DNA from: a bacterium | GTDB lineage: Bacteria; Patescibacteriota; Microgenomatia; Curtissbacterales; GWA2-41-24 | NCBI GenBank assembly: GCA_021813945.1 | Contig: JAKAJD010000001.1 | Location: 270,742 to 334,741 of the forward strand | Direction: 5' to 3' | Length of the DNA stretch: 64,000 nucleotides | In this document: in pieces, positions 1 to 64,000 of the stretch | How positions within the stretch are numbered: the first letter of the stretch is position 1 | Layout of the letters: every line of letters starts with the position of its first letter | Position numbers and translations under genes: made by a program | Notes under the pieces: model-generated | Database searches by the model: none | What the model was told of the DNA's origin: nothing | The model's input: only the letters and a program-made list of their open reading frames with translations

Positions 1-283
1 CAATCTACGAAGATACTGGAAACTATAAATTTCAGACCTTTGCTTATTCTCCTGCAATATACACTTATGATTATGATTATATCTTCTACTGGTTGGGTAC
101 CTACTACAAGTCGCAACCAAGCCAAAACAGTCAAAAAACTGTTTATTTGATTATTCCAAACACATCAAAAGACATTTATTATGATTTTATAAACTACAAA
201 ACTCCAAACGGCATTTACAAATCTAAAAAAGTTTGGGTTATGATTGACGGAACAACAATTTTAAAAAGAGAAAAGAACTAACT

Positions 284-1783
284 ATGCAAAAAAAACATGT
301 TATTTTTGCAACAATTGTTGCTTTAGGTTTAGTCCTTAGACTTTACGGAGGTACGAATTCAGTACTTTTTACCTATGACCAGGCAAGAGATGCAATTTAT
401 GCGCAAAATATTTTAAGTGGACATCTCAAAATAGTAGGCCCGCCAACAGACATTCCTGGCTTTTTCCATGGACCTCTGTATTTATACTTAATTACGCCCT
501 TTTACTATTTATCGGGTGGTTATCCGAATTTTGTGTTACTGGAGCTAGTCTTAATAAATCTTGCAACATTAATACCTATATTCTTTCTTACCCAGAAACT
601 GTTCAAAAATGACACCATATCACTTATCAGTATCCTTTTATTTGCCACTTCTTTTGAGGCAGTAAGTTACGCACGCTGGATCTCAAACCCTGCACCTGCA
701 ATATTAGCTCTGGCACTGGTTTACTTGGGCTTATGGATAGTTATTGAAAGAGAAAAATTAGGTTGGATTCTACTTGCTGTGGGAAGTGGCGTTGCCATTC
801 AAGTCCAGTCCTTTTTATTGTATTTAATCCCTTTTATAATTTTTTGTTTATTAGTTTATAGAGTTAAAATAAAGCCAAAAAGCTATGTAATTTTTTCAGT
901 CGTCATTCTTTTATTCTTAACAGCCTCATACGCCTTAGCAGATATTAAATTTCATTTTCAAGGATCCAAGCACCTATTGGAGTACCTTTTATCATCACTA
1001 AACTCCGGTAGCGTAAAGGGCCCAAATATTACAAGCTATCAAAAACACATTTCGGCTCTTTTTTCTGCAAACCTCTTCTATAATTCCAAGCTTGCTTCAA
1101 ACATCCTTGCGCTTGTCATATTTTTTACAAGCATTAAATTAATATGGCAAAAAATCGACAAGAAACCGTTGATATTTAATCTGCTAATTTTTTTCTCAGG
1201 ATTAACGGTCTTTTTATTTTCAAAGTTTAACGCGCAATTTCTAACAATTGGTTCAACCGTTCCATTTATCGTTCTTTCAAGCTATGTTTTACATAAATTT
1301 ACCGTGATATCTAAAAAACTAGGTTATTTATTAATAGCCCTTATCGTCGCCCTAAACGTCTATACGACACTTGCTAAAAATAAACAGGGCAATGTACTTT
1401 TCCAAATCCAAGACGGCATGAAATTCGGCGATGAAATGAAATTGGTAAAAAGAACGTACGATATAAGTGGCAATGATAAATTCAGCATAAATGCGGTAAC
1501 CGCCCCACTTTTTGTTCCAACAAAATGGGCTTATTTATACGAGATTTATGCAAAAAAATACCATAAAGAGAAACCCTTTTTTCACGGAGATTCGGACCCG
1601 ACATCTGTTGGGTATGACATACTTTCCAGATCGGGCGAGGCGACAAAAAATGAATTTACGATTGTTGAACCTGGTTTGCCTGATTTTTGGGTAAAAAAAG
1701 CAGTCCAGGCAGACGACAAGAGGAAGCCCCAAAAGCACACAGAAAATGTTGGTATTTTCAAACTGATCGTAAGAAGGGACTAA
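284..1783 (+). CDS. Polytopic membrane protein, GT39/ArnT(PMT)-like glycosyltransferase family (paralog of 8915..10456)
   Basis: 499 aa with many predicted TM helices. N-terminal 'DQARDA' and 'GxxxxxxGFFHGPLYLY' resemble ArnT/PMT-type glycosyltransferases. Shares the 'G..FHGPL' block and a similar C-terminal soluble domain with ORF 8915..10456. Confidence 0.5.
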   Translation: MQKKHVIFATIVALGLVLRLYGGTNSVLFTYDQARDAIYAQNILSGHLKIVGPPTDIPGFFHGPLYLYLITPFYYLSGGYPNFVLLELVLINLATLIPIFFLTQKLFKNDTISLISILLFATSFEAVSYARWISNPAPAILALALVYLGLWIVIEREKLGWILLAVGSGVAIQVQSFLLYLIPFIIFCLLVYRVKIKPKSYVIFSVVILLFLTASYALADIKFHFQGSKHLLEYLLSSLNSGSVKGPNITSYQKHISALFSANLFYNSKLASNILALVIFFTSIKLIWQKIDKKPLIFNLLIFFSGLTVFLFSKFNAQFLTIGSTVPFIVLSSYVLHKFTVISKKLGYLLIALIVALNVYTTLAKNKQGNVLFQIQDGMKFGDEMKLVKRTYDISGNDKFSINAVTAPLFVPTKWAYLYEIYAKKYHKEKPFFHGDSDPTSVGYDILSRSGEATKNEFTIVEPGLPDFWVKKAVQADDKRKPQKHTENVGIFKLIVRRD

Positions 1784-1815
1784 CGTTTATGCTGTATTCT
1801 ACATCGCCGATAAGG

Positions 1816-1888
1816 CGCCCGCGGAGGGATTCGAACCCCCAACCAATCGCTTAGAACGCGAGTGCTCTATCCGTTGAGCTACGCGGGC
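1816..1888 (-). tRNA. tRNA-Arg (anticodon TCT)
   Basis: Reverse complement reads GCCCGCGTAGCTCAACGGATAGAGC...TTCTAA...GGGGGTTCGAATCCCTCCGCGGGCG. It has a 7-bp acceptor stem, a D arm, a TPsiC arm and anticodon loop gTTCTAa. The anticodon stem has one mismatch. Confidence 0.7.
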
Positions 1889-1961
1889 TTCTCAAATCGG
1901 TTTCATTTTACCGCTTCATTCCAAAGAGATAAAGCTTAACCGTTTCCTCATTTTTCTTTTT

Positions 1962-1980
1962 CAAAATGCAAAGCATTTTG
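1962..1980. repeat. 19-bp perfect palindrome CAAAATGCAAAGCATTTTG (copy 1)
   Basis: 8-bp arms with a 3-nt spacer. Identical to the copy at 7679..7697. It lies between two tRNA genes. Confidence 0.6.
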
Positions 1981-2070
1981 ACCCAAAATTCTTACGAATT
2001 TTGGAGAGGAAGAACAAATATGCGTTTAGTCTTTTTTGAAAGACGTCAAGCAATATTTAGTTCTGACGTG

Positions 2071-2141
2071 AGCGGGTGAAGGGAATCGAACCCTCGTGTC
2101 CAGTTTGGAAAACTGGTGTTCTGCCATTGAACTACACCCGC
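2071..2141 (-). tRNA. tRNA-Gly (anticodon TCC)
   Basis: Reverse complement reads GCGGGTGTAGTTCAATGGCAGAAC ACCAGTtTTCCAAaCTGG ...GGGTTCGATTCCCTTCACCCGCT. The cloverleaf is clean and the anticodon loop is tTTCCAa. Confidence 0.85.
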
Positions 2142-2182
2142 AAGCTTGACCATTTTACCAAAGTATCCATGTCCAAATCACC

Positions 2183-2962
2183 CTATAAATCAATTTCCAG
2201 CTCTGCAATAACAGGCAAGTGATCAGATACTGTAATTTCGGGTACCGTAATCGAATTAAGTTTAAACTCCGCTGAAGCAAATATGTAATCGATCAAAAAA
2301 CCCAATGGCGCAATTTTGTGAACCTTTAAATTAGTTGTAACCTTTGCATCGGCTTGAATCATAAGATTATTGGCAACTTTCCCTATCAATTCGACAGTTT
2401 TGCTAGTCATAACTGCATTTAAATCTCCGCCCAAAATGAATGGATCATTAAGTTTTTTCAGATAATCGTAGACCATATTAGCCTGCCGCATAGTCTCTGC
2501 TGTATCCTGAGGAGGAGCAGTCCAAGCGCCGTGCCAGGACATAATGTGAAAGTCAGAGCCATGAAAGTTTACAACTGCATCCAAAAGACTGCGGCCAATT
2601 TGCTCACGAATCTCACCGGACTCTCCGTCTAGCTCCTCGTTTGTAACAGCTCTAAAACTCTTAAGTACCAAAGAATTCTTGCCCACCATTTTATGCTTAC
2701 TAAAAACTGCATTTCCGAACCTGGCTTTTTCGTCACCAATCAGTTTTAAATCTCCGTTATAAACACCACCCACTCCTAATTTAGAACCAAGCACGGCAAA
2801 AATATCCTTGTTGTCTCCTTCATACAAACTAAATCCGCTAGTGGTAACTTCCTGCATGGTCACAAAATCAGGATCTTCTTTTTTCAAAAAATCCACAAGC
2901 GTATCCAGGTAGCGGCCTTTATAAATATTTATCTGGACAATCTTTATCTTGTAGGTGGACAT
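2183..2962 (-). CDS. Endonuclease/exonuclease/phosphatase (EEP) family protein
   Basis: 259 aa. 'DFVTMQEV' N-terminal motif and C-terminal 'SDHLPVIAEL' are typical of the EEP fold (sphingomyelinase/DNase I-like). Confidence 0.75.
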   Translation of the reverse strand: MSTYKIKIVQINIYKGRYLDTLVDFLKKEDPDFVTMQEVTTSGFSLYEGDNKDIFAVLGSKLGVGGVYNGDLKLIGDEKARFGNAVFSKHKMVGKNSLVLKSFRAVTNEELDGESGEIREQIGRSLLDAVVNFHGSDFHIMSWHGAWTAPPQDTAETMRQANMVYDYLKKLNDPFILGGDLNAVMTSKTVELIGKVANNLMIQADAKVTTNLKVHKIAPLGFLIDYIFASAEFKLNSITVPEITVSDHLPVIAELEIDL

Positions 2963-2977
2963 TGCTAAAATAAAATT

Positions 2978-3424
2978 ATGAGACGCGGATTTGTCTTACC
3001 GATAATTATATTACTATTCGTTGTCGGAGTAACATATTTTATCTACGCAAAATATTCAAAATCACCTAACGAAAAAACAATGCAAACCGCATCAACAATA
3101 TATAAATATCCCAACAGTACGTCTTGGGAGATAAAGCCGCACCACAACCTTTGCGTCAATCCCAAAGATTCATGCGTTCAGCCTGCAGATATTATATTCA
3201 CCACTAATAACCAATGGGCAGAAATATACGCTTATTACAAAAGTTATTTGATAGATTACGGTTGGGAAACAAATAGTACGGTTTATACATCAATACCAAC
3301 CGGCATAGTATTCGAAAAAGAGGACTGTAAGTTGTTCTTACAACCAGCAGAAGGCGTTAACTTCTTGAGTGACAAAGCTGCAAAACCTCCCTACAAATTC
3401 ACATTTAGTGTTACTTGCCAGTAA
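2978..3424 (+). CDS. Hypothetical protein with N-terminal signal anchor
   Basis: 148 aa. N-terminal hydrophobic helix 'FVLPIIILLFVVGVTYFIY'. No recognisable motif. Confidence 0.4.
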   Translation: MRRGFVLPIIILLFVVGVTYFIYAKYSKSPNEKTMQTASTIYKYPNSTSWEIKPHHNLCVNPKDSCVQPADIIFTTNNQWAEIYAYYKSYLIDYGWETNSTVYTSIPTGIVFEKEDCKLFLQPAEGVNFLSDKAAKPPYKFTFSVTCQ

Positions 3425-3426
3425 GC

Positions 3427-4164
3427 TTAAGCAGCCATAGTTCCTTTTTCAAAAACGATATTTGCAAGCTTATTCAAATTTGAAACGCCAAAGCGGGAAA
3501 TAGCTCTATGTGCCATGCTTTCAGCTTCTCTCAAAAAGGCTTCTTCGCTAGAAAAACCGGACCAAGGCAGCGAAACTGCAATTCTGGCTTTTGCCCTCGC
3601 GCTAGCCATATCGGCACCAATTCCTGAGGGCTTATCACCACTCATAATCGCTGCGATTTTCCCACCATAACTTATAGCAGCACTTTGTAAAAGCCATCTA
3701 TCAAATCTCAAGCCGGCAGGAGGTATACACTCAGTTAGGCCCAGATAATAACCATTTGGAACATTAGTCATTGAGGCGACATGCCAACCACAAACGGCCG
3801 CAACAACACCGTGACCACCCTCATGCCTAGCAACAGAAATTCTAAGTATGTCCTCTTCTGCTTCCTTATTAAGCTCGTCATATAAACCGTCATCCAAAAT
3901 AGAGACTATCAGCTCATTGCCCAAAATTAGTTTATCCTCAATACCGGCCGCTTCGCGCGTTTTGCAAAGGTTCTCGTATCGACTGGCTACTTTTTCCTTA
4001 AGCTGGCCCGGATCCTGGCCTTGAACAATCGAGCGAAAATTAGCAAGATTTACACCTTCTGCAACGGGGAGCCCGGAAAACGCGTCAAATACCTGATCAC
4101 GCTTCTGACGGTACGCAGCTAAATCAACAATATTTGGACCTAAACGCTCACTCATGAACCCCAT
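3427..4164 (-). CDS. Stand-alone FtsH-like (peptidase M41) zinc metalloprotease domain protein
   Basis: 245 aa. 'HEGGHGVVAA' matches the HExxH zinc site. The downstream 'SYGGKIAAIMSGDKPSGIGADMASARAKARIAV' block aligns with the FtsH protease-domain 'LGGRAAEE..FG..TTGA.NDL..AT.IAR' region. It has no AAA+ module and no TM segment. The segment is visibly more GC-rich than its surroundings. Confidence 0.55.
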   Translation of the reverse strand: MGFMSERLGPNIVDLAAYRQKRDQVFDAFSGLPVAEGVNLANFRSIVQGQDPGQLKEKVASRYENLCKTREAAGIEDKLILGNELIVSILDDGLYDELNKEAEEDILRISVARHEGGHGVVAAVCGWHVASMTNVPNGYYLGLTECIPPAGLRFDRWLLQSAAISYGGKIAAIMSGDKPSGIGADMASARAKARIAVSLPWSGFSSEEAFLREAESMAHRAISRFGVSNLNKLANIVFEKGTMAA

Positions 4165-4243
4165 ATTTTACCTCAAAACCATTGATTTTTCTAAAATTTG
4201 GGTTTAAAGTTAACTAATCTTAAGCAAAAAGGGGGTGATTTAA

Positions 4244-4681
4244 ATGGCTGCAAAATCAGTAAACCAAATCGACACAACTTTAGAAGATTTTTTCAAGAAG
4301 ATGCCCCCTTTACCGCCCAACGCAGTTGACGCAATTTTCAAAATTACACCATGGTTAGCTTTAATCTTTGGTATTTTAGGAGTAATTGGAGCACTTTCCG
4401 CATTCGGAATTCTAACAGCGCTGTCTCCATTTGCCATGATGGCAGGAGCACACAACTGGGGTCTTGGCATCTTCGCAGCAGTTGGATGGCTTGTATCAAG
4501 CGTCCTTATGCTTATTGCATATCCCGGCCTTAAAGCCGGCAAAATGAACGGCTGGAACATGTTATTTTGGAGCGAAGCGGTAAACGTGGTTGCGTCGGTT
4601 ATAGGTATTTCCATATCAAGCATCATCGGTGCGGCAATTGGTTTTTACCTTATCTACCAAATCAAACCAAAGTACAAGTAA
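4244..4681 (+). CDS. Small integral membrane protein (unknown function)
   Basis: 145 aa, about 4 TM helices. Strong RBS 'AAGGGGGTGA' lies 6-8 nt upstream of the ATG. Confidence 0.55.
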   Translation: MAAKSVNQIDTTLEDFFKKMPPLPPNAVDAIFKITPWLALIFGILGVIGALSAFGILTALSPFAMMAGAHNWGLGIFAAVGWLVSSVLMLIAYPGLKAGKMNGWNMLFWSEAVNVVASVIGISISSIIGAAIGFYLIYQIKPKYK

Positions 4682-4738
4682 AGTTAAGGTTCGATACTGG
4701 GAAACTATTCGAAATTTTTTTAGTGGTCAAAAACAGGG

Positions 4739-4773
4739 ATTGACAAAGTAATTCAGTCAGTATTATCATTTTC
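4739..4773 (+). promoter_or_regulatory. Sigma70-like promoter candidate upstream of ORF 4805
   Basis: TTGACA at 4739-4744, a 17-bp spacer, then TATTAT. A weak hairpin plus T-run lies upstream at about 4693-4725. Confidence 0.3.
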
Positions 4774-4804
4774 ACAGCTGCAGCCCACAGGCGCAGTTTT
4801 TTAA

Positions 4805-5125
4805 ATGGAGAAAGATCAAAGAACAAGAGGCAATAGGGAAGCCCTGAAACACGAAGAGCGTGCATACGGAACAGCCTTTAGGGCAGGTACACACCCGGAT
4901 CCGGAAGATGAGTACATAGTTCATCATGTGCCAGATTCTGGCAAAATAGCGCAAGAACTCACCCAAACCATATCAATCTTAGATGCGGCCCCTCCCAGCG
5001 ATGTGACTGTTTGGGAACTTCATGTACACAGAACACCAACACCATCGATAAACGGAAGATCAAATGGTGTCTCACCGGAAGTTTCAGGAATAAAGGCTGA
5101 CCCAACAAGTCAAGTTCAAAAATGA
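4805..5125 (+). CDS. Hypothetical protein (GC-rich two-gene unit, part 1)
   Basis: 106 aa. The stop overlaps the next start as ATGA, suggesting translational coupling. Codon composition differs from the AT-rich host genes. Confidence 0.35.
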   Translation: MEKDQRTRGNREALKHEERAYGTAFRAGTHPDPEDEYIVHHVPDSGKIAQELTQTISILDAAPPSDVTVWELHVHRTPTPSINGRSNGVSPEVSGIKADPTSQVQK

Positions 5126-5352
5126 ACAAGATAGAATCAGGTGTTTCACCTGTGTTTTTTCACAGAACCGCCCAAGGACTAAGTTTCCGCCGCATGGGGG
5201 CTATGATTCCCGAAGACGCAATAGCAATGCATCCCGTTCCAAATACAGCCAACCTAATCAGTCCCCAAAATACCTTGCCAGAAAAAAGAGATGTTGAACT
5301 GATAATCGAAGCAAGCCAAACCACAATCAGGGCACACCTTCCAGAAGAATAA
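5122..5352 (+). CDS. Hypothetical protein (GC-rich two-gene unit, part 2)
   Basis: 76 aa, coupled to the upstream ORF by an ATGA overlap. Confidence 0.3.
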   Translation: MNKIESGVSPVFFHRTAQGLSFRRMGAMIPEDAIAMHPVPNTANLISPQNTLPEKRDVELIIEASQTTIRAHLPEE

Positions 5353-5418
5353 CCTCCTGCTATACCTTATTAATAGACTTCCAATAAAGTTATAATAATT
5401 CTTGTGGAGAACACCAAA

Positions 5419-6405
5419 ATGGAATCTAAAAGAAACACTAAAGTTAAGTGGAATAATAAGGTAAAACTGATCATCTCAGACGTAGACGAAACCGTCGCAG
5501 ATTTGTACGTCCCAGCAGACCCTAAAATGGCAGACGAGCTCGCAAAACTGCTGAAAGAGGGAAGGTCGATATTCTTTGTAACCGGCCAAAGCGTAGATAG
5601 CATTCAGTGGAGAATAGTCGAGCAGATACCAAAAGATTTAAGAAGAAGAATACTAATAGGCCACTGCAGCGGGGCAGAGGTTTTGGGTTATGACGAACAA
5701 GGCAACCGAAAAGAAAAACCCTATTATAGTGTTTACGAGCAAGCCATGACACAACGCCAAAAAGAAAAATGGCGGGATGTCGTAAAACAACTCGTACAAG
5801 AATTTCAGTTGGAAGTTTATAGCACGATGTCGGTCGAAGAATTCAAAAAGAAGGCAGGGGACCACCCAAAAGCCATCATGCTGGAGGATAGGGGACCACA
5901 GATAACTTTCGAGGTTGTAAACGGTTATGATTTAACACCCGAGCAGGCTGCAAAGTTGGAAACCGATGTACCCGAAACAAACGGGTCTTACGATTTAAGA
6001 ATCCCCATTGTCGAAAGAGCCCAGCAATTAATTGACGAGGCCAACCTTCCTGTGAGCCCTAAAATAGCCGGTGTTTTTGCTGTAGATTTAACCGTAAAAG
6101 GCGTTAATAAAACAACTTCCGTCAAGCGGGTTTTGGAAGATCCGGGAATTCTTTCATCCATAGGCCTTAACAAAGAAGACCTCGACGACCCAAACCATAT
6201 CGAAGTTTGGGGCGATAAATTTTCAACAATTCGGGGCGGCACAGACAGGCACATAAGCGAAGCTTTACCTCAAGCGGTTCGCTCTATCGACTTCAGGGAA
6301 GAAAATCCGGAAGAGTTTGAAACAAGCTACAACATTGTACTTTGGAAAGGCCAAAACCACTTGCACCATGGTTTGCTGGAATACCTTCAATCTAGACACG
6401 AATAG
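5419..6405 (+). CDS. HAD-superfamily hydrolase (probable sugar-phosphate phosphatase, HAD-IIB-like)
   Basis: 'IISDVDETV' matches HAD motif I (DxDxT). 'FVTGQS' matches motif II. 'GDKFSTIRGGTD' is a candidate motif IV. The ATG at 5419 is preceded by a GGAGA RBS; the ORF track starts at 5404 with GTG. Confidence 0.5.
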   Translation: MESKRNTKVKWNNKVKLIISDVDETVADLYVPADPKMADELAKLLKEGRSIFFVTGQSVDSIQWRIVEQIPKDLRRRILIGHCSGAEVLGYDEQGNRKEKPYYSVYEQAMTQRQKEKWRDVVKQLVQEFQLEVYSTMSVEEFKKKAGDHPKAIMLEDRGPQITFEVVNGYDLTPEQAAKLETDVPETNGSYDLRIPIVERAQQLIDEANLPVSPKIAGVFAVDLTVKGVNKTTSVKRVLEDPGILSSIGLNKEDLDDPNHIEVWGDKFSTIRGGTDRHISEALPQAVRSIDFREENPEEFETSYNIVLWKGQNHLHHGLLEYLQSRHE

Positions 6406-6458
6406 ACACTCAAGACGAAAAAAAGTCTGCAATATTAGACGAACTTCTAAACTTAGAT

Positions 6459-7052
6459 TTAATTTAAATATCTTAAATTAAACGCAATATGAGCCGAAGT
6501 ATTTGAACCGAAACCAAATTTCCTCTGTAAATACCACAACATTAAACCTCCTGTTGTTTGAACAGTTGGAATAGTATTTGTATCAAAACCTTTTTCAGTA
6601 ACATTATGCGATAGACCAAATATCAAAGACGCAGGAATACCGACTAACAACTCGCGCCTTGAAAGTGTAAGGCCCCCAGATCCAGAAATAAAACTTTTAG
6701 CGGCAATTTCAACATTATCAATATCACGCAAAGAGTTACTAGAAGCATCCAATAAAAAACTCGGTAAACCCCTATAAGCACCTTCCTCGATCACAGGATA
6801 CAAAGTCGAATATATAATTCTATCTGAAACAGGGAATCTGTAATTGCTTACGCAACTGTCAAAATCGGAACTTTTCGAGCATTCATCTGCTGCCATTTGC
6901 TGCTTAAATGCATTCTCACTTTTAAAAGAAGTATGTTCTTCAACCGCAGTATTAATATTTCCATTTTGAGACTCTAGAGCAAGCCCTGAACCAACCCCTA
7001 TAACTACCCCAAGCATTCCCTTAATAAAAGTTCGGCGGGAAACTTCTTTCAT
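6459..7052 (-). CDS. Secreted protein with twin-arginine (Tat) type signal peptide
   Basis: N-terminus 'MKEVSRRTFIKGMLGVVIGVGSGLALE' matches the (S/T)RRxFLK Tat consensus followed by a hydrophobic region. The mature part has no recognisable motif. Confidence 0.45.
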   Translation of the reverse strand: MKEVSRRTFIKGMLGVVIGVGSGLALESQNGNINTAVEEHTSFKSENAFKQQMAADECSKSSDFDSCVSNYRFPVSDRIIYSTLYPVIEEGAYRGLPSFLLDASSNSLRDIDNVEIAAKSFISGSGGLTLSRRELLVGIPASLIFGLSHNVTEKGFDTNTIPTVQTTGGLMLWYLQRKFGFGSNTSAHIAFNLRYLN

Positions 7053-7100
7053 AAGGGTAATATTATAAGTAAATAAGAAGAATTATGCAACCTATAGTCT

Positions 7101-7175
7101 GTCGGGGAGAAAGGACTTGAACCTTCGACCTCTGCTTCCCAAAAGCAGCGCTCTAGCCAACTGAGCTACTCCCCG
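7101..7175 (-). tRNA. tRNA-Pro (anticodon TGG)
   Basis: Reverse complement reads CGGGGAGTAGCTCAGTTGGCTAGAGCG CTGCTtTTGGGaAGCAG AGGTCGAAGGTTCAAGTCCTTTCTCCCCGA. Confidence 0.85.
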
Positions 7176-7212
7176 TCGAGTGTTTACACTGAGGTCTGCA
7201 TAACAGACCGAA

Positions 7213-7297
7213 GTGCCGAGGGAGGGACTCGAACCCTCACGACCTTGCGGTCATCAGATTTTAAGTCTGACGTGTATACCGATTTCACCACCCCGGC
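7213..7297 (-). tRNA. tRNA-Leu (anticodon TAA)
   Basis: Reverse complement reads GCCGGGGTGGTGAAATCGGTATACACG TCAGACtTAAAAtCTGA. It has a long variable arm and GAGGGTTCGAGTCCCTC. Confidence 0.85.
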
Positions 7298-7319
7298 GGC
7301 TTATGCATTTTAGCCTAAA

Positions 7320-7619
7320 TTGACCTCTTGTTTCAATCAAAACTGGCCGTTAAAATTACCTGACATGAAAGATTCCAACGACGATCCATACATTCCGGTT
7401 GTCAACGACGGTGATGATAACGACGTTACTGACATTGGTGACGATGATGACACTAAATCGCCGGCTGTCGCAGGTGAAGAAGACCCGTTTTCTGGGGATG
7501 CAACATCTTCCGAATCGCCGGATATAGACGAAGAATTACAAAAAGTCGGCCTGACAAGTGACGAAGACGGCGTGAGGCCTCTTGATGTTGACGAGGAATT
7601 GGAAGAAGAAGACCAGTAA
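7320..7619 (+). CDS. Highly acidic low-complexity small protein (about 40% Asp/Glu)
   Basis: 99 aa 'DDPYIPVVNDGDDNDVTDIGDDDDTKSPAVAGEEDP...DVDEELEEEDQ' with clean codon periodicity. It lies between tRNA genes. It could be a DNA-mimic-like or spurious ORF. Confidence 0.3.
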   Translation: MTSCFNQNWPLKLPDMKDSNDDPYIPVVNDGDDNDVTDIGDDDDTKSPAVAGEEDPFSGDATSSESPDIDEELQKVGLTSDEDGVRPLDVDEELEEEDQ

Positions 7620-7678
7620 TTTAATCCCTAAAAATTTTTATTGTGATAAAATTATGAGGCTAACACGTCTCAAAATAT

Positions 7679-7697
7679 CAAAATGCAAAGCATTTTG
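7679..7697. repeat. 19-bp perfect palindrome CAAAATGCAAAGCATTTTG (copy 2)
   Basis: Identical 19-mer, 70 nt upstream of tRNA-Arg(TCG). A related TTTGCAAAGCATTTT covers the dsbB start at 30539..30556. Confidence 0.6.
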
Positions 7698-7769
7698 AAG
7701 AGGAGAAATGATAAAGCAATTAAAGTTTTGCAAAACGCAAAACGGAAATAGCGATATCTATTTCGACGA

Positions 7770-7842
7770 GCGCCTGTAGCTCAACGGATAGAGCACTCGT
7801 CTTCGGAACGAGTGGTTGGGGGTTCGAATCCCTCCAGGCGCG
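7770..7842 (+). tRNA. tRNA-Arg (anticodon TCG)
   Basis: GCGCCTGTAGCTCAACGGATAGAGCA CTCGTcTTCGGAaCGAG TGGTTGGGGGTTCGAATCCCTCCAGGCGCG. Confidence 0.85.
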
Positions 7843-7875
7843 CTTCGATCTGAAATCAGATCTCAGCGTAAACGC

Positions 7876-8175
7876 ATGCAGTGGTACGTTTATATCTTAA
7901 GCTGTGCCGACGGTATTTATTACACAGGAATTACTACTGACTTAAATAGACGAGTAGATCAGCACAATTCTAAGAAGGGCGCAAAATCTTTACGAGGAAA
8001 GCTGCCTGTAAAAATCGTTTACAATGAATCTTACAAGGATCATGTATTAGCTGCAAAAAGGGAAAGAGAAATTAAAGGATGGAGAAGAGAAAAAAAGACT
8101 TTGCTAGTAGAAGACTTTAGCCTCAGAACGAAAGAAGGCTTTAGCCTGAGGAGCAAAGCGACGAAGGCCCGCTAG
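7876..8175 (+). CDS. GIY-YIG nuclease family protein (UPF0213/YhbQ-like)
   Basis: 'MQWYVYILSCADGIYYTGITTDLNRRVDQHN' is the canonical GIY-YIG motif. The ATG at 7876 is the likely start. The 6-frame ORF is open from 7816, inside tRNA-Arg. The stop codon overlaps the 5' end of tRNA-Lys. Confidence 0.75.
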   Translation: MQWYVYILSCADGIYYTGITTDLNRRVDQHNSKKGAKSLRGKLPVKIVYNESYKDHVLAAKREREIKGWRREKKTLLVEDFSLRTKEGFSLRSKATKAR

Positions 8176-8237
8176 CTCAATGGTAGAGCAGTTGCCTCTT
8201 AAGCAATTGGTTACAGGTTCGAATCCTGTGCGGGTCA
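8166..8237 (+). tRNA. tRNA-Lys (anticodon CTT)
   Basis: GGCCCGCTAGCTCAATGGTAGAGCA GTTGCcTCTTAaGCAAT TGGTTACAGGTTCGAATCCTGTGCGGGTCA. Confidence 0.85.
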
Positions 8238-8343
8238 CAAATTTGTTTGGCTTCGTTCAAATAAATTTGTGATTCTGCCAGATCATACCCCTAGGTTCGC
8301 GTTTTGCTAAGCAAAACGTTTTCATCCTGTGCAAGTCACAGAT

Positions 8344-8838
8344 TTAACTGGTTTGGGTTCCTGGAAGCGGAGGTGTCCCAAATTGGTCTACGATTGCCCT
8401 TGTTAAATCCGCACCTATTTTCCCTGCGTTTATCTCACCTTGAATGGCGCCCATAATTTCTGTCATATGTCGACTGTTAACATCTCGAAGTGGAACAGCG
8501 CCTGCGCCTACGGCACCCATATTTGCTTCATATGCCAGCTTTGTGATGCCTTTTTCATCACCAAAATTAGAAGAAACAAGAAATACCGGTATCCCTTTTT
8601 CCGTTATTTCCCTAATAAGTGGGGTTAGCTTTGTCGGTACTGCGCCTGTCGCATAAGTTTCTAAAATAACCGCCTTAGGCTGTGCAGATAGAGTTGCATC
8701 GAATAAGCCTCTTGCCAAAGCTTCGTTACTTAAAGAAGGATTTACGGCAATTAAACCAAGATCCGGAAATTCAGTTGGACTTGTTTCCGTTGTTTCAATA
8801 GAATCCTCAGGCATATAGCTATTATAGCCAATTTCCAA
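8344..8838 (-). CDS. Asparaginase/GatD C-terminal-domain-like protein (domain-only; possible gene remnant)
   Basis: 164 aa. 'AVILETYATGAVP', 'GIPVFLVSS' and 'MGAVGAGAVP' resemble the C-terminal lobe of type I/II L-asparaginase or GatD. The N-terminal catalytic lobe (Thr motif) is absent. The segment is GC-rich and sits next to tRNA-Lys. Confidence 0.35.
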   Translation of the reverse strand: MEIGYNSYMPEDSIETTETSPTEFPDLGLIAVNPSLSNEALARGLFDATLSAQPKAVILETYATGAVPTKLTPLIREITEKGIPVFLVSSNFGDEKGITKLAYEANMGAVGAGAVPLRDVNSRHMTEIMGAIQGEINAGKIGADLTRAIVDQFGTPPLPGTQTS

Positions 8839-8914
8839 AATACTTTATTGTAATTACCTTTCTAAATCGCCTAATATTATTACAAACTAAAAACAAGACC
8901 GGTTAATTTAAATA

Positions 8915-10456
8915 ATGAAAAAAAGCGCAATCATCAGTAAAATTATTGAGTTTTTATTTTGGCCGGGATTAATTTTTCACCTTTATACGGCTTCTTATTA
9001 TGCCCTAAAGGGTGAACTTAACTTTCAAACTGATATTGGCCGCGACTTTTTACTTTTCGAAGAGATACTCCAGAAAAAAATCGTTCTTATTGGTGGACGC
9101 ACGAGTGCTGCAGGGCTGTTTCATGGACCCTTGTGGTCCTATATCAATTTTCCAGTTTTTTGGCTTAGTCGCGGGAACCCCGTTGCACAAGAATGGTTTT
9201 GGTTATTTCTAATTGTTCTTTTTTTATTTTTTTCTTTCCAAATATGTAAAGATCTTTTTGGAAAAACTTCAGCCTTCATTTTCGTGTTGCTTACATCTTC
9301 TTTTTTGGCTTTTTGGGCCAAAGAATTTACACATCCCCACGCGGCATTTCTTCTAATGCCGTTTTTCTTCTATACCCTTATAAAATATACGGAAAATTTC
9401 AAAATAAAATGGCTCATTTATCATGTCCTTCTTTCTGGATTCATAGTCCAGCTGGAAGTTGCAGCCGGCGGACCGTTTTTAGTACTTTCATATCTTTATA
9501 TTCTTTTCAAACAATACAAGCAAAAACACATTAATCAGGCGCTTGGCTTCCTGGTAATTCTATTACCCCTCTCGCCATACATTTTGTTTGACCTTAAACA
9601 CAATTTTTTTCAAATTAAGAATTTAATTGTCTACGTACTGCCACATCCAAAAGAACACTACGTGGGGTTATCAAATATCCTAACCGACAGGCTAAATTAT
9701 GCAACAACCTTTGCGGTTCCACTTCTTCATAACTTAGGCCAACTAAAGTTATTAAACATTTTCTTTGCCCTTGTATTTCTAATTTTGACAATTTTAAGAT
9801 TGCAAGAAAAAAAGATCGGGCGGATTTACTGGGTATTTCTTTATTTTTTCTTTGGCTATTTCATAATAAGCCTTTTAAGCCGTTATTATCTTTTGACTCA
9901 AGATTTCTTGCCATTGGTGTCAGTCGTTTTTATGATTTTTGCGTCACTTTCCCAACCTAAATTTGCAAAAACATTTTTGGTCATGTTTCTAGTTGTTTAT
10001 ACTCTTAACATTTACGCCGGGACAAGATATCTAAGCGAATCAAAAAAAACAATGTCTTCCAGCCTAACATCCTGGAGGATTCTATCAAAAATATCCCAAG
10101 ACACATTTAGCGGCCCCGAAAACGAATTTGGATATTTTGTATATTCCCCAGACAAGCTGTCTTATTCGGCAAAGTATGCTCTTGTTTATGGAAGCTTAAA
10201 CAGCAGAAAAAAAGCTTATTATTTTGAAAAAAAACCCGTAACTTATGTCATAAGTGAAGCACCGGCTTACAACGATCCATGGGCAAAAAACTTCACCGAT
10301 GTCTGGTGGATCAAAAACTCAATAAAAATTAAGCCGGAGCCAGAACTTATCATTCATTACAAAAACGGCTACGAGCTAAAAAAATATAATTTAACTCCAG
10401 ACGAGATCAATATACCCTGGGACAAGCAGGAAGACACAGGCCTTCATTTCAGATAG
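8915..10456 (+). CDS. Polytopic membrane protein, GT39/ArnT-like glycosyltransferase family (paralog of 284..1783)
   Basis: 513 aa. 'GGRTSAAGLFHGPLWSY' aligns with 'GPPTDIPGFFHGPLYLY' of ORF 284. Multiple TM helices and a similar C-terminal soluble domain. Confidence 0.5.
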   Translation: MKKSAIISKIIEFLFWPGLIFHLYTASYYALKGELNFQTDIGRDFLLFEEILQKKIVLIGGRTSAAGLFHGPLWSYINFPVFWLSRGNPVAQEWFWLFLIVLFLFFSFQICKDLFGKTSAFIFVLLTSSFLAFWAKEFTHPHAAFLLMPFFFYTLIKYTENFKIKWLIYHVLLSGFIVQLEVAAGGPFLVLSYLYILFKQYKQKHINQALGFLVILLPLSPYILFDLKHNFFQIKNLIVYVLPHPKEHYVGLSNILTDRLNYATTFAVPLLHNLGQLKLLNIFFALVFLILTILRLQEKKIGRIYWVFLYFFFGYFIISLLSRYYLLTQDFLPLVSVVFMIFASLSQPKFAKTFLVMFLVVYTLNIYAGTRYLSESKKTMSSSLTSWRILSKISQDTFSGPENEFGYFVYSPDKLSYSAKYALVYGSLNSRKKAYYFEKKPVTYVISEAPAYNDPWAKNFTDVWWIKNSIKIKPEPELIIHYKNGYELKKYNLTPDEINIPWDKQEDTGLHFR

Positions 10457-10496
10457 TTTATTGAAACTTGGCCTCTTAATCGCCTAACATTATATT

Positions 10497-11093
10497 ATGG
10501 AAGGACAGCAGGCAGCCGGTTTTCGCTTTAAAAAATTTCTGTTCAATCGGGCCCTTCGAATTCTACTTATCACCAACGGACTAATCCTTCTGGCAAGCGC
10601 CATGTTAGGTCCAATCTATGCCTTATATGTGCAAAAGGTTGGGGGAGATCTTTTGGATGCAAGCTTGGCAGGAAGTATTTTTGCCTTCATTGCCGGCTTA
10701 ACGGTTCTTCTTTCCGGCAAATATTCAGACAAGTTGCCTCAAAAGAAACTTGTTGTAGTCATGGGTTATATCATAATCGGTCTCGGTTTTTTACTCTACA
10801 CAAAGGTCAACTCAATAAAATTTTTGCTTTTAGTCCAAGTAATCATCGGTTTTGGCGATGCAATCTATAACGCACCTTTTGACGCTCTATATTCCGAACA
10901 TCTGGACGAAGGAAAAGATGGAACCGAATGGGGGACTTGGGAGGCCATGAACTACTTTGCAACCGCGGCCGGAGCCTTAATTGGGGGAGTCTTGGTCACC
11001 AAATTCGGCTTTACCCCTCTTTTTGTAATAATGGCCATAATGTGCTTTTCAAGCGCTTTTTACGTCTATTTTCTGCCTAAACGCATTCTTTAA
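10497..11093 (+). CDS. Half-size MFS-like transporter (6 TM) / possible truncated MFS
   Basis: 198 aa and 6 predicted TM helices. The pattern 'GKYSDKLPQKK' resembles the MFS motif A loop. The length is half that of canonical 12-TM MFS proteins. Confidence 0.4.
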   Translation: MEGQQAAGFRFKKFLFNRALRILLITNGLILLASAMLGPIYALYVQKVGGDLLDASLAGSIFAFIAGLTVLLSGKYSDKLPQKKLVVVMGYIIIGLGFLLYTKVNSIKFLLLVQVIIGFGDAIYNAPFDALYSEHLDEGKDGTEWGTWEAMNYFATAAGALIGGVLVTKFGFTPLFVIMAIMCFSSAFYVYFLPKRIL

Positions 11094-11145
11094 CTCACAT
11101 AACCTTGCGCAAACCTTCCTTTATGTGGTATTATCAAAATCTGCT

Positions 11146-11172
11146 CGTTTTTTGTGATAAATCACAAAAAAA
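11146..11172. promoter_or_regulatory. Perfect AT-rich palindrome TTTTTTGTGAT-AA-ATCACAAAAAA (operator-like)
   Basis: 11-bp arms read directly in the sequence. The TGTGAT/ATCACA half-sites resemble CRP/FNR-type half-sites, but the spacing is non-canonical. Confidence 0.3.
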
Positions 11173-11178
11173 TGAGGA

Positions 11179-11211
11179 CCCAAACAATTAACCGTTTGGG
11201 ATTTTATTTTT
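11179..11211 (+). terminator. Rho-independent terminator candidate (after MFS-like gene)
   Basis: Stem CCCAAAC / GTTTGGG (7 bp) with an 8-nt loop, followed by ATTTTATTTTT. Confidence 0.45.
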
Positions 11212-11214
11212 AAA

Positions 11215-11646
11215 ATGTCAGAACGCGAACTAAGCACAGGTCAAGTAGATCAAGGTCCATATCGTGGACATTACCGCATGCAAACACGAATGCCCGATGG
11301 AAGCACTAGGCATTCCGTCTTGTTGGGCAATTCAGGGAATGGTACGCCAGAATCCGGTTCCGCCGAAGAGCTAAGACGCATTGTGGAAAGATACCGACTA
11401 ATTGGAATTGAAGTCCACATCGAAAACGAAGCTGACATGGCCCGAACCACCAGGCGAGATGGGGTGGGATTCAAAGAAAAACCTCCTGCAGAAGCAGGAA
11501 GATATAGTGTCTGGGCAGTAGAATCTCAAGCAACTTTGGCACATCTTGAATGGTTAAAAATTAATCGACATACGAGATCCCCTAGAATAGAACATCCAGC
11601 ACAAAATGTATTCAAAATGCAAAGACATTCGCGTTCACAGATCTAA
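11215..11646 (+). CDS. Hypothetical protein (GC-rich ORF, doubtful)
   Basis: 143-aa open frame in a markedly GC-rich segment. It starts 4 nt after the terminator T-tract and has no RBS. No motif recognised. Confidence 0.25.
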   Translation: MSERELSTGQVDQGPYRGHYRMQTRMPDGSTRHSVLLGNSGNGTPESGSAEELRRIVERYRLIGIEVHIENEADMARTTRRDGVGFKEKPPAEAGRYSVWAVESQATLAHLEWLKINRHTRSPRIEHPAQNVFKMQRHSRSQI

Positions 11647-12585
11647 AGCTGGATGAGAAACTTTTATCCCGTATTTGGCAAAGCCGTAATCTAAAAGCTC
11701 TTTCATTTCGCCTCTGCGGTTATCACTTCCAAGAATCACACCCAAAAGCTTAACCCCTTTGTTCTCTGCATATGTGGCCAGACACAAGCCGGCTTCCCAG
11801 GTAAATCCGGGTTTTATGCCTTTTACTCCGGGATACGTAGTCAATAAATTTGTTTCGTTATAAAGGTCAAAAGCTTTATGGGTATCTGTTGCATCAATTG
11901 CATAGTGTTCTGTTGAGACAACCTGCCTAAATTTTTCGAAATTTTGCATAGCATAATGGGAAAGCACCGCAAGGTCATAAGCTGTTGAATAGGGGTTCCT
12001 GCCGTCTTCGTCTAAACCGGAAGCATTGATAAAGCGGGTATCACTCATCCCCAGTAGGCGTGCCTTTTCATTCATTTTAGAAACAAAGGCATCTTCCGAC
12101 CCCGAAACTCCCTCCGCGATAGTCACTGCCGCGTCGTTTCCAGATGGAAGCATCAATCCATACAAAAGCTCATCTACTGCCAACTTTTCTCCTGCGCTAA
12201 GCCCCATACTGTCCTCGCCAACAGTTGCTGCTTTTTGGGAAACTTCAAAAACCGCATCATCTTTAGACGAAGAAAGCGCAACAAGAGCCGTCATAATCTT
12301 GGTTAGCGAAGCAATGGGCGCACGGCTCTGGATATTTTTAGCATAAACTATTTCACCAGTGTCAAAATTTACCAAAATCGCCGAATTTGCACTCAGATTT
12401 AATGGTGAATCGGCCCTAAAGTTAAACGTAGACTTTTTAGGAAACCAGTTGTTGGTTAACTGGGTAGAACTTGCGCCAAACACTTTAGGGATTGGAGAGG
12501 TGAAAGAAAAATCAGAACCTTTATAAAAGTAAAAAGCCGCTAATATACCGGCCAATAACAAAAAAAAGGCAAAAATCCTACCCAT
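11635..12585 (-). CDS. D-alanyl-D-alanine carboxypeptidase (peptidase S11, PBP5/DacA-like)
   Basis: SxxK 'ASLTKIMTAL' and SxN 'LPSGNDAAV' motifs. N-terminal signal anchor. 316 aa. Confidence 0.8.
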   Translation of the reverse strand: MGRIFAFFLLLAGILAAFYFYKGSDFSFTSPIPKVFGASSTQLTNNWFPKKSTFNFRADSPLNLSANSAILVNFDTGEIVYAKNIQSRAPIASLTKIMTALVALSSSKDDAVFEVSQKAATVGEDSMGLSAGEKLAVDELLYGLMLPSGNDAAVTIAEGVSGSEDAFVSKMNEKARLLGMSDTRFINASGLDEDGRNPYSTAYDLAVLSHYAMQNFEKFRQVVSTEHYAIDATDTHKAFDLYNETNLLTTYPGVKGIKPGFTWEAGLCLATYAENKGVKLLGVILGSDNRRGEMKELLDYGFAKYGIKVSHPALDL

Positions 12586-12599
12586 AACTCTATTTTACT

Positions 12600-13841
12600 T
12601 TAGGCGTTGGGGTTTATCAAAAAGCCTTTCATGTCTTCTCTGCCAATGATCACCTTATACATCATATGTGATCGTTCCGTCACAGTCGCCACGGTTTTAA
12701 CCTTTTTTCCCGCGATCATATATTGTAGGTTGACAGCACTTCTTAGCTGCTCTCCATTTGCGGCCCGAATCAAAATTTTATGCGGCAAAATCGGCAGTTT
12801 CAAATCACGAACAATTGACCAGTCAATTGCCGTTCTTAAGGCACCCGAATCGACTTTGGCATCGTAAGTCTTGTTACCATATTCCCCCAAAATCGTAATT
12901 GGCTCAACCAAAGAAAGCATGGTTGGCGAAACTCCAACTTTTTCTAGGTTCTCCTCAGCAAAAAGCGATTGTGAAAGTTCAACTCCGCGGTCGATATTGG
13001 CAACATTGATGTTTTCTACCCGCTCGAGTCTGGACCTGAGCGAATCCAAATTTGCATTTTGAATTTCAAGGCCAGGCCGGGCATTTATTTCCAAAACCAA
13101 AGGACCCCGGTTTGCATCTAATACTATATCCACACCGCAATAACCTAAGCCTTCGATAACGTCTTGCGCCTTAGCTGCAAGCCTAAGCATGTTTGCCCAA
13201 TTTGGAAGTTTTATTCCACGCGTCTTAATTCCAGTTCCAGGTATCTTTTTAACCTCTTTTCCTTTCAAAACAGCATGCTTTGTGATACCAGTTCGAAGAT
13301 CAATCCCGACACCTATTGCACCTAAGTGCAAATTGGCGGTTCCCCGTGATTCAACAGTGGGAATTCGAAGCATAGCCATAACAGGAATTCTTCTAAGCAA
13401 AACGACACGTATATCAGCAAGCCCCACGGCCACGAATTTTTTGAAAAACTTGTCCTGTACAACTCTTTCTTCTAGATATGCCTTATCCGGCAAATCCTGT
13501 AACGAATAAACCCCCTCAAAAATGTCAAAGATATGCGATTCCAACTCGTCCTTCGTGTAAATTTCTCCCGATACTGTTGTTCCCATATCCTTTTTCCAAC
13601 TGCGAAAAACCAGTATCCCTTCACCGCCATAACCTCTTGCCGGCTTAACTACAAAACCTTCCTCCGGAAGCTTCCAATCGAATGATCTAATTGCCGAACG
13701 TGTGTTAAAGGCTTTTATAAGCCGTGTTGTTGCTATACCGTCTTTTATAAGAAGCCTTTTAGTTCTAAGTTTGTTGTCTGCCGCTTTTTTGGCAACGCTT
13801 GTGTTATAGCGCCGGACATATAAAAAATTGCGGGCATTCAT
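12600..13841 (-). CDS. RimK-like ATP-grasp amidoligase fused to C-terminal retropepsin-like ('ATP-dependent zinc protease'/DUF785) domain
   Basis: N-terminal 'MNARNFLYVRRYN...VVKPARGYGGEGILVF' is an ATP-grasp fold. C-terminal 'AKVDSGALRTAIDW' carries the aspartyl-protease D-S/T-G-A signature. The start was placed at the ATG 'MNARNF' with a GAGG RBS; the ORF track extends to 13895. Confidence 0.6.
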   Translation of the reverse strand: MNARNFLYVRRYNTSVAKKAADNKLRTKRLLIKDGIATTRLIKAFNTRSAIRSFDWKLPEEGFVVKPARGYGGEGILVFRSWKKDMGTTVSGEIYTKDELESHIFDIFEGVYSLQDLPDKAYLEERVVQDKFFKKFVAVGLADIRVVLLRRIPVMAMLRIPTVESRGTANLHLGAIGVGIDLRTGITKHAVLKGKEVKKIPGTGIKTRGIKLPNWANMLRLAAKAQDVIEGLGYCGVDIVLDANRGPLVLEINARPGLEIQNANLDSLRSRLERVENINVANIDRGVELSQSLFAEENLEKVGVSPTMLSLVEPITILGEYGNKTYDAKVDSGALRTAIDWSIVRDLKLPILPHKILIRAANGEQLRSAVNLQYMIAGKKVKTVATVTERSHMMYKVIIGREDMKGFLINPNA

Positions 13842-13854
13842 GCCCAAGGCGCCT

Positions 13855-14784
13855 CTACTTACTGCCATTTTTCCTAACCTGAGAAAAACGAACAAATTCC
13901 GTCAGTCTCAATCCGAAATATCTTCCTATAAGAAGGTTTACAGGAATAAGAAGAAGGATAAATTCCGGATAGAGAAGTACGCCATGGCTTAGCTTTGTTG
14001 ACGTCAAAATCAAAAAGCCGGTAATACCCAAAATCAAAGTTACAGATGTAATAAAAACGGTCTCTCTTAAGCTGCGCGCAAGTTGAAGCGACATTATCCG
14101 CTCGCCTAAAAGCACCAAAATCAAAATCGGAAAAATTGAAATCTGCTTTACAACCAAAATTCCGGAGGCCGCAGAAACAGTCAAAGTCAAAAAGACAAAG
14201 ATTGCAACAATAAGAACAGAAAGAGCTTTCTTGGGAACCTGCATAATTCTAACGCTTTTTAAAATAATGCGGCCTATTACGGAAGCTAAAATAATAGAAA
14301 ACAATAAAATTCCACCGGCAGTAAGCCCTGTTGAAACCAACGTCACCGAAAGCGCAATGGGAACTATCATATCCAAACTTGGCAAACCGATGAGATGCCT
14401 GAAGAAGGCCACAATCGTTGCCAAAACTGGCAGCAGAAGAATCAGCATCACGGTATTGGCGGGAATGCCAACTTGCACTGCGTATTGAACCGTGAAGGCA
14501 ATAAAGTTGAAAGGGGAAAGCCGCGAAATAGGCCTTTTTTCAAAAAGTTTTGCAAAATCTTCCGAAGATTCCTGTGGGTTTGTAATATCCATCGGTTTTA
14601 TCTGGTCAACAGGTAGCCCAAAAGCACTGGCGGATGCTTCAGGCGTTGGTTGATTCGAGACAGTAAGTCCCGAAGGGCTCGGGCTAGAACTCACAACTGC
14701 TGTGCTCAATGCGTACGCAGGTCTCAAGGCAAGGTAAAAAAGAACCGTTACCGCAAAAAAAGCAACAATTTTTTTCAATCTCAT
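13855..14784 (-). CDS. 7-TM membrane protein partner of the ATP-grasp/retropepsin protein
   Basis: Signal peptide 'MRLKKIVAFFAVTVLFYLALRPAYA', a Ser/Pro-rich linker, then about 7 TM helices. It is immediately upstream of the ATP-grasp gene on the same strand. The ORF track start at 14862 uses TTG. Confidence 0.5.
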   Translation of the reverse strand: MRLKKIVAFFAVTVLFYLALRPAYALSTAVVSSSPSPSGLTVSNQPTPEASASAFGLPVDQIKPMDITNPQESSEDFAKLFEKRPISRLSPFNFIAFTVQYAVQVGIPANTVMLILLLPVLATIVAFFRHLIGLPSLDMIVPIALSVTLVSTGLTAGGILLFSIILASVIGRIILKSVRIMQVPKKALSVLIVAIFVFLTLTVSAASGILVVKQISIFPILILVLLGERIMSLQLARSLRETVFITSVTLILGITGFLILTSTKLSHGVLLYPEFILLLIPVNLLIGRYFGLRLTEFVRFSQVRKNGSK

Positions 14785-14809
14785 TTGCCAAAGTATATCA
14801 AAAAACAGT

Positions 14810-15898
14810 CTAAATCTCCTCAGTCCTGCGGTAAAGGATTTTTGAATGGGAAAAAGAAGCAATTGTCAAGGAAATCTTAGCAAGATAATCTGAAACAGCC
14901 AAAACCAAAACAAAAAGCACAAAAGTCCAGACAAGCGAAAGCGGATGTATATACGTTGAAAAAACCCTCAGAACCAAAGTGTGTGCCAGATATGTTACAT
15001 ACGATCTTTGCCCCACCCTTACCAGGCCGTCATGGATTCTTTTTGGAAGATGCCTAAAGTAATCAAGGCCAGACATGAACGTTAAGAGTGAAAGTCCCGC
15101 ATAAGACAAAACAACAAGTCTCGTTGATCTTGTAGCTACAGTTAAATTAGAAAGTACACTAGCTAATCTGAACGTGTTTTGGGCTTCCAAAATTAACCCT
15201 AAAACAGCCAAAGAAAATATTACCCAAAAATATTTTTTTAAATTCGCAATTACTTTAGTTTCCACCGCCAAATAAATACCCAAAACAAAATAGAAAATCC
15301 AAGTGCCAAAAAATAAATATTGCTGTTGGTCATTCAAAAAAATCGGCAATTTTATGTTTCCTTGCGAGAACTGGGATAAAACATAATAAAATGCCGTCTG
15401 CCACAAGATAATCAAAATTAGAGTTACATTAGCCTGTTTTTTGATAAAAAACATTAAAAAGGGAAAGATCAAATATAGCGAAAATATCATCGGCACAAAG
15501 TACAAGTGGTAATCAGCTTTTCCTAAAAAGATAACTTTCCACAGTGGAAAATAAGGTGCCGATTGGCCGAAAACGCTGAGCCTTATGTAAAAATAAACAG
15601 CGGCCGACCAAAAAAAATACCACGGTAAAAGGCGAAGCAGCCTTTTTTTAAAAAACTCGAAGGCGGAAATCGGCCTGTTTTTATACCTCAAAGTCAGCGT
15701 ATATCCCGAAAGAAAAACAAAAAGGGGAACAGAGAAGCGGCTAAACTGGTCTAAAACAATATATATCTTAAAAAGTAGAGAGCTCCAAGGTAAATTGTAT
15801 AAAGCGCCGCTTATAGTGTGGATTAAAACAACCGCAATTATTGCAAAGGCCCTTAAAATATCAAGGCCGGATATTCTTTCACTTTCCGGCTTTTGCAT
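14810..15898 (-). CDS. Acyltransferase family 3 (OafA/OatA-like membrane O-acyltransferase)
   Basis: 362 aa, 10-11 TM helices. N-terminal 'LDILRAFAIIAVVLIHT' is typical of Acyl_transf_3. Confidence 0.7.
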   Translation of the reverse strand: MQKPESERISGLDILRAFAIIAVVLIHTISGALYNLPWSSLLFKIYIVLDQFSRFSVPLFVFLSGYTLTLRYKNRPISAFEFFKKRLLRLLPWYFFWSAAVYFYIRLSVFGQSAPYFPLWKVIFLGKADYHLYFVPMIFSLYLIFPFLMFFIKKQANVTLILIILWQTAFYYVLSQFSQGNIKLPIFLNDQQQYLFFGTWIFYFVLGIYLAVETKVIANLKKYFWVIFSLAVLGLILEAQNTFRLASVLSNLTVATRSTRLVVLSYAGLSLLTFMSGLDYFRHLPKRIHDGLVRVGQRSYVTYLAHTLVLRVFSTYIHPLSLVWTFVLFVLVLAVSDYLAKISLTIASFSHSKILYRRTEEI

Positions 15899-16208
15899 CA
15901 GAAAGGTCCTGTTTAAGATCCCGTTTTAAAGTTTCGGAGACGTTTTTTATCTTATCTTCTATTTTTTCGATATTTTTGACCAAGTGGTTCCATGTACGCT
16001 CATTTGTATCGTAATTTACATTTGCCAAAAATACTTTCTTCTCACGGTCGGAAAGTTCCGAAAGTACGGCCTCAAGTATTGTTTGGTGAAGCTCATACCT
16101 TGCCATGTCAGCAAGCTTTTTCTTTTCTATGTCTGATACATCTAATGCGTCGATTTCAGCTTCAATCCATTCCAAATCCAAAATTTCGTGGTAAAAGTAT
16201 TTTTTCAT
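15879..16208 (-). CDS. Hypothetical cytoplasmic protein
   Basis: 109 aa, charged, helical. It overlaps the acyltransferase start by 20 nt. Confidence 0.4.
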   Translation of the reverse strand: MKKYFYHEILDLEWIEAEIDALDVSDIEKKKLADMARYELHQTILEAVLSELSDREKKVFLANVNYDTNERTWNHLVKNIEKIEDKIKNVSETLKRDLKQDLSDAKAGK

Positions 16209-17096
16209 CTATATTGGTCCAAGTGGAATTGTATCATTTGGGTCGTCAATAAAATAATATAAAACAGCTCCTTTGCGCATGCCGTGCTGCAAACCCAAAT
16301 AGGCCATTACTTCGGGTGATCCGCCTAAATGCTTTCCCGTCCACTGCGCAGGCCCTGCATCAGCGATATCGGTTACAACCGCCTGTCCTGTTTTGGGATT
16401 TACAACAAGCATTTTGCGGTATTTAAAAAATTGGCTCATTTCGCGGGTATTTGTTAGATACCCCGGAGCGTCAAAAGTTTGAACAGCAATGTACCATTTT
16501 TCACGATCTGCATCTTTCTGAGTAAATAGCAACTGGGAAGGTGCAAAATAACCCCAGGCGCCTAAACCCGGAGCCATTCCTGAGGGGTAAAACAGTCGGT
16601 TATCATTGGCGTCAGGCCCTAAATGCCCACCCATGCCATCACCCGGATATCTGGCCAAATGCTGTTCTGCTCCGATATAACCGTAGCTTCTGTTAAGCCT
16701 TTTACCGTCAAGACTTGCGGAAACACTCATTTGAAATTGGTCTGAAAGTATTTTCCCAATAGATTCTTCTTCCACAGGCGTAAGCGGACGCATTTCATTG
16801 GGAAGCACTGATTTTAATGCAGAAGAAAATTCCGGAGTTTTGTTAGATGCTATAACCTCCTTGGGCTTGGCAAGCTCTGTTGAAATAGTACCAGCCTCCG
16901 CAGTAGTACCTGGGAGGGTATTTGCAAGCATTAACGCACCCACAGCTCCGGAAGCCAGTTTTTCTTTAGCCGGAATTTTTTCACCGATCCATACTAACGC
17001 GTCCTTGTGCTTAGTCCAAAGCTTTTCGTTGATAGCTTTATGGCGCTTCTGCCACTTTTTCGAAAGAGTTAAGTATTTCTTTGAAGATTTGGGCAC
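16209..17096 (-). CDS. RlpA-like / DPBB (double-psi beta-barrel) domain protein, putative peptidoglycan-binding lytic enzyme
   Basis: C-terminal 'KMLVVNPKTGQAVVTDIADAGP...GGSPEVMAYLG' resembles the RlpA/expansin DPBB core 'V.V.DRGP...IDLS.AA...LG'. Confidence 0.4.
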   Translation of the reverse strand: MPKSSKKYLTLSKKWQKRHKAINEKLWTKHKDALVWIGEKIPAKEKLASGAVGALMLANTLPGTTAEAGTISTELAKPKEVIASNKTPEFSSALKSVLPNEMRPLTPVEEESIGKILSDQFQMSVSASLDGKRLNRSYGYIGAEQHLARYPGDGMGGHLGPDANDNRLFYPSGMAPGLGAWGYFAPSQLLFTQKDADREKWYIAVQTFDAPGYLTNTREMSQFFKYRKMLVVNPKTGQAVVTDIADAGPAQWTGKHLGGSPEVMAYLGLQHGMRKGAVLYYFIDDPNDTIPLGPI

Positions 17097-17143
17097 AACC
17101 TAGTATATACAAAAACATTTATTAAATACTAGGAAATTAGAGT

Positions 17144-17374
17144 TCAGTCAGCCTTGTTTTCTTCACCTGCTTGATGCACTACATTTGCCTCAAACACAGA
17201 TGATACTCCACGCCGGCCGTTTGACCTGGCTATTGACCTACTCAAACCTTCGGCAAGGCTTCTTGTAATAGATACCTGCCCGCTCGGTACATTTCCTTCA
17301 CTCTCCCAGTCTCCAACAGCGAACTGAGACTGAGTGTCATACTCAGGAACATAACCATCTCTTTCGTTATGCAT
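17144..17374 (-). CDS. Hypothetical small protein (doubtful)
   Basis: 76-aa ORF with no motif. It lies in an intergenic stretch. Confidence 0.2.
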   Translation of the reverse strand: MHNERDGYVPEYDTQSQFAVGDWESEGNVPSGQVSITRSLAEGLSRSIARSNGRRGVSSVFEANVVHQAGEENKAD

Positions 17375-17460
17375 ATTACGGGTAATTTAAAACAATTGAA
17401 ACTTATGGTCAAATTTTCACACTATTTGTACAATTTACGATAATTTGTTAAGATTCCAAC

Positions 17461-18111
17461 ATGATAACAGTCCCGCAAGCAGTCGAAAAAATTATCAACC
17501 GCTCGAGATATCTCTCGGAAGCTCTCTCAAAAGACCTCATAAACACCACTTCTCTTGCTCGCTACATTAAAGTGGAAGTTGAAGAACTAACTTTTAAATC
17601 CGTGACTATTGGATCTGTCGCAATCGCCATAAAAAGACTGCAAAAAACCTACAAAAAAGGCTACAAAAAGATAACCGTATTCGCGGAAGCTCCGGATATG
17701 ATAGTACGGTCTAATCTTACCCTGATCTACGTCAAAAACTCCGACAATCTTCTATCCGAACTTTCAAAAGTGGAAGCCGACAGCCAAACCTTCAAAAAGA
17801 AGGCCTTATTCACGTATGGCCGCGTAGAAACAGTAATTCTTACAAACAAAATCAACCTAGAAGGAATTAAGGCTATCTTAAAAGATGAGGAGCTATCACA
17901 ATGCTTTCCAAACGTCTCATCTATAACAATCCATCTTCCCAAAGAATCCGTCAAAAATTCGGGGATTTTTTACTTTTTCATAAAATCTCTGGCCTGGGAG
18001 GGGGTGAACATTCTGGACATGCTCTCGACAGAAACGGAGCTGACCTTAGTCTTTGAACCCCAAGACACCAACACCGCCTTCGCAATCCTGCGTTCTCTTT
18101 TTGAAGAATAA
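17461..18111 (+). CDS. Hypothetical protein, possible ACT-like regulatory domains
   Basis: 216 aa. Repeated beta-alpha-beta-beta-alpha-beta-like segments. No catalytic motif. Confidence 0.35.
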   Translation: MITVPQAVEKIINRSRYLSEALSKDLINTTSLARYIKVEVEELTFKSVTIGSVAIAIKRLQKTYKKGYKKITVFAEAPDMIVRSNLTLIYVKNSDNLLSELSKVEADSQTFKKKALFTYGRVETVILTNKINLEGIKAILKDEELSQCFPNVSSITIHLPKESVKNSGIFYFFIKSLAWEGVNILDMLSTETELTLVFEPQDTNTAFAILRSLFEE

Positions 18112-18125
18112 GCTAAAATAAACGC

Positions 18126-18935
18126 ATGCAACGAGTCTCAGTCACCACCCTAAATACATTTGGAGGGGTAATAAATCCGTCTGGCCTAAACAGCCGTTAT
18201 GCTGCAATAGCAAGGTATTTTATTAAATCAGAGGTAGATGTCATAAATTTTCAAGAAGTTTTCACTTACTACCATCTACACTTGCTTCTTAAATCACTAA
18301 AAAAACGCTATCCTTATCACGCATTCCAGAATTCATATTTAGGCCCAAAAGGAGGCCTGGTAACTTTCTCAAAACTTCCTTGTAAAGGAAGGTACATAAG
18401 TTATAAAAGGAATTTCATACCAACTACAATAAAATCCAGCATAGAGCTTTTAACCCAGCGCGGAGCACTCGTGACAAAAGTTAAGAATCTTAACTTTACA
18501 ATCTTAAACACTCACATGACAGCCGTTTTAAATGGTGACTGGTCCAGGAAAAGCAAGTACTATAACGAGCTTTCATCCGAAATAAAACAATTCCACAAGA
18601 TCGTAGAAAATGCACACAAAAATGGTAACGTGTTGCTAGCCTCAGGAGACTTCAATATTGCCAAAGCCAGCCAGTTGTACAAAGAACTAATAAGTTATCA
18701 CAGCCTAGTCTACCCCTTCAAAAACAGCGGCGTGCCCACAAAGCACTCCAGTTTTCCGCAAACCGCACTAAAAACCAACTGCGTCGATTATATATTCGTA
18801 TTCAGCAACGCCAAACTATACAGCATCGAAAAAAAGAAATACGTCTTTACGCGTAAAATGGCACTAGAGCACAACAAAACGGGCTACGTATCCGATCACA
18901 TAGGGCTTTACGTTCAAATAAAATTAACCGCATAA
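18126..18935 (+). CDS. Endonuclease/exonuclease/phosphatase (EEP) family protein
   Basis: 'VINFQEVF', 'GDFN' and 'SDHIGLYVQI' motifs. Confidence 0.6.
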   Translation: MQRVSVTTLNTFGGVINPSGLNSRYAAIARYFIKSEVDVINFQEVFTYYHLHLLLKSLKKRYPYHAFQNSYLGPKGGLVTFSKLPCKGRYISYKRNFIPTTIKSSIELLTQRGALVTKVKNLNFTILNTHMTAVLNGDWSRKSKYYNELSSEIKQFHKIVENAHKNGNVLLASGDFNIAKASQLYKELISYHSLVYPFKNSGVPTKHSSFPQTALKTNCVDYIFVFSNAKLYSIEKKKYVFTRKMALEHNKTGYVSDHIGLYVQIKLTA

Positions 18936-18937
18936 GC

Positions 18938-19729
18938 TTATGCCAGCTTCTTTGCTGATTCGTACAATTCATAATCCTTTTCATGTAAATCATAAAAACG
19001 ACTTATAAATGCAGGTCCATAACCTTGAATTGGTTCTCTTGCATCCGGTGTTCTGTTCAATCGTTTAGCCTTAAATCCTCGGTCACAACCTACAGGCATT
19101 AGACCCTCCCGCCGAATACACTCTATTAATTTATCAGCAAACACATCCAATTCGTCAGTGATACCTACAACAGCAAAATCACCAAGATTCTTTTTCCCCA
19201 AAGCTTGCGATTGATAATTCCTAAGTTCAGGCAATAAAGCATATTCCTCAAATGTTAAAGACGGCCGAAATGGTATTCTTACACGCCACTGGGTGACCCC
19301 TCTTGTTCTCCTCCAATGAGCGTACTGCGACCTCATTCTTTCAAGGGGGTCCCTGATCACAACGACCGAAACAGGGTCTGAAATATGCAAATCAAAACGG
19401 TCAGCAACGAAATGTCCGTGTACGGCCGAAAAATCATCTGGCATTTCAAAAACATGAATAGTCTTTGGCTTTAAAATATTAGTACTAAGCAATAAATATG
19501 CTCTATTTATAATAAACGCTAGTGGGGTATTTGCAATTTGCGCGCGCAACAAATCATGAACAGCACTAGTTCGCCGAGCCTTGAGATCAGCAGCCCTCGC
19601 TAAGGTATCGTCAATGGGGTTGTACACAAGAACCCTATCCTTGCCTAATGCAGATTCTAGAAGATCCTGAACAGAAGTTCCTGCGGTTTTTTCAATATGA
19701 ACACTTACTACTCGTCTTTCCAAACTCAT
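18938..19729 (-). CDS. Sulfotransferase family protein (PAPS-dependent)
   Basis: 'HIEKTAGTS' matches the 5'-PSB loop (HIPKTGGT-like). 'VVIRDPLERMRSQYAH' matches the 3'-PB motif (RDP..R..S.Y). Composition is GC-rich. Confidence 0.6.
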   Translation of the reverse strand: MSLERRVVSVHIEKTAGTSVQDLLESALGKDRVLVYNPIDDTLARAADLKARRTSAVHDLLRAQIANTPLAFIINRAYLLLSTNILKPKTIHVFEMPDDFSAVHGHFVADRFDLHISDPVSVVVIRDPLERMRSQYAHWRRTRGVTQWRVRIPFRPSLTFEEYALLPELRNYQSQALGKKNLGDFAVVGITDELDVFADKLIECIRREGLMPVGCDRGFKAKRLNRTPDAREPIQGYGPAFISRFYDLHEKDYELYESAKKLA

Positions 19730-19765
19730 TCTAATAACCTATAATACCCGATATTATATCTTAAC

Positions 19766-20443
19766 ATGCTGGAAAAACAAAACTATGAGCCAATTCACCT
19801 GCCCAAAAGAACAGTTAGGGAATGGCTGAAGAATAAACTTATAGTCGATGCTGAAAACGTCATGCGGCTTATATATCCTTTAGTCAGATATATTCATGAG
19901 AAAAGGCCCGATTACCTACTCGCCCTGGATTCCGGTGCCAGAATCACTAGCCTCGCTATACTTGCCCTTTATAGTGAATTATATGGAGAACTGCCAACGA
20001 AAGATCACGCAATTCATTTTAAAAAAGTTTCCCATAAGTTCACGCCTGCTCTCATAAAACACCAGCTTGAAGGCTGTGTTCAACAAGCGTTATCCGCAAA
20101 TGAATCCCCTTTGCTTTTTGTCATCGACGACTGCACAAACACCGGAATAACAGCAAGTAGGGTAAGAAGAGCTGTTTCAGAACTATCCAACGGAAAGGTA
20201 CGCCTTCGCTTTGGCGTGATGCGTGAATTTCTCGCAGGCATTACAGACGTAAAGGGAGACACTTTTAGCCTAGCAAGGCCTGCTTGGCGCAATCAACCGG
20301 AGTTAATTGGGGTCTACTATTCTGACAATACGATTCCTCATGTACTCAGTACCCAGGAGGCTATCAGTTTGAGAGAACAAATTCGCTCAAGCGCAAAGCA
20401 GTTCGCAGCAAAAATTAAAGGTGGAGTAAAAAATGAGTGTTGA
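19766..20443 (+). CDS. Phosphoribosyltransferase (PRTase type I)-like domain protein
   Basis: 'LLFVIDDCTNTGITASR' matches the PRPP-binding motif (hhhhDDhhtTGgT). Confidence 0.45.
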   Translation: MLEKQNYEPIHLPKRTVREWLKNKLIVDAENVMRLIYPLVRYIHEKRPDYLLALDSGARITSLAILALYSELYGELPTKDHAIHFKKVSHKFTPALIKHQLEGCVQQALSANESPLLFVIDDCTNTGITASRVRRAVSELSNGKVRLRFGVMREFLAGITDVKGDTFSLARPAWRNQPELIGVYYSDNTIPHVLSTQEAISLREQIRSSAKQFAAKIKGGVKNEC

Positions 20444-22547
20444 ATCAACTAGCTATATGCAAGACTTGAGGCCTAACTGCCCCGACGCCTTAAACATACA
20501 CGATGAACATTTAATTGATGCCCAACTTCGCAATATGCAAATCCTTATTGAAACCACCTCGGAAAGAAAAATTGATAGCCTAATTGATGACGTAATGGGT
20601 CTAAAACAGGCATATGATAGCAGGTTAACTTTAGCAATTATCAACAGAAGACTTGATGAGCAATCTATATCATTATTAAAAAAAGCAAGCGATACCATAT
20701 CAAACGGCAGCAACGTCATAATCAAAAGTTTTGAGCGTGCCGAGCCTGTCACCGAAGAAAAAAATGATGCCTTAATACAAACAGCACAAAGGCTAATCTA
20801 TCTGCATTCCACAGATGGAACAGACGCTCTTAAAAAGAATTGCTTAGTGGACTCGGAAGAAACAGTAATTTTCGCCGTCCCATCAAAGCAAAGTGCCATT
20901 CTTCATGAAGCACTCGCTCTTATGCCATCCACAGAAAACGTTGTTGGTTTTAAAATCACAAAAACAGATGCAAGCATTGAGGTCAGTTTATTTTTAAAAA
21001 AAGACGAAAGGGGAGTAAGTAGCGTAAGCATTACGCTAGACGAAAAGACCCAGAAAATAGCAGCTGAACACAAAAAGGGTAAAAAAATCTTGATCGCAAT
21101 CGAAGGTGACATCGCTGGTCACTCAATCAGGGCACTGGAAACCGCAAGAGGACTAAGGGCACTTGGGTATGAACCTGACATTTTTGGCAGCGGCTATTAT
21201 GCATGGCAATACAAAGAAGAAGGTTTCAATTGTCTACCTCCTTTTAACACCAGTGAAACATTAGAAAGAGAGCGGATTATTGCTAAAGCAAGGGGAGAAG
21301 GAGAAGGAGTGTTTTTCTGGAATTTTAAAGAGGTAAAATCACGTGTAGAGTCGGCAAAAAGTGCTCTTAGACCATATATCCAATCGGGCGTAGATTTGCT
21401 TATTTCTGATATGAACCCAATTGTTGATATTGCTATAAGTCAACTCCAGTCAGAAACAGGGGTATACTTCCCCAGAATGACAGAAACACACGACATACGA
21501 CTGTCCCCATACAGGACGCTCAGAACAATTAAGGTTAGAGGAATTCCGGTAGGCGAAATAGCATATAGAGTAAATTGCCTGCCTGTTATCGCCGCTCTCG
21601 ATAAAAATGGACGACGCCACAAGATCACACATTTCATGCTTAATAATGTCGCAGATACGTTTATGGGACTACCACTCTTTATGTACGATCGCAAAAGGAG
21701 CGGCTCAAAACTGCGAATAAAATTTACCGATTACATTTATGGTGAAGATGGAACAATGCTATTTAGCCTCAAACAAGAATGTCCAGAACCGAATATTTAT
21801 CCTGTTGGCCTACAAGCAGATAAAGGGGCACACAATGGTAGCGGACATCCTGAATTCCCCAAGGGGAAAGCAGCCATATTAAATGCTCAGGGCAGCACAC
21901 ACAACAGAGCAGCCTGGAATATCACAGCATCAGCTCTTTTAGAAATTCCAGATAGTTTCTCAATTCACGCAACGGGAATAAAGGAAGACAAAACAGAAGC
22001 GATAAACGGAAACGCAAAAACAGGTACAGCAGGGCTAAAAGGCTATAAAGTTGGTTATGCCGATAATTACTATTTGGCTCAAGCAGCAGATGTAGTAATA
22101 AACCACGGAGGGTTTGGAACAATTTCTCAATGGTTGCTTGCTGCAACAAAAAAAATAAGAGGAGAACGGCGGGAATTGGATAACCTGGTTTCTACAAATA
22201 CGCCAACGCAAGTTGGCCGCTACTTAAGAAGTTGCCACGGAATATCACGATCGCTTTCTGTGTGCAATACTTTTGAACAAGAAAATAACGCAAGATCAAT
22301 AAACGAAGCAGGTGGCGAAAACGTATGCACGGTAATAACAGCAGACGATCTTCTAAAACAGCCAGACCCAAAAAGCCTAATTCAACAACTAATAAAACGG
22401 TTACTGTATGCGCCCATAGACAATAGTGAACGGGCGTTTTGGCTTAACCTGGTCAACTATGAATCGTCCATGAATGCCCCAGCCCATATAGCCCTAATCC
22501 TTGAAAGAATTATCGTCACCCAACAAAAAGAACATGAAAGAAGCTGA
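20433..22547 (+). CDS. GT1-family (MGT/UDP-glycosyltransferase-like) glycosyltransferase with about 210-aa unknown N-terminal extension
   Basis: N-lobe 'KKILIAIEGDIAGHSIRALETARGLRALGYEPDIF'. C-lobe signature 'ADVVINHGGFGTISQ' plus 'EQENNARSINEAGGE' (HGG.GT ... Q..NA). 704 aa. Confidence 0.6.
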   Translation: MSVESTSYMQDLRPNCPDALNIHDEHLIDAQLRNMQILIETTSERKIDSLIDDVMGLKQAYDSRLTLAIINRRLDEQSISLLKKASDTISNGSNVIIKSFERAEPVTEEKNDALIQTAQRLIYLHSTDGTDALKKNCLVDSEETVIFAVPSKQSAILHEALALMPSTENVVGFKITKTDASIEVSLFLKKDERGVSSVSITLDEKTQKIAAEHKKGKKILIAIEGDIAGHSIRALETARGLRALGYEPDIFGSGYYAWQYKEEGFNCLPPFNTSETLERERIIAKARGEGEGVFFWNFKEVKSRVESAKSALRPYIQSGVDLLISDMNPIVDIAISQLQSETGVYFPRMTETHDIRLSPYRTLRTIKVRGIPVGEIAYRVNCLPVIAALDKNGRRHKITHFMLNNVADTFMGLPLFMYDRKRSGSKLRIKFTDYIYGEDGTMLFSLKQECPEPNIYPVGLQADKGAHNGSGHPEFPKGKAAILNAQGSTHNRAAWNITASALLEIPDSFSIHATGIKEDKTEAINGNAKTGTAGLKGYKVGYADNYYLAQAADVVINHGGFGTISQWLLAATKKIRGERRELDNLVSTNTPTQVGRYLRSCHGISRSLSVCNTFEQENNARSINEAGGENVCTVITADDLLKQPDPKSLIQQLIKRLLYAPIDNSERAFWLNLVNYESSMNAPAHIALILERIIVTQQKEHERS

Positions 22548-23331
22548 ACAAAATATTGGGAATCAACCTTATAGCGAAATTAGCCAACAAGCAAAGATAA
22601 AAGCTGCTTTGCTTGAAGTACCATCAGGAGCAACAACCCTGTGCAAGCGACTTTTACAAAATGACCGATTAACCGTCGATGAAGCGCAATCAGTATTATT
22701 TGAAGCTACTGAAGCATTAAGCGGATCAGCACCTTTCGGTTTGAAGTCATCACCGAAAATAACAGGCCACCTCGGGCAAGGGTTTGAATCCACAGGATTC
22801 ATCTTCGATACCAAAGAGGGTAAATGGGTAATAAAAATCGGCCTGCCAAAAAATTGCGTGTCAGGAGTGTATTCACCCTCAACCAATAAATACGCAAGTA
22901 CAATGGTGTGGAACTACAGGGCACTTATGGATACTTTCCAAGAAAAACTGCCGCACGTCACACCCTCACCATATTTCGTGATTCCGCCAAGCGGGCTAAG
23001 CCGACACACAACAGTTCAAATACAACCATATATCCAGCCGACAACAAACGCAGACAACCTCACAAATAGCCAAAGGGAAGACCTGATAGCTGAAAGGACA
23101 ACATTTTACTATCTGTCACGTTCAATGCTTAAACACAAAAGAGTAATGCCAGACCTAGTTAAGAGAAAAAACCTCATCGTCGGTACCACAAGCGGACAGG
23201 CACACTACACCCTCGTTGACGTGGGCCTATTTCACCTGCAAGCACCAACCCCCGTGTTAAACATACTCGTCTTTTTTTCCCAAAGACTGTCCCTATCAAG
23301 AGACCTAAGGGCTTTAAAATCACGAAGGTGA
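22501..23331 (+). CDS. Small protein-kinase-like / APH-like fold protein
   Basis: Gly-rich loop 'GHLGQGFESTGF', beta3 Lys 'WVIKIG', catalytic loop 'PDLVKRKNLIV' (D..K..N) and 'LVDVGLF' (DFG-like). It overlaps the end of the GT1 gene. The true start is probably the internal ATG at about 22534. Confidence 0.45.
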   Translation: MKELSSPNKKNMKEAEQNIGNQPYSEISQQAKIKAALLEVPSGATTLCKRLLQNDRLTVDEAQSVLFEATEALSGSAPFGLKSSPKITGHLGQGFESTGFIFDTKEGKWVIKIGLPKNCVSGVYSPSTNKYASTMVWNYRALMDTFQEKLPHVTPSPYFVIPPSGLSRHTTVQIQPYIQPTTNADNLTNSQREDLIAERTTFYYLSRSMLKHKRVMPDLVKRKNLIVGTTSGQAHYTLVDVGLFHLQAPTPVLNILVFFSQRLSLSRDLRALKSRR

Positions 23332-23489
23332 CCTGCATTAACACCTAGTTCTATCAATGCGAGCAAAAGCCCCCCAACACCGCCTTTGCGATTTTGAGGT
23401 CCCCCTTTGAGGGTTAAAACACCCGCCGCGATAATTTCAAATTATTAATGAAGTTGTTATTTTCTATTGAGAAACATTATAATTTCCGA

Positions 23490-23954
23490 ATGAGAAAAGA
23501 GGCCTTGGCAGCAGCTTATGGAACCCTCATAGCACTACCCTTTATTTTTGGTGGCTGTCATTCTCAAGAAAAACTAAAAAACACGAGCGCGACAAAAACA
23601 GGAGTTTCCACAGAAAATCCGGATTTTTCGCAATATGTTCCTATGATTGTTTCCATTGATCCAAGTCCCGAAGATTGTAAAGAATCAGGTAACACTATTG
23701 ATTATCATTCAGGCGAAAATATGCAATTGTATAGCCCTGTAACTAATAGCCTTTTAACCTTTGAAGTATCTGTAGATGGGAAAGATGCCGTATTCCAAAG
23801 AAAAGGTTCCATATACGCAGGAGGCGTACAGGAAGGTGAAGTATTTGGAATTTTAACTGATACACAAGGCAGGGGTGCTTATACTATTGGCAGAATAGTT
23901 GAAGTCGGTTCGGATTCAGTAAAAATTGTAAGGCTTGATTGCCCAACTTATTGA
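23490..23954 (+). CDS. Putative lipoprotein / secreted protein
   Basis: Signal 'MRKEALAAAYGTLIALPFIFGGC' has a lipobox-like FGGC. The ORF track begins at 23448. Confidence 0.4.
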   Translation: MRKEALAAAYGTLIALPFIFGGCHSQEKLKNTSATKTGVSTENPDFSQYVPMIVSIDPSPEDCKESGNTIDYHSGENMQLYSPVTNSLLTFEVSVDGKDAVFQRKGSIYAGGVQEGEVFGILTDTQGRGAYTIGRIVEVGSDSVKIVRLDCPTY

Positions 23955-24254
23955 GAAAAACCCTAATAACTCCGCCGCAAAAACTTCAAACGTATTTGGG
24001 CTCAACTAGATAACGGAGAAGACGATAGGTTATATTACAAACCAACGGCAAACTGTAAAAACACCCCTCCACCGGATACATTTTTCAATTACTGCATAAA
24101 TAATCCTTAACGATTGGCTACGTTAGCGGCTAGTTGCCAAAACGGCTGGATTACGGTGCCTAACGCAAGCGCGACATGGGGAAGCTATCTCAAGACTGGA
24201 GCAACATACTGTGTCAAAACCAATAGTTTTTAAAAATAAACAGAATATAATCTT

Positions 24255-24470
24255 TTACCTTTCTAAATGAGGTATAGATTCTTGACTTATCTTTTCGTCA
24301 GAAAGACCGTGATTATCAAGGAATTCATGAACATCGCTTTTGGGAAACCCATCTCCTTCACCTGAAAAAGGTTTAGAGTGTTTACCCTGAGGCCTAAGAA
24401 CAAATGTTAGCCTCCCGTCTTTCACTATAGCGACAGGTACATATCTCGTATCGGCGCCATACCATTCCAT
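24255..24470 (-). CDS. Hypothetical small protein (weak HicA/YcfA-like resemblance)
   Basis: 71 aa. The 'GKHSKPFSGEGDGFPKSDVHEFLDNHGL' pattern is loosely like HicA 'GSHH...P...KDL...ILKQAGL'. No partner gene was found. Confidence 0.25.
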   Translation of the reverse strand: MEWYGADTRYVPVAIVKDGRLTFVLRPQGKHSKPFSGEGDGFPKSDVHEFLDNHGLSDEKISQESIPHLER

Positions 24471-24610
24471 AAATACGAATTATAGCTTGAAATCCTATAA
24501 TTGAATACTGCTGGAACAGTAAATGAAAGGATTAGGAATATCAAAAGATAAATAACTGCAGTTTCCTGAAATTGATTGAAAAAATAAAGATTTAGTGCCA
24601 TAGTTGGCGT

Positions 24611-25072
24611 GTGGAAATAAGAACAATACGACCTAAATCCCAAAAAGATTTTAATGTTTCGGTAGACCTTTTAAACGAAATATTTTCGGAATTTCCGGAT
24701 TTTAAACCTTACACGACAGAGTTTGCATACAACCGAACTAAAGGCAAAAATCCGTTAATTTTAGAGGTTTATGATAATGAACAAATCATAGCTTACGCCC
24801 TTTGCTACGACAGGATAAAAGGCTACCTTCATATATGGGATATCGGAACAAAGAAAGCTTTCAGGGGAAAGGGTATAGCTTCAAAAATTTATGACCATAT
24901 TGAAAAATATGCAAAAGTAAACAATTACCAGGGTGTCACACTAAACACCTTCAACCGATTCGCTAACAATATAAGACTACTTTTAGCCCGAGGTTATGAA
25001 ATATTCGATATAGAAACAAAAGGGGAGTTCAAAAACGACCCTAAAATCCACATGCGGCTAAAATTCAAATAG
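24611..25072 (+). CDS. GNAT family N-acetyltransferase
   Basis: 'KAFRGKGIASKIYDHIEKYA' matches the acetyl-CoA binding motif (R/Q-x-x-G-x-G/A). GTG start. Confidence 0.7.
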   Translation: MEIRTIRPKSQKDFNVSVDLLNEIFSEFPDFKPYTTEFAYNRTKGKNPLILEVYDNEQIIAYALCYDRIKGYLHIWDIGTKKAFRGKGIASKIYDHIEKYAKVNNYQGVTLNTFNRFANNIRLLLARGYEIFDIETKGEFKNDPKIHMRLKFK

Positions 25073-25093
25073 CCCTCCCGTAGTTATAGGAGA

Positions 25094-25639
25094 TTATTCG
25101 TCCGGCAAGTTTTGGAACCGACCTTCTTCGTAAGGCGGATAGCACACCTCGGAAAAGACCAGGGCCGAATCCTGGGCAGCTCGCCATTGCATTAACTCAC
25201 CAACTACAACTACTGCCGAAAACGGCTCAGGGGAATTTCCAACTTCATGTATCTCTTTATCCCCGCTAGCTTTGGTAATAGTAAAAGTTCCTTTACCTGA
25301 AAAATAGCCTTCAATTGTTTTCTCACCCAAAAGAACTCGCTGCAGTGGAGTTGCTGCCCCTGGCGCAACCGTTACAATTGCAAGATCTCTGCTATTGTCG
25401 CCTTCAAATTCATAAGCGTCACAACTAACCCCGGGTTTAATTTGAAGTGTTGTTACAAACTTGACGCGATTTATGTGGCCTTCAAAATCGAAAGTCGCTA
25501 ACTTTGAGTTCGCCCCAATGTCTGGCTCTCCAGGTTCCATGTAGCTGTGTATTCTACTACTTTCATATATAAAGTTAAATTGAAGCCTTTCAAAATCTCC
25601 CGAAAAGGGATTACTTAAACTCCTGGGATATGTCATCAA
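25094..25639 (-). CDS. Hypothetical protein (GC-rich pair, downstream member)
   Basis: 181 aa with beta-rich composition. It overlaps the upstream ORF by 29 nt. Confidence 0.45.
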   Translation of the reverse strand: MMTYPRSLSNPFSGDFERLQFNFIYESSRIHSYMEPGEPDIGANSKLATFDFEGHINRVKFVTTLQIKPGVSCDAYEFEGDNSRDLAIVTVAPGAATPLQRVLLGEKTIEGYFSGKGTFTITKASGDKEIHEVGNSPEPFSAVVVVGELMQWRAAQDSALVFSEVCYPPYEEGRFQNLPDE

Positions 25640-26396
25640 TCAGTCCGTTTGCCAAACCCTCGATATCAAATGATGTAAATGGCAATTTAGTGAATGTGAC
25701 ATGATTTAAATTAGGTACCCTGGGTATCGTCGAATTCCTAACGCAGCAAATTTCCGCTCGGTACATATTTATATCAAACGCTAAATTCGCAGGTAGTTGT
25801 GGATACCATTCGTTTAACTTTCGCCCAAGAGATTTCATCCAGCCATCGCCAAAACCGGCTGTCAAATCAGAAACGGCTTCGCCGCTTTCATATGCTCTAA
25901 TTTGCGCAGCTTTTTTATTCTGTACATCGCTTGTGAGCGTGGTAAACTCCAATAAACCGGTAAGACGTGTTCTGTCGCCTGCCGGACGAAATACTAAGCA
26001 GTCCGGCTCCGCATGTTCTTTCCCTCTAAGAGTCTCTGAAAGTTCGGGGGCTCCATATACAATGCTGGTTTCTTGGGGTGTAAGAATAACTTGTCTGGTT
26101 CCAGGGTAATCCGCCATAAAAAAATATCCGCCGTTCTCAAAAAGATAGGGGATCAAGGCGCTAACTACCTCAGCTCTTGAAGAATTCCTGTTCCTCCTTA
26201 ATGTTTCCCGAATAGTTTGATAACGTGCAGAAAAAAATGTGCTATTTAAAAATCTGGCCAAGAATTTTCCTATCGAAGGATCCAAATTTGCAGCCACATC
26301 CAGGGTACTGCCTAAACGCTCAGGCTCTAGCGCCTTACCCTTACTCGGGTACATCGCCTTGTCCGTTCTATAAAGCTGCCCCACTTCAATAGTCAT
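25611..26396 (-). CDS. Hypothetical protein (GC-rich pair, upstream member)
   Basis: 261 aa, no motif recognised. Codon composition is unlike the host AT-rich genes. Confidence 0.45.
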   Translation of the reverse strand: MTIEVGQLYRTDKAMYPSKGKALEPERLGSTLDVAANLDPSIGKFLARFLNSTFFSARYQTIRETLRRNRNSSRAEVVSALIPYLFENGGYFFMADYPGTRQVILTPQETSIVYGAPELSETLRGKEHAEPDCLVFRPAGDRTRLTGLLEFTTLTSDVQNKKAAQIRAYESGEAVSDLTAGFGDGWMKSLGRKLNEWYPQLPANLAFDINMYRAEICCVRNSTIPRVPNLNHVTFTKLPFTSFDIEGLANGLIDDISQEFK

Positions 26397-26448
26397 AGTG
26401 CGATAATCCCATCAAGCAATCAACCTTCTTTGCCAAAAAGACAAAAAG

Positions 26449-26982
26449 TTATTTTTGAACGACAGAGGTAGCAAATATCACAGGTTTATTATTCCACTTC
26501 ATTATCTCTCGCATCTCGTCCTCATCACCCAAACTTGTGTCGCCAGCTTTAATTCTAAGTATCCTAACAGTACCGGTAAAAGAAACGCTTACGTTTTCAC
26601 CTAAGGCAACATCACTAGCCGGAACATCGCTAGGCAAACCAAATCTTTTATCGCTTATAACAAGAAGTTTATTTCCAGAATTCTTTTCTCCAACTTGACT
26701 AACAACAATCGCATTTTTAGTTACCCAACCTACAATTTGGCCGTCAAGATTAAGTTGAAGATCTTTATATACAACTGGAGTACTTAAAACTTTGTTGATA
26801 GTCACAGGATCGTTTACAGGTATTTGCTGCGTAGTAGCAACGGCCCTGACAGGGGGCTCTTGGGCATGCACCATACTAGATACTGCGCCAGAAAGTAAAA
26901 AGGCACCAAAGGCTACAAGACAGATAATCAAAAATAAAATCGCCCCTCCGGCAATTAGTGTTTTTTTCAAATAGTTATCCAT
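26449..26982 (-). CDS. Membrane-anchored/secreted hypothetical protein
   Basis: N-terminal TM 'LIAGGAILFLIICLVAFGAFLLSGAV'. 177 aa. Confidence 0.45.
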   Translation of the reverse strand: MDNYLKKTLIAGGAILFLIICLVAFGAFLLSGAVSSMVHAQEPPVRAVATTQQIPVNDPVTINKVLSTPVVYKDLQLNLDGQIVGWVTKNAIVVSQVGEKNSGNKLLVISDKRFGLPSDVPASDVALGENVSVSFTGTVRILRIKAGDTSLGDEDEMREIMKWNNKPVIFATSVVQK

Positions 26983-27115
26983 GTTTTTACTTAATTATTC
27001 TTGGCTTAACCAAGGAGGGAATTATAACACAATAAAGCCTATAATACAAACGGCCGAACAAGTTGATTGTCAAGATTAAAATTATGAAGGCGGCCTGGAG
27101 CGTTTTGCTGGTTTT

Positions 27116-27553
27116 TTACGGCTCAAGAATGTTACTTGGTTCTCTTACGCAAATGTAATATCCAAATGGGTCAATAATTCGAAAATCCCTACTTCCCCAA
27201 GGTTTTACCTTAAGTTCTTCGACTATGCACTTTTTACCTAAAGCTTTGATGACGTGATTGTAATAATCACCGATTGATTCTTCAGAAAGGTAAACGCATA
27301 CTTCTACGCCATATCCTCTTGGTGTATTTTTAGGGTATCTTTTAAAAAATGAGTGATTATATACTTGGCTGTTTCCGCAAAAGAAAGCAAGAACGCTTGA
27401 GTTTTTTTTCATTACTAAATAACCCAACTGTCCTTTTGGCGGCTTTTGCCACACTGTTTTAAATCCAAGTTTGCCGTAAAATTCAATTACCTGCTTAAAG
27501 TTCGGCACATGTAGCTCGACAATAATGCTAGAAAGTGCGACTTGTGGTTTCAC
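27116..27553 (-). CDS. VOC/glyoxalase-bleomycin resistance family protein
   Basis: 'IIVELHVPNFKQVIEFYGKLGFK' looks like a paired beta-alpha-beta-beta-beta module. 145 aa. Confidence 0.5.
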   Translation of the reverse strand: MKPQVALSSIIVELHVPNFKQVIEFYGKLGFKTVWQKPPKGQLGYLVMKKNSSVLAFFCGNSQVYNHSFFKRYPKNTPRGYGVEVCVYLSEESIGDYYNHVIKALGKKCIVEELKVKPWGSRDFRIIDPFGYYICVREPSNILEP

Positions 27554-27585
27554 TACGAAAGTATATTATAAAATAGCTCAAGAAC

Positions 27586-28107
27586 TCAGGACTGCCCAGA
27601 ATTAAAGCCTGGAAAAACTAGTAAGTCTTTATGAGAGTTTCTAGCTAAAAGTATTTCATCTGTCCGCGGCCTAAAAGCTAAATGAAAATGCATATTTCCA
27701 ACACAAGATCTACGAGTATCTAACGAAAGAGTTTCTACATGCTGTATTCCTAACCTTCTTTCCAAATCTCTTAAAATCCACGTTTTAGGAGAGCTACTTG
27801 AACCTTCTATCAAAATAACTTGTCCACCAGACAAAGATTTTAATTGTTCAAAATCGTCAGGGTATAAGTCTTGCATTGGTAATGCATGTAAAAGTCCGAA
27901 GGTTGTAGACGCTTCTCCTCTGATTAGAAATCCCGAGCAAGCTGCAAAACCTTCACTAGCATATGTCTGAAAAGCATCCCCAACTCTATACCTACCTTGA
28001 CTTACGTAAACAACATCAGCAGGTAAAGGTCGCCCAAATTCTGGCACTTCGGGGTATGCGTTTGGATTGTCATTGTCATAAGAAATGGCCCGAATTAATT
28101 TTTCCAC
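27586..28107 (-). CDS. Hypothetical protein
   Basis: 173 aa, no motif recognised. Confidence 0.4.
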   Translation of the reverse strand: MEKLIRAISYDNDNPNAYPEVPEFGRPLPADVVYVSQGRYRVGDAFQTYASEGFAACSGFLIRGEASTTFGLLHALPMQDLYPDDFEQLKSLSGGQVILIEGSSSSPKTWILRDLERRLGIQHVETLSLDTRRSCVGNMHFHLAFRPRTDEILLARNSHKDLLVFPGFNSGQS

Positions 28108-28197
28108 AGCTAGTAATTATATCAACTCTGAAGCAAAATATCAAACTATAGGTTACAAGAAGCGTCTTATGGTTCGAATCCAAGATGGATCCTTGTG

Positions 28198-28268
28198 CTG
28201 CGGGACTAGGATTCGAACCTAGATAAACGGATCCAAAGTCCGTTGTCCTACCATTAGACGATCCCGCA
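28198..28268 (-). tRNA. tRNA-Gln (anticodon TTG)
   Basis: Reverse complement reads TGCGGGATCGTCTAATGGTAGGACA ACGGAcTTTGGAtCCGT TTATCTAGGTTCGAATCCTAGTCCCGCAG. Confidence 0.85.
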
Positions 28269-28339
28269 ATGTATGTGTAATTTTAACAAAAATTCAACAA
28301 ATTGATCCAGTTTTAATAAATATTGCTATAATACGCCCA

Positions 28340-28816
28340 ATGGGAAATCCAGGCGGAAGCAAGGAAGCCGAACAATCGCCCTCAAGAGAAGCCTTTCAAG
28401 TAACTCCAATCGCCTATATGATTCTTAGGCGCGGAAACCGGATTCTGATTCTCAAGAGGGCCAAAACCGGCATGTTCAGTCTCCCTGCTGGCCACATGGA
28501 GGATGGTGAACGTTCGCTGGAAACAGCCGTAAGGGAAGTTGAAGAAGAAATCGGCGTAAAAGTTGAGCCCAGCCAAGCAAAGTTTGTTCATGTAGGACAC
28601 TTTAAAGATCCTATTGGCGAGCGGGTTGCATTTTTCTATGAGTGCGCTAGCTGGACAGGGGAACCCCAACTTATGGAACCTCATATCCACGACGAAACCC
28701 GTTGGGCGCTTATAGATAATTTGCCGGAAAACATGCAACCTTATGTTAGACGGTCCTTGGAAAACATCGCCCTGCAAAAACCTCTCACAGAATACGGTTG
28801 GGACCAAAGTTCTTAA
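28340..28816 (+). CDS. NUDIX hydrolase
   Basis: Nudix box 'GHMEDGERSLETAVREVEEEIGV'. Confidence 0.8.
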   Translation: MGNPGGSKEAEQSPSREAFQVTPIAYMILRRGNRILILKRAKTGMFSLPAGHMEDGERSLETAVREVEEEIGVKVEPSQAKFVHVGHFKDPIGERVAFFYECASWTGEPQLMEPHIHDETRWALIDNLPENMQPYVRRSLENIALQKPLTEYGWDQSS

Positions 28817-28853
28817 AGGTTTTCAGCTATACACCCTGCTATAATTACGCCTC

Positions 28854-29762
28854 ATGAGCGTAGAAAGATTCAAGCTCTCTCAAATGAGATTAAGGACTCA
28901 TGAAGCCTACAATCGCGCCAAGGAAAGAGATCAGCAATTTTTAGGCGATGATCCACGGCATCTTGATCCATGGGATTATCGTGGAGACAGAGGTGTTGAT
29001 GATTATTCCAAGTACTTACCCCAATTCGAAGGAAAAACTTTCGTAGAGCATATTTCCGAAAAAAATCAACAAGGTGCCGAAGTAACAGTATTAGATATAG
29101 GATGTGGACAAGGAATAACGCTAGCCCAATTGCAGCAGCGCTTTCCGGCAATAAAAACTTACGGAATCTCCGCAACAGACATGAGACAAGACAACGTACC
29201 GGAAGATCTAAGAAGCTTTGTGGATCAGATAGATTACAGGGTAGGCGATATACATCACTTGAGGAAATTTTTTAAAGACGAGCGATTTGACATAATAGTT
29301 TCACTTAGAACATTTGTTCACCTAGGAGATCCGCTGAGTGTTTTAAAACAGAGCTATGCTTTGCTTAAAAGAAATGGTGTCGCTTTTCTGGATGAACCCG
29401 GCATATGGCTTGAAATGGCAGATGCTCCCACCTTACGAAATATATGGCAAGCGGATGGCGCAAATCCGGAGTTTGACGGTTTTTTAGGAAGTACTCTTGA
29501 TCTCTTTGGAGCAAATGGGTTAACCCCAACAAGGTCAAATGTTTTCTGTAGCAGCCATCTTGCGATTCGAAAGGAATCGGATAACCCACACCTCTCTATG
29601 CCCTTTGTCCACGCATTCCCAAAAACACCAAATTTCGAAAACTTACAGCCTTACGATTTCCAACCACCGAACACAAAAGATACCAAGCCCGTAAGCCGCC
29701 AAGTAAGGCGTCATCTCGAAAGGCAACAGCGCAAAAAAGACCGCAAACATAAAATACGTTAG
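28854..29762 (+). CDS. Class I SAM-dependent methyltransferase (paralog of 57156..57875)
   Basis: Motif I 'VLDIGCGQGITLAQL'. It shares 'GISATD', 'ERFDIIVS', 'YALLKRNG' and 'LSMPF' blocks with ORF 57156. Confidence 0.7.
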   Translation: MSVERFKLSQMRLRTHEAYNRAKERDQQFLGDDPRHLDPWDYRGDRGVDDYSKYLPQFEGKTFVEHISEKNQQGAEVTVLDIGCGQGITLAQLQQRFPAIKTYGISATDMRQDNVPEDLRSFVDQIDYRVGDIHHLRKFFKDERFDIIVSLRTFVHLGDPLSVLKQSYALLKRNGVAFLDEPGIWLEMADAPTLRNIWQADGANPEFDGFLGSTLDLFGANGLTPTRSNVFCSSHLAIRKESDNPHLSMPFVHAFPKTPNFENLQPYDFQPPNTKDTKPVSRQVRRHLERQQRKKDRKHKIR

Positions 29763-29928
29763 AGTCGGTAATTCAAAAAATTAGGAAGTCTTTTTGAAAA
29801 TTTGTCTAACCCGAGCAATTTGCGCCCAAAAATGTTATCATAGGTAAGTCTTAAGTAGGTGAAGTTTAAAGTTTTCTCCAAAAACTCCTAAATCTAATCT
29901 CATTTAAGTTCGAAGGAAAGGAGGTTTT

Positions 29929-30234
29929 ATGGCAAAAAGATTATTTGTTGGTAGTCTCTCTTATAGTACTACACAATCCCAGCTTGAAGATTTATTTTCA
30001 CAAGTCGGGAAAATTGCGAGCCTTAATTTGATAATTGATAAATTCTCAGGCAGAAGCAAAGGGTTTGCTTTTGTGGAATTTGCAACAGACGGCGAAGCAG
30101 ATGAGGCTATCAAAAAATTTAACAATTTTGAACTGGATGGCAGAAAATTGGTAGTCAACGAAGCACGTCCTCAAGAGGACAGGCCAAATCGGCAAAACGG
30201 TAGGGGTAATTTCCAAAGATCCAAGAGTTGGTAG
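29929..30234 (+). CDS. RRM-type RNA-binding protein
   Basis: RNP-2 'LFVGSL' and RNP-1 'KGFAFVEF', with an RG/N-rich tail. Strong RBS 'AAGGAAAGGAGG'. Confidence 0.85.
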   Translation: MAKRLFVGSLSYSTTQSQLEDLFSQVGKIASLNLIIDKFSGRSKGFAFVEFATDGEADEAIKKFNNFELDGRKLVVNEARPQEDRPNRQNGRGNFQRSKSW

Positions 30235-30238
30235 AAAA

Positions 30239-30508
30239 ATGCAAAAAGACGAAGGCTATTCAAAATGTATACGCTGCGGCAAGACGCGCATCCTTTTAAA
30301 AAGGTGGAAGGATCACGGTGTAACCGGTAAGGGCAACGTGGTTCATCATGAGCAAACTGTTTGCCCGGATAGCGAGTGCCAAAAGATTGTAGATGAAAAG
30401 TTCCAAGCGATGAGAGACATCAAAGCTAAAGCCGAAGAACGTAAAAAGGCAGTACTCGAAAGCAAACTAATGGCTAAAAAGCCTGTGTCCACAAGCGCCA
30501 AAGCTTAA
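30239..30508 (+). CDS. Zinc-ribbon small protein
   Basis: Cys pairs 'CIRCGK' and 'CPDSEC'. 89 aa with a basic tail. Confidence 0.4.
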   Translation: MQKDEGYSKCIRCGKTRILLKRWKDHGVTGKGNVVHHEQTVCPDSECQKIVDEKFQAMRDIKAKAEERKKAVLESKLMAKKPVSTSAKA

Positions 30509-30542
30509 CAAACAGCCAAAAAGTTGCTAGACTTAACGCAAT

Positions 30543-30977
30543 TTGCAAAGCATTTTAAAAATTCTAACCAAATATGCCCTCCACATCGCGCTAATCCAAG
30601 CTTGGCTGGCAAGTCTTGGCAGCTTATTTTATTCACAAATAGTTGGCCTTGTACCTTGCCACCTCTGCTGGTACCAAAGAATCCTGATGTATCCTTTGGT
30701 TATTATTCTTCCAATTGCGCTGCTTCGCAAAGATAAAGGCGTCGCTTATTACGTTTTACCATTGTCTGTAATCGGCACACTCATAGCCTTTTATCAGTAT
30801 CTCTTGCAAATGACCCCGCTTAAAGCCGCCGAGCTAACCAAATGTGATCTCGTAAATCCCTGCAGTAAAATCGACGCCATTTACTTTGGGTTTATAACCA
30901 TTCCATTCATGTCGCTTTTGGCCTTTTTAGTTATTTCTTTTATGATGTTTCTTCTGATAAAATCTAAAAAACAGTAA
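30543..30977 (+). CDS. DsbB/BdbC-like disulfide bond formation protein B
   Basis: 4 TM helices with Cys pairs 'CHLCWYQRILMYP' and 'CDLVNPC'. Confidence 0.65.
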   Translation: MQSILKILTKYALHIALIQAWLASLGSLFYSQIVGLVPCHLCWYQRILMYPLVIILPIALLRKDKGVAYYVLPLSVIGTLIAFYQYLLQMTPLKAAELTKCDLVNPCSKIDAIYFGFITIPFMSLLAFLVISFMMFLLIKSKKQ

Positions 30978-31663
30978 TGGGCGGCGAGAAAAAATTCATA
31001 ATCGGCATAGGGGTTTTAACGGTAATAATCGTTGTAGCCGGCGCGATGCTGCTCGGGAAACAAAAACCTCCTGAAGCCCAAAATACAGACAAAATAGACG
31101 AAGCATTGCTTCTCAAGGATCCCAAAAACGGAATCGGAGATCCCAATGCACCTGTTCAAATCGTTGAATTTGGAGATTACCAATGCCCGGCTTGTGAAGC
31201 CGCTTACCCGATAATGAAAGACCTAGTTTCAAAAAACCAAAACAAAGTCTATTTCGTATTTAGGAATTTTCCCCTAAGTGTTCACCCTAATTCCCAAATT
31301 ACCTCAAAAGCGGCAGAAGCAGCAGCTCTTCAAGGCAAATTTTGGGAAATGCACGACATTCTCTACGAAAAACAAAAGGAATGGGCAACTTCTCAAAACC
31401 CCAAAGACCTTATCGACGGATATGCAAAGTCAATTGGCCTTGACATCGACAAATTTAATGGTGATCTAGACAAAGTCACAGGTCAAGTCAACAGCGATTA
31501 TGATCTTGGAAACAAGTATGGTGTCAATTCTACACCGACCTTTTTCATAAACGGCATCAAATATCCGGGTGTACAGCAAGAAGGCCAACTGCAACAGTTG
31601 ATAGATCAACTCAGTCAGGACAAAACTGGTTCGCCGCAATCCGCATCACCTTCTGCAAAATAA
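30977..31663 (+). CDS. DsbA-like thioredoxin-fold thiol:disulfide oxidoreductase
   Basis: Signal anchor plus 'FGDYQCPACEAAYP' (CPxC motif). 228 aa. Confidence 0.8.
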   Translation: MGGEKKFIIGIGVLTVIIVVAGAMLLGKQKPPEAQNTDKIDEALLLKDPKNGIGDPNAPVQIVEFGDYQCPACEAAYPIMKDLVSKNQNKVYFVFRNFPLSVHPNSQITSKAAEAAALQGKFWEMHDILYEKQKEWATSQNPKDLIDGYAKSIGLDIDKFNGDLDKVTGQVNSDYDLGNKYGVNSTPTFFINGIKYPGVQQEGQLQQLIDQLSQDKTGSPQSASPSAK

Positions 31664-31703
31664 CTTGACAGAAACCACTGCCGTCAAGTTTAATCAAAAG
31701 TCA

Positions 31704-32582
31704 ATGAAATTTACGAAAATAACAATCACCGCTTCTGTTTTTCTTATTTTAATAATGGGTGTGGTTTATTTTGCCAAAAATGCAAGAACGACTGAAAAAG
31801 CTCCAGTAATTCAAGTATTAAGCGCTCACGAAGCTAATTCAACACCACGGGAGGCCTCAAAAAGCCCAAGTCCTAGCAGGGAAGCTACAAGCAGTTTTGT
31901 CCCAACACTAGCCTCTGGCTATTGCCTCAACGTACCAGTTTTAATGTACCACCATATAGAACCCTCTACCCAAGCGAAAGCTGAGGGTCATTCAAGCCTC
32001 AATGTTGATTCCGGCATTTTCGCCTCACAAATGGCCTATCTTTCATCAAAAGGCTACAACACCATAACAGCTGATGACCTTGTTAACGCTCTAAAAAGGC
32101 AAGGCACAATTCCTTCAAAAAGCATTGTTTTAACTTTTGATGATGGGTACAGTGATTTTTATACATATGCTTTTCCGGTAATCAAGCAATACAACTTTAA
32201 AGCAAACCTCATGATCCCCACCGGGCTAATTCAAAATAACGGGTACATGACTTGGGGTCAGCTCCAAGAAATTTCCTCAAGTGGCAGCAAAATCTACAAT
32301 CATACCTGGTCTCACGCATCACTTGGGGGAGCAACAATCGATAAAATTACCTACGAAATTTCAACGGCAAACAAGCAAATATCCCAATACCTGGGTTACA
32401 CTCCGGATATCTTCACCTATCCTTACGGATCGGAAGGGTCGACTGTCATAAATTATCTCGTCTCCCAAGGGTTCCGTGGAGCCTTTTCTGAAATTCCCGG
32501 CACCTACCAATGCGATTCTTATCTTATGACCTTACACCGAACCAGAATAGGCAATTCACAGCTTTCAGCATACGGTATCTAA
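31704..32582 (+). CDS. Polysaccharide deacetylase (NodB homology domain)
   Basis: 'LTFDDGYSDFYTYAFPV' matches NodB motif 1. Also 'HTWSH'. The ORF track starts at TTG 31665; an ATG at 31704 gives a signal anchor. Confidence 0.7.
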   Translation: MKFTKITITASVFLILIMGVVYFAKNARTTEKAPVIQVLSAHEANSTPREASKSPSPSREATSSFVPTLASGYCLNVPVLMYHHIEPSTQAKAEGHSSLNVDSGIFASQMAYLSSKGYNTITADDLVNALKRQGTIPSKSIVLTFDDGYSDFYTYAFPVIKQYNFKANLMIPTGLIQNNGYMTWGQLQEISSSGSKIYNHTWSHASLGGATIDKITYEISTANKQISQYLGYTPDIFTYPYGSEGSTVINYLVSQGFRGAFSEIPGTYQCDSYLMTLHRTRIGNSQLSAYGI

Positions 32583-32854
32583 TACTTCAGAAAAACTCGA
32601 CCCACAACATCGGATCGCTTAAGCTCGTAAACCTTTTTTGCCAATGATTTATTGTCAGAAACAGTAGTAACTTTTTCGCCGTTCAGCTTGCTAACTCTTT
32701 TTATAAGATGATTTGAGTCGCCTTTAAACACCACAACACTGCCTTTTTGGATTTTTCCCCAATTGAAAGTAATAACCCTATCAAATTCCCGAAAAACAGG
32801 TTCCATGCTATGATCTCTAACAATAAAAATTGAGAGGGGGAATTTAAACTTCAC
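32579..32854 (-). CDS. sodX: Nickel-type superoxide dismutase maturation protease (S26-like, SodX)
   Basis: 91 aa. Ser in 'DHSMEPVF' and Lys in 'LIKRVSKLNGEKV' match the signal-peptidase Ser/Lys dyad motifs. It sits in an operon with sodN. Confidence 0.6.
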   Translation of the reverse strand: MKFKFPLSIFIVRDHSMEPVFREFDRVITFNWGKIQKGSVVVFKGDSNHLIKRVSKLNGEKVTTVSDNKSLAKKVYELKRSDVVGRVFLKY

Positions 32855-33110
32855 TAGTAGTTAAAACTCGTGGAGCACCGATATGTCCAACCACCAAGCG
32901 TCTACGCTCTTGAGGATCTATTTTTTCAATCCTTTCATGAAAATTATCCTCTGTTGATTCTACGATTACCGTTTCACCGTACAAAACGCCTATCCAAGTT
33001 CCCAGGGGATACATTTCTGAGGCAATTATTCCGTCCAGTACTTTTTGGTCTGAATCGTGTTTTTCAATTTCGCGTCCTATGATGTCATGTACTTCTTTTC
33101 CATGACTCAT
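32844..33110 (-). CDS. Hypothetical His-containing small protein inside the sodN-sodX operon
   Basis: 88 aa. Its start overlaps the sodN stop by 4 nt, and its stop overlaps the sodX start by 11 nt. Confidence 0.4.
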   Translation of the reverse strand: MSHGKEVHDIIGREIEKHDSDQKVLDGIIASEMYPLGTWIGVLYGETVIVESTEDNFHERIEKIDPQERRRLVVGHIGAPRVLTTSEV

Positions 33111-33544
33111 TTCTTTGCCCCTGCCTTTACTTTATTAAACATTTCGGTTATTTCGTCAACAGCAGTTTTAAGATCTTGGGCAGCATTCATATCAACAGAT
33201 TGCTTATTGGTAGAGCAAAGTTTTGTTGCTTTCCAAAATTTATCGTGAAGGTCCGGAAAGATTTCCAAATGCTCCGGCTTAAAAAAATCCGTCCACAAAA
33301 TCAAAAGCTCTTCTTTGCAGCGCCTGGCATGCTCCTCTTTGGTCCAAACTGCTCTTACAAACAAATTCCTATCACCAACAGTCGCATTTTCCTTTGGCAG
33401 CCCTTCTATCTTTTCGACCATTTTCAAAACGGTTTCTGCAGCAATCTGCGCCGGTTTGGGGTCGTAAATCCCGCACGGTACATCACAATGAGCAAACGCT
33501 GTTTCTATTGGGAAAAATCGGTCAAAAAATCTAAGTATCTTCAT
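33107..33544 (-). CDS. sodN: Nickel superoxide dismutase precursor (NiSOD)
   Basis: The leader 'MKILRFFDRFFPIETAFA' is followed by 'HCDVPCGIYDP', which matches the Ni-hook HCDLPCGVYDP of the mature N-terminus. Confidence 0.8.
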   Translation of the reverse strand: MKILRFFDRFFPIETAFAHCDVPCGIYDPKPAQIAAETVLKMVEKIEGLPKENATVGDRNLFVRAVWTKEEHARRCKEELLILWTDFFKPEHLEIFPDLHDKFWKATKLCSTNKQSVDMNAAQDLKTAVDEITEMFNKVKAGAKK

Positions 33545-33690
33545 GTCGAAGGATTATTATAACAGACAAAACAAGAGTCTATATTGTTAACAGTATTATT
33601 AACAAAGGTCAGGCCTTAAGTCAGGCCGGTTCAACGAAGAAGACCTGACCTTGGGATAAAAAATGGGGAAACTCACAACTAGCCTGCCGT

Positions 33691-34383
33691 CTACGCCTGC
33701 ACGAACTTTAGCAGATATTTCTTGCTCAGCTCAATACCGCTTTGTGGGAGAATTTTAACTTTTTCAGCATAGGTCAAGACGTTATTAAGAAGGATAAAGT
33801 TTGCACTTATTCCAAGAGCAAATATTGACCTTTCCAAAATAACTACAGGAATAAGCGTGTTCCAGTATAAAGGTGTAGTTTTAAAAGCCCAAATCCATAA
33901 AGCACCGCCTACAGAGTGCGACGAAAATGTCGCAAACAGTGAATTTGCGAAAAGCGATTTTTTTCTAAAAAGCGAAGCTGCAAGTGGAATCATCCAAAGA
34001 AACGTAAAATACCAAACAGCACGACCAACAGGATTTAAAAGAAACAGCAAAATCGAAGCGGCAGGCAACACCAAAGCCCACTTATCCTTGCGGGAAAAGG
34101 CAAAAACCCCAGCCCCCATCGAAACTAGTCTGCTCGTTGCCAAAAGCGCCAAAATTGAAACAGTACTAAGAGATGAAAATCCGTGCAAGAAAAGATTGGC
34201 TATCTGCATTGCAAAAACAGCTACGAATCCAAAAGTCGTGCCCAAAAACGCTCCGGAAACCGGGTAAAACATATCAAAAAAAGTTAATTTGGCACGAGTT
34301 CCAACTAACGTGTTAACCGGAAGCTGCAGAAGTAAAAAGCCCAAAGCTGCAAAGATTAAAATGTAAAGAAGTTTATTTTTCAT
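33691..34383 (-). CDS. Polytopic membrane protein (possible ECF-transporter S-component-like)
   Basis: 230 aa, 5-6 TM helices. It overlaps the upstream SDR gene by 4 nt. Confidence 0.4.
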   Translation of the reverse strand: MKNKLLYILIFAALGFLLLQLPVNTLVGTRAKLTFFDMFYPVSGAFLGTTFGFVAVFAMQIANLFLHGFSSLSTVSILALLATSRLVSMGAGVFAFSRKDKWALVLPAASILLFLLNPVGRAVWYFTFLWMIPLAASLFRKKSLFANSLFATFSSHSVGGALWIWAFKTTPLYWNTLIPVVILERSIFALGISANFILLNNVLTYAEKVKILPQSGIELSKKYLLKFVQA

Positions 34384-35105
34384 ACAATGCCTGGAACAAA
34401 TCCACCCGCTACTTCGATATTAGCTCCATTTATATAATATGCATCTGGAGAAATCAAGAACCGAATAGCGCTTACTACATCATTAGGCATCGCCGTGCGC
34501 TTCATTGGGAATTCTCTTGTATTAAAAATGTCCGTCTCCAGTGAGGCCGGAGAAACCATATTCACATGAATTCCGTGTTTTGCTTCCTCAAAAGCCATCG
34601 TTTTTGTCAAAACGTAAATGGCATTCTTCCCTAAGAAATAGGGTATAGATTTATGGCGAATTATGGATCTTTCAGCACCTACTGACCCAATGTTTATCAC
34701 ATGTCCAAATTTCTGATTTCTCATAATTTCAAACGCGGCCCGTGAACAGTATAAGGTGGAATAAACGTTCGATTCGACAATATCACGAAATTCAGCATTG
34801 GTGGTTTTTGAAAACTCCTTGAATAAGAAATTTCCAACATTATTTACAAGAACATCAAGTCGTCCAAACTCACGTCTGATTCTGGAAAAAATTTCCTCCA
34901 CATCCTTTTCGTTAGTCAAATCTCCACTAACAATAATCGATTTGGAAATTTTGTTAATTTCCAAAGCTATTTTTTCGGCTTCTTTCTTGCTTGATCTATA
35001 GTGGACGGCAACACTAAAGCCATCCTTAGCAAGCTCCAGCGCGATATCTCTACCCAAACCTTTTGCAGAACCGGTAACTAATGCAACTTTTCCCATAGAT
35101 TGCAT
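34380..35105 (-). CDS. SDR-family oxidoreductase (FabG-like)
   Basis: 'ALVTGSAKGLGRD' (TGxxxGxG) and the catalytic 'YVLTK' (YxxxK). Confidence 0.8.
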   Translation of the reverse strand: MQSMGKVALVTGSAKGLGRDIALELAKDGFSVAVHYRSSKKEAEKIALEINKISKSIIVSGDLTNEKDVEEIFSRIRREFGRLDVLVNNVGNFLFKEFSKTTNAEFRDIVESNVYSTLYCSRAAFEIMRNQKFGHVINIGSVGAERSIIRHKSIPYFLGKNAIYVLTKTMAFEEAKHGIHVNMVSPASLETDIFNTREFPMKRTAMPNDVVSAIRFLISPDAYYINGANIEVAGGFVPGIV

Positions 35106-35153
35106 ATTAAACCAGATTTTGACTTCTTCTACAATTTAAACTAATCTAAAAAT

Positions 35154-35705
35154 GTGCCTGACAAATTGAAATTATTGCTTGTTGCAATAATTACCGTACT
35201 AGCCATTCTGGCAGCACTATTTTTCACTCAAAATAAAAAGGCTCAAAACTCAAAAGGGTCACAAGTCCCTGTCTCCGCTTCGCAAGCTGCAAAACCAATG
35301 ACCTTGGAAGACATCCAAACTTCAATTAGCGAAAACTTTAACTCCAAAAACTTCGCAAAAATGGAAGAAATTATGCAAAAACCAAATGTCCAGGTAACAA
35401 TCCAGTCTACCGAATGCTGTTCATCTGTTACATCGAGCCAGGCATCAAGCATGCTATCCTACGTCCAAAAAGGAATTCCGATGGATTTCAACCAAAAAAA
35501 CCCAACAATTGTCACACTCAAATCAAAGCACCCAGAGCTTAAAAGTGCCTACGTTGGGATTTCCAAAAACGACACTCAGCTGGTTGCTTTTTCCTTAAAT
35601 AAAAATAGCGAAATATCTGCAATAACGATGGCCGTTAGCTGGAAAATATTTGACTTCAGCGCACAACAGCCTTCACCGAGTCCAACCAGCTCAAGTCACC
35701 TTTAG
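35154..35705 (+). CDS. Secreted hypothetical protein
   Basis: Signal anchor 'LLLVAIITVLAILAALFF'. 183 aa. Confidence 0.45.
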   Translation: MPDKLKLLLVAIITVLAILAALFFTQNKKAQNSKGSQVPVSASQAAKPMTLEDIQTSISENFNSKNFAKMEEIMQKPNVQVTIQSTECCSSVTSSQASSMLSYVQKGIPMDFNQKNPTIVTLKSKHPELKSAYVGISKNDTQLVAFSLNKNSEISAITMAVSWKIFDFSAQQPSPSPTSSSHL

Positions 35706-36753
35706 ATTTTCTGTATTCCCAAAACTCAGCACCCCATAAGCCCACGGATTTTACTCTGGAATCAACCAAGTATTTATTGGCGCGACCTATGTCCGATGCG
35801 CTGAAGGCTTCCTCTTTGTCGGCATCCGCAAGCACCCTAATATAGGGCTCCGCCTGCATTTCCAGAACCCATAAATCGTGTTTATTCAAGTTCTCGTCAT
35901 GCGCTAGATTGAAAAAGTTAGGTGAAAGAAAAAGCCAAGACTGAACTGGCCAACTGAAGGACCTTGGCCACGGCGCCTTAAAAGTTCTTCCAAACAAATC
36001 AAAGGAGAATAGATATGTTCCTTGAGTCTTAAAATAAGCATTTACACCGATAACATCGTTGCCCCCAAGAAGCGCAACCAGACCTTTCCATCTTCCATCC
36101 AAAGCCGCCGGACCTACGTGGTTTAAAATAATTGGTCTGCCATATGGGTCTGCTTTTCTAACAGCAGACATTTCCATAAGCAGCACGCTTTTGTCTATTT
36201 TCCAATTATTGACATTGGCCAAAAATGGTTCGTTTTCAACTTGCCAATAAGCGATATTGTCATAAGAAGAAAGCTCACTAACTACCATTTTATCGACGTT
36301 AACTAAATCGGGGACAATTGGGTTTGCGCTATCAATAACTTGTCCAAATTTTAGTTTCCTGGCTTCTTCGCTTGGCAGGTGGAATTCTGGGTAATAAGGA
36401 GTTTTTGCACCTAGCGCTACGATAACCTTTATATCGCGTTTTTTTGCCTGTTCAACTGCAAATCTAAGATCCTCAAAATCATTGGTGAAAACCCAGTTGC
36501 CGGAATCTCGCCTAACCATACTGTCCCAAAAAAACGGCAGCCTGACCCATTTAAAGTGGGCACTGTCCAAAAGGTCGATGTAGGCTTTTCTGGAATCAAG
36601 TCCGAACCATCCTGCACGCTCAAAACTGTAAGAAAAACCATAATCTGGCTTAAAGCCTTCAGCTAAATTTCTAGAAGGAAATGGAGATAAAAACGCATAA
36701 GAAATGTATAAAAATAAAATAACAAAAAGTGTAATAATAATGCGCTTTGCCAT
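35656..36753 (-). CDS. Glycoside hydrolase, clan GH-A (GH5-like)
   Basis: Signal anchor. 'YWQVENEPF' is the NEP catalytic acid/base motif. 365 aa. Confidence 0.5.
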   Translation of the reverse strand: MAKRIIITLFVILFLYISYAFLSPFPSRNLAEGFKPDYGFSYSFERAGWFGLDSRKAYIDLLDSAHFKWVRLPFFWDSMVRRDSGNWVFTNDFEDLRFAVEQAKKRDIKVIVALGAKTPYYPEFHLPSEEARKLKFGQVIDSANPIVPDLVNVDKMVVSELSSYDNIAYWQVENEPFLANVNNWKIDKSVLLMEMSAVRKADPYGRPIILNHVGPAALDGRWKGLVALLGGNDVIGVNAYFKTQGTYLFSFDLFGRTFKAPWPRSFSWPVQSWLFLSPNFFNLAHDENLNKHDLWVLEMQAEPYIRVLADADKEEAFSASDIGRANKYLVDSRVKSVGLWGAEFWEYRKSKGDLSWLDSVKAVVR

Positions 36754-37794
36754 TTAGCTTTTCAAATACTTATCAAAAAAATCTACAGATCTTTTCATTG
36801 CAACTTCAAATGAAGGGGCAGAAATATTGTGGTCTGCACCCTGATATTTGTAAAATTCCACAGTTTTTCCGGAAGCTTTCATCTTATCGTAAAGCTTTTG
36901 CGAAAAGTCTGGCGGGACTTCTTCATCTGCTTCTCCAGCGTGTAGTTGGACCGGAGCTGTAATTAATTCCAAATGAAAAGTCGGGTCAATTGCATCCCAA
37001 AAAGTTGGGTTGCTTTGCGGTGTGCCAAATTGTTTTATCAAATCCGATCTACTTCTGTTTCTAAGCGCTAGCTCTCTTTGGGAAGGCTGGTAAGCAACCC
37101 TTCTTTGCCACTTATTCATTAAGTCATCATATGAACCGACAACCCCACCCCAAATCACGGCTGCCTTAATATCCGGCGAAACCTCTAAGTCCCGAAGCGT
37201 AATATTTCCTCCCATTGAATGCCCCCACATGCCGACCTTTACCGGATTTGCATCCTTATATTTTTTAATTGAAGAGATAGCGTTTAAAACATCAGTTGCA
37301 TAAGCAGGGGAGTAATATGCACCTTCCGGTTGTCCTTCCGAATTTCCATTCCCTCGGTAATCCGGCTTTAAAACAATATAGCCATCTCTGGCAAATGCGT
37401 TAACGTAGGCAACATACCTTTCTGTCGGTTTATAAATTTCAGGTGGAATATAGCCATGATTGAAAATGATAACCGGCCAACCGCCCTCCGGTTTATTACC
37501 TGAAGGAACAGTCAAAAGACCATAAATCTTCAACCCGTCGGATTTGTAAGATGCAATATATTGATGATAATTCTCTCCTTCTGATAACGTTTCCTCAATC
37601 ACAATATCGCTGCCTGGATAATCCTTTGACCGCATCACATTAATGGCTAGAGGGTTATCAACAACAGGCGACGGGGAAGCTTTAGGCAAATTTGGAATCT
37701 TATAATTAATGTTGTTTCGATTTAAAAGAAAAAAGGTACCCAAAAGCACAGCCATCAGCAAAACAGCGACAACAATCCATTTGTTTTTCATCAC
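36754..37794 (-). CDS. Alpha/beta-hydrolase (S9 peptidase / esterase family)
   Basis: Nucleophile elbow 'GHSMGG'. Signal anchor. 346 aa. Confidence 0.65.
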   Translation of the reverse strand: MMKNKWIVVAVLLMAVLLGTFFLLNRNNINYKIPNLPKASPSPVVDNPLAINVMRSKDYPGSDIVIEETLSEGENYHQYIASYKSDGLKIYGLLTVPSGNKPEGGWPVIIFNHGYIPPEIYKPTERYVAYVNAFARDGYIVLKPDYRGNGNSEGQPEGAYYSPAYATDVLNAISSIKKYKDANPVKVGMWGHSMGGNITLRDLEVSPDIKAAVIWGGVVGSYDDLMNKWQRRVAYQPSQRELALRNRSRSDLIKQFGTPQSNPTFWDAIDPTFHLELITAPVQLHAGEADEEVPPDFSQKLYDKMKASGKTVEFYKYQGADHNISAPSFEVAMKRSVDFFDKYLKS

Positions 37795-37834
37795 AAAAAT
37801 TATATCAGTAAAAATATGCTAAAATTCCTCTTGC

Positions 37835-37917
37835 GCCGAAGTGGCGGAATGGCAGACGCGCAGCGTTCAGGACGCTGTGGGCATTTGCCCGTGGAGGTTC
37901 GACTCCTCTCTTCGGCA
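37835..37917 (+). tRNA. tRNA-Leu (anticodon CAG)
   Basis: GCCGAAGTGGCGGAATGGCAGACGCG CAGCGtTCAGGAcGCTG with a long variable arm and GGAGGTTCGACTCCTCTCTTCGGCA. Confidence 0.85.
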
Positions 37918-37929
37918 CAAAAGTGGCGA

Positions 37930-38011
37930 GCGGTCGTGGCGGAATTGGTATACGCGTACGCTTGAGGTGCGTATCCCGCAAGGGTTGGAGGTTCGAGTCC
38001 TCTCGACCGCA
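37930..38011 (+). tRNA. tRNA-Leu (anticodon GAG)
   Basis: GCGGTCGTGGCGGAATTGGTATACGCG TACGCtTGAGGtGCGTA with a long variable arm and GGAGGTTCGAGTCCTCTCGACCGCA. Confidence 0.85.
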
Positions 38012-38016
38012 CAGAG

Positions 38017-38451
38017 ATGCCTGTACACAAGTTAGATACTAAAGTCTATTTTGGTCAAAAAGCCTTCATTGTTAAAAATGGCAAGCTTTTGGTCTTGAGA
38101 GATCCAAATTCCGTCATTGGTGGACAATCTGGAATAGACATGCCTGGTGGGAAATTCCGGTGGGGTGGAAATCTTGGGGAGGAGCTCCGGAGGGAAGTAA
38201 AAGAAGAGACTAATCTAGAGATCGAAATAGGAGACCCTATTGTTGTCTATACCTATTTTGGAGACAGGAGAAAAACTGGCACATCTAGCCATACAGTTTT
38301 AGTCGGGTACTTATGCAAATACAAGTCTGGCGAGGTAACTTTATCTGAAGAACACGATAGTTATGAATGGGTGGATAAAAAAACCTACAAGAATTGGGCC
38401 GACAAAACAGAAACTTACAGGGCTGTAGAAAAATTCTTTAAGGGCACTTAG
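38017..38451 (+). CDS. NUDIX hydrolase
   Basis: Nudix box 'GGKFRWGGNLGEELRREVKEETNLEI'. The stop overlaps the start of tRNA-Val. Confidence 0.7.
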   Translation: MPVHKLDTKVYFGQKAFIVKNGKLLVLRDPNSVIGGQSGIDMPGGKFRWGGNLGEELRREVKEETNLEIEIGDPIVVYTYFGDRRKTGTSSHTVLVGYLCKYKSGEVTLSEEHDSYEWVDKKTYKNWADKTETYRAVEKFFKGT

Positions 38452-38515
38452 CTCAGCTGGTTAGAGCGTCTCGTTTACACCGAGAAGGTCGGGGGTTCGA
38501 ATCCCTCAGTGCCCA
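38442..38515 (+). tRNA. tRNA-Val (anticodon TAC)
   Basis: GGGCACTTAGCTCAGCTGGTTAGAGCG TCTCGtTTACAcCGAGA AGGTCGGGGGTTCGAATCCCTCAGTGCCCA. Confidence 0.85.
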
Positions 38516-38520
38516 CAATT

Positions 38521-39411
38521 TCAAAAGTCCCAAGGCTTGATATCTACTGAAGGGTTTATTCTTTTCACAATACCAGCAAGCGCATCGCCTGGCCCAATTA
38601 CATAAAATTCTTTCCCACCCCTTTTGATCATTTCACGAACATCGTTCACCCAAAGAACGCGTGACGTAACTTGGTTTGCTAAATTATCGCGAATTTCAAT
38701 GGCACGCCCGACATACTTTGCAGTAACGTTTGTAACAAGAGGAATCTTAGGATCTTTAACTTCGACCTCCCTCATAAAACGAGCGATTTTGTCACGTACA
38801 GGTTCCATTAAGGAACAATGAGAAGCGACGTCAATCGGCAAAAGCTTAAATTTACCACGGTATTCTGCAATCAAATCGGCTGCTTTTGTCACAAGATCAC
38901 GCTCGCCGGCAATAACGATTTGGGTATCACTGTTAACATTAGCAACTTCAACACCTGTTCTTTCGCAAATTTCCTCAACAATTTCTAGTTTTAGGCCGAG
39001 ACTTGCGGCCATAGCACCAGGCACTACCTCGCCTTGCTCCTCCATCCATGTTCCGCGTTTATGTGCTAGCCGGACTGCATCCTCAAGAGTAAGAGCCTGG
39101 GATATAACAGCTGCCGATATTTCTCCCAGGCTATGACCAGCAACCTGGTTTGGGACAACACCTTCTTCTTCCAAAACATTCGCCCCTGCCACTTGCAGCG
39201 AAACAATTGCAGGCTGGGCAAATCCTGCATGAGCCAATTTGCCATCTGGGTCGTCAAAACACAATTGGGGAATGTCTATTCCTAAGGCTTCACTTGCGCG
39301 CTCAAAAATCTTTCTCGCCACATCTGACTGGGCGTAAATTTCCCTACCCATACCGGCATGCTGATTGCCCTGTCCACTAAACACAAAGGCCGTGGCCAGC
39401 TCTTTTGCCAT
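38521..39411 (-). CDS. fabD: Malonyl-CoA:ACP transacylase
   Basis: 'VAGHSLGEISAAV' active-site motif. 296 aa aligns over the whole FabD length. Confidence 0.9.
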   Translation of the reverse strand: MAKELATAFVFSGQGNQHAGMGREIYAQSDVARKIFERASEALGIDIPQLCFDDPDGKLAHAGFAQPAIVSLQVAGANVLEEEGVVPNQVAGHSLGEISAAVISQALTLEDAVRLAHKRGTWMEEQGEVVPGAMAASLGLKLEIVEEICERTGVEVANVNSDTQIVIAGERDLVTKAADLIAEYRGKFKLLPIDVASHCSLMEPVRDKIARFMREVEVKDPKIPLVTNVTAKYVGRAIEIRDNLANQVTSRVLWVNDVREMIKRGGKEFYVIGPGDALAGIVKRINPSVDIKPWDF

Positions 39412-39485
39412 TTATAAAACGTATTCTATACCAACAAGACACTTTTGCAAGTTGAAGCCTCACAAAATATAATTTATTAAAGTTA

Positions 39486-39845
39486 ATGAAAAAAATAAAC
39501 GTTAGCGATTTAACCTGGGAACCGGCAAGCCACGAAGATCCAAAAGATCCGGGCGTCTTAAAAAAGGTTATCGTTGCTCACAGCGACGTTGACCCTAAAT
39601 CAAAACTAATGATGATAAACGTATCCAAAGTGCCTGTAGGCAAAACCCATGTTGCACACTCACATAAAACCATGGAAGAGATATTCTACTTTACAGGCGG
39701 CAAAGGTGAAGTTGAAATAAATGGCGAAAAATCAAAAGTAGAAACAGGGGACAGAGTCATAGCAAAAGCAGGCGAAATTCACCAGATTACAAATACAGGC
39801 CCCAATGAGTTAAAATTCATAGGCATTGGTATTGCGCTAGATTAA
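39486..39845 (+). CDS. Cupin-domain protein
   Basis: 'GGKGEVEINGEKSKVETGDRVIAKAGEIHQITNTG' is typical of cupin_2. Confidence 0.55.
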   Translation: MKKINVSDLTWEPASHEDPKDPGVLKKVIVAHSDVDPKSKLMMINVSKVPVGKTHVAHSHKTMEEIFYFTGGKGEVEINGEKSKVETGDRVIAKAGEIHQITNTGPNELKFIGIGIALD

Positions 39846-39864
39846 GCGAAGTCCATTCCGACGC

Positions 39865-39937
39865 GCCGAGGTGGCAGAGGCGGTCAACGCACCCGTCTGA
39901 AAAACGGGCTATGTCGGTTCGATTCCGACCCTCGGCA
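39865..39937 (+). tRNA. tRNA-Phe (anticodon GAA)-like with atypical D arm
   Basis: Perfect 7-bp acceptor stem GCCGAGG/CCTCGGC. Perfect anticodon stem CCCGT/ACGGG with loop cTGAAAa. Perfect T arm GTCGG-TTCGATT-CCGAC. The D stem forms only 2 bp plus an A·C mismatch. Confidence 0.5.
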
Positions 39938-39944
39938 CAGACAC

Positions 39945-40520
39945 ATGCAGTATACTTCTTGCTTTGTTGGAATACCGCTTCCAGACAAATTTCAAAACGA
40001 GTTTGAAAAAACCTTAGATAAAGTTAAGAAACTATACCCAAATTGGCAAATTGTATATCCAAAAACGCCGCACGTAACCGTCTATTATCTGGACAAACAA
40101 TCACAAAGCGTCCTACCCCAAATTGCACGCGCTGTCTCGAAAGAAACTCGATTGATTAAAAGTATTTCCCTAAAAGTCCAAGGCTTCGATTTTTTCGCAA
40201 AAGAAGATTCAAGGCAGGGAATAATTTTTTTGAATGTAATTTACCCTACAGCATTTGAAAATTTTAACCACACGCTAACCAATAAATTAAACAATTATCA
40301 CGCAGTAGACAACAACCTGCCATTTCATCCGCATGTAACCATCGCCAGAATTAACGAACCTGGTGGCGATTCAAATTTAAAAAATTCAGTAAAGCTTCTT
40401 AATTCAAAAATCGATCAAATTAATTGGGAATTCGCCATAAACGAAGTTGCAATTTATGGTGTAAATTCAAGAATTCAACCGCAGAGCCAAAAGAGGTTAA
40501 TATCGATAAAATTTGGTTGA
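39945..40520 (+). CDS. 2H phosphoesterase superfamily (LigT/2'-5' RNA ligase-like)
   Basis: Two HxT/SxV motifs, 'HVTVYY' and 'HPHVTIAR'. 191 aa. Confidence 0.65.
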   Translation: MQYTSCFVGIPLPDKFQNEFEKTLDKVKKLYPNWQIVYPKTPHVTVYYLDKQSQSVLPQIARAVSKETRLIKSISLKVQGFDFFAKEDSRQGIIFLNVIYPTAFENFNHTLTNKLNNYHAVDNNLPFHPHVTIARINEPGGDSNLKNSVKLLNSKIDQINWEFAINEVAIYGVNSRIQPQSQKRLISIKFG

Positions 40521-40524
40521 TATT

Positions 40525-41649
40525 TCAAACCACACCAGCCCCTACTGCTTCTGAAATATTTTTGAACCCATCGGTTTTCAGTCTATCCGAAAGCCCTAGG
40601 TTAATTTGCGCAATAAGCTGCGGCCCAACAAAAATCATACCGGTTATAAGTTCTACCAATTGCGCACCTTTTTTAATCTTTATGTAAGCATCCTCGGCAC
40701 TAAAAACACCCCCGCAACCTACAATTACAAACCGGTCTTTGAAATTGCGGTAAGCCAGTTCTATCAGCTCATTAGATCTTTGCCAGGTAGCCTTGCCACT
40801 AAAATTTCCTACTTTGAATTTTTTTGCCTCTTTTTTATCCAAAGCCGGGTCATTCCTATTGGTCTGCAAATTTCCAAATATCACCCCGGCTATTTTGTGC
40901 TTTGAGGCAACATTAAGAAGCGCGAGTGTCAGTTGATTCGATTTAGTAATCGGCATTTTTAAAAAAATTGGCTTTTTCACTTTAACCTTATCAAGAGTTT
41001 CTAAAAGCAAATCGAGTTTTTTAGGTTCATAAAAGGTCACATTCCCAGACAGGTTTGGACAACTGATATTTAGTTCGTAGTAACTATTAGAAACTTTTGC
41101 TGATTCAAAAATTTTAAAAGCGGAAACGACATCTCTTACACTTTCCGCTTGGCCTAAATTTGGATTATTTGTTCTTCCAACACTTATCCCAACAGGAATA
41201 TCAAACATCATCCTTTTAAGTTTAGTTGATATCGCGCGGGCGCCTGTATTCTTAAAACCTTTATTAACCATCAGCGATTTAGACTTCGGTAGCCTTCCTA
41301 ACATTGGCTTAGGATTTCCTTCGTAAGAATTATTGGTAATCGTCCCAACACTATGGAACCCAAACCCCAAAGTTGGCGTGATCTGTGTAAGCCGTGCTTC
41401 ATAATCAAAACCTGCAGAAAGGCCAATAGGGGAATAAAACTTTATCCCCAAAATCTTTTGTGAAATGTTTTTATCTTTATTAGAAAGAACTGCTGCGAAG
41501 ATTTTTTCTAAAAGTCCGACTTTTCCTAAAAATTCACCGACACCAGTTATTGAATTATGAACAACTTCGGCATCTATTCTAAAAGCGATTTGCTTAAAGA
41601 TAAATTTGTATAAAATTTCAAAAAGAAAAAGTATAAATTTTCTTGCCAC
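40525..41649 (-). CDS. pyrD: Dihydroorotate dehydrogenase (quinone, class 2)
   Basis: 'GFDYEARLTQI', 'GFGFHSVGTIT' and 'GNPKPMLGRL', plus C-terminal 'VGCGGVFSAEDAYIKIKKGAQLVELITGMIFVGP'. N-terminal membrane-association helix. Confidence 0.8.
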   Translation of the reverse strand: MARKFILFLFEILYKFIFKQIAFRIDAEVVHNSITGVGEFLGKVGLLEKIFAAVLSNKDKNISQKILGIKFYSPIGLSAGFDYEARLTQITPTLGFGFHSVGTITNNSYEGNPKPMLGRLPKSKSLMVNKGFKNTGARAISTKLKRMMFDIPVGISVGRTNNPNLGQAESVRDVVSAFKIFESAKVSNSYYELNISCPNLSGNVTFYEPKKLDLLLETLDKVKVKKPIFLKMPITKSNQLTLALLNVASKHKIAGVIFGNLQTNRNDPALDKKEAKKFKVGNFSGKATWQRSNELIELAYRNFKDRFVIVGCGGVFSAEDAYIKIKKGAQLVELITGMIFVGPQLIAQINLGLSDRLKTDGFKNISEAVGAGVV

Positions 41650-41715
41650 AGCAAGATTTTAGCTCGCTACGATAAACAAATCAAAATGTATTGAGTTCGG
41701 CGTTTACGCAAGAAG

Positions 41716-42351
41716 TTAATTAGCGCTAGATTTAGTCGCTGAAATAGAAATTCCAAAAGCATCAGCAGCCTCAACCAAGCTCCTTCTAAGAAGAGCATAT
41801 TCCATTCTAGTCATCTCATCCCTGGGAAGGGAATCAATTTCAAAGCGCCTCGGCCCACGATTGTCGACACGCAAATCGTAGGTCTGGTCAAAATACAAAG
41901 TGAAATTCATACCCAAACCGTCATCAAATGTAAATTTTGGGTAATGCTCCAAGCCTCTTGCCCCTTGCTGCTCATATGCATGTGGCTCGGCACTGACAGA
42001 AATTCTTTGGGGATATCCGTCTTCGCCCGAAATTAACGTTTCGTCCCAAAATATCTCATGATCAGTATTGCAAAAATCAGGGTGTTCGCTTGCATCATGA
42101 CCGTTTACCTTCAGCCATTCACGCATTTTCCTAACAATGTCCATAAGCTCATCTTTTTCACTTTCGAAAACTGTTTCCGGTTCTTCACCAAAAAAAGCAG
42201 ACTGAACCGTTCTTGACCATTCGTCGGGAGTTGTCCTGCGATATTCAGGAAACTGGCCATTGACCGATCGGATTGCAGCAATAGCATCAACCGCTCTATA
42301 AGTTCGCTCAACCATTCGGGAAATTATATTACTTCGCTTACACAAAGACAA
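41716..42351 (-). CDS. Hypothetical protein (GC-rich cassette, downstream gene)
   Basis: 211 aa, acidic, no motif recognised. Confidence 0.45.
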   Translation of the reverse strand: MSLCKRSNIISRMVERTYRAVDAIAAIRSVNGQFPEYRRTTPDEWSRTVQSAFFGEEPETVFESEKDELMDIVRKMREWLKVNGHDASEHPDFCNTDHEIFWDETLISGEDGYPQRISVSAEPHAYEQQGARGLEHYPKFTFDDGLGMNFTLYFDQTYDLRVDNRGPRRFEIDSLPRDEMTRMEYALLRRSLVEAADAFGISISATKSSAN

Positions 42352-42371
42352 GCTACCCTAACCAACTTTAC

Positions 42372-43229
42372 CTATCTGGGGGAAAGGCGTGCCACATCCT
42401 TGAGAAATGGGAGGGAAGTCACACTTTCTTCTCCTAAAAGCACCCCGAACACTGCTTCCGGCTGATGAATCCTTATCAAACGATGACCGTGATTTGCGTC
42501 GGGACCCTCTTGTCCGTTTGGATAGTCATTTCTCACTATAATATTCCCGATACTGAAGCCAAAATGGTTAATAAACCCGTTATAAACTCTCTGCAGAGTA
42601 GAGTCATCATTTAGCGTAAGTCTATTTTCCACATTGCTGAGTCTGGCAACCAACGCACCCATTAAAAAGGGTGAAAAGCGGGATCTTGCATTTAGAAATC
42701 TTGCGCTGGGGCGCGGATCGAGCATAAAATCGAATCTTTCTGGATCAACATAAATTCTAAGTTCGTCCTGGCCTTCATGAATTTCTCCCCAAGTACCTAC
42801 TGTTGTTTTAAGTAATTCTCTCTTTTCCGGCCTGTCAGATTCAGTACCAACCATTACATAATGTGTCCTACTCCAATTAACCCGTTCGACTTGAAGTCTT
42901 CCCTGCGCAAGACCCACAAAAAAGGCCTTTTGGTTCAAAGGCAACTCGCCATGTCGAACTTCAGGAAGCGGCCTGGTATAAATATCATGTTCCCTAAATT
43001 TTTTCTCGACAGTTCTCGGGTGCAAGTGGAAAAGTTCTGCAAGCTCGTCAAGTGTATATATCTGGCCGGTTCGAGGATTAGTGCATCGTCTCAAGCGAAC
43101 AAGCAAAGTGTCGGTTGCCTTCCTTTGCTCTTCAGGCGATACCTTGCAAACGCGAGGTGGAGGAAGAGGTGCCTCTTCAACATCCGGTACAACAAGATGT
43201 AAATATGCTCTTTCAGCGACAGCTGTCAC
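42372..43229 (-). CDS. Hypothetical protein with N-terminal HTH and two degenerate LAGLIDADG-like repeats (GC-rich cassette, upstream gene)
   Basis: HTH-like 'TGQIYTLDELAELFHLHPRTVEKKF'. Repeats 'FFVGLAQGRL' and 'FLMGALVARL' lie about 90 aa apart. The acidic catalytic residues of true LAGLIDADG are absent. Confidence 0.4.
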   Translation of the reverse strand: MTAVAERAYLHLVVPDVEEAPLPPPRVCKVSPEEQRKATDTLLVRLRRCTNPRTGQIYTLDELAELFHLHPRTVEKKFREHDIYTRPLPEVRHGELPLNQKAFFVGLAQGRLQVERVNWSRTHYVMVGTESDRPEKRELLKTTVGTWGEIHEGQDELRIYVDPERFDFMLDPRPSARFLNARSRFSPFLMGALVARLSNVENRLTLNDDSTLQRVYNGFINHFGFSIGNIIVRNDYPNGQEGPDANHGHRLIRIHQPEAVFGVLLGEESVTSLPFLKDVARLSPR

Positions 43230-43266
43230 TATCTAATAATAGTCAGAAATCTAAAAAATTCAAAGG

Positions 43267-43338
43267 AGCGGGTGATGGGGATCGAACCCACGCTCTTCCA
43301 CTTGGCAAGCGGACGTTTTACCACTAAACTACACCCGC
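43267..43338 (-). tRNA. tRNA-Gly (anticodon GCC)
   Basis: Reverse complement reads GCGGGTGTAGTTTAGTGGTAAAACG TCCGCtTGCCAaGTGGA AGAGCGTGGGTTCGATCCCCATCACCCGCT. Confidence 0.85.
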
Positions 43339-43442
43339 GAAATCAAACAAAATTATATCTCAGGCAAAAACTTTCGACAACTGCAAAAATTTTGATCTGG
43401 ATCGTCCATATGGTAAAATAGCAACTCAATCGCCAAGCACGC

Positions 43443-44111
43443 TTGGCTTTTTATATGCAAAAAAGAGGAAAAACACTCCGTTTGCCCCCTAATTTGACAC
43501 GAAAGTTCATTCATGCAATAGTAGTTCTAGAAAAGCGCATGTTCAAAAAACTTGCCCTTGGGTTTGCCTGGCTTGCAATTACCCCAGTATTAATTCTCAC
43601 ACTGGGTTTTTACGTAGCCTCCCAAAAATCCCAAACTGCATCATCCCAAAAACTTCAAGCTTCCCTTAATAGTCAAAACTTAGACATAGACAACACTATA
43701 AGCGGCCAGGTCTTAGGTGAAAAAATAACAGATATGAGGCCAATTTTGGTATCAGATTTTCTTAAAGGAACACCTCTTGCACCATATTCTAAATACATGG
43801 TAGAGGTTGCCGACAAATACGATATCGACTACCGCCTTATTCCGGCAATAGCCATGAAAGAATCAGGCGGGGGAGCAGCTGTAAATCAGGCAACCCATAA
43901 TGCATGGGGTTTTGAAAATGGCAGCACAAAATTCGAAAGCTGGGAGGCAGCAATAGATATTGTGGGAAAAACTCTCAAAAACCGCTATATAGCAAAAGGT
44001 TTGACGACCCCGGAACAAATTATGGCCGTTTACGCTCCGCCAGCGCTTGCTACAGGCGGTCAATGGGCAAAAGACATCAATTACTACTTCTCCCAAATGC
44101 AAATCCTCTAA
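43443..44111 (+). CDS. Glucosaminidase-domain peptidoglycan hydrolase (FlgJ/lysozyme-like)
   Basis: 'LIPAIAMKESGGGAAVNQATHNAWG' resembles the glucosaminidase 'A.A.LESGWG' motif. Signal anchor. The true start may be the internal Met 'MFKKLALGF' at about 43539. Confidence 0.5.
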   Translation: MAFYMQKRGKTLRLPPNLTRKFIHAIVVLEKRMFKKLALGFAWLAITPVLILTLGFYVASQKSQTASSQKLQASLNSQNLDIDNTISGQVLGEKITDMRPILVSDFLKGTPLAPYSKYMVEVADKYDIDYRLIPAIAMKESGGGAAVNQATHNAWGFENGSTKFESWEAAIDIVGKTLKNRYIAKGLTTPEQIMAVYAPPALATGGQWAKDINYYFSQMQIL

Positions 44112-44151
44112 AACTGTAGAAGTAGTCCGTTGTCAGTAGTACAATCCGTTT

Positions 44152-45531
44152 ATGGATCTTCGACAATATCTTGCCCTTGCTATAGGAAAATTAGCACAGT
44201 TTATGCTTAAAATCTCAGGTTCGGGTGCAACAGCAGCACCTGGGCTAATTGCCCTAAAAATTGATCCAAATCTGGTAAAAAAACTTTCTTCAAAAATCCC
44301 ACAAGGATCAATAATCATCTCGGGCACAAATGGCAAAACAACAACGGCTCGACTTATCTTCGATATGCTTTCTAAAAATTACGCAATTGTTCACAACAGG
44401 CAAGGTTCAAACCTTATGCGCGGAATTGCATCCGCCCTTATATCAAAAGCAAATCCCACTGGAAATATCAAAGCAGATTTGGCCGTTTGGGAAATAGATG
44501 AAGCTACGCTGCCTCAAGCAATTGATTCGACAAACCCTAAAACAATCGTCCTTCTAAACTTATTCCGGGATCAACTCGACAGGTACGGAGAAGTAGAAAT
44601 TACCCGCAAAAAATGGCAGGAAGCCTTAACAAACCTTCCAAAGGAAACAACACTAATCTTAAACGCAGACGACCCCGGAATCGCCAGTCTTTCAAAAATA
44701 ACCAAGGCTAAAATGGTAACTTTTGGCATAAAAGATCACAAAATATCTCGTGGCAATCAAACAGGCGTTCTAGACATAAAAAGCTGCCCGATTTGCCAGG
44801 GAAAACTAGACTATAAATCTTATACGCTGGGCCATCTTGGCGAATATTTGTGTACCAAATGCGGTTTCAAAAAACCTAATCTTCAACTCTTTGCATCGGA
44901 CATTGATCAAGCTAAAGATTTTTCGACCTCTATGAATTTGGTGCTTGGAGCAAAAAAAATTAAAATTAAGTACAAACTGCCTGGAATCTATAATGCTTAC
45001 AATATCTTGGCCTCAGCAGCTGTCGGCCAAACATACGCACTATCACCAAAAGATATCGCCAAATCAACCGAAAACTTTTCTCCTGTTTTTGGCCGTTTTC
45101 AGTCTGTGCAAATAGGGAACAAATCAGTCTTGATCTTTTTAATAAAAAACCCGACAGGTGCAAACGAGGTTGTCAAAGTCCTTTCTCAGCAAAGCGCCCT
45201 AAACCTGCTTGTTATCCTAAACGATAACTTTGCAGACGGAAGGGATGTTTCCTGGATTTGGGATACAAAGTGGGAAGCACTCTCCCAAAAAACCAAGAAG
45301 CTGACGATATCAGGAACACGTGCCTGGGATATGGCAACACGCTTAAAATACGCAAACTTCAATTTGAGTAAAAATAATGTTTATGAACAAATTGAAACCT
45401 CAATCGAAGCTGCGACAACTGCATTGAGCAACAATGATACTCTAGTAATTCTGCCTACTTACACTGCTTTGATGCCGGTTGAAAAATCACTAAGTAAGTA
45501 CACAAAAATAGTCAAATGGCACAAACAGTAG
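44152..45531 (+). CDS. murT: Lipid II isoglutaminyl synthase, Mur-ligase-like subunit MurT
   Basis: P-loop 'GTNGKTTTARLI'. Cys4 ribbon 'CPICQGKL...CTKCG'. C-terminal DUF1727-like domain. Followed by gatD. Confidence 0.8.
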   Translation: MDLRQYLALAIGKLAQFMLKISGSGATAAPGLIALKIDPNLVKKLSSKIPQGSIIISGTNGKTTTARLIFDMLSKNYAIVHNRQGSNLMRGIASALISKANPTGNIKADLAVWEIDEATLPQAIDSTNPKTIVLLNLFRDQLDRYGEVEITRKKWQEALTNLPKETTLILNADDPGIASLSKITKAKMVTFGIKDHKISRGNQTGVLDIKSCPICQGKLDYKSYTLGHLGEYLCTKCGFKKPNLQLFASDIDQAKDFSTSMNLVLGAKKIKIKYKLPGIYNAYNILASAAVGQTYALSPKDIAKSTENFSPVFGRFQSVQIGNKSVLIFLIKNPTGANEVVKVLSQQSALNLLVILNDNFADGRDVSWIWDTKWEALSQKTKKLTISGTRAWDMATRLKYANFNLSKNNVYEQIETSIEAATTALSNNDTLVILPTYTALMPVEKSLSKYTKIVKWHKQ

Positions 45532-46337
45532 AAGGTCTAAACTTAAAACTCAAGGGTCAAAAGTTTTCCTTGAATATCTGCCATCTTTATCCGGACCTCA
45601 TGGATACCTATGGCGATAAAGGAAATATATTGGCAATCATTTACCGTTGCCAAAAACGCGGGATTGATGTCAGTCTTGAAGAAGTTTCAGTCAATCAACC
45701 ACTGACAACTAATATCTACGACCTTTTCTTTTTCGGTGGAGGGCAAGACCAAGCCCAATCGATAGTTGGAGAAGATTTACTAAAAAAGTCGGATGTTCTC
45801 AAAAAATATATTGATAGCGGATCGGCGCTTCTATCAATTTGTGGTGGTTACCAGCTCCTGCAGAAATACTTTCAGACAAAAGAGGGGCAAAAAATTCCCG
45901 GAATTGGCCTTTTTGATGCTTATACAATTGGCTCAAACGACCGCATGATCCAAAATTTGTTGATCGAAACAGACGGATCACTTCAAACACAAATTGAAAG
46001 CGCATATCCGTCAAACGATTTGCCATCAACTAGTCTTATCGGTTTCGAAAACCATTCGGGAAAAACTTATTTGGGAAAAAGCCTTAAGCCCTTGGGGTCA
46101 GTTTTGGCAGGCAGCGGGAATAACGGAGAAGACAGTACCGAAGGCGCGATTTACAAGAATGCCTTCGGATGCTATTTGCATGGTTCACTTCTTCCCAAAA
46201 ATCCGCACTTTGCAGACTTTCTGATCGCAAAAGCACTTGAGAAAAACTACGGTCCTGTCAATCTTGAACCGCTTGACGACGAAATCGAATGGCAAGCCCA
46301 CAACAAAGCAGTGGAATTAACTCGCGCTTCAAGCTAG
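45516..46337 (+). CDS. gatD: Lipid II isoglutaminyl synthase glutaminase subunit GatD (CobB/CobQ-like GATase)
   Basis: Catalytic Cys in 'LSICGGYQLL' and His in 'GCYLHGSLL'. It overlaps the murT end by 16 nt. Confidence 0.8.
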   Translation: MAQTVEGLNLKLKGQKFSLNICHLYPDLMDTYGDKGNILAIIYRCQKRGIDVSLEEVSVNQPLTTNIYDLFFFGGGQDQAQSIVGEDLLKKSDVLKKYIDSGSALLSICGGYQLLQKYFQTKEGQKIPGIGLFDAYTIGSNDRMIQNLLIETDGSLQTQIESAYPSNDLPSTSLIGFENHSGKTYLGKSLKPLGSVLAGSGNNGEDSTEGAIYKNAFGCYLHGSLLPKNPHFADFLIAKALEKNYGPVNLEPLDDEIEWQAHNKAVELTRASS

Positions 46338-46394
46338 CATCTAAAAGGTTCACGACTATTTGACTATCCATCATCATATTGATAAGATTTCGGC

Positions 46395-46769
46395 GTGCCG
46401 AACAAACAGGAAACAAGAACATCATTGCCAGATAGGGAAAGATGGTACCGCAGAATGCTTGCAGGCTACATAAATGATGCAGATCTATTAAGGCTTTCAG
46501 GAGAACTTGTTGCAAAAGTTACTAGGAGAAACTCAGGAGCATTTAAATTCGGCGACAACTCGAGTTCAGTCGTGGTTAAACTGGATCCAGAAAGTGACAC
46601 GCCGGGCCAAATTATTCAAGCAGTCGCAGATAGAGGAGAAATCTATCATTTTAAAAAATCAGGCGATGGCATAAAAGCAGTTTTCGCAGATCCAGAAAAA
46701 GATTCACCATTGGAATCATCAGATCGATTGAGTTTGGCAAGAGAACTCTTAAGATATTACCCTCTTTAG
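46395..46769 (+). CDS. Hypothetical protein
   Basis: 124 aa, no motif recognised. Confidence 0.4.
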   Translation: MPNKQETRTSLPDRERWYRRMLAGYINDADLLRLSGELVAKVTRRNSGAFKFGDNSSSVVVKLDPESDTPGQIIQAVADRGEIYHFKKSGDGIKAVFADPEKDSPLESSDRLSLARELLRYYPL

Positions 46770-46795
46770 TTAAAATCTGCTAAAATTCAACCTGA

Positions 46796-46877
46796 GCCGA
46801 GGTGGCGGAACTGGCAGACGCGCACGCTTTAGGAGCGTGTACCGTAAGGTGTGCAGGTTCGACTCCTGTCCTCGGCA
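46796..46877 (+). tRNA. tRNA-Leu (anticodon TAG)
   Basis: GCCGAGGTGGCGGAACTGGCAGACGCG CACGCtTTAGGAgCGTG with a long variable arm and GCAGGTTCGACTCCTGTCCTCGGCA. Confidence 0.85.
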
Positions 46878-46881
46878 CGAA

Positions 46882-47487
46882 TCATTTTTTGGGTCTGAGC
46901 AACAAATTTCCGACAAAAATAATTGCCAAAGAGATTATCAGTCCAAAACCTGTCGCTCCCACTGAAAAAATCAGCATCTGCCAATAACTTGTTTTTGAAG
47001 GATCAAAAAAATAGTAAGGATACCAGCCTGTTATCGCTCCCCGCGCAAAAACAAACGCAACATAAAAAAGCGGGAAAATAAGCCACTTAAAAATTGCCGT
47101 AAGTTTCAGCTTCTCCTTTAGCGGAAAAAGTATCCAGCCTAACGACATCACAACTGGGGCCAATCTATGATCGACAAAATTGATCCAAAAAACCGGTTTT
47201 ATTTCGGGCCTTCCGGAGAGAGTAAATTGATAGATAACAGCAGAAATTATTATATAAGCCAAAACAGCACCCCGAACTTCGTCAAAAGAAAACCCTAATA
47301 ACCCTTTTCGCCGGTCATAAAATCCGATCCATAAAAAAAGTACTGCAGCAAAAAGTATCGAAAAAACAGTAAAGTAGCTGAAAAAATCGATAAGCCTGTT
47401 GACGTTGATTAGCAAATCGTACAAAAATGCCCAAGCAAAAATTAAGCCAAAAAATAAATAGTAAAAACGAAAAATTGCCTTGGTCAC
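46882..47487 (-). CDS. Polytopic membrane protein (unknown)
   Basis: 201 aa, about 6 TM helices, no motif recognised. Confidence 0.45.
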   Translation of the reverse strand: MTKAIFRFYYLFFGLIFAWAFLYDLLINVNRLIDFFSYFTVFSILFAAVLFLWIGFYDRRKGLLGFSFDEVRGAVLAYIIISAVIYQFTLSGRPEIKPVFWINFVDHRLAPVVMSLGWILFPLKEKLKLTAIFKWLIFPLFYVAFVFARGAITGWYPYYFFDPSKTSYWQMLIFSVGATGFGLIISLAIIFVGNLLLRPKK

Positions 47488-47581
47488 AATACGATTATCC
47501 CATTAAATCAAGATAAATAAAAATGCTCAAGTCACAAAGTAGATTGAATTTTTAAGGCTAATCTGAATATAATTACACCGA

Positions 47582-48670
47582 ATGAATTTTTTAAATACCA
47601 AAGATTACTTTACCCTAATCAAAAAGCTGTTGAATAAAAAAATCTTAATCACAGCAGCCTTACTTCTGATCTTGTACTTCGTTGGCAACAGAAACGCCCA
47701 GGATGCATCCAAAATTAAAACTTATAAGGTGTCTCCAAACACTTTAATTTCAACAGTAACCTCATCTGGAAAAATTCAAGCAGACCAGTCGACTGATTTA
47801 CACTTTCAAACAAGCGGACAGTTGGCGTGGATAAACGCAAAGCAAGGTGATCAAGTTTATAAAGGCCAGGCAATTGCTTCACTCAACACACAAGTCCTTG
47901 AAAAGCAGCTCAAATCGGACTTGAACACTTATGCTAAAACCCGCACCACCTTCGACGATACAAACTATACGTATAAAGATCAGCCGCTAACCGACGCAAT
48001 AAAAAGAATTGCCCAAAGGTCCCAGCTCGATCTTGAAAATTCGGTGGTAGACGTGGAAATACGAGACCTTGCTGTTCGCTTTTCTACAATTACATCACCC
48101 ATCGACGGCTACATTATTTCAGCCCCGGCAGTCTACCCCGGTAGCAATGTTCTGGCAACAGACACAATTGCAACGGTTGCAAACACTAAAAACGTTCAAT
48201 TTTTGGCAGAAGTAGACGAAACAGATGTAGGCAAAATCGCCCTTGACCAAGTTACAAAAATCACGTTAGACGCTTATCCGAATGACACTTTTAACTCAAA
48301 AGTGGCATTAATCACCCCCAAAGCTATTACAACATCAACTGGCGCAACTGCATTCAATACAATATTCAATATTGACACCCAAAAACAATTGTTAATAGGC
48401 ATGAATGGCACTGCTCAAATTGAAGTGGGTAGAGCGGAAAATGTTAATTCTGTGCCCCTTGAAGCAATAGTGGATGATAAATACCTGTATGTTAAATCCA
48501 GGAAAAAATTTGAAAAAAAGGAAATTGAAAAAGGGACTGAATCGGACACCGATGTTGAAATAACACGTGGCCTTACAACTGGCGATATAGTCTTAACTGC
48601 AGGTTTTGACGAACTCAAAAAAGGCAGTATTTTTCAAAAAATAACTGGAAGTGTTCTGTGGCCCCAATAA
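47582..48670 (+). CDS. Efflux periplasmic adaptor (HlyD/MacA-family membrane fusion protein)
   Basis: N-terminal TM anchor, coiled-coil, then beta-barrel regions typical of MFP. Followed by an ABC ATPase and an FtsX permease. Confidence 0.75.
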   Translation: MNFLNTKDYFTLIKKLLNKKILITAALLLILYFVGNRNAQDASKIKTYKVSPNTLISTVTSSGKIQADQSTDLHFQTSGQLAWINAKQGDQVYKGQAIASLNTQVLEKQLKSDLNTYAKTRTTFDDTNYTYKDQPLTDAIKRIAQRSQLDLENSVVDVEIRDLAVRFSTITSPIDGYIISAPAVYPGSNVLATDTIATVANTKNVQFLAEVDETDVGKIALDQVTKITLDAYPNDTFNSKVALITPKAITTSTGATAFNTIFNIDTQKQLLIGMNGTAQIEVGRAENVNSVPLEAIVDDKYLYVKSRKKFEKKEIEKGTESDTDVEITRGLTTGDIVLTAGFDELKKGSIFQKITGSVLWPQ

Positions 48671-49377
48671 TAAGCACCAAAAATCTTTGCAAATATTATG
48701 GTGAAGAGGACAACATTACCAAGGCCGTCGACAACGTTTCTGTAAAAATAGACAAAGGCGAATTTGTAGCAATCATTGGACCATCCGGATCAGGTAAATC
48801 TACCCTCATGCACATAATAGGCTGCCTTGACAAGCCCACTAGCGGGCAATACTTTTTAGAGAATAAACAATTAGCGCAATTTTCGGAAAATGAACTTGCA
48901 AAAATTAGGAATGATCAAATTGGTTTTGTTTTCCAATCTTTTAATCTCCTTCCGAGAACTTCTGCGCAAAAAAATGTTGAACTTCCTCTTGTTTATGCCA
49001 AGGTGAGGGCAGGTGAGCGAGAAAAGAGAGCGCAAGACCTTTTAAAAAAATTGGGCCTTGGTGAAAAATTTCAGTCAACACCGGCAAAGCTCTCAGGCGG
49101 CCAGCAGCAAAGAGTTGCAATCGCAAGAGCCCTTGTTAATAATCCTCTGATACTTCTTGCAGATGAACCAACTGGAAATCTGGACACAAAAGCTTCTTTC
49201 GAAATAATGGACATTCTAAAAAATCTAAACCAAGAGGGTATTACAGTGGTTATGATTACCCATGAGGTAGATATTGCCAAACAGGCAAAAAGAATTATTT
49301 CTATGAGAGACGGCAAAATTGTCAATGATAAAAAAGTAATAAAAAACAAAAAAAATGCAGATTACGGAAATATTTAA
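48658..49377 (+). CDS. ABC transporter ATP-binding protein (MacB/LolD type)
   Basis: Walker A 'GPSGSGKST', signature 'LSGGQQQRVAIARAL' and Walker B 'ILLADEPTGNLD'. Confidence 0.9.
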   Translation: MAPIISTKNLCKYYGEEDNITKAVDNVSVKIDKGEFVAIIGPSGSGKSTLMHIIGCLDKPTSGQYFLENKQLAQFSENELAKIRNDQIGFVFQSFNLLPRTSAQKNVELPLVYAKVRAGEREKRAQDLLKKLGLGEKFQSTPAKLSGGQQQRVAIARALVNNPLILLADEPTGNLDTKASFEIMDILKNLNQEGITVVMITHEVDIAKQAKRIISMRDGKIVNDKKVIKNKKNADYGNI

Positions 49378-50548
49378 GCTTGCTATTGAAGCAATTCGAG
49401 TTAATAAACTGCGCTCAGTACTCACTTCCTTGGGAATAATAATTGGGGTAGCAGCAATTATTCTTTTGGTCTCAATTGGCTCAGGCCTTCAAAATTATGT
49501 TACGAGCGAATTCAAAAAACTAGGCGCAAATTCAATTTTTATTTTACCTGGCAAAGTTGAAATTTCGGCAGCAGGTACATCTGCCCAATCAGTAAACAAA
49601 CTTACATTTGCCCTAATGAACAAATTAGAGCAAGCAAAAAGTCCGAATATCGAGAAAGTTCTGCCATTCATCGAAATCTTTGTCACTGCTTCAAACAAAA
49701 ACAGCTCTAAGGTTACCAGGCTAGTCGCTTCATACAGCGACTATTTCGCAATCTCCGGTATAAAAACATCAGAAGGAAGAATATACACTGACAGTGAAGA
49801 GAAAAGCAGTAAAAAGGTGGCAGTTATCGGAAAAACAATTGCAAAAGATCTTTATAAAAACCAGTCCCCAATAGGTAAGCAAATATCTCTTTCCAAAAAA
49901 CCATTTACGGTCATAGGGGTATTCGAACCCCAGGGAAGTGTCGCCGGCGTAGACGTAGACAATGCGGTTATCATACCCCTCTCTGCAGGCAGAAACCTAA
50001 CCGGTACCGATCTCGTAAATCAAGTTCTAGTCAGAACTACGTCAACGGAAAACATCCAGGAAGCCAAAAAAGATATCGAAAAAATACTTTTAAGAACTCT
50101 TTCCGAAGATGACTTCACTATAATGACCCAGGAACAGCTGCTTTCCTCGATACTGCAAATTCTAGGCGTGCTAACTCTTGCACTTGGAGGTATTGCGGCA
50201 ATTTCACTTGTAGTTGGAGGCGTAGGTATATCTAACATAATGTTGGTCTCCGTAACCGAAAGAACTAGAGAAATTGGCCTTAGAAAGGCAGTTGGGGCTA
50301 GACCTTCCGACATTTTAATACAATTTTTGTTGGAAGCGGTAATCTTGTCTTTGGTGGGCGGCGCAATTGGCCTTTTAATCGGTGCAACAGGTTCTTTCTT
50401 GATCTCCGCTTATATTAAATCGTCAGTTCCTCTTTGGGCAATATTTTTAGGCGTGGGCTTTTCAAGCCTTGTGGGCATAATTTTCGGCGTTGCACCCGCA
50501 ATTCGCGCTTCTCGACTGGACCCAATTGTTGCCCTCAGATACGAATAA
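49355..50548 (+). CDS. ABC transporter permease (FtsX/MacB family)
   Basis: N-terminal TM, a large periplasmic domain, then 3 C-terminal TM helices with 'RTREIGLRKAVGA'. Confidence 0.85.
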   Translation: MQITEIFKLAIEAIRVNKLRSVLTSLGIIIGVAAIILLVSIGSGLQNYVTSEFKKLGANSIFILPGKVEISAAGTSAQSVNKLTFALMNKLEQAKSPNIEKVLPFIEIFVTASNKNSSKVTRLVASYSDYFAISGIKTSEGRIYTDSEEKSSKKVAVIGKTIAKDLYKNQSPIGKQISLSKKPFTVIGVFEPQGSVAGVDVDNAVIIPLSAGRNLTGTDLVNQVLVRTTSTENIQEAKKDIEKILLRTLSEDDFTIMTQEQLLSSILQILGVLTLALGGIAAISLVVGGVGISNIMLVSVTERTREIGLRKAVGARPSDILIQFLLEAVILSLVGGAIGLLIGATGSFLISAYIKSSVPLWAIFLGVGFSSLVGIIFGVAPAIRASRLDPIVALRYE

Positions 50549-50564
50549 GCATAAAATTAAACTA

Positions 50565-51389
50565 ATGCCCAAGGTTAAAAAAGCAGGTCTTATTTTAGCT
50601 GTTGTTCTGCTGTCTTTAGTCCTTACCTCATCTCAAGCGAAAGCCCAATACCTGGATGCCCAAGAAAAGCAACGCCTGGATCAAGCTCTCCAGGACTATT
50701 CATATCAATTTTCAAAATACGAAGACTGCCACAATAAGTACATCACGGATAGATCCACTTACCTTTCCTTCCAAACGGCAACAGCCAAAAATACTGCTTT
50801 TTTGACAACTAAAGATTGTCTGTCTAAGGTTTACAACGTTTACGTTGCATACCTTAGATACGTCAAAGAACAGGGCAATACCTTCAACTGGAACAAAAAA
50901 GATGCTGAAAAAAATCAAATCTTTAAAACCTTAGACGACGAAATCGCCAATTACCAAAACAATCAAAAAAACGTTGATACTCTGCAAACACTAGACGATA
51001 CTGTACCTTATGCAGCAGACTTAAAAATTTATGTCACAAAAACCACTTATCCTATTGTCCTAAAAGCTCTTGCCACATACGATGTAGCGGAAAGCGAAGC
51101 GGCTCTGGAAAACTTTGTTAATCTTTCCCAAGACCTAAGAACCTTTGTCACTTCCAGAATAGACGAAAAACAATACGCCTCATTTTTAGCAAATTGGGAC
51201 ACGGAAGTTGCCAATATTCGTTCGACCTCTCAATCAAGCAATGCAGATGCCAGAAAAGCCCTTGATAAAATTAAGCCAACTTCAAATGACCCAACTACTC
51301 TTGCAGGCATAGATAAAGCAACAGCTACCACCAAAGATCAACTCGAAAGAGCCAAAAACATCTTTTCAGAAATTCTAAAAACAATATGA
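50565..51389 (+). CDS. Secreted hypothetical protein
   Basis: Signal peptide 'MPKVKKAGLILAVVLLSLVLTSSQAKA' from the ATG at 50565. The ORF track extends to 50490. Confidence 0.5.
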   Translation: MPKVKKAGLILAVVLLSLVLTSSQAKAQYLDAQEKQRLDQALQDYSYQFSKYEDCHNKYITDRSTYLSFQTATAKNTAFLTTKDCLSKVYNVYVAYLRYVKEQGNTFNWNKKDAEKNQIFKTLDDEIANYQNNQKNVDTLQTLDDTVPYAADLKIYVTKTTYPIVLKALATYDVAESEAALENFVNLSQDLRTFVTSRIDEKQYASFLANWDTEVANIRSTSQSSNADARKALDKIKPTSNDPTTLAGIDKATATTKDQLERAKNIFSEILKTI

Positions 51390-51823
51390 ACGAAGAAGCT
51401 CAAGGCGTGATGGAGGAAGAAATATTAGCAGAGGAAAATGCTATTCCAAAGGAAAGGCAAACTACCAAGATAAATGCGCAACAACCGCCACCGAAAAAGA
51501 AAAAGACTCTACAAGAATTAGCTCGCGATTGGTTCTATAAACTAAAAGCCCCAAAACCAATAAGCTACGTAATCCTGTGTTCTCTAATTATTATAATTTA
51601 CACCGGTTTACTTTTACTTTCGGGAAAACGCCCGGCGCAATCGACCAAAAGCACCGTCTCAAATAACGCGATTGCTTCCCCAAGTCCTTCAGTGGACCCG
51701 CAAGTTAAAGCATGGCAAGACAAAGTCAGTCAATTCACTGATTACATAGATTACATAAATTCCCAATCAAGAACATTCACCCCGCCAAACGTAGACTTAA
51801 ACATTAATTTCACCGGCAAATAG
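51386..51823 (+). CDS. Membrane-anchored hypothetical protein
   Basis: Single TM 'ISYVILCSLIIIIYTGLLLL'. ATGA overlap with the upstream gene. Confidence 0.45.
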   Translation: MNEEAQGVMEEEILAEENAIPKERQTTKINAQQPPPKKKKTLQELARDWFYKLKAPKPISYVILCSLIIIIYTGLLLLSGKRPAQSTKSTVSNNAIASPSPSVDPQVKAWQDKVSQFTDYIDYINSQSRTFTPPNVDLNINFTGK

Positions 51824-51835
51824 TTTCATCCATCT

Positions 51836-52489
51836 TTGACTTTAGCCTCAAAAAAGCATATAATAAGCCCGATGAATACGACCCAGGCTGCTAAAAACGC
51901 GGCAAAAATTATACGCGAACCACTAGAAACCCTAAAGGACCAGCTCGGACCAATAGGAGAAGAAGCAAAAGATGAGATCATGGGCTTTTTCCCTGAAATG
52001 CTTACGGGCAAAAGACAAAACACCATGGCAAATGCAGATCTTAAAAGAGCCCGCGAAGAACAAAAGTTAAAAGAAATGAAAGCAGAATCAGACGCCCAAT
52101 CCGAAGAAGAAGCCCAAAATATTACTCTAGCAATACGAGCCATTCAGGAAGAATACAGAACACAATCCTCAAGAACCGAAGAGCAGATTCAGCAAGACCT
52201 CAAGGCAGAAATTGTCGCCCTTCAGCAAGAAATTGCCGAACTTTCCAAAGTCGTCGGCAAACCGACAACAGCACATATGGAAGCAATACCCAAAAAGGTG
52301 GGCGCAATAGACGTTAAGAGGCTCACAACTATAGTTAAAACCTGGCGCCTAGAAGCCAAAAAATCCAAAGATGCACAAGATATGGTCTCCCAAAGGCAGA
52401 ACGCCAAACCGTCAACAGGCATGCTTGCTTGGGTTTCTGGCAAGCAAATGAAGATCCACGAACAGGGAACTATGCAATTGCAAGGGTAG
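51836..52489 (+). CDS. Coiled-coil hypothetical protein
   Basis: 217 aa, E/K/Q-rich heptad-like segments. Confidence 0.4.
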   Translation: MTLASKKHIISPMNTTQAAKNAAKIIREPLETLKDQLGPIGEEAKDEIMGFFPEMLTGKRQNTMANADLKRAREEQKLKEMKAESDAQSEEEAQNITLAIRAIQEEYRTQSSRTEEQIQQDLKAEIVALQQEIAELSKVVGKPTTAHMEAIPKKVGAIDVKRLTTIVKTWRLEAKKSKDAQDMVSQRQNAKPSTGMLAWVSGKQMKIHEQGTMQLQG

Positions 52490-52588
52490 CTCCAATACCT
52501 GCAGATTTTAACCGACAAAGTCATATCCCATAATATTGATTTCTAAGCAAATTTTTGCTATAATTCGCGCGCAAAAATAGGAGGTTCC

Positions 52589-53956
52589 ATGAATCTAGAA
52601 TTTGAGGCACCAACTATAGCTGCTACTGCATCATCTGTCCTTCCGGACATAGGTTCGCTACAACCATTTTCTGCAAATTTAGCTCCATCTTTAGGCGAAG
52701 GGTTTAATTTTAACCCCAGTTTTGGTATGGAAATAAAACCAATAACGATCAATGCGGCTGCACCCTCACTAGAACTGCATTTTCCATCACTCGAAAATAT
52801 CCAGCCGCAAATACATTTGGACAAAACAGTTCCTGTACCTGAGGTTGTTTTCAACGAAAAGCTTTTTGAAGCAATACGGCCAAATGTTGCCCAAGATGCG
52901 CCGTTTCAAATCCAGCCGCTTCCTGCAGAAATTTCAGTCCCGATATCTATTCTGGAAAAAGAAGCCGATCTGAAAGCTCGTGAAGAGGCAATCAACATGG
53001 CAAATATCTTATTTCCAGGTTCTATAACTGAACAAAACTTTTGGGTTGAAAAAATTCGACAAATAGAAAAAATGGCAGACTCATTTGACGCTTCGGCGTC
53101 AATAGACCTAACCGCACCCGAAATAGTGTTACCTTTGGCAGCTGAGCCATCAGCCGAGCCGCAGGCAGAAAAGGCTGTGGAAATAGTTTCAAATCCTAAA
53201 ACAGAAACGCAAGCTTCAAATGATGTGCAAACGGAAATTGAAACACAAACGCAGCCAGAAACAGTCGCCCAAACAGCAACGGGTTCTGGAATGCAAGGAC
53301 CAAATGTTCCAATAGCGCTGGAATCGGAATCGGAACAGCCAAATGATGAAGCTGAACCAGAAACACTGCCTAGAGGTAAAGAGCCCGAATGGGATGAATA
53401 TGTAACATCGGAAGCAAATCGCGTTGCCAAGGCAAGCCTTAAAAAAAGGCGCAATATCGCAAAAGAAATCCTTAAGGAGTCGATCTCAGATGAGGGTTTA
53501 GATTTGACAACCAAAGTTGAAGCCAAAATTTATAAACTGGATGTACCTGATATTGCCGAAGCAGTGCAGATTGCTTCAAGAAAATTAGAATATCCACAAA
53601 TCACAACAAGGGTGGAGGCAAACTTGTTATATATTGAAAACAGGGATGATCCAATTGAAGTTCATACGGCAATTGATAAAGCCATTTCAAAAACGCCGCC
53701 AATCGAGAAAACCAGAAAGGTAGTATCAGCGACTAGAAAAAAACAGTCTGATCTTTCAGGGGCTCCCAAAAGGCTTGCAAATCAAGGGGCGAAATTCATT
53801 GCGTTATTAAAAGATATGGTTTGGGTTCGGACAAAAAGACTAAAACTGGAAGAACCGGTCGAAATGAAAAAAGTCGAGAAAAAAGACGACAAAAAGCAAA
53901 ACCTTCGGGTGGGCTCAAGAGGGCTCGAACCTCTGACCTCCACAATGTCAATGTGA
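52589..53956 (+). CDS. Hypothetical P/E/A-rich protein
   Basis: 455 aa of low-complexity acidic linkers. The 3' end runs 46 nt into the antisense tRNA-Val. Confidence 0.45.
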   Translation: MNLEFEAPTIAATASSVLPDIGSLQPFSANLAPSLGEGFNFNPSFGMEIKPITINAAAPSLELHFPSLENIQPQIHLDKTVPVPEVVFNEKLFEAIRPNVAQDAPFQIQPLPAEISVPISILEKEADLKAREEAINMANILFPGSITEQNFWVEKIRQIEKMADSFDASASIDLTAPEIVLPLAAEPSAEPQAEKAVEIVSNPKTETQASNDVQTEIETQTQPETVAQTATGSGMQGPNVPIALESESEQPNDEAEPETLPRGKEPEWDEYVTSEANRVAKASLKKRRNIAKEILKESISDEGLDLTTKVEAKIYKLDVPDIAEAVQIASRKLEYPQITTRVEANLLYIENRDDPIEVHTAIDKAISKTPPIEKTRKVVSATRKKQSDLSGAPKRLANQGAKFIALLKDMVWVRTKRLKLEEPVEMKKVEKKDDKKQNLRVGSRGLEPLTSTMSM

Positions 53957-53983
53957 CGCTCTAACCAACTGAGCTATGAGCCC
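53910..53983 (-). tRNA. tRNA-Val (anticodon GAC)
   Basis: Reverse complement reads GGGCTCATAGCTCAGTTGGTTAGAGCG TCACAtTGACAtTGTGG AGGTCAGAGGTTCGAGCCCTCTTGAGCCCA. Confidence 0.8.
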
Positions 53984-54062
53984 GAAAGTACTAATGATTC
54001 TACTAAATATAGCCAAATCTATCAAATTTGTACCAATCAGATATAAAAGGTAAAATATACAT

Positions 54063-54485
54063 ATGGAAAATGGTGGAAAAGAAACTTGGGCAGAACATCT
54101 TGCTAGGATCAAAAAAGAAGCACCTTTAGATCCACAAACACAAGCCAAAAAAAGTAAGGGCCAAGAACCACATTATCCGTCTGATCTTCCACCGGACGGT
54201 GGAATAATCCAGCGCCCCCAAAGAGGCAATGTCACAACCCCAATCCCCGCAGGCGAAGGGGAGACTCTTAATGGAACCAGAGTCAGAACAAATTTTACAA
54301 GGCGCGGACGGACTCCCTTAAATGGATTAGACGAATATATTCAAGCTACACTTGATAATGGAGGCCACGAACCGGATGAAGCCCTAAGAAAAAAGGCAAT
54401 CAAATATTTACACGGACGCTCAGCCGGCATTATCCGATCCGCTGAAGCAAGATTGCGTCGCCAAAAACCTCCCACCGAACACTAA
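54063..54485 (+). CDS. Hypothetical basic protein
   Basis: 140 aa, GC-rich, no motif. Confidence 0.35.
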   Translation: MENGGKETWAEHLARIKKEAPLDPQTQAKKSKGQEPHYPSDLPPDGGIIQRPQRGNVTTPIPAGEGETLNGTRVRTNFTRRGRTPLNGLDEYIQATLDNGGHEPDEALRKKAIKYLHGRSAGIIRSAEARLRRQKPPTEH

Positions 54486-54526
54486 TTCCTTGCGAAAAAT
54501 CCCAAATATAATCTACAATCAACTTA

Positions 54527-54814
54527 ATGGCAGAGCAAATACCACAAACGCAAAATCCGCAGCCGCAACCACAACCTCCAAAAATGGAAAACTACGAGAG
54601 AGTTCATCGCCCTTTCTGGAAAATGGTTTTTAACAACTTTTTCGGCGGGATCGCCTGGAGTATAGGCGTTTTAATCGGAACCACAATTGTTATTGCCATT
54701 GCCGCCTTTTTCATTCGCAAAATCGATTTCGTTCCAATCTTTGGACATTTCTTCGCGGAAGTATTAAAATCCGCCCAAAGCAACATACAACCAACGGCTA
54801 CGCCAATTCCATGA
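54527..54814 (+). CDS. Small membrane protein with Q/P-rich N-terminus
   Basis: 'QIPQTQNPQPQPQPPK' followed by one TM helix. ATGA overlap with thrS. Confidence 0.4.
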   Translation: MAEQIPQTQNPQPQPQPPKMENYERVHRPFWKMVFNNFFGGIAWSIGVLIGTTIVIAIAAFFIRKIDFVPIFGHFFAEVLKSAQSNIQPTATPIP

Positions 54815-56037
54815 GCAAAACCAATTTAAAAGACCATCGCGAAATTGGCCGCGAGCTGGAACTTTTTTTCACCGACGATATTGCTCCAGGCGCACCATTT
54901 TGGCTCCCAAACGGGATGGTGATTTTTAAGGAGCTTGAAAAATTCATCCGCGAATTAACTCTTGGCGCCGGCTATCAGGAAACATCAACTCCAATAATGG
55001 TCAAATCCGATCTTTTCAAACAATCCGGCCATTGGACAAAGTTTGGTGAACATAACATGTACAACCTTATACTTTCAGACGAAGAGGACGATAAAAAACC
55101 GGTCAGTTATACCTTAAAACCCATGAACTGCCCGGAATCGACAATCCTTTACCGCTTTAGAAATAGAAGTTACCGCGAGCTTCCACTTAGGTTTTCAGAA
55201 GTCGGACGTCTTCACAGAAGGGAAAAGTCCGGCGAAGTCCACGGACTTTTACGCGTACGCCAACTTACGATGGACGATGCCCATATCTTTGCCCAAGAGG
55301 AAAAAATCGAAGAGGAAGTCGGAAATATCCTGGACACAATGGTTGCTTTCTACAATATCTTCAACTTCGACTTTGAATTTAAGCTTGCTACACGCCCGGA
55401 AGAAAGGGCAGGTAAGGACAGTGATTGGGATAAGGCAGAAAAAACATTGGAAGATGTCCTTAAGCAGAAAAAGCTTAAATATTCGGCAAAAGATAGGGAC
55501 GGAGCTTTTTACGGGCCAAAAATTGACCTTCACATTAAGGATTCGCAAGGTCGTGAGTGGCAGCTGGCAACAGTCCAAATAGACTTTCATATGCCTCAAG
55601 CCTTCGATCTTAAATATACCGACGAAAAAGGGGAGCCTAAACGCCCGGTCATGGTCCATCGCGCAATCTTCGGATCATTCGAGCGCTTTTTGGCAATTCT
55701 AACCGAACAATATCAGGGTTCGTTCCCTCTTTGGCTTTCTCCAGTACAAGTGGCAATCCTGCCAATTACCGACGGTCAAATCAAATATTGCCGTGAGGCA
55801 GAAAAGGAACTAAAGAATGCCAGTATCCGCACCCAGCTTTACGAAAAAAACGAAACACTGCAAGCAAAAATCCGCGAGGCAACACTGTTAAAAATTCCTT
55901 ATCTTGTGATAGTCGGCCCTAAAGAAGTCGAAGCCAAAAAACTTAGCATCAGGACAAGGGATGGCAAAGATTTGGGCCAAGCCGACCTTCAAGAATTCAA
56001 AGAGAAAATTTTAGCCGATATTGCCACCAAAGCGTGA
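54811..56037 (+). CDS. thrS: Threonine--tRNA ligase, catalytic core + anticodon-binding domain only (no N-terminal TGS/editing domains)
   Basis: Starts 'MSKTNLKDHREIGRELELFF...', the usual start of the ThrRS class II core. 408 aa versus about 640 for a full bacterial ThrRS. Confidence 0.85.
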   Translation: MSKTNLKDHREIGRELELFFTDDIAPGAPFWLPNGMVIFKELEKFIRELTLGAGYQETSTPIMVKSDLFKQSGHWTKFGEHNMYNLILSDEEDDKKPVSYTLKPMNCPESTILYRFRNRSYRELPLRFSEVGRLHRREKSGEVHGLLRVRQLTMDDAHIFAQEEKIEEEVGNILDTMVAFYNIFNFDFEFKLATRPEERAGKDSDWDKAEKTLEDVLKQKKLKYSAKDRDGAFYGPKIDLHIKDSQGREWQLATVQIDFHMPQAFDLKYTDEKGEPKRPVMVHRAIFGSFERFLAILTEQYQGSFPLWLSPVQVAILPITDGQIKYCREAEKELKNASIRTQLYEKNETLQAKIREATLLKIPYLVIVGPKEVEAKKLSIRTRDGKDLGQADLQEFKEKILADIATKA

Positions 56038-56114
56038 ATCATGGTAATATCCGCAAAGATTTGTAAAAAATCAGGAGGTCAACCGTAAACAGGTATTTCA
56101 AACTAAATCAGCAA

Positions 56115-56639
56115 ATCCAGGCAAAAGAAGTCCGTGTAATAGACGAAACTGGAAAACAAGTAGGAATTTTGCCACTTTCAGATGCCTTAAAAAAGGCGCA
56201 AGAAACTGAGCTTGATTTAGTAGAAATAGCACCGGAAGCCAAACCTCCAGTCGTCAAGATAATAGACTTTAAAAAGTTCCAATATCTTGAAGAGCAAAAG
56301 CGTAAAGAGGCCAGAAAGCATACAAAAGAAACGGATTTAAAAGAAGTCCGTTTTTCACCTTTTATTGGTGAACACGACATGGAAGTAGGCCTCAAACGCA
56401 CCCGCAAGTTCATAGCGGATGGCGATTTGGTAAAAATAAGCATAGTCTTCAAGGGGAGGCAAATGGCCCATACTGAATTTGGGCCCAAATTGCTGGATAA
56501 GATTATGCAGAGTCTAGGAGAAGGTACGCAAATCGAAAAACCGCCAAAGTTTGAAGGAAGAAGATTTGTAACCATTATTAGGGGAACAAAAAAAGTTAAA
56601 CAAGAAAATCATGAAACAGAAAACCAAAAAAGCAGCTAA
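56115..56639 (+). CDS. infC: Translation initiation factor IF-3 (non-AUG start)
   Basis: 'QAKEVRVIDETGKQVGILPLSDALKKAQETELDLVEIAPEAKPPVVKIIDF...' is the canonical IF3 N- and C-domain sequence. The frame is open from 56088 with no ATG/GTG. The in-frame ATC at 56115 or a TTG at 56169 are candidate starts. Confidence 0.65.
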   Translation: MQAKEVRVIDETGKQVGILPLSDALKKAQETELDLVEIAPEAKPPVVKIIDFKKFQYLEEQKRKEARKHTKETDLKEVRFSPFIGEHDMEVGLKRTRKFIADGDLVKISIVFKGRQMAHTEFGPKLLDKIMQSLGEGTQIEKPPKFEGRRFVTIIRGTKKVKQENHETENQKSS

Positions 56640-56805
56640 AAAAAGGTTCAAAGTAACCGGAACAGGTAAAGTTTTAAGAGGCCGTCAAATGGCAGGTCAT
56701 TTAAAATCAGCCAAAAGCAAAAGTGCCAGGACTAGGTACAAAAAGGTTGCCTATGTTGCCAAAGTCGAACAAAAAAACATCGAAAGGCTACTTCTTGTCA
56801 AATGA
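56611..56805 (+). CDS. rpmI: 50S ribosomal protein L35
   Basis: 'KTKKAAKKRFKVTGTGKVLR'. Confidence 0.85.
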   Translation: MKQKTKKAAKKRFKVTGTGKVLRGRQMAGHLKSAKSKSARTRYKKVAYVAKVEQKNIERLLLVK

Positions 56806-57143
56806 GAATTAAAAGAGGAGTAACTTCCAAAAGACGTCATCGAAAAATCCTCAAAGCCGCTAAAGGCTTTAGGGGTGGCAGATCCACACTTATTAAAGAA
56901 GCCAGAACCGCCACAATTCACGCCGGAGCAGATGCCTACCGTGGCAGACGCCAGAAAAAACGCGACAACAGGTCGCTTTGGATCACCCGGATAAATGCGG
57001 CTCTTTCGGTGCACAATGTTTCCTATAACGTTTTCATAAATTCGCTCAAAAAGAAAAATGTCGAACTGGACAGAAAAGTCCTTTCCCAAATTGCAGCAGA
57101 AGACCCCAAGGCCTTCGAAGAGTTAGTCAAAAAAGTAGCCTAA
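56802..57143 (+). CDS. rplT: 50S ribosomal protein L20
   Basis: 'MRIKRGVTSKRRHRKILKAAKGFRGGRS'. ATGA overlap with rpmI. Confidence 0.9.
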   Translation: MRIKRGVTSKRRHRKILKAAKGFRGGRSTLIKEARTATIHAGADAYRGRRQKKRDNRSLWITRINAALSVHNVSYNVFINSLKKKNVELDRKVLSQIAAEDPKAFEELVKKVA

Positions 57144-57155
57144 GTTCAAAATCCC

Positions 57156-57875
57156 ATGTCTTTCGAAACCCTAAGAGCTGTGGCAATGGCCAGAAGAGAT
57201 GCGTTTAAAGAACAACAAGGGAAAACCGTCTCTCATTACGAAACCGCCAGGAGCATAGGTGATTACGAATCCCGTTTACCCAAAATCGACGGTAAGGGCT
57301 TCGTCGAATGTCTTACTGAACTCGGAAAAAGGAAGCCTAACTTTAGAGCACTTGATATCGGCTGCGGTCAAGGTGTTGCCCTTACCCAAATAGCCGGGGA
57401 ATATCCACAAAGTTCACTTTCTGGAATATCAGCCAGAGATTTTCGTGAAGACCTAGAAGACCCCGGGGTCGAGGAGTTTACAAGAGAACACATAAGATAT
57501 CTTGTTGAAGATGCCCAAAATCTAAATAGAGTATTTAGAGGAGATAAATTTGATCTGATAATCTCTACATGGTGTTTTTACTATTTGGCAGACCCAATGA
57601 ATACCCTAAGGCATGCTTATAGCTTATTAGAAGACAACGGCTTTCTTTTGGTACACCACACAGGAATCTGGTTAGATAAGCAAGAAGCAGAGAAGCTACA
57701 AGAATTTTGGGGAAAGCAAGGCATTGAGGCCAACATACCCGACCCAACTAATGCATCAAGCATCAGCGTTGCACTCAGAAAAACCCGTAATTGCAAACTT
57801 CCAATGCCATTTTTCTATACAGACCACTGCACTGCTATTCCTACTGAGGCCATAAGCTCGGACTCTCATCGTTAA
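57156..57875 (+). CDS. Class I SAM-dependent methyltransferase inserted in the thrS-pheT operon (paralog of 28854..29762)
   Basis: Motif I 'ALDIGCGQGVALTQIAG'. It shares 'GISARD', 'DKFDLIIS', 'YSLLEDNG' and 'KLPMPF' blocks with ORF 28854. Confidence 0.65.
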   Translation: MSFETLRAVAMARRDAFKEQQGKTVSHYETARSIGDYESRLPKIDGKGFVECLTELGKRKPNFRALDIGCGQGVALTQIAGEYPQSSLSGISARDFREDLEDPGVEEFTREHIRYLVEDAQNLNRVFRGDKFDLIISTWCFYYLADPMNTLRHAYSLLEDNGFLLVHHTGIWLDKQEAEKLQEFWGKQGIEANIPDPTNASSISVALRKTRNCKLPMPFFYTDHCTAIPTEAISSDSHR

Positions 57876-58079
57876 AACCGGGACCCAAAATTCTCCGTCT
57901 GTCAAGTAATTGACTTAGCTATTTCCACTTGTTATATTTCGCGTACCTCTCGTTCCAAGAGCTTTTTTCTTCCAACGAGAGGTATTTTTGTGGCCTAAAG
58001 GACAGGCCTTAACATTTGGTCTGTCCAAGAAAAAGACCTACCCTTAACTTTGCCTTCTCTATTTCTGTATAATCACACC

Positions 58080-59099
58080 ATGGACAATATAAAAAAGTTA
58101 AGGGAAGAAGCGGAAACCAAAATCCTGTCAGCCCAAAACCTAGAAGATTTAAACAAACTTTACATTGAAATTTTTGGCAAAAATTCGGCTCTTGCTAACC
58201 TAACCAAAAATCTTTCTTCACTTCCACCAGAAAGTCGCCGCCAGGCAGGTGCCAATATAAACCAAGCCAAGCAGGACCTGGAAAAACTTTACCAAACTAA
58301 ACGGGTCTCACTTGTCACTAACCGCAAATCCACACAAATCGATGTCACGGCTCCTGGGAAAAAACAACAGCTCGGCCATCTTCACCTTGTTTCTCAAGCA
58401 ATAGAGGAAATTGTCGAAATATTTTCAAAACTGGGGTTTTCGCTGCAAAGCTACCCGGAAGTTGATTGGGATTGGTACGCTTTCGAAGCACTCAACATGC
58501 CCAAAGGCCACCCTGCCAGAGACGACTGGGAAACCTTTTTCGTCGATGCTCCACAAAACCCAAAATATGGCCGCCAAGTTTTAACGCCTCACACCTCAAA
58601 CGGCCAGGTTAGGGAAATGGAAGCGGTTAAAACACCGCCTATTAGAATGATCAACATTTCGCGCTGTTACCGTAGGCAAATCGACGTTTCGCACACACCT
58701 ATGTTTCACCAGTTTGAAGGCCTTTTGGTCGATAAAAAAGTTTCCATAACCGACCTTAAAGGAACTTTTGATTTTTTTACAAAAACATTTTTTGGGCCAA
58801 ACAGGATAACGCGCCTAAGACCACACCATTTCCGCTTTACCGAACCGTCCTTCGAAGTTGACGTAACCTGCGGTGTCTGCGCTGGCCGTGGATGCAGACT
58901 TTGCAAAGAAGGCTGGTTGGAACTAGGAGGATCCGGTATGGTACATCCAAAGGTTTTGGAAGCCGGAAAAATTGACCCTAAAACCTACACCGGCTTTGCA
59001 TTTGGATGGGGAATCGAACGCACAATCGCTATGAAAACAGAATTACCAGACATCCGCCTTTTATACCAAAACGACATTAGGTTCCTGGAACAATTCTAG
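58080..59099 (+). CDS. pheS: Phenylalanine--tRNA ligase alpha subunit
   Basis: Class II motifs 'FRFTEPSFEVD' and 'GFAFGWGIERTIAM'. ATG at 58080. TATAAT lies 9 nt upstream, so the mRNA may be leaderless. Confidence 0.9.
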   Translation: MDNIKKLREEAETKILSAQNLEDLNKLYIEIFGKNSALANLTKNLSSLPPESRRQAGANINQAKQDLEKLYQTKRVSLVTNRKSTQIDVTAPGKKQQLGHLHLVSQAIEEIVEIFSKLGFSLQSYPEVDWDWYAFEALNMPKGHPARDDWETFFVDAPQNPKYGRQVLTPHTSNGQVREMEAVKTPPIRMINISRCYRRQIDVSHTPMFHQFEGLLVDKKVSITDLKGTFDFFTKTFFGPNRITRLRPHHFRFTEPSFEVDVTCGVCAGRGCRLCKEGWLELGGSGMVHPKVLEAGKIDPKTYTGFAFGWGIERTIAMKTELPDIRLLYQNDIRFLEQF

Positions 59100-59102
59100 T
59101 CT

Positions 59103-61136
59103 ATGAATATAAAAATACCGGTTTCCTGGCTTCGTGAATATCTAAAAACCGATGCCGCTGCAAAAACTATAGCAAGGGAACTTTCTCTCGCAGGCCCCTC
59201 CGTTGAAAGAACCGAAAAACGTGGTGAAGATTATATTTTCGATATCGAAGTAACCACCAATCGCCCGGACGCTTTTTCCGTTTTTGGTATCGCCCGCGAA
59301 GCAAATGCCATTCTAAACTTTGTCGGGAACAAATCAAAACTGCAACCACCTGTAGGGATGGATTTAAATTTGGAACCGGACACAAAAGAAAAATTAGCAC
59401 TGGATGTAAAAGTCGCAAACCCAATCCTTTGCCCGAGATTCACTGCAATTATCCTTTCTAACATCAAAATTGGCCCATCACCGGCTTACATTAAAAACCG
59501 CTTGGAAGCAGTTGGCATCCGCGCCATAAACAACATTGTCGACATAACAAACTACATAATGATGGAGACAGGCAACCCTATGCATGCTTTTGACTACGAC
59601 AAAATCTTAGGCGCCAAAATGGTTTTGCGGGCATCAAAAACTGGTGAAAAGCTGACAACCTTAGATGGTAAAAACTATAACCTTCCAGAAGGATCAATCG
59701 TCATAGAAGACCAAAAGCGGCTTATAGACCTTTGCGGCATTATGGGCGGCGAAAATTCCCAAATTACCCGTCGAACTAAACGTGCCATCTTTTTTGTTCA
59801 AGCTTATGATCCCAAAACAATACGCCGCACGACTCAAACTTTGGCAGTCAGAACGGAAGCCGCAGCCCGTTTTGAAAAAGGAATCGATCTGGAAAACATA
59901 TTGCCTGTGCTTTCCCGCGCGGTTTATTTAGCCAAAAAAAACGCCGGTGCACAAATCGCATCGGAACTTGTCGATATCTACCCAAAAAAACAGGTCTCCA
60001 AAACTGTTACCTTAAATTCTGTTAAGCTAGACAAGTATTTAGGGATTAAAATTGAGCCTTCCAAAGCAGCCCAAATCCTCAGGCTTTTAGGCTTTAAGGT
60101 AGAAACTGATATCGCAAGATTAACGGCTGTTGCACCTGCCTGGCGAGCGCAAGACATAAAAGAAGATGTTGATTTGATAGAAGAAATAGCCCGTATCTAC
60201 GGCTATCATAATCTTCCCTCAACGTTGCCGGAAGGCCAAATACCCCAAAGACCCGATGGCATCTTAAAAGATGTTATTGCTCTAAAAAACTCACTTAAAG
60301 TCTTAGGCTTAACAGAAGCAATGTCTTATTCAATTATTTCCAAAGCTATGCTCAACGGATCCCAAGTTGACCCAAAAGACGCGGTCGAACTTCAAAACCC
60401 TCTCACCGAAGAGTGGCAATTCATGCGTCCTTCACTTATACCCTCTTTAGTAGACGTAGTCGCCAAAAACCAAAATCTCAAACAAGATATTGCCATATTT
60501 GAAATCGCAAAAACCTACATAAAGAGAAAGGACGCTCTTCCACAGCAAGACCTGTGGCTAACCATCGTCAAAACAGGCAATGACTTTTATGAAATAAAGG
60601 GTTTAACCGAAAACATTTTACAAATTTTAAAAAGAAATGTCACGTTCCAAAAAGAAACGAGGGAAAATAGGATTTTTCAAAAAGACGAATCAGCAATCGT
60701 TAATGTGGAAGGACAAGAAGTTGGCACGCTAGGTCTATTAAGCCATACTCTAACTGACTCATTTGGCATAAATATCCAACTATTATCCCTTGAGCTAAAT
60801 TTAACCAAGGTTTTTGGCTTAAAAACCACACAAAAAGGCTTCAAACCTCTTTCGAAATATCCGCCTCAAATAGAGGACATTTCCGCGATTTTTGCAACGC
60901 AAACACCAGTCACCATGATAACAGAAGAAATTAAAAAAGCTTCCCATCTGGTAAAAAATGTTGAAGTTACGGATATTTTTGAAAGCGAGAAAATCGGCAA
61001 AGGCAAAAAATCGATAACACTCCGGATAACCTATCAGAAATCCACAGGAACACCCGAAACAGAAGAAGTCCGTGAAGCCAGGGACAAAATCATCAAAATG
61101 CTCCAAAAAGAATTCCTGGCGCAAGTTAGAGTTTAG
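59103..61136 (+). CDS. pheT: Phenylalanine--tRNA ligase beta subunit (short, 677 aa)
   Basis: 'MNIKIPVSWLREYLKTD' N-terminus. B3/4 region 'FDIEVTTNRPDAFSVFGIAREA'. C-terminal FDX-ACB-like end. Confidence 0.9.
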   Translation: MNIKIPVSWLREYLKTDAAAKTIARELSLAGPSVERTEKRGEDYIFDIEVTTNRPDAFSVFGIAREANAILNFVGNKSKLQPPVGMDLNLEPDTKEKLALDVKVANPILCPRFTAIILSNIKIGPSPAYIKNRLEAVGIRAINNIVDITNYIMMETGNPMHAFDYDKILGAKMVLRASKTGEKLTTLDGKNYNLPEGSIVIEDQKRLIDLCGIMGGENSQITRRTKRAIFFVQAYDPKTIRRTTQTLAVRTEAAARFEKGIDLENILPVLSRAVYLAKKNAGAQIASELVDIYPKKQVSKTVTLNSVKLDKYLGIKIEPSKAAQILRLLGFKVETDIARLTAVAPAWRAQDIKEDVDLIEEIARIYGYHNLPSTLPEGQIPQRPDGILKDVIALKNSLKVLGLTEAMSYSIISKAMLNGSQVDPKDAVELQNPLTEEWQFMRPSLIPSLVDVVAKNQNLKQDIAIFEIAKTYIKRKDALPQQDLWLTIVKTGNDFYEIKGLTENILQILKRNVTFQKETRENRIFQKDESAIVNVEGQEVGTLGLLSHTLTDSFGINIQLLSLELNLTKVFGLKTTQKGFKPLSKYPPQIEDISAIFATQTPVTMITEEIKKASHLVKNVEVTDIFESEKIGKGKKSITLRITYQKSTGTPETEEVREARDKIIKMLQKEFLAQVRV

Positions 61137-61177
61137 CTTGCAATTTGCCAAATTTTTGTGTTTAATGCAAACCTAAA

Positions 61178-61615
61178 ATGGAAAGGCCAACCCCCGAACA
61201 GATTGCCGCGCGCGCAAAAGCTATGCTCGCATATTTATCCGGTATCCAAGAGAAAAATTACGATGTGAGAACAGCCGCAATAGGAGACTCTCGGGATCAT
61301 CCGAATAATCCTCTTATCGAATTTGCGCTCTCCCGGCAGGAAGGAAAAACCCTTCCGGACGATGTAAGAAAAATCTTCCCGGTTCCGAGGGAAAGACAAC
61401 AACACGCCAGGCGATACGAAGCTACTCTTGTCCTGCCGGCAGACCCGAAAGGCACTACGGTTATTTTATTTCTTAAGCCTATAGTTGGCAACCACTCCGA
61501 AGATTCTATGTCTTACGCTCTTGCCCTTCACGCAGCCGCAAGCCAAATGGATTGGGTTAAATCAAAACTCGAAGCCAGAAAAAAGCCACCGCAAACCCAG
61601 CCTGTATTGCCATAA
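61178..61615 (+). CDS. Hypothetical protein
   Basis: 145 aa, GC-rich, no motif. Confidence 0.35.
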   Translation: MERPTPEQIAARAKAMLAYLSGIQEKNYDVRTAAIGDSRDHPNNPLIEFALSRQEGKTLPDDVRKIFPVPRERQQHARRYEATLVLPADPKGTTVILFLKPIVGNHSEDSMSYALALHAAASQMDWVKSKLEARKKPPQTQPVLP

Positions 61616-61644
61616 ACAAAACTCATATTCTATAATCCCCACCT

Positions 61645-62742
61645 ATGACGCCGGAAATACAAACTGTAGCCATAATTGGCAGAGAAGGCGACTGGGGCAG
61701 AAGAACTGACCGGCTTTATGAAGAAGCCGGCTTCCAAAATAGGATTGGTTCGGATATAAAAACCCCGGATTCATTACCTGTAGAAGAAGTCATAAGACGT
61801 GCCGATATTGTTCATTTTAGTCTGCCGCCTACAGAAATCCCTGTAGTTATAAGAAGCTTAGGTATCCAAGCTTTTCTGGGCAAAAAGGTTATCGACAACG
61901 CTGGAGAAAAAGACCCTTTAATCGAAATATACAAGCGCTTGGATAGAATCGGCGTGAGTGTATGCTCAACACATCCAAACTGCATCCCGACACAGCCGCT
62001 CATAAACCAGACACTAATGGTAATGGAAGTAGGCCAAAATTTCGGCCCTGCAACATCAGTTGCAGTCGATATCCACGAAAAAGCAGGAATGATTCCGGTA
62101 CGCCTGCCTATCGAAGATCATGACTTATACATGGATATTAACCAATACTTGCCTCATCTTATTAATAGGGCTCACGCAGAAACCTTAATCGCGCTGGCAG
62201 AAAAATATGGAATCGACTTGCAAGTCGCCGAGAGGCTTTCGACCGTCAACTCAACCCTTTCCAGGCTTGCCATGTGGAGAACGGAAGTCCTCAAACCGGA
62301 AATTTCAGCCCAAATCCTTAGGCTTGATAACCCAAGGCGAGGGGATATAGCCCTAACCTTAACAGGAATCATCGGAGAAATTTCCCAAACAGCAAGCCCT
62401 GAAATCCTGGCTGATCGTTTCGCCAAGACGAAAAAACAGCATGATCCAACAGGAGAAATAAGTGCTGCAAAACTAGCCGAAACGACAGCTATTATGGAGG
62501 AAATAGCAAATCTCGGAGCAGAATCTGTAACTGTAATAATTCCGGAAGATAAAGCTGGTGCTTTAAGAGAAATTCTAAAACCGTTCGCCGATGAAGGTAT
62601 CAATCTTGGTGCAATCAGGTCACATACACAAAATGGCTCTGTCGAATTCCGGCTTGGAATAAAAGATATTCACAGGGACCCTCAACTCTTAGATCAACTG
62701 GCCAAGGAAATTGCCGCAAACGGCGCAACACTCATACCCTAA
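61645..62742 (+). CDS. Prephenate/arogenate dehydrogenase-like protein with C-terminal ACT domain
   Basis: N-terminal Rossmann-like 'VAIIGREGDWG'. C-terminal ACT-like 'VTVIIPEDKAGALREILKPFADEGINLGAIRS'. Confidence 0.4.
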   Translation: MTPEIQTVAIIGREGDWGRRTDRLYEEAGFQNRIGSDIKTPDSLPVEEVIRRADIVHFSLPPTEIPVVIRSLGIQAFLGKKVIDNAGEKDPLIEIYKRLDRIGVSVCSTHPNCIPTQPLINQTLMVMEVGQNFGPATSVAVDIHEKAGMIPVRLPIEDHDLYMDINQYLPHLINRAHAETLIALAEKYGIDLQVAERLSTVNSTLSRLAMWRTEVLKPEISAQILRLDNPRRGDIALTLTGIIGEISQTASPEILADRFAKTKKQHDPTGEISAAKLAETTAIMEEIANLGAESVTVIIPEDKAGALREILKPFADEGINLGAIRSHTQNGSVEFRLGIKDIHRDPQLLDQLAKEIAANGATLIP

Positions 62743-62767
62743 AAATCTCATGTTAGAATAATTACTC

Positions 62768-63277
62768 ATGAATGAATTCGAACCCCAAAGTGAAGCTTTA
62801 AAGAAATTCGATATTGCCGTTTTTGCCCACAAACGAGCGGCCGAGCAAGTAGAGGCGGTACTCTCACCATCACCGCAGGAGGCCCAGTTCATAGCCGCAA
62901 CTTACGTTTTTTACCGACTACAGGCAGATCTAGAGGCAAGAATCTATCATGCCGTTTTATCTGAACATGATACCGAAATTGCACCCTACGAAACCGATCT
63001 CGAACTTGCTGATGTGGAAGCAATGAAATTAGCACTGGACGAGGCGAAAAACGGTCGCTACGAGCAGGTAAGGCAATACCTGCAAGGACAGCAAGATTGC
63101 CTCCATCCCGAGCAAAAAGATAATCAATTTTCAAAAAGCTTGGAAAGAATGCTTCCCTTGGTCTCCGGCCCAGGTGCCCCTTTTCATGAGCCAAAACTAC
63201 CACATCAAGATCCGGAAATTCGTAATGCATACCAAGAACATCAAATGTCCCATCTCCCGGAAGAGTTACCAGCATAA
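62768..63277 (+). CDS. Hypothetical protein (ambiguous strand; antisense ORF 62889..63275 also open)
   Basis: 169 aa. GC-rich, so both strands are open. Confidence 0.3.
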   Translation: MNEFEPQSEALKKFDIAVFAHKRAAEQVEAVLSPSPQEAQFIAATYVFYRLQADLEARIYHAVLSEHDTEIAPYETDLELADVEAMKLALDEAKNGRYEQVRQYLQGQQDCLHPEQKDNQFSKSLERMLPLVSGPGAPFHEPKLPHQDPEIRNAYQEHQMSHLPEELPA

Positions 63278-63314
63278 GCTATGAGCCTTTGCCAAAACCA
63301 AGCCCTGGGGCAAA

Positions 63315-63677
63315 TTGACACCACAAACAAATAGGCGTATTCTTCAATCGATGCTTAAATTTTTAGAAAAGTCCCCAGCATCAACAACCGGCTTCCTGTC
63401 AGCAGCCGGAACAGTCATATATTGCGGCCTTATTGCGTTATTTTTCAACTTCATGAATAAATCCGCTGGCCGCCCAGGCTTTTTTGGATTTTTTCTAATC
63501 CTTCTTCTTTTGGTATTTTCTGCAGCCATAACCGGAACTTTAGTCTTTGGATTTCCGGCTTATCTGGCTGTAGTCAAAAATAAAATCAAAGAAGCAATAA
63601 CTACGCTGGCCTTCACCCTCCTTTACATATTGGGGATAATCATAATCAGCGCCTTTTTAATTATTCTGTTCACCTAA
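63315..63677 (+). CDS. Small membrane protein
   Basis: 120 aa, 3 predicted TM helices. Confidence 0.45.
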   Translation: MTPQTNRRILQSMLKFLEKSPASTTGFLSAAGTVIYCGLIALFFNFMNKSAGRPGFFGFFLILLLLVFSAAITGTLVFGFPAYLAVVKNKIKEAITTLAFTLLYILGIIIISAFLIILFT

Positions 63678-64000
63678 ACCACAGGCATAAATCTTGCATA
63701 TTTTTTCAATCCGTCATATAATACTTGATCCGGTGAATCAACTAGTTTGATTCCAATTAACAACTAAAGAGTGATGCTAGAACTGTCCCGCCTTTTCTAA
63801 GAAAGGATGGGATAAGCGCCCACAATCCTGGGCAAATGAAATTTCTTGTATCCCGGTAGATACAAGAAGTCCGAAAGGAACTCTGCAGCTGTAATCAAAC
63901 AGCGATGGAGATTTCATGAAGCATCCGACAACCCGGAATTCTATCGACGGGTGCCAAGGAAGCATTTTTTCTTCGTACCCCAGCCGTTTTCGGTTTGGGG

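What the first reader, a model, noticed from the sequence alone, without database searches (positions are those of the whole stretch)
11635..17096. ATP-grasp/retropepsin fusion + 7TM partner embedded in a peptidoglycan-remodelling operon
Six genes sit on the minus strand with overlaps or short gaps. They are an RlpA/DPBB-like protein, a small cytoplasmic protein, an Acyl_transf_3 O-acyltransferase, a 7-TM protein with a secreted N-terminal domain, a RimK-like ATP-grasp fused to a retropepsin-like (D-S-G-A) domain, and a PBP5-type DD-carboxypeptidase. The ATP-grasp + retropepsin-like + 7TM triad is a conserved but biochemically uncharacterised predicted peptide-ligating (amidoligase) system. 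Here it is wired into genes that trim, acetylate and cleave peptidoglycan. That suggests it adds or removes an amino acid on a cell-wall peptide or on an envelope protein.
Basis: partly seen in the sequence, partly recalled or inferred. Interest (0 to 1): 0.7.

Follow-up and report, generated by a model that had tools for sequence, protein, structure and literature searches.

The report
Membrane-docked glutamate-ligase/retropepsin fusion in CPR bacterium
A candidate-phyla-radiation bacterium carries a stripped-down, fused version of the recently described Pseudomonas RloABC envelope-stress system (a 7-helix membrane protein plus one cytoplasmic protein that joins a RimK-like ligase to a retropepsin protease), and its position among cell-wall genes is a local accident of this lineage rather than a conserved feature.

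Summary
The six minus-strand genes exist as described and are tightly packed (junctions -20 to +25 nt). The RlpA/DPBB call for the 295-aa protein is not supported by sequence. The 7TM protein has no globular N-terminal domain.

Only the 7TM-to-fusion pair is conserved. It is present in all 76 related loci that have upstream sequence, and 71 of those have an overlap or a gap of 30 nt or less. The four "peptidoglycan" genes accompany it only in the nearest relatives. At 59-67% identity they are rearranged, on the other strand or absent.

The module is a Patescibacteria variant of RloABC / RimB-RimK. The ligase domain is RloC-type (41% identical to TIGR02291 members). The protease domain keeps the catalytic Asp and the three Lys/Arg residues that coordinate polyglutamate in RloA (120 of 120 homologs). 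It has no signal peptide, so it acts in the cytoplasm.

Elsewhere the pair is followed by RimK-family ligases or fused to a MATCAP-like carboxypeptidase, and the 7TM protein is sometimes fused to the ligase.

Best reading: a membrane-docked system that adds and trims acidic (poly-Glu) peptide. It is a new variant of a known kind, of moderate interest.

The parts
13855..14784 (-). RloB-like 7TM membrane protein, short form (309 aa from M27; the mechanical ORF extends to 14862 from a TTG). It has an N-terminal signal/anchor helix, about 85 aa of Ser/Pro-rich linker, a 7TM_transglut core, and a conserved cytoplasmic C-terminal motif G-L-R-x-x-E-x-x-R-F. There is no transglutaminase domain.
   Evidence: PF14402 6e-22 (res 136-329 of the 335-aa ORF). 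NF052267 RloB 1e-11, matching only model positions 311-506 of 508. 50 orthologues are 262-333 aa with invariant G291, R293, E296 (and P273-E274). It lies directly upstream of the fusion gene in 76 of 76 loci. Natural 7TM-ATPgrasp_ST fusions exist.
12600..13868 (-). Fusion protein (422 aa from M10; the ORF extends to 13895 from a TTG). Residues ~10-300 form an RloC-type ATP-grasp ligase (ATPgrasp_ST). Residues ~315-422 form a retropepsin-like aspartic peptidase (D340-S-G-A; I-I-G-R-x-D). No signal peptide or TM segment, so it is cytoplasmic.
   Evidence: PF14397 2e-64; TIGR02291 284 bits (cutoff 314). 41% identity to a bona fide TIGR02291 member. AF2 model pLDDT 85, N-domain best match RimK 5zct. 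C-domain model pLDDT 90, best matches 2pma, RloA2, RloA, HIV PR. Catalytic and polyE-binding residues conserved 120/120. Exact protein = P0001 on a 976-kb ENA contig.
12603..12932 (-). Retropepsin-like domain of the fusion (residues 313-422). It ends two residues after the domain and lacks the acidic tail present in nearly all homologs.
11635..12585 (-). S11 DD-peptidase, catalytic domain only, with an N-terminal membrane anchor (SxxK and SGN present, K-P-G box). It is a neighbour in this lineage and not part of the conserved module.
   Evidence: PF00768 1e-57; motif alignment; position varies or the gene is absent in relatives.
14810..15898 (-). Acyl_transf_3 membrane O-acyltransferase (362 aa, no SGNH domain). 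Acceptor unknown. Lineage-specific neighbour.
   Evidence: PF01757 3e-40 over residues 10-339. Near the module only in L001, L035 (opposite strand) and L089 (three genes away).
15879..16208 (-). 109-aa soluble helical protein of unknown function. It is the obligate partner of the 295-aa protein.
   Evidence: No significant family hit. It follows the p295 orthologue directly in L001, L010, L092 and L093.
16209..17096 (-). 295-aa protein of a large Pfam-less Patescibacteria family: basic N-terminus, a weakly hydrophobic conserved segment, and a conserved C-terminal domain. The DPBB/RlpA-like fold is unproven.
   Evidence: 4091 homologs, none with a Pfam domain. No Pfam or PDB hits for the family. 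hhalign vs RlpA probability 3.4%. Autonomous pair with p109.

Best explanation
The functional unit is a two-gene module, not a six-gene operon. A short RloB-like 7TM membrane protein is translationally coupled to a cytoplasmic bifunctional enzyme, in which an RloC-type ATP-grasp amidoligase is fused to a retropepsin-like aspartic endopeptidase. It is a Patescibacteria (near Candidatus Curtissbacteria) variant of the RloABC / RimB-RimK type of system.

Proposed mechanism:
1. The ligase domain docks on the conserved cytoplasmic C-terminal tail of the 7TM protein. It uses ATP to add alpha-linked glutamate (or another acidic residue) to a carboxylate acceptor, building an acidic oligo- or poly-peptide.
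2. The retropepsin domains, dimerised within the ligase oligomer, bind that acidic chain through conserved Lys/Arg residues and cut it internally. This limits chain length or releases product and keeps the ligase turning over, as RimB does for RimK.
3. The 7TM partner either passes the product to the envelope or is the membrane target or regulator of the cycle.

Shown here: domain identities and folds; intact catalytic and polyGlu-binding residues; cytoplasmic location predicted from the absence of a signal peptide or TM segment; obligate gene coupling with the 7TM gene; natural 7TM-ligase fusions; recurrent association with further RimK-family ligases and MATCAP-type carboxypeptidases.

Inferred: glutamate as the monomer, the acceptor, the role of the 7TM protein, and any envelope or osmotic phenotype.

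The adjoining S11 peptidase, acyltransferase and p295-p109 pair are regional synteny of this lineage. They are probably co-transcribed here but are not part of the mechanism.
For: Pairing. The 7TM gene lies immediately upstream on the same strand in 76 of 76 loci: 37 overlap (mode -14 nt), 34 have gaps of 0-30 nt, 5 have larger gaps.

Rosetta-stone fusions. 7TM_transglut+ATPgrasp_ST (576 and 680 aa) and Transglut_core+7TM+ATPgrasp_ST (799 aa, hitting both NF052267 RloB and TIGR02291) place the ligase at the cytoplasmic C-terminus of the 7TM protein.

Ligase. PF14397 2e-64; TIGR02291 1e-84; 41% identity to unfused TIGR02291 members; best structural match is the poly-alpha-L-glutamate synthetase RimK; K75, E133, D247, E260, N262, R264 invariant in 120 of 120.

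Protease. Retropepsin fold closest to RloA, RloA2 and DUF785. The profile aligns AK-x-D-T-G-A, E-R-P and D-R-S with RloA2. These positions correspond, by motif and identical 23-residue spacing, to RloA K46, D48, R114 and R137. In RloA these coordinate octa-Glu, and R114A and R137A abolish function. All four are conserved 120 of 120. The domain has no Cys, like cytosolic RimB and unlike secreted RloA (sequence).

Precedent. RimB binds RimK, stimulates its ATPase four-fold and is required for free poly-alpha-Glu synthesis. An active RimB-RimK hybrid exists.

Context in other CPR lineages. One to three RimK-family ligase genes lie directly downstream in 42 of 73 loci. MATCAP/DUF1704-like peptidase genes are adjacent in 6 loci, and this domain is fused in roughly 40 of the best 150 representatives, judged by length (about 770-820 aa); one of them (P0259) was confirmed by Pfam.
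Against: No biochemical data exist for any ATPgrasp_ST/RloC enzyme, so glutamate is inferred from RimK similarity and from the protease's binding residues.

The window protein, unlike at least 99 of 116 homologs, lacks the acidic C-terminal tail, and the 64-kb window has no accessory RimK-type ligase. This lineage may therefore work somewhat differently.

The Pfam name ('sugar-transfer associated'), a YdjC fusion and a GT4 neighbour hint at a glycan acceptor.

The retropepsin domain is about 110 aa, shorter than RloA (130-150 aa), so the flaps and specificity may differ.

Dimerisation and docking on the 7TM tail were not modelled.
Confidence: 0.55

Rival explanations
1. One reading: the module adds or removes an amino acid on a peptidoglycan stem peptide (or its lipid-linked or nucleotide precursor) or on an envelope protein, working together with the flanking S11 peptidase, acyltransferase and putative RlpA-like protein.
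For: The six genes are tightly packed in the window, and the same order is kept in L001. An S11 gene lies within 2-7 kb in most Microgenomates-level relatives. alr, a Mur ligase and ddl lie within 5 kb in two Saccharimonadia loci. Pseudomonas rlo mutants have cell-shape, hypo-osmotic and beta-lactam phenotypes, and the authors speculate on a peptidoglycan link. From general knowledge, ATP-grasp enzymes that add amino acids to wall precursors do exist.
Against: The linkage is not conserved. About 37 of 52 loci of 9 kb or more have no gene of the cell-wall panel, and in relatives at 59-67% identity the gene order, strand and distance all change. p295-p109 is an independent pair found elsewhere. 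Both catalytic domains are cytoplasmic. The protease conserves polyGlu-binding residues, and RloA needs 8 or more Glu. The RlpA identity is unproven and the acyltransferase has no SGNH domain.
Confidence: 0.12
2. A RimK/RimB-type ribosomal modifier: the fusion polyglutamylates and trims the C-terminus of ribosomal protein S6 (or another cytosolic protein), like the RimBK hybrids, and the 7TM protein is only a regulator.
For: Best structural match is RimK. The protease domain is cytosolic and Cys-free, like RimB. An active RimB-RimK hybrid is known. RimK-family genes follow the module in many CPR loci.
Against: The ligase belongs to ATPgrasp_ST/TIGR02291 (284 bits), not RimK proper (TIGR00768 54 bits against a cutoff of 143; PRK10446 30 bits). 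The domain order is the reverse of RimBK. The obligate pairing, and occasional fusion, with a 7TM membrane protein has no counterpart in Rim systems.
Confidence: 0.1
3. A glycan or surface-polymer amidoligase: the ATP-grasp amidates a carboxylate on a cell-surface polysaccharide or lipid-linked sugar with an amino acid or peptide (the original 'sugar-transfer associated' prediction). The 7TM protein acts as the flippase or scaffold, and the protease edits the peptide.
For: The Pfam family name and description. A fusion with a YdjC-like carbohydrate deacetylase. A GT4 glycosyltransferase directly downstream in L004 and L008. An Acyl_transf_3 gene adjacent in the window.
Against: Sugar-related neighbours are rare among the 82 non-redundant loci whose neighbours were clustered. 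The dominant partners are peptide enzymes: RimK-like ligases, MATCAP-like peptidases and the retropepsin.
Confidence: 0.13

Closest known systems
RloABC system of Pseudomonas aeruginosa (Lormand et al., mBio 2025, PMC12239564)
   Same: It has the same three protein modules: an ATPgrasp_ST/TIGR02291-type ATP-grasp (RloC), a 7TM_transglut membrane protein (RloB) and a DUF785/RimB-like retropepsin (RloA). They are genetically linked. The catalytic Asp and the Lys/Arg residues that bind polyGlu in RloA are conserved.
   Different: The retropepsin is fused to the C-terminus of the ligase and has no signal peptide or disulfide cysteines, so it is cytoplasmic rather than periplasmic. The 7TM protein lacks the inactive transglutaminase domain entirely. 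There are two genes instead of three. The host is a Patescibacterium, whereas the paper reports 96% of RloB hits in Proteobacteria. The protease domain is about 110 aa, with shorter flaps.
RimB-RimK and the RimBK hybrid (Little et al., JBC 2025, PMC11957791)
   Same: A cytosolic retropepsin is physically coupled to a RimK-like ATP-grasp. The fusion of the two activities in one polypeptide is precedented and active. RimB trims polyGlu and stimulates poly-alpha-L-Glu synthesis.
   Different: The domain order is reversed (ligase N-terminal here). The ligase is from a different ATP-grasp family (PF14397, not RimK proper). It has an obligate 7TM partner. There is no evidence for S6 as substrate.
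Amidoligase systems predicted by Iyer, Abhiman, Burroughs & Aravind 2009 (source of Pfam ATPgrasp_ST, 7TM_transglut, Transglut_i_TM)
   Same: The same Pfam families and the same predicted peptide-ligating logic.
   Different: That paper could not be read here, so whether it lists this exact CPR architecture is unknown. My recollection of its content is a lead only.
Tubulin tail code enzymes (TTL/TTLL ATP-grasp ligases; MATCAP carboxypeptidase)
   Same: The logic is analogous: ATP-grasp ligases write, and peptidases erase, amino acids on acidic C-terminal tails. A MATCAP-homologous domain is fused to the ligase-retropepsin pair in many relatives. There is a weak TTL Pfam hit (E 9e-4).
   Different: This is analogy only. 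The window protein has no MATCAP domain and no acidic tail, and no tubulin-like substrate is known.

Membership tests
RloABC system | RloC-type ATP-grasp (PF14397 ATPgrasp_ST / TIGR02291) | tested here: met
   PF14397 2e-64, full-length match. TIGR02291 1e-84 at 284 bits, just under the 314-bit equivalog cutoff. 41% identity to members that pass the cutoff. That P. aeruginosa RloC itself is a TIGR02291 member was not checked directly.
RloABC system | [quoted passage not shown] | tested here: not met
   Only the 7TM half matches (RloB model positions 311-506 of 508; PF14402). The N-terminal region is about 85 aa of low-complexity linker. All 50 CPR orthologues are 262-333 aa.
RloABC system | RloA: separate, secreted retropepsin with signal peptide and conserved disulfide | tested here: not met
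   The domain is fused to the C-terminus of the cytoplasmic ligase. There is no hydrophobic segment (maximum 19-residue hydropathy 1.52) and no Cys in the domain (sequence).
RloABC system | Retropepsin active site plus polyGlu-coordinating K46/R114/R137 equivalents | tested here: met
   K338, D340, R376 and R399 aligned by profile to RloA2, with the same 23-residue spacing, and conserved 120/120.
RloABC system | Loss-of-protease phenotype (hypo-osmotic lethality) suppressed by loss of the 7TM or ligase gene | not testable with these tools
   Requires genetics, and the host is uncultivated.
RimBK hybrid | RimB domain N-terminal to a RimK-proper ligase | tested here: not met
   The order here is ligase then protease. 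RimK models score far below cutoff (TIGR00768 54 vs 143; PRK10446 30 vs 331) (for the definition).
Clan AA retropepsin-like peptidase (PF05618 RimB-like / DUF785) | D-T/S-G-A catalytic motif, G-R-x-D motif and a single-lobe retropepsin fold | tested here: met
   D340-S-G-A and I-I-G-R-E-D are present. Foldseek best hits are 2pma, 9g59 and 9g58 (TM 0.65-0.72), then HIV-1 PR. Individual Pfam hits are at or below the gathering score (24.2 vs 24.3; 19.8 vs 27).
Clan AA retropepsin-like peptidase (PF05618 RimB-like / DUF785) | Homodimer forming the two-Asp active site | not tested
   No multimer prediction was available (structure jobs exhausted).
PBP5-type DD-carboxypeptidase (S11) | S11 catalytic domain with SxxK, SxN and KTG boxes, plus the PBP5 C-terminal domain | tested here: inconclusive
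   PF00768 1e-57. SLTK and SGN are present, the third box is K-P-G, and there is no C-terminal domain (316 aa vs 403 in DacA). It is an S11 member, but not PBP5-like in architecture.
RlpA / DPBB lytic transglycosylase (295-aa protein) | DPBB_1 domain | tested here: inconclusive
   No DPBB_1 hit in 26 family members at E<=1 and no PDB profile hit. hhalign vs E. coli RlpA gives probability 3.4%, with 33 columns aligned on the DPBB core. Fold not predicted.
OatA-type peptidoglycan O-acetyltransferase | Acyl_transf_3 domain plus an extracytoplasmic SGNH domain | tested here: not met
   Only Acyl_transf_3 (res 10-339 of 362), with no room for and no hit to SGNH. The definition of OatA architecture is from general knowledge.

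The most novel reading that the evidence does not exclude
The Patescibacteria module may be a self-contained, membrane-coupled synthase for a non-ribosomal acidic homopolymer. In this reading the ligase primes on an acidic C-terminal tail (its own in most lineages), the fused retropepsin releases defined poly-alpha-glutamate chains at the cytoplasmic face, and the 7TM protein exports them as an envelope polyanion or osmoprotectant. That would make the 7TM_transglut fold a new peptide exporter. It would also show that the periplasmic RloA arrangement of Proteobacteria is derived from a cytoplasmic ancestral form.
Probability: 0.15. Interest if true: 0.7.

Novelty: new variant of a known kind. 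Interest (0 to 1): 0.45.

Why it matters
The biochemical product of the Rlo system, which controls osmotic tolerance, cell shape, biofilm and beta-lactam tolerance in Pseudomonas, is still unknown. The CPR form strips the system down to a 7TM core plus one soluble bifunctional enzyme.

This form constrains models of how the system works:
- Ligase and protease can work on the same (cytoplasmic) side of the membrane.
- The transglutaminase domain is dispensable.
- The ligase sits on the 7TM C-terminal tail.
- The wider gene and domain associations (RimK-family ligases, MATCAP-type carboxypeptidase, acidic tails) point to acidic peptide tails as the chemistry.

The family also extends well beyond Proteobacteria, contrary to the published distribution: 390 representatives at 50% clustering with E<=1e-30, with CPR forms dominating the closest matches. 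The single soluble 422-aa enzyme is an attractive object for in vitro reconstitution.

The analysis also removes a tempting but unsupported link to peptidoglycan editing.

Tried and rejected
The metagenome scan with alignment A1 gave the 80 loci actually used.
2. The RlpA/DPBB identity of p295 was tested with Pfam on 26 members, a PDB profile search, and hhalign against E. coli RlpA. None gave significant support.
3. Foldseek with the full-length model showed only ATP-grasp hits. The C-terminal domain had to be modelled separately.
4. The promoter/terminator scan of 11000-17700 gave counts equal to shuffled expectation, so it says nothing about operon boundaries.
5. The Rfam scan found only tRNAs.
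6. The Iyer et al. 2009 paper (PMC3268129) is not held. Full-text searches for the Pfam names, and for Patescibacteria together with glutamate ligase, found nothing relevant.
7. Considered and rejected: that the retropepsin hit is a degenerate or inactive remnant (all catalytic residues are invariant); that the module is a mobile or foreign island (flat GC of 0.39-0.43; syntenic in relatives); that the fusion is an assembly or frameshift artefact (the same 422-466 aa architecture occurs in the 120 best-matching homologs, on contigs from independent samples).
8. Two apparent 'Ddl' hits next to the fusion in L065 and L067 are cross-hits to the RimK-like ligases, not Ddl.

Full report
OBSERVATION.

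The window carries six co-directional minus-strand ORFs at exactly the reported coordinates. Public gene calls on an identical 976-kb metagenome contig agree with them. Those calls place the start of the fusion at M10 (12600-13868, 422 aa). One of the two calls starts the 7TM gene at M27 (13855-14784, 309 aa), which begins with a classical signal/anchor helix.

With these starts the junctions are 0, -20, +25, -14 and +14 nt, so co-transcription in this genome is plausible. Consensus promoter and terminator scans were no better than shuffles.

The window has flat GC (0.36-0.44) and 14 scattered tRNA genes. The nearest named relatives of its proteins are Candidatus Curtissbacteria (67% identity), followed by Daviesbacteria, Levybacteria and Saccharimonadia. 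The organism is therefore a Patescibacterium (CPR).

WHAT THE SIX PROTEINS ARE.

Pfam and NCBIfam confirm four of the calls:
- Acyl_transf_3 (3e-40).
- 7TM_transglut (6e-22).
- ATPgrasp_ST (2e-64) / TIGR02291 'alpha-L-glutamate ligase-like' (1e-84, 284 bits against a 314 cutoff), with weak C-terminal aspartic-peptidase hits.
- Peptidase_S11 (1e-57).

The 109-aa and 295-aa proteins hit nothing.

The 295-aa protein belongs to a family of more than 4000 CPR proteins without any Pfam domain. Twenty-six members give no DPBB_1 hit, and the family profile finds no relevant PDB entry. hhalign against authentic E. coli RlpA (DPBB_1 5e-21) gives probability 3.4%, although the one aligned stretch is the DPBB core. 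The 'RlpA-like' label is therefore unproven.

The acyltransferase has no SGNH domain. The S11 enzyme keeps SxxK and SGN but has K-P-G for K-T-G and lacks the PBP5 C-terminal domain.

The 7TM protein matches only the C-terminal 7TM half of the RloB model. It has about 85 aa of Ser/Pro-rich linker where RloB has its inactive transglutaminase domain.

THE FUSION PROTEIN.

An AlphaFold2 model built on 26 homologs has mean pLDDT 85. Its N-terminal domain is most similar to the poly-alpha-L-glutamate synthetase RimK (5zct, 5zk6, 7qys; E about 1e-10), followed by cyanophycin synthetase, LysX/ArgX and Ddl.

The C-terminal 110 residues, modelled alone (pLDDT 90), match the following, in order:
- DUF785 protein 2pma.
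- The 2025 crystal structures of P. aeruginosa RloA2 (9g59) and P. fluorescens RloA (9g58), TM 0.65-0.72.
- HIV-1, foamy-virus and Ddi1 proteases.

In 120 homologs the ATP-grasp residues K75, E133, D247, E260, N262 and R264 are invariant. So are the protease residues K338, D340, G342, A343, R376 and R399.

The profile alignment to RloA2 places the motifs A-K-x-D-T-G-A, E-R-P and D-R-S in register. By motif and by the identical 23-residue spacing, K338/D340/R376/R399 correspond to RloA K46/D48/R114/R137. K46, R114 and R137 coordinate an octa-glutamate peptide in the RloA model, and R114A and R137A abolish cleavage and complementation.

The fusion has no hydrophobic segment and its protease domain has no cysteine. 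Both features resemble cytosolic RimB and differ from the secreted, disulfide-stapled RloA.

WHAT IS CONSERVED AROUND IT.

I fetched 80 metagenomic loci with full-length fusion homologs (39-66% identity), plus genome and assembly loci. I then searched their six-frame translations with the window's proteins.

A 7TM_transglut gene lies immediately upstream on the same strand in every locus that has upstream sequence (76 of 76). Of these, 37 overlap (mode -14 nt, as in the window), 34 have gaps of 0-30 nt and 5 have larger gaps.

The other four genes behave very differently:
- They accompany the pair in the same order only in L001 (91% identity).
- In L010 (59%) the order is p295-p109-unknown-S11-7TM-fusion.
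- In L004, L008 and L088 (64-67%) the pair is followed by a GT4 glycosyltransferase or by small ORFs, and the S11 gene is 4.6-7 kb away on the other strand.
- In L089 (62%) the acyltransferase is three genes upstream, and S11 is 2 kb downstream beyond a methyltransferase, greA and a transaldolase.
- In Daviesbacteria the pair follows secA. In Levybacteria and Saccharimonadia the neighbours are again different.

The p295-p109 pair is an independent unit. It lies between secD and secF in one genome and before greA-DUF8173-S11 in another.

A panel of 15 cell-wall queries finds a hit in only 15 of 52 loci of 9 kb or more. Two of those are cross-hits of Ddl to RimK-like genes, and the rest are confined to the window's own lineage and to one Saccharimonadia group (alr, Mur ligase, ddl).

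The core pair is strongly upheld.

WHAT ELSE TRAVELS WITH THE PAIR.

Clustering the three genes on either side of the pair revealed a dominant partner that the window lacks. In 42 of 73 loci with downstream sequence, the next gene on the same strand is a roughly 300-aa RimK-family ATP-grasp (PF08443 2e-22; TIGR00768 up to 1e-35). It often occurs as two or three tandem paralogues. These are the more distant relatives (50% identity or less).

Less frequent neighbours are a MATCAP/DUF1704 (TIGR02421 'QEGLA') metallopeptidase (6 loci), GNAT acetyltransferases, and a 755-aa ATP-grasp protein.

An exhaustive search of 1.84 billion cluster representatives gives 1996 relatives, 390 of them with E<=1e-30. 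It also exposes informative fusions:
- ATPgrasp_ST-retropepsin-MATCAP: P0259, 800 aa, confirmed by Pfam. About 40 of the best 150 representatives have this length.
- ATPgrasp_ST-retropepsin plus a second ATP-grasp (926 aa).
- ATPgrasp_ST-retropepsin-YdjC (688 aa).
- 7TM_transglut-ATPgrasp_ST (576 and 680 aa).
- Transglut_core-7TM-ATPgrasp_ST (799 aa). This protein hits both the RloB and the TIGR02291 models.
- Unfused proteins of about 320 aa that pass the TIGR02291 cutoff and are 41% identical to the window's ligase domain.

The 7TM-ligase fusions show that the ligase sits at the cytoplasmic C-terminus of the membrane protein. Consistently, the CPR 7TM proteins share an invariant C-terminal motif, G-L-R-x-x-E-x-x-R-F.

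COMPARISON WITH WHAT IS KNOWN.

Lormand et al. (mBio 2025, PMC12239564) named the Pseudomonas triad:
- RloA: secreted retropepsin that cleaves 8 or more consecutive Glu.
- RloB: inactive transglutaminase plus 7TM.
- RloC: cytosolic ATP-grasp.

Loss of the three RloA paralogues causes hypo-osmotic lethality, shape defects, biofilm loss and beta-lactam sensitivity. Deleting rloB or rloC suppresses these effects. The ligase product is unknown, and RloB is reported as 96% proteobacterial.

Little et al. (JBC 2025, PMC11957791) showed the following:
- Cytosolic RimB trims polyGlu from S6.
- RimB binds RimK and stimulates its ATPase four-fold.
- RimB is required for free poly-alpha-L-Glu synthesis.
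- An active hybrid, RimBK, exists with the protease N-terminal to RimK, in Flavobacteriales, Rhodobacterales and Desulfotalea.

The window's module shares its parts with Rlo and its cytosolic, fused logic with RimBK. It differs from both in four ways: reversed domain order, an RloC-type rather than RimK-type ligase, no transglutaminase domain, and no secretion signal. I found no description of this CPR form in the searchable literature. The 2009 Iyer/Aravind paper that defined the Pfam families could not be read.

MECHANISM.

The best-supported reading (confidence about 0.55) is a membrane-docked cycle that adds and trims an acidic peptide, most likely alpha-linked glutamate.
1. The ligase domain, bound to the 7TM tail, extends the acidic chain.
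2. The fused retropepsin, dimerised within the ligase oligomer, cuts it.
3. The 7TM protein exports the product or transduces the signal.

Domain identity, residue conservation, predicted location and gene or domain coupling are shown here. The monomer, the acceptor and the physiological output are inferred.

Rival explanations:
- S6 modification, as in Rim systems (about 0.10).
- Amidation of a surface glycan (about 0.13). This rival is supported by the Pfam family name, the YdjC fusion and the occasional GT4 neighbour.

An unexplained feature: at least 99 of 116 homologs carry an 8-28-residue acidic tail after the protease domain, and 42 of those tails end in Glu. The window protein and its 89%-identical relative stop two residues after the domain. 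The tail could be a built-in primer or pseudo-substrate. Its absence, together with the absence of accessory RimK-type genes in the 64-kb window, means that this lineage carries the most minimal form.

VERDICT.

The finding is a new architectural variant, in a new phylum, of a recently described but mechanistically unsolved system. It is of moderate interest (0.45), mainly because the minimal fused form and its Rosetta-stone relatives constrain how the Rlo-type machinery can work and offer a simple enzyme for reconstitution.

Noticed in passing
window 12600-12610 (C-terminus of the fusion); homologs P0003-P0120: At least 99 of 116 homologs carry an 8-28-residue Asp/Glu-rich tail after the retropepsin domain (42 end in Glu, reminiscent of the S6 tail used by RimK). 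The window protein and its 89% relative end at ...INPNA with no tail.
   Followed up: partly
window 15879-17096 (-); L092 7001-8220; L093 7001-8241: The 295-aa and 109-aa proteins form an autonomous, abutting or overlapping gene pair that is conserved across Microgenomates (more than 4000 homologs of p295, no Pfam). In a complete Daviesbacteria genome (CP066688) the pair sits between secD and secF, which hints at a secretion- or envelope-related role.
   Followed up: partly
window 11635-12585 (-): The S11 peptidase and its Curtissbacteria-level orthologues have K-P-G in place of the canonical K-T-G box and lack the PBP5 C-terminal domain. The Daviesbacteria orthologue (L092) keeps K-T-G.
   Followed up: partly
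P0259 (Pfam-confirmed) and about 40 other representatives of roughly 770-820 aa; L021, L026, L028, L030 gene -1: A MATCAP/DUF1704 (TIGR02421 'QEGLA') metallocarboxypeptidase domain is fused to the C-terminus of the ligase-retropepsin pair in P0259, and apparently in about 40 of the best 150 representatives (judged by length only). In other loci it is encoded just upstream of the 7TM gene. This parallels the eukaryotic tubulin-tail ligase/carboxypeptidase enzymes.
   Followed up: partly
L022, L025, L027, L033-L085 (gene +1 to +3 after the fusion): One to three tandem RimK-family ATP-grasp genes directly follow the fusion gene in 42 of 73 loci (the more distant CPR relatives). They are absent from the window and its clade.
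   Followed up: yes
window 8915-10456 (+); L006 10885-12246: A 513-aa polytopic membrane protein without any Pfam hit lies 1.2 kb beyond the S11 gene. A homolog (E 8e-18) lies 1.6 kb downstream of the module in Daviesbacteria.
   Followed up: no
window 11215-11646 (+): A 143-aa ORF (no family hit, Arg/Ser/Gly-rich) converges on the S11 gene and overlaps its 3' end by 12 nt. It is called as a gene in the public annotation. A terminator-like hairpin on the minus strand lies inside it (11501-11482).
   Followed up: no
window 17144-17374 (-): A 76-aa ORF lies 47 nt upstream of the 295-aa gene on the same strand. It is called as a gene in public annotation, has no family hit, and could be the first gene of the transcription unit.
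   Followed up: no
window 1816-53983: Fourteen tRNA genes are scattered singly or in small groups across the 64 kb, consistent with a small, gene-dense CPR genome.
   Followed up: no
window 18126-19729; L004 4985-6543; L088 3997-5498: An Exo_endo_phos protein and a roughly 263-aa protein (weak Sulfotransfer_2 hit) flank the cluster upstream in the window. Genes of the same kind and size lie in the equivalent position in other Curtissbacteria, although sequence homology to the window's copies was not detected by phmmer. This suggests that the p295-p109-acyltransferase block is an insertion relative to those genomes.
   Followed up: partly

Follow-up and report, generated by a model that had tools for sequence, protein, structure and literature searches.

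In the window, that is, the whole 64-kb stretch of DNA that was analysed, five genes form a compact cassette, which is bracketed by two copies of a short direct repeat. The features are as follows:

18068..18111, plus strand: copy 1 of the direct repeat, formed by the 3' end (intact) of the 216-aa gene upstream, reading …NTAFAILRSLFEE and stop (repeat search and translation)
18126..18935, plus strand: EEP, an EEP-family Mg-dependent phosphodiesterase/phosphatase, 269 aa, member of the conserved module
18938..19729, minus strand: ST, a Sulfotransfer_2-like (HS2ST-type) PAPS sulfotransferase, 263 aa, accessory
19730..19765, no strand: divergent ST/PRT spacer, 36 bp
19766..20443, plus strand: PRT, a type-I phosphoribosyltransferase-like protein, 225 aa, core
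20433..21077, plus strand: N-terminal domain of the 704-aa GT, about aa 1-215
21078..22547, plus strand: GT1-family GT-B domain of GT, about aa 216-704, core
22534..23331, plus strand: KIN, a minimal protein-kinase-like-fold protein, 265 aa, core (other start TTG 22501)
23374..23417, plus strand: copy 2 of the direct repeat, in which the 3' end of the 216-aa gene recurs as a decayed duplicate, reading …NTAFAILRSPFEG and stop (repeat search and translation)

The four open reading frames described in an earlier note on this DNA, 18938-19729 (minus), 19766-20443 (plus), 20433-22547 (plus, 704 aa) and 22501 or 22534 to 23331 (plus), were correctly placed, and the motifs quoted there (HIEKTAGTS, RDPLERMRSQY, LFVIDDCTNTGIT, VIK and DVG) could all be found in the sequence. 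The KIN glycine loop, given as GxGxxG, actually reads GQGFES (GxGxE[ST]). Both the N-terminal extension of GT (about 215 aa before the GT-B fold) and the overlap of the KIN start with the GT stop were borne out. Orthologue alignment and the gene caller favored ATG 22534 (265 aa) over TTG 22501 (276 aa) as the KIN start, with an overlap of 14 nt, and the end of PRT and the beginning of GT likewise share 11 nt; these coding overlaps suggest translational coupling. ST is tied to the operon by a conserved divergent promoter spacer (33-37 bp), which carries back-to-back TATAAT boxes and whose core, CCTATAATA-N3-5-ATTATAT, is kept in five loci. No transmembrane segments or signal peptides were found in any of the five proteins, EEP included, and the cassette is cytoplasmic.

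The region 18938-23331 had been regarded as a GC-rich island, and acquisition had been suggested on this basis. Neither the label nor the argument could be sustained: the GC content was 0.420, compared with 0.413 ± 0.010 in windows of the same size over the 64 kb (74th percentile), gene-by-gene GC (0.39-0.44) and GC3 (0.31-0.43) lay inside the distributions of genes in the window (0.414 ± 0.029 and 0.374 ± 0.045, respectively), and the codon usage of the cassette resembled that of the host. Acquisition may still hold on other grounds, as the flanks of the cassette differ in every genome and, in the window and one relative, a duplicated 3' end of the neighbouring gene brackets it. Copy 1 stops 14 nt upstream of the EEP start and copy 2 begins 42 nt past the KIN stop, with 32 of 44 nucleotides identical (maximum of 29 in 30 shuffles). 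Such a bracketing duplicate suggests that the cassette was inserted at this site. The boundaries of the unit also had to be redrawn: EEP, previously taken for a mere flank, belongs to the conserved unit, ST is only an accessory, and the deep core consists of PRT, GT and KIN.

Conserved linkage had been named beforehand as the point on which the grouping should be judged, and the result was strongly positive. About 13 loci carry the linkage; PRT, GT and KIN were adjacent in 11 of the 12 that could be assessed, among unrelated flanks, and the gene order was permuted in distant loci. EEP accompanied the module in 8 loci and a sulfotransferase was present in 6, neither being universal. Two natural fusion proteins were also identified, one of GT with KIN (P0006; 43% identity, E 6e-66 over aa 729-974) and one of PRT with GT (P0015; hhalign probability 100%, E 9e-56). 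PRT never stands alone and lies next to, or is fused with, GT. Against an obligatory core of three, locus L010 has a GT-KIN fusion and no PRT gene on its 10-kb contig. All cassette families are extremely narrow (22 matches among 1.84 billion representatives), and no relatives were found in the phages and plasmids searched. Because the three core enzymes are fused in relatives, the cassette appears to act as one unit and its core as a single machine, and the fusion or translational coupling suggests sequential action on one substrate. As the earlier note had stated, no characterised system with this architecture could be found.

Several other genes accompany the cassette. Accessory genes in distant loci encode enzymes acting on carbohydrates or phosphoesters: a GH78 rhamnosidase, an AP_endonuc_2 TIM barrel (sugar-isomerase type), PLD, an HAD phosphatase and a polyprenyl synthase, the last two being contained in the cluster of locus L022, and PLD-like genes lie in or close to two loci. 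In some loci the cassette is found in variable regions beside toxin, restriction-modification, defence or mobile genes. No efflux or regulator gene was conserved with it.

Single-sequence searches of Pfam and NCBIfam gave no match at the curated cut-off for ST, PRT, GT or KIN, and fold assignment relied on family profiles and structure prediction, which supported the earlier assignment of the four genes as sulfotransferase-like, type-I PRTase-like, N-extended GT1 and protein-kinase-like in fold. In PRT, the PPi loop (DSGAR) and the PRPP loop (DDxxxTGxT) are both intact. Its family profile matched a purine PRTase (1vdm, E 6.3e-5), all weaker matches were PRTases or PRPP synthetase, and 6 of 8 orthologues matched Pfam Pribosyltran. 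PRT thus resembles type-I purine/pyrimidine PRTases (P. horikoshii 1vdm, XPRT/HGPRT) in having the PPi loop, the acidic pair and the TGxT PRPP loop at canonical spacing. Unlike them, the window protein itself has no Pfam match, is tied to or fused with GT, and bears a unique, family-specific C-terminal 'hood' of ∼70 aa with invariant GVxRE…W…IGxxY. Type-I PRTases typically place ribose-5-phosphate on nitrogen nucleophiles, and therefore O-ribosylation of a sugar by PRT would be unusual; a nucleobase-like acceptor is no less likely. PRT could also have a regulatory role, as a subunit that binds PRPP or a nucleotide.

The GT domain has a GT-B fold with a catalytic-His loop (GDIAGH230) and donor motifs (NHGGFGT…CNTFEQENN), and it shares the N-terminal G-x-x-G-H catalytic loop and the HGGxGT … [D/E]Q-x-x-N donor motifs with CAZy GT1 enzymes (CalG1, GtfA, YojK/YjiC, SpnG, EryCIII and OleD/MGT). 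It differs from known members in its identity of merely 12-15%, under every Pfam GT threshold, in a helical insertion of ∼120 aa (aa ∼355-480), in its obligatory coupling or fusion to PRTase-like and kinase-like proteins, and in its N-terminal domain of ∼215 aa, which consists of a helical bundle and, after it, a small alpha/beta subdomain, has no detectable relatives and is private to the GT family.

For KIN, a low-confidence model indicates a protein-kinase-like fold. Its invariant residues are K101, D207-x5-N213 and D229-x-G231, and the C-lobe is truncated. The top structural neighbours were Rio1/2/3, PRPK/Bud32 and HopBF1, that is, protein-acting or complex-embedded minimal kinases, with which KIN shares a small kinase core lacking an activation segment and the invariant beta3 Lys, catalytic D…N and DxG; we also take its GxG[F/K]E[A/S] nucleotide loop to resemble the Rio loop. 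The bacterial sugar kinases KdkA/WaaP are kin of such minimal atypical enzymes. Unlike Rio, Bud32 and HopBF1, KIN lacks a conserved alphaC glutamate, matched no kinase family in sequence-level searches, ends about 35 residues after DxG, bears a conserved N-terminal helical extension (∼85 aa) and, in one relative, forms a single protein with a glycosyltransferase.

EEP passed the Pfam threshold for Exo_endo_phos (26.8 bits, cut-off 24.5), and its family profile matched SMPD2 (8j2f, E 1.5e-5), beta-hemolysin and SMase C. Invariant residues are E44, D175-x-N177 and D257-H258. The ST of the window scored below the curated cut-off of 22 bits for Sulfotransfer_2 (PF03567; 16.9 bits, E 0.007), and 4 of 5 orthologues matched this family (best E 4e-5). 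The invariant motifs of ST (HIEKTAGTS, HGH and RDPLERMxSQ) align with HS2ST blocks (HGH / RDPIERLVS / VGVTEELE), and like the heparan-sulfate 2-O-sulfotransferase type it has a 5'-PSB-like loop (KTAGTS), a catalytic HGH, a 3'-PB (RDPxERxxS) and a VGVTxELD block. It differs from that type in being a soluble, cytoplasmic and bacterial protein.

The explanation that we tentatively favor, and that could well be correct, is that the cassette is a cytoplasmic assembly line, in which an obligatory core of three coupled transferases works on one acceptor. From the folds we infer the chemistry, the donors and the order of the steps. The shared acceptor may be a glycoside, a nucleoside-like molecule or a glycolipid head group. 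PRT would attach a ribose-5-phosphate unit, probably from PRPP; GT, with its private N-terminal domain, would attach a sugar from a putative NDP-sugar donor; and KIN, as a minimal Rio-like enzyme, would phosphorylate a hydroxyl using ATP. EEP would hydrolyse a phosphoester of the intermediate, for example the ribosyl 5'-phosphate, and ST would add sulfate in one sub-lineage, to which the window belongs. The EEP step would parallel the known addition of ribofuranose in two steps, phosphoribosylation and then dephosphorylation. The same logic is seen in the gPRT–PRP ribofuranosyltransferases (prototype PDB 7shg; Salmonella STM0726 with its GT partner STM0725), and BtrL/BtrP of butirosin are a further PRPP-dependent ribofuranosyl-transfer pair. 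There is published precedent both for the PRPP-dependent route of gPRT–PRP, in which a glycoside receives a phosphoribosyl group in the cytoplasm and a dedicated phosphatase then removes the 5'-phosphate, and for a physical complex of the phosphoribosylating enzyme (STM0726) with a Leloir glycosyltransferase (STM0725) in Salmonella (PMC11127046, PMC11294581). It should be noted that gPRT–PRP is not homologous to PRT (7shg was missing from the PDB matches of the PRT profile even at E<=10), that the candidate phosphatase of the cassette is EEP and not HAD, an HAD gene being present in L022 only, and that the cassette has an extra kinase and sulfotransferase.

The earlier note had stressed three classic antibiotic-inactivation chemistries. 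On this reading, the cassette would inactivate antibiotics or xenobiotics, and incoming small molecules would be disarmed separately by GT as an MGT/OleD-like GT1, by KIN as an APH-like kinase and by ST. The nearest GT1 structures do include promiscuous small-molecule or natural-product enzymes (YojK, YjiC, CalG and GtfA), some loci lie beside toxin, restriction-modification or mobile genes, and the cassette appears inserted. However, the best kinase matches of KIN were of the Rio/Bud32 type and not APH, with no APH/Mph Pfam match in 8 members; an obligatory PRPP-type partner is without precedent as resistance chemistry; the coupled transferases point to sequential action rather than to independent detoxifiers; searches of plasmids and phages gave no relatives, and a conserved efflux or regulator gene is missing; and the distant accessory genes are carbohydrate enzymes (rhamnosidase, isomerase-type TIM barrel and HAD phosphatase). 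Such a role is possible, has no specific support and seems unlikely.

Modification of a macromolecule is similarly improbable. Here, KIN would phosphorylate and GT glycosylate a protein, nucleic acid or wall polymer, for example in defence or in dealings with a host, with EEP as a nuclease or phosphodiesterase. The protein-acting neighbours of KIN, the strongly basic EEP (K+R 37, D+E 14, net charge about +23) and the defence or toxin genes adjoining some loci agree with this, whereas a PADLOC search of all five proteins gave no match, the nearest GT1 enzymes act on small molecules and not on protein or DNA, EEP is closest to phosphodiesterases of the sphingomyelinase type and not to DNases, the proteins carry no secretion signals, and the accessory genes again concern carbohydrates.

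Those EEP relatives, neutral sphingomyelinases (NCBIfam sphingomyelin phosphodiesterase, E 5e-7), together with the PLD-like genes at two loci and the polyprenyl synthase and HAD phosphatase of L022, could instead indicate remodelling of the head group of a scavenged phospholipid or polyprenyl-phosphate, in which EEP/PLD would cleave, GT1 glycosylate, and the kinase, PRT and ST decorate. This evidence is circumstantial; the extra genes are not conserved between loci, the cassette proteins lack membrane anchors and the top GT1 matches are not lipid glycosyltransferases, and we consider this reading quite doubtful. Chance adjacency of unrelated tailoring genes, for which the sub-threshold single-sequence HMM matches of ST, PRT, GT and KIN might speak, is hardly tenable and effectively refuted by synteny and fusions, given a linkage that recurs in about 13 loci whose flanks are unrelated, two independent fusion proteins, overlapping coding sequences and very narrow, co-restricted families.

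As an assembly line on a shared acceptor, the cassette would yield a metabolite or an envelope component, and it appears to move from one chromosomal site to another among uncultured bacteria with small genomes, all of a narrow lineage.

The four genes that the earlier note had singled out in the window, which encode a sulfotransferase (ST), a type-I PRTase-like protein (PRT), an N-extended GT1 glycosyltransferase (GT) and a protein-kinase-like protein (KIN), were all found at the positions it assigned to them. A neighbouring gene for a phosphodiesterase/phosphatase-type protein (EEP), which had been taken as a mere flank, belongs with these families and should be counted as a conserved member of the cassette.

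Genes of the cassette in the window
18126-18935, EEP, above the Pfam threshold
18938-19729, minus strand, ST, 263 aa
19766-20443, plus strand, PRT, 225 aa
20433-22547, plus strand, GT, 704 aa
22501 or 22534-23331, plus strand, KIN

For KIN, both the alignment of orthologues and the publicly available gene prediction speak for the ATG at 22534 as start, giving 265 aa. PRT and GT share 11 nt of coding sequence, GT and KIN share 14 nt, and ST and PRT are divergent genes separated by only 36 bp. The block had also been described as a GC-rich island. On the basis of current results this label should be dropped: GC of the block was 0.420 vs 0.413 ± 0.010 for windows of the same size (74th percentile), and per-gene GC, GC3 and codon usage were all within the distribution of the window. 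In summary, the genes, their folds (that of KIN being probable) and their association as a unit proved real, whereas the boundaries and the compositional label were wrong. The rest of the window contains MurT, PMT_2, GH5 and aminoacyl-tRNA synthetase genes alongside numerous orphans, a gene content suggestive of a monoderm bacterium with a small genome, perhaps CPR-like. The density of tRNA genes is high (14 genes spread over 64 kb, with no rRNA gene), which is consistent with a very small genome. A Peptidase_S11, ATPgrasp_ST and 7TM_transglut trio followed by an Acyl_transf_3 gene (11635-14862) is unrelated to the cassette and resembles a cluster for peptide modification or envelope functions, and a gene at approximately 29929-30234 encodes a small protein with RRM_1 (RNA-recognition motif), a kind seldom found in bacteria.

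Since single-sequence HMM searches were sub-threshold or empty for ST, PRT, GT and KIN, family alignments were built from orthologues; single-protein searches of Pfam, NCBIfam and PDB sequences were likewise uninformative for PRT, GT and KIN. The PRT profile matched the solved purine PRTase of P. horikoshii (1vdm; E 6.3e-5 over 129 positions), every weaker match of this profile was a PRTase or a PRPP synthetase, and Pfam Pribosyltran was matched by six of the eight PRT members, so that the PRTase-like fold proposed earlier was recovered. Invariant elements are the PPi loop (DSGAR), the PRPP loop (DDxxxTGxT) and the residues D121, D122, G127, T129 and D55/G57/R59. With these loops in a Rossmann-like core, PRT is assigned to the type-I phosphoribosyltransferases and is a putative enzyme of transfer from PRPP; alternatively, it may be a regulatory protein of the PyrR/PurR kind instead of a PRPP transferase.

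Direct Pfam matches of GT were sub-threshold only, and its profile gave only insignificant matches to FGFR2 in the PDB. An exhaustive search with the GT-family profile reached P0027 (E 8.5e-8) and P0030, genuine GT1 proteins in which EryCIII-like_C, UDPGT and Glyco_tran_28_C are above threshold, and comparison of GT with GT1 by hhalign gave a probability of 97.7% (E 1.5e-12). The GT has a two-Rossmann GT-B fold that can be superposed on GT1 enzymes. H230 is invariant and aligned with the catalytic His of the GT1 N-terminal loop, and the donor motifs NHGGFGT and FEQENN are conserved, the former being aligned with the GT1 donor motif HGGxGT…[DE]Q. The GT1 call was hence upheld by family profile, hhalign and structure match; by fold, homology and motifs GT belongs to CAZy GT1/GT-B, with putative glycosyl transfer from an NDP-sugar. 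The suggestion of an MGT/OleD-type inactivating enzyme found no such backing, in that its sequence matched no GT1 subfamily, whether solved or in Pfam, and its top structural matches included biosynthetic as well as promiscuous GT1 enzymes. Residues 1-215 were modelled confidently as a helical bundle with a small α/β subdomain; no relatives of this N-domain were detectable, and its profile gave no match in the PDB.

In KIN, the Gly-rich loop, beta3 Lys, catalytic D-x(4-5)-N and DFG Asp occur in canonical order and spacing, and G83/E85, K101, D207-x5-N213 and D229-x-G231 are invariant in the eight members, among which the αC Glu is not conserved. None of the kinase families Pkinase, RIO1, Kdo/WaaP, APH and Choline_kinase was among the Pfam matches of these members, even at E<=10, and no kinase was matched in the PDB with either the single sequence or the profile. 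The sole PDB matches of the KIN profile, to pentatricopeptide-repeat proteins, were rejected as a repeat-summation artefact of one 20-residue stretch. The AF2 model was poor (pLDDT 55, pTM 0.56). Taken together, KIN probably adopts a minimal Rio-like kinase fold. The affinity to APH/Mph kinases suggested in the earlier note was not borne out, as neither the APH-type C-lobe substrate subdomain nor the APH Pfam signature was found.

The sulfotransferase call was supported by motifs and family matches. Pfam Sulfotransfer_2 (PF03567) was matched by four of the five ST members (best E 4e-5), the window protein itself being sub-threshold. Three motifs are invariant, KTAGTS, HGH and RDPLERMxS, and in alignment with heparan-sulfate 2-O-sulfotransferase (HS2ST) they correspond to its catalytic HGH and 3'-PAPS motif. 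With 5'-PSB loop, 3'-PB motif and catalytic His all present, ST is a predicted PAPS-dependent sulfotransferase of the Sulfotransfer_2 family. EEP matched Pfam Exo_endo_phos (26.8 bits, cut-off 24.5) and keeps the invariant catalytic set E, D-x-N and D-H. Its nearest solved relatives, SMPD2, beta-hemolysin and SMase C, are neutral sphingomyelinase-type phosphodiesterases, which places it, as judged by sequence, in the sphingomyelinase-like branch of the EEP superfamily. It should be noted that EEP is unusually basic for a cytoplasmic sphingomyelinase-like enzyme (K+R 37 vs D+E 14), suggesting an anionic substrate or binding surface. No signal peptides or transmembrane segments were found in any of the five proteins. 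PADLOC defence models matched none of them except PRT, which had one insignificant match (CARF3, E 0.035).

The core families are very rare and co-restricted. For GT, nine clusters among 5.8 billion proteins and 22 matches among 1.84 billion representatives were identified; PRT and KIN formed nine and five clusters, respectively. About 13 distinct loci were recovered.

Gene order at the recovered loci (> and <, direction of transcription)
Window, L015, L005/L017, L007, L009: EEP> <ST PRT> GT> KIN>
L022: <ST <HAD <polyprenyl-synthase EEP> PRT–GT fusion> KIN>
L011: GT> KIN> EEP> PRT>
L019: PRT> GT (split)> KIN> <EEP
L020: KIN> PRT> GT>
L012: <AP_endonuc_2 PLD> GT> GH78 rhamnosidase> PRT> KIN>
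L014: PRT> GT> <KIN
L013: PRT> GT> (contig end)
L010: <AP_endonuc_2 … GT–KIN fusion; PRT absent from contig

PRT, GT and KIN were linked in 11 of the 12 assessable loci, and the unit proposed earlier thus stood up to the synteny search; EEP was present in eight loci and ST in six. Flanking genes were wholly different among the window, L015, L005/L017, L007 and L009, and in L015 the module lies between nusG and rplK. Two natural fusions, GT–KIN in P0006 and PRT–GT in P0015, indicate that PRT, GT and KIN function jointly. A 222-aa ORF of L010 was considered as a PRT and proved not to be a homologue. In the L019 MAG the GT gene is broken up into two ORFs that overlap (6863-8955), which reflects either a frameshift or pseudogene, or else an assembly error. 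Downstream of KIN, L007 (7782-8393) and L022 (7459-8100) share an orphan of approximately 205 aa (52% identity), and the two most distant loci pair an AP_endonuc_2 TIM barrel with an orphan of approximately 220 aa (L010, 3574-4242/4262-5095; L012, 8848-9492/164-1048). Among these lineage-specific accessory genes only the TIM barrel had a Pfam match.

The divergent ST/PRT spacer is conserved in five loci (window 19730-19765; L015 5180-5216; L005 7303-7335; L007 4137-4172; L009 1758-1793). Over a length of 33-37 bp it keeps a CCTATAATA-N3-5-ATTATAT core, which looks like two back-to-back -10 boxes with very short leaders and ties ST to the operon.

In the window, the cassette is exactly bracketed by a 44-nt direct repeat (18068-18111 and 23374-23417). 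Copy 1 forms the genuine 3' end of the 216-aa gene upstream of EEP (…NTAFAILRSLFEE and stop), and copy 2, 42 nt past KIN, still encodes …NTAFAILRSPFEG and stop; the copies are identical at 32 of 44 nucleotides, the maximum in 30 shuffles being 29. The L005 repeat (53 nt, 83% identity, blastn E 1e-10; 4487-4539 and 11244-11296) stems from the 139-aa ORF downstream, whose C-terminus occurs in duplicate upstream of a radical-SAM gene and the module. Both brackets are decayed 3' coding-end duplicates of flanking genes, with unrelated neighbours at the two loci, and look like an insertion scar. A search of all loci for such repeats yielded these two cases only, three other testable loci being without them; tblastx matches in L015 appeared to be low-complexity and were set aside. 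No recombinase was present inside the brackets, and no relatives were found in viral contigs, phage records or plasmid records. We tentatively suggest that the cassette has been inserted occasionally by recombination within a narrow lineage. Acquisition, as first suggested from composition, has no compositional signal, and it is the differing flanks and the bracketing duplicates that may speak for it. In some relatives (L013, 2805-5208; L007, 8962-14951; L010, 8916-9926; L009, 6615-7282) the module has mobile or defence-type neighbours, as would be expected if it sits in variable parts of the genome; they comprise a serine recombinase with Rep, an N6_N4 methyltransferase with ResIII helicase, Fic and a PIN toxin.

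The cassette is assembled from known enzyme superfamilies (for KIN, probably so). All five enzymes are soluble and retain their catalytic motifs, and PRT, GT and KIN are obligatorily linked and fused, in a geometry of co-regulation. PRT, GT and KIN would work sequentially on one acceptor with PRPP, NDP-sugar and ATP, EEP might cleave a phosphoester of an intermediate, and ST might O-sulfate a sugar hydroxyl. Accessory genes of distant loci (GH78 rhamnosidase, AP_endonuc_2 TIM barrel, HAD phosphatase, PLD and polyprenyl synthase) have a carbohydrate flavour, pointing to a glycoside or a glycoconjugate as substrate. The nucleophile used by type-I PRTases is normally a nitrogen, and a nucleobase-like acceptor, leading to a glyco-nucleoside product, is therefore equally plausible.

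[quoted passage not shown] However, PRT is not homologous to these enzymes (7shg was absent among the PRT-profile matches at E<=10), and their fused HAD PRP domain has no counterpart in the window module, from which a HAD domain is absent. The resemblance is an analogy only. Beyond this precedent the literature search gave nothing relevant, in agreement with the earlier note, which knew of no characterised system with this exact architecture, and the combination of these enzymes seems not to have been described before.

Modification of a macromolecule and remodelling of lipid head groups are minority possibilities for the function of the cassette. Antibiotic inactivation lacks specific support, as no APH or MGT signal and no relatives in plasmid records were found and a PRTase has no known resistance precedent. 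The most far-reaching reading, which we consider rather unlikely, is that PRT, GT and the minikinase form an unrecognised three-enzyme complex whose product, a ribosyl-glycoside or glyco-nucleoside of a new class, is phosphorylated and in some lineages also sulfated, with the type-I PRTase fold acting on a non-canonical acceptor and the cassette hopping between chromosomal sites in ultra-small uncultured bacteria.

The divergence of these families is so great that standard annotation calls four of the five genes 'hypothetical'; our data provide defensible names for five orphan families and show that the EEP gene belongs with them. From the two natural fusions a multi-enzyme complex can be predicted in concrete and testable form. 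If PRT indeed moves ribose-5-phosphate onto a glycoside or an unusual base, this would widen the range of reactions ascribed to the type-I PRTase fold, and PRT would represent a third, non-homologous route to PRPP-dependent ribosylation. Ultra-small uncultured bacteria are generally thought to be nearly devoid of specialised metabolism, and the cassette, if this reading is true, would be a rare case of dedicated tailoring or specialised metabolism in an uncultured bacterium of roughly 1 Mb.

Follow-up and report, generated by a model that had tools for sequence, protein, structure and literature searches.

An extra, lineage-restricted gene within the sodN-sodX nickel superoxide dismutase operon of a CPR bacterium

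The stretch of DNA that we analysed (the window, 64,000 nucleotides in full) carries a known nickel superoxide dismutase (NiSOD) system together with a lineage-restricted extra gene. The known part comprises sodN, which encodes the NiSOD precursor, and sodX, which encodes its maturation protease. The extra gene, an 88-codon open reading frame (ORF) that we call the middle ORF, lies between the two and, judged by its sequence, is a genuine protein-coding gene. Our favoured reading, which we put at somewhat under an even chance, is that the middle protein is an optional NiSOD-maturation accessory that acts through protein-protein contact and not by carrying nickel. NiSOD maturation is not known to need more than the SodX protease and nickel, and if this reading is true, a co-translated third component of the process would be new. 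The importance of the gene is nonetheless modest, because it is an orphan of two lineages whose relatives do without it. The coordinates of the features discussed below are collected in Table 1.

The assignment of sodN is firm. The SodN precursor begins with MKILRFFDRFFPIETAFA followed by HCDVPCGIYDP, with the predicted cleavage point between the two. The protein matches the Pfam Sod_Ni model PF09055 at 1.4e-44 (152.2 bits against a cut-off of 25) and TIGR02753 at 9e-47 (158.9 bits against a cut-off of 90). When SodN was aligned with 42 distinct relatives, His1, Cys2, Cys6 and Tyr9, together with the alanine at position -1, were invariant in 42/42. With family models above their cut-offs and invariant residues in both SodN and the protease described below, the claim of the earlier note that this is a NiSOD operon with an intact Ni-hook, a putative cleavable leader and a Ser/Lys protease is borne out, and the hook residues, whose lack of conservation it had named as a refutation, are conserved.

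Table 1. Features of the NiSOD locus, in window positions
Feature	Position	Strand	Remarks
SodX protease gene (sodX), S24/S26-type NiSOD maturation protease	32579..32854	minus	91 aa, GTG start
Terminator-like hairpin and T-run, 3' end of sodX	32598..32617	minus	consensus match only; count not above shuffles
SodX Lys52 (IKRV)	32699-32701	minus	invariant in 42/42 relatives
SodX Ser16 (SMEP)	32807-32809	minus	invariant in 42/42 relatives
Middle ORF	32844..33110	minus	88 aa, ATG start; no family match
sodN, Ni superoxide dismutase precursor	33107..33544	minus	145 aa; PF09055 and TIGR02753 matches
Ni-hook HCDVPCGIY of sodN	33464-33490	minus	directly after the 18-aa leader
sodN leader	33491-33544	minus	18 aa, ends A-F-A
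Extended -10 element TGTTATAAT	33556..33564	minus	ends 11 nt short of the sodN ATG
Membrane protein, multi-pass, ECF-transporter S-component-like	33691..34383	minus	230 aa; directly upstream of sodN
Short-chain dehydrogenase (SDR)	34380..35105	minus	adh_short matches; first gene of the conserved block

The protein encoded downstream of the middle ORF scores above cut-off with both the Peptidase_S24 model (35.9 bits against 23.3) and the Peptidase_S26 model (30.3 bits against 22.9). Since both residues of its proposed catalytic dyad are also conserved throughout the relatives (Table 1), the description of an S26-like protease with an SMEP serine and an IKRV lysine holds. The protein falls below the TIGR02754 equivalog cut-off, with 15.6 bits against 63.25, and is a divergent CPR branch relative to that model. 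We assign it as SodX because such an ORF adjoins sodN in 148 of 171 loci, in which a SodX HMM finds it just downstream at a median gap of about 34 nt. On five public contigs, automatic gene callers have placed the start of this protein at Met17 (75 aa), which would remove the catalytic serine. The N-terminus MKxxFPFSxFIVxDHSMEP is kept in relatives, indicating that the GTG start is the right one and, in turn, that the 11-nt overlap with the middle ORF is real. This observation may be of broader use, as it concerns CPR SodX proteins that gene callers cut at Met17 with the catalytic serine gone.

The earlier note had regarded NiSOD as unusual in a lineage with a reduced genome, a view that the distribution of SodN contradicts. 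A SodN search returned 1774 relatives, the nearest 120 of which (68-85% identity) include Curtiss-, Davies- and Magasanikbacteria, and the genome matches include Roizman-, Levy-, Terry- and Sungbacteria, Saccharibacteria and Parcubacteria. NiSOD is thus common in CPR genomes and widespread among CPR bacteria, a point that may have wider use. Among cyanobacteria, the strains that have NiSOD as their only superoxide dismutase are those with small genomes (PMC8346466).

Given the reading frame between sodN and sodX, we determined how it joins its neighbours and whether it behaves as coding sequence. The middle ORF overlaps sodN by 4 nt (33107-33110), where its ATG is laid over the sodN TGA in the sequence ATGA, and it overlaps sodX by 11 nt (32844-32854), its TAA falling inside sodX codons 3-4, with the stop 8 nt into that gene. 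These coordinates agree with the extra ORF and the overlaps of 4 and 11 nt first described. An 88-codon open frame arises by chance in 0.11% of shuffles (probability 0.0011). The in-frame codon score of the middle ORF is 0.176, compared with 0.236 ± 0.073 for the long genes of the window and -0.59 for off-frame sequence, and its frame also scores above its own five other frames. The sequence is identical across 5 independent assemblies, one of them a contig of 975,962 bp. Polymorphism could not serve for a selection test, since within either lineage the contigs match exactly or differ by 1 nt.

We found a sole homologue of the middle protein, P0125, by tblastn over 160 fetched loci encoding SodN relatives. 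It is an 87-aa ORF (L121:2950-3213), again flanked by sodN and sodX, and belongs to a second CPR lineage, one sampled from Hainich groundwater (loci L121 and L125). The two proteins are 27-29% identical over 81 aa. Their Smith-Waterman score, computed after trimming the residues whose codons overlap sodX, is 101, compared with 24 ± 4.3 for shuffles, of which 0/5000 reach the observed value (z = 18). The junctions AAATGAG and TAA within TTTAAA are common to both carrier lineages. The homology search with the middle protein that had been proposed earlier therefore gave a divided answer: a homologue exists at the same sodN-sodX position, but only two of the lineages covered carry the gene.

Larger searches led to the same two proteins. 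A word-indexed search of 5.8e9 proteins recovered the query alone, and an exhaustive phmmer search of 1.84e9 representatives returned the query and three repeat proteins. We rejected all three, as their E-values add up weak repeat matches: P0122 aligns through six identical repeats of 30 bits each and fails to match P0125; P0123 and P0124, with 4-5 repeats apiece, align to separate regions of the query. A profile built from the two homologues found two clusters only, P0001 and P0125, among 5.8e9 proteins. P0125 itself was absent from the phmmer listing at its reporting threshold of E<=0.001, so more members of the family, at about 25% identity, may have gone undetected. Nothing significant was obtained for the middle protein with Pfam, NCBIfam, PHROGs or PADLOC, and PADLOC, which covers anti-phage defence and toxin-antitoxin systems, gave no match at E<=10 for either homologue. 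A sequence-profile search of the PDB with the middle protein likewise gave nothing. Within the window, tblastn also picked up a HAD-like gene weakly (5518-5697, E 0.085); the two-sequence HMM did not bear this out, and we dismissed the match as chance. As delimited by these sequence searches, the family has two members, both in CPR (Microgenomates-like) genomes and both located between sodN and sodX, with no other context found.

These results bear on whether the middle ORF is a gene at all. It might merely happen to be open within an enlarged spacer, or belong to a frameshifted fusion with SodN or SodX, and it does lack a database annotation and a family match. However, its length is kept (88 versus 87 aa) in a homologue with only 27% identity, the codon bias of a coding frame is present, and the ATG stands exactly at the overlap in both lineages. 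As for a frameshift, the A-rich junction AGT AAA AAA TGA of L121 could in principle slip by -1, but the window junction, AAG AAA TGA, is a poor slippery site, and the SodN and SodX of relatives are complete without the middle ORF. On the grounds of this junction and of the ATG found there in both lineages we rejected a -1 frameshift fusion with SodN, and we regard the whole notion that the frame is not a gene as highly improbable.

The arrangement of the three genes suggests joint expression. The sequence TGnTATAAT lies 7-11 nt before the ATG in most of the listed relatives, including L006, L007, L086-L089, L094, L113 and L128. A consensus promoter scan gave counts at chance level, and the call of the extended -10 element therefore rests on its conserved position, which suggests that the sodN-middle ORF-sodX transcript is leaderless or near-leaderless. 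No internal promoter or terminator above chance was found within the three genes, implying that they form one transcription unit. No Shine-Dalgarno sequence is visible at sodN, the middle ORF or sodX. The overlaps, taken together with this absence, point to coupling by termination and reinitiation from SodN through the middle protein to SodX: ribosomes finishing SodN would reinitiate on the middle ORF and then on SodX. Co-translation of the middle ORF with its neighbours, as originally suggested, is therefore what these overlaps appear to be built for, and the start junction is the same in L121.

We compared the locus with those of its relatives. The homologous intervening ORF occurs in two lineages only and is missing from 146 of the 148 sodN-sodX loci, each carrier lineage being taken once in this count. 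The nearest relatives of the window lineage (L006, L087, L088 and L007), whose SodN is 71-83% and SodX 64-67% identical, have sodN followed by sodX with a spacer of 22-68 nt and no ORF between. Neighbour-joining trees of SodN, of SodX and of a concatenation of both place the window lineage with these four ORF-less loci and L121 with L128 and L162, which also lack the ORF. The two carriers are thus not sisters, and explaining the distribution takes at least two gains or at least four losses. Longer sodN-sodX gaps in the Caldilineaceae loci L059 and L078 were considered as possible sites of an extra gene and proved to be N-terminal extensions of SodX. Since the gene is missing from 146/148 loci, including the nearest relatives of both carriers, it is dispensable. 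The absence of the ORF from close relatives, which had been named in advance as the observation that would count against the idea, was found in all four of the nearest loci, though the absence is not absolute, as L121 has the gene. A general role of the middle gene in the NiSOD system can be discarded on this evidence, and NiSOD function would appear to need SodN and SodX only, as in nearly all relatives.

The middle protein had been proposed to be a nickel-delivery or chaperone factor, that is, a His/Asp/Glu-rich protein that hands Ni(II) to the newly exposed SodN N-terminus. Its gene is placed between a nickel enzyme and the protease, and its composition is suggestive: the protein is acidic, with 17 D+E (19%) and 10 K+R, and has 5 His (5.7%) and 0 Cys. 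An amino-terminal Cu/Ni-type site is established chemistry, and the N-terminus MSH/SHG could in principle form such a putative site. P0125 is also acidic, with 16 D+E versus 10 K+R, and has 3 His and 1 Cys. However, 0/5 of the histidines align with a histidine in the homologue, every His and Cys of the two proteins standing at a different column, such that they have no conserved His/Cys metal-binding motif in common. The first 10 residues, which bear His in the middle protein, are missing from L121 or differ there, no match to known nickel-chaperone families was obtained, and relatives that have NiSOD lack the gene. The proposal thus loses its ground, and we consider nickel delivery by the middle protein improbable.

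A more plausible component of nickel supply is encoded upstream. The block of SDR, membrane protein, sodN and sodX is kept in at least 24 distinct lineages, and this synteny is common to the window, L121 and many other loci. The Pfam model PF12822 (ECF-transporter S component) matches 6 of 20 homologues of the 230-aa membrane protein, with a best E of 2e-4; the window copy has no Pfam match. Residues D37, H156 and E184-R185 of the protein are invariant. By its sequence and position, the ECF-S-like membrane protein is a candidate nickel importer and suits a role in supplying nickel better than the middle ORF does. The conserved NiSOD block of CPR bacteria, with this uncharacterised candidate importer in it, may be of broader use.

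We then turned to the conserved residues and predicted fold of the middle protein. Invariant in both homologues are I11, I15, K17, S20, D21, Q22, L25, D26, I29, A30, Y34, P35, G37, T38, W39, D55, G78, A79, P80, R81, L83, E87 and V88, a set that is defined by two sequences only and in which E87 and V88 owe their invariance to the conserved sodX codons that they overlap and not to the protein itself. An AF2 model from the two-sequence alignment has a mean pLDDT of 70.9, with core residues 20-79 at 85-90 and disordered termini, and its predicted topology is alpha-beta-beta-alpha-alpha-beta (helix, hairpin, helix, helix, strand). With two models of the protein, no Foldseek match in the PDB fell below E = 0.25. 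A leader-binding domain of the RRE/PqqD type was rejected, because the predicted topology differs and Foldseek gave no PDB match. Against the BFVD viral models, the best compact matches were Pandoravirus DUF5678 proteins (probability 0.91-0.93, TM 0.47-0.58, E about 0.1). The small alpha/beta proteins that make up DUF5678 (PF18929) occur in archaea, bacteria and giant viruses. Their size is similar, the predicted helix, beta-hairpin, helix and strand of the middle protein resemble theirs, and a strand motif, GxW(V/I)(A/G)(I/V), is one that we take to be common to both and treat as a lead only. The Pfam DUF5678 model gave no match at E<=10 with the middle protein or P0125. The predicted resemblance is the sole fold lead and a weak one, and, since we know of no function for DUF5678, membership would not explain a mechanism.

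A rival to the accessory reading is that the gene is a passenger, namely that it encodes an unrelated small protein with a DUF5678-like fold, possibly of mobile or phage origin, that is tolerated in the sodN-sodX spacer. Besides the viral proteins among the best fold matches, the patchy distribution in non-sister carriers is consistent with this, as is the NiSOD of relatives, which presumably works without the gene. The rate of change is a further point in its favor. Between the two carriers, the middle protein is 27-29% identical, whereas SodN is 64.5%, SodX 54.5%, the SDR 60% and the membrane protein 48% identical, indicating that the middle protein evolves fastest, at about twice the rate of its neighbours. 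Conversely, no homologue was found in other contexts, on viral contigs or in phage records; the middle ORF has host-like codon usage and no anomaly of base composition, and neither flanking repeats nor further copies in the window were found. The DUF5678 fold match is, moreover, not significant, and that streamlined genomes have kept the frame intact while identity fell to 27% speaks for selection. We hold that the gene may be such a passenger, a tentative reading that is nearly as likely as that of a maturation accessory.

If the middle protein is instead an accessory to maturation, it could, for instance, adjust processing or assembly by binding either pre-SodN or SodX. The surface making contact would comprise the conserved helix I11-A30 (K17, S20, D21, Q22, D26), the YPxGTW turn and the tail GAPRxL, which is also conserved. 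The placement of both members between sodN and sodX, the shared junctions and the compact AF2 core speak for such a role. Its dispensability speaks against it, and if the arrangement has a single origin, the two occurrences amount to one event. Operons in streamlined genomes, moreover, often hold unrelated genes. A more specific version, which we consider rather unlikely, is that the two homologues are the first members of a dedicated NiSOD maturation adaptor that does not bind metal, gained or retained in some CPR lineages only, and that this adaptor would bind the SodN pro-peptide or the Ni-hook, or else SodX, and time cleavage and nickel capture.

Small accessory proteins encoded beside a nickel enzyme are familiar from HypA/HypB, UreE, SlyD and CooJ, and CbiXhp of Streptomyces seoulensis is another such protein. 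The middle ORF resembles these in its genomic position. Unlike them, its two homologues have no conserved His/Cys cluster or shared His-rich tail, and the middle protein has no sequence or fold similarity to them. The closest likeness of the locus as a whole is to the sodN-sodX pairs of Streptomyces and marine cyanobacteria, with which it shares a leader ending in Ala followed by an HCxxPCxxY Ni-hook, and, next to it, a small Ser/Lys peptidase of the S24/S26 type that would expose His1. It differs from those pairs in that its SodX, very short at 91 aa, misses the TIGR02754 cut-off, its genes share a single operon whose promoter is near-leaderless, and a translationally coupled 88-aa gene lies between sodN and sodX.

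Automatic gene callers begin the SodX maturation protease of these CPR bacteria at Met17, giving a protein of 75 aa (window 32806 rather than 32854; likewise in the SodN-encoding loci L001, L002, L166 and L172). A start at Met17 leaves SodX without the invariant catalytic Ser16, and conservation of the N-terminal sequence supports a start at the upstream GTG, TTG or ATG. At its 3' end, sodX overlaps a polysaccharide deacetylase gene by 4 nt (window 32579-32582). In the Hainich lineage, approximately 2 kb 3' of the sodN-mid-sodX cluster, L166 carries genes for a serine recombinase (Resolvase) and a Prim-Pol/AAA_25 protein (7174-10264), which suggests that an integrated element lies nearby. This region is not alike in L166 and L167.

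Features flanking the sodN-mid-sodX cluster in the window
Feature	Position	Strand	Remark
Polysaccharide deacetylase gene	31665-32582	+	convergent with sodX
Extended -10 promoter of sodN (TGnTATAAT)	33556-33564	-	position shared by most relatives printed
Palindrome, 9-bp arms, TTGTTAATA-ATAC-TGTTAACAA	33583-33604		just 5' of sodN -10 element
Hairpin AAGGTCAGG...CCTGACCTT	33605-33652		adjoins the palindrome
Multi-pass membrane protein, 230 aa, unannotated, conserved	33691-34383	-	directly 5' of sodN

In most of the relatives printed, the extended -10 element lies merely 7-11 nt 5' of the sodN ATG, with matching positions in L006, L007, L086-L089, L094, L113 and L128. This arrangement implies that the sodN mRNAs of these CPR bacteria would be leaderless or near-leaderless. 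Immediately 5' of the sodN promoter of L089 (~20-100), the 7-nt unit GACGCTA is repeated in tandem in approximately 10 copies. The palindrome of the window could be an operator; it is not conserved in the relatives. The membrane-protein gene probably has its terminator in the adjoining hairpin, and a GC-rich inverted repeat resembling this hairpin fills the sodN-sodX spacer of L006 (AGGGTCAGGC...GCCTGACCTT) and L088.

At least 24 distinct CPR lineages (L006, L008, L012, L087-L128, L162 and others) carry the membrane-protein gene directly 5' of sodN, usually with a short-chain dehydrogenase gene in front of it. Invariant among its homologues are D37, H156, E184-R185 and several Trp residues. 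A PDB sequence search with the membrane protein returned no match. Six of 20 homologues matched PF12822, the ECF transporter S component (best E-value 2e-4). We regard the membrane protein as a candidate component of Ni uptake for NiSOD.
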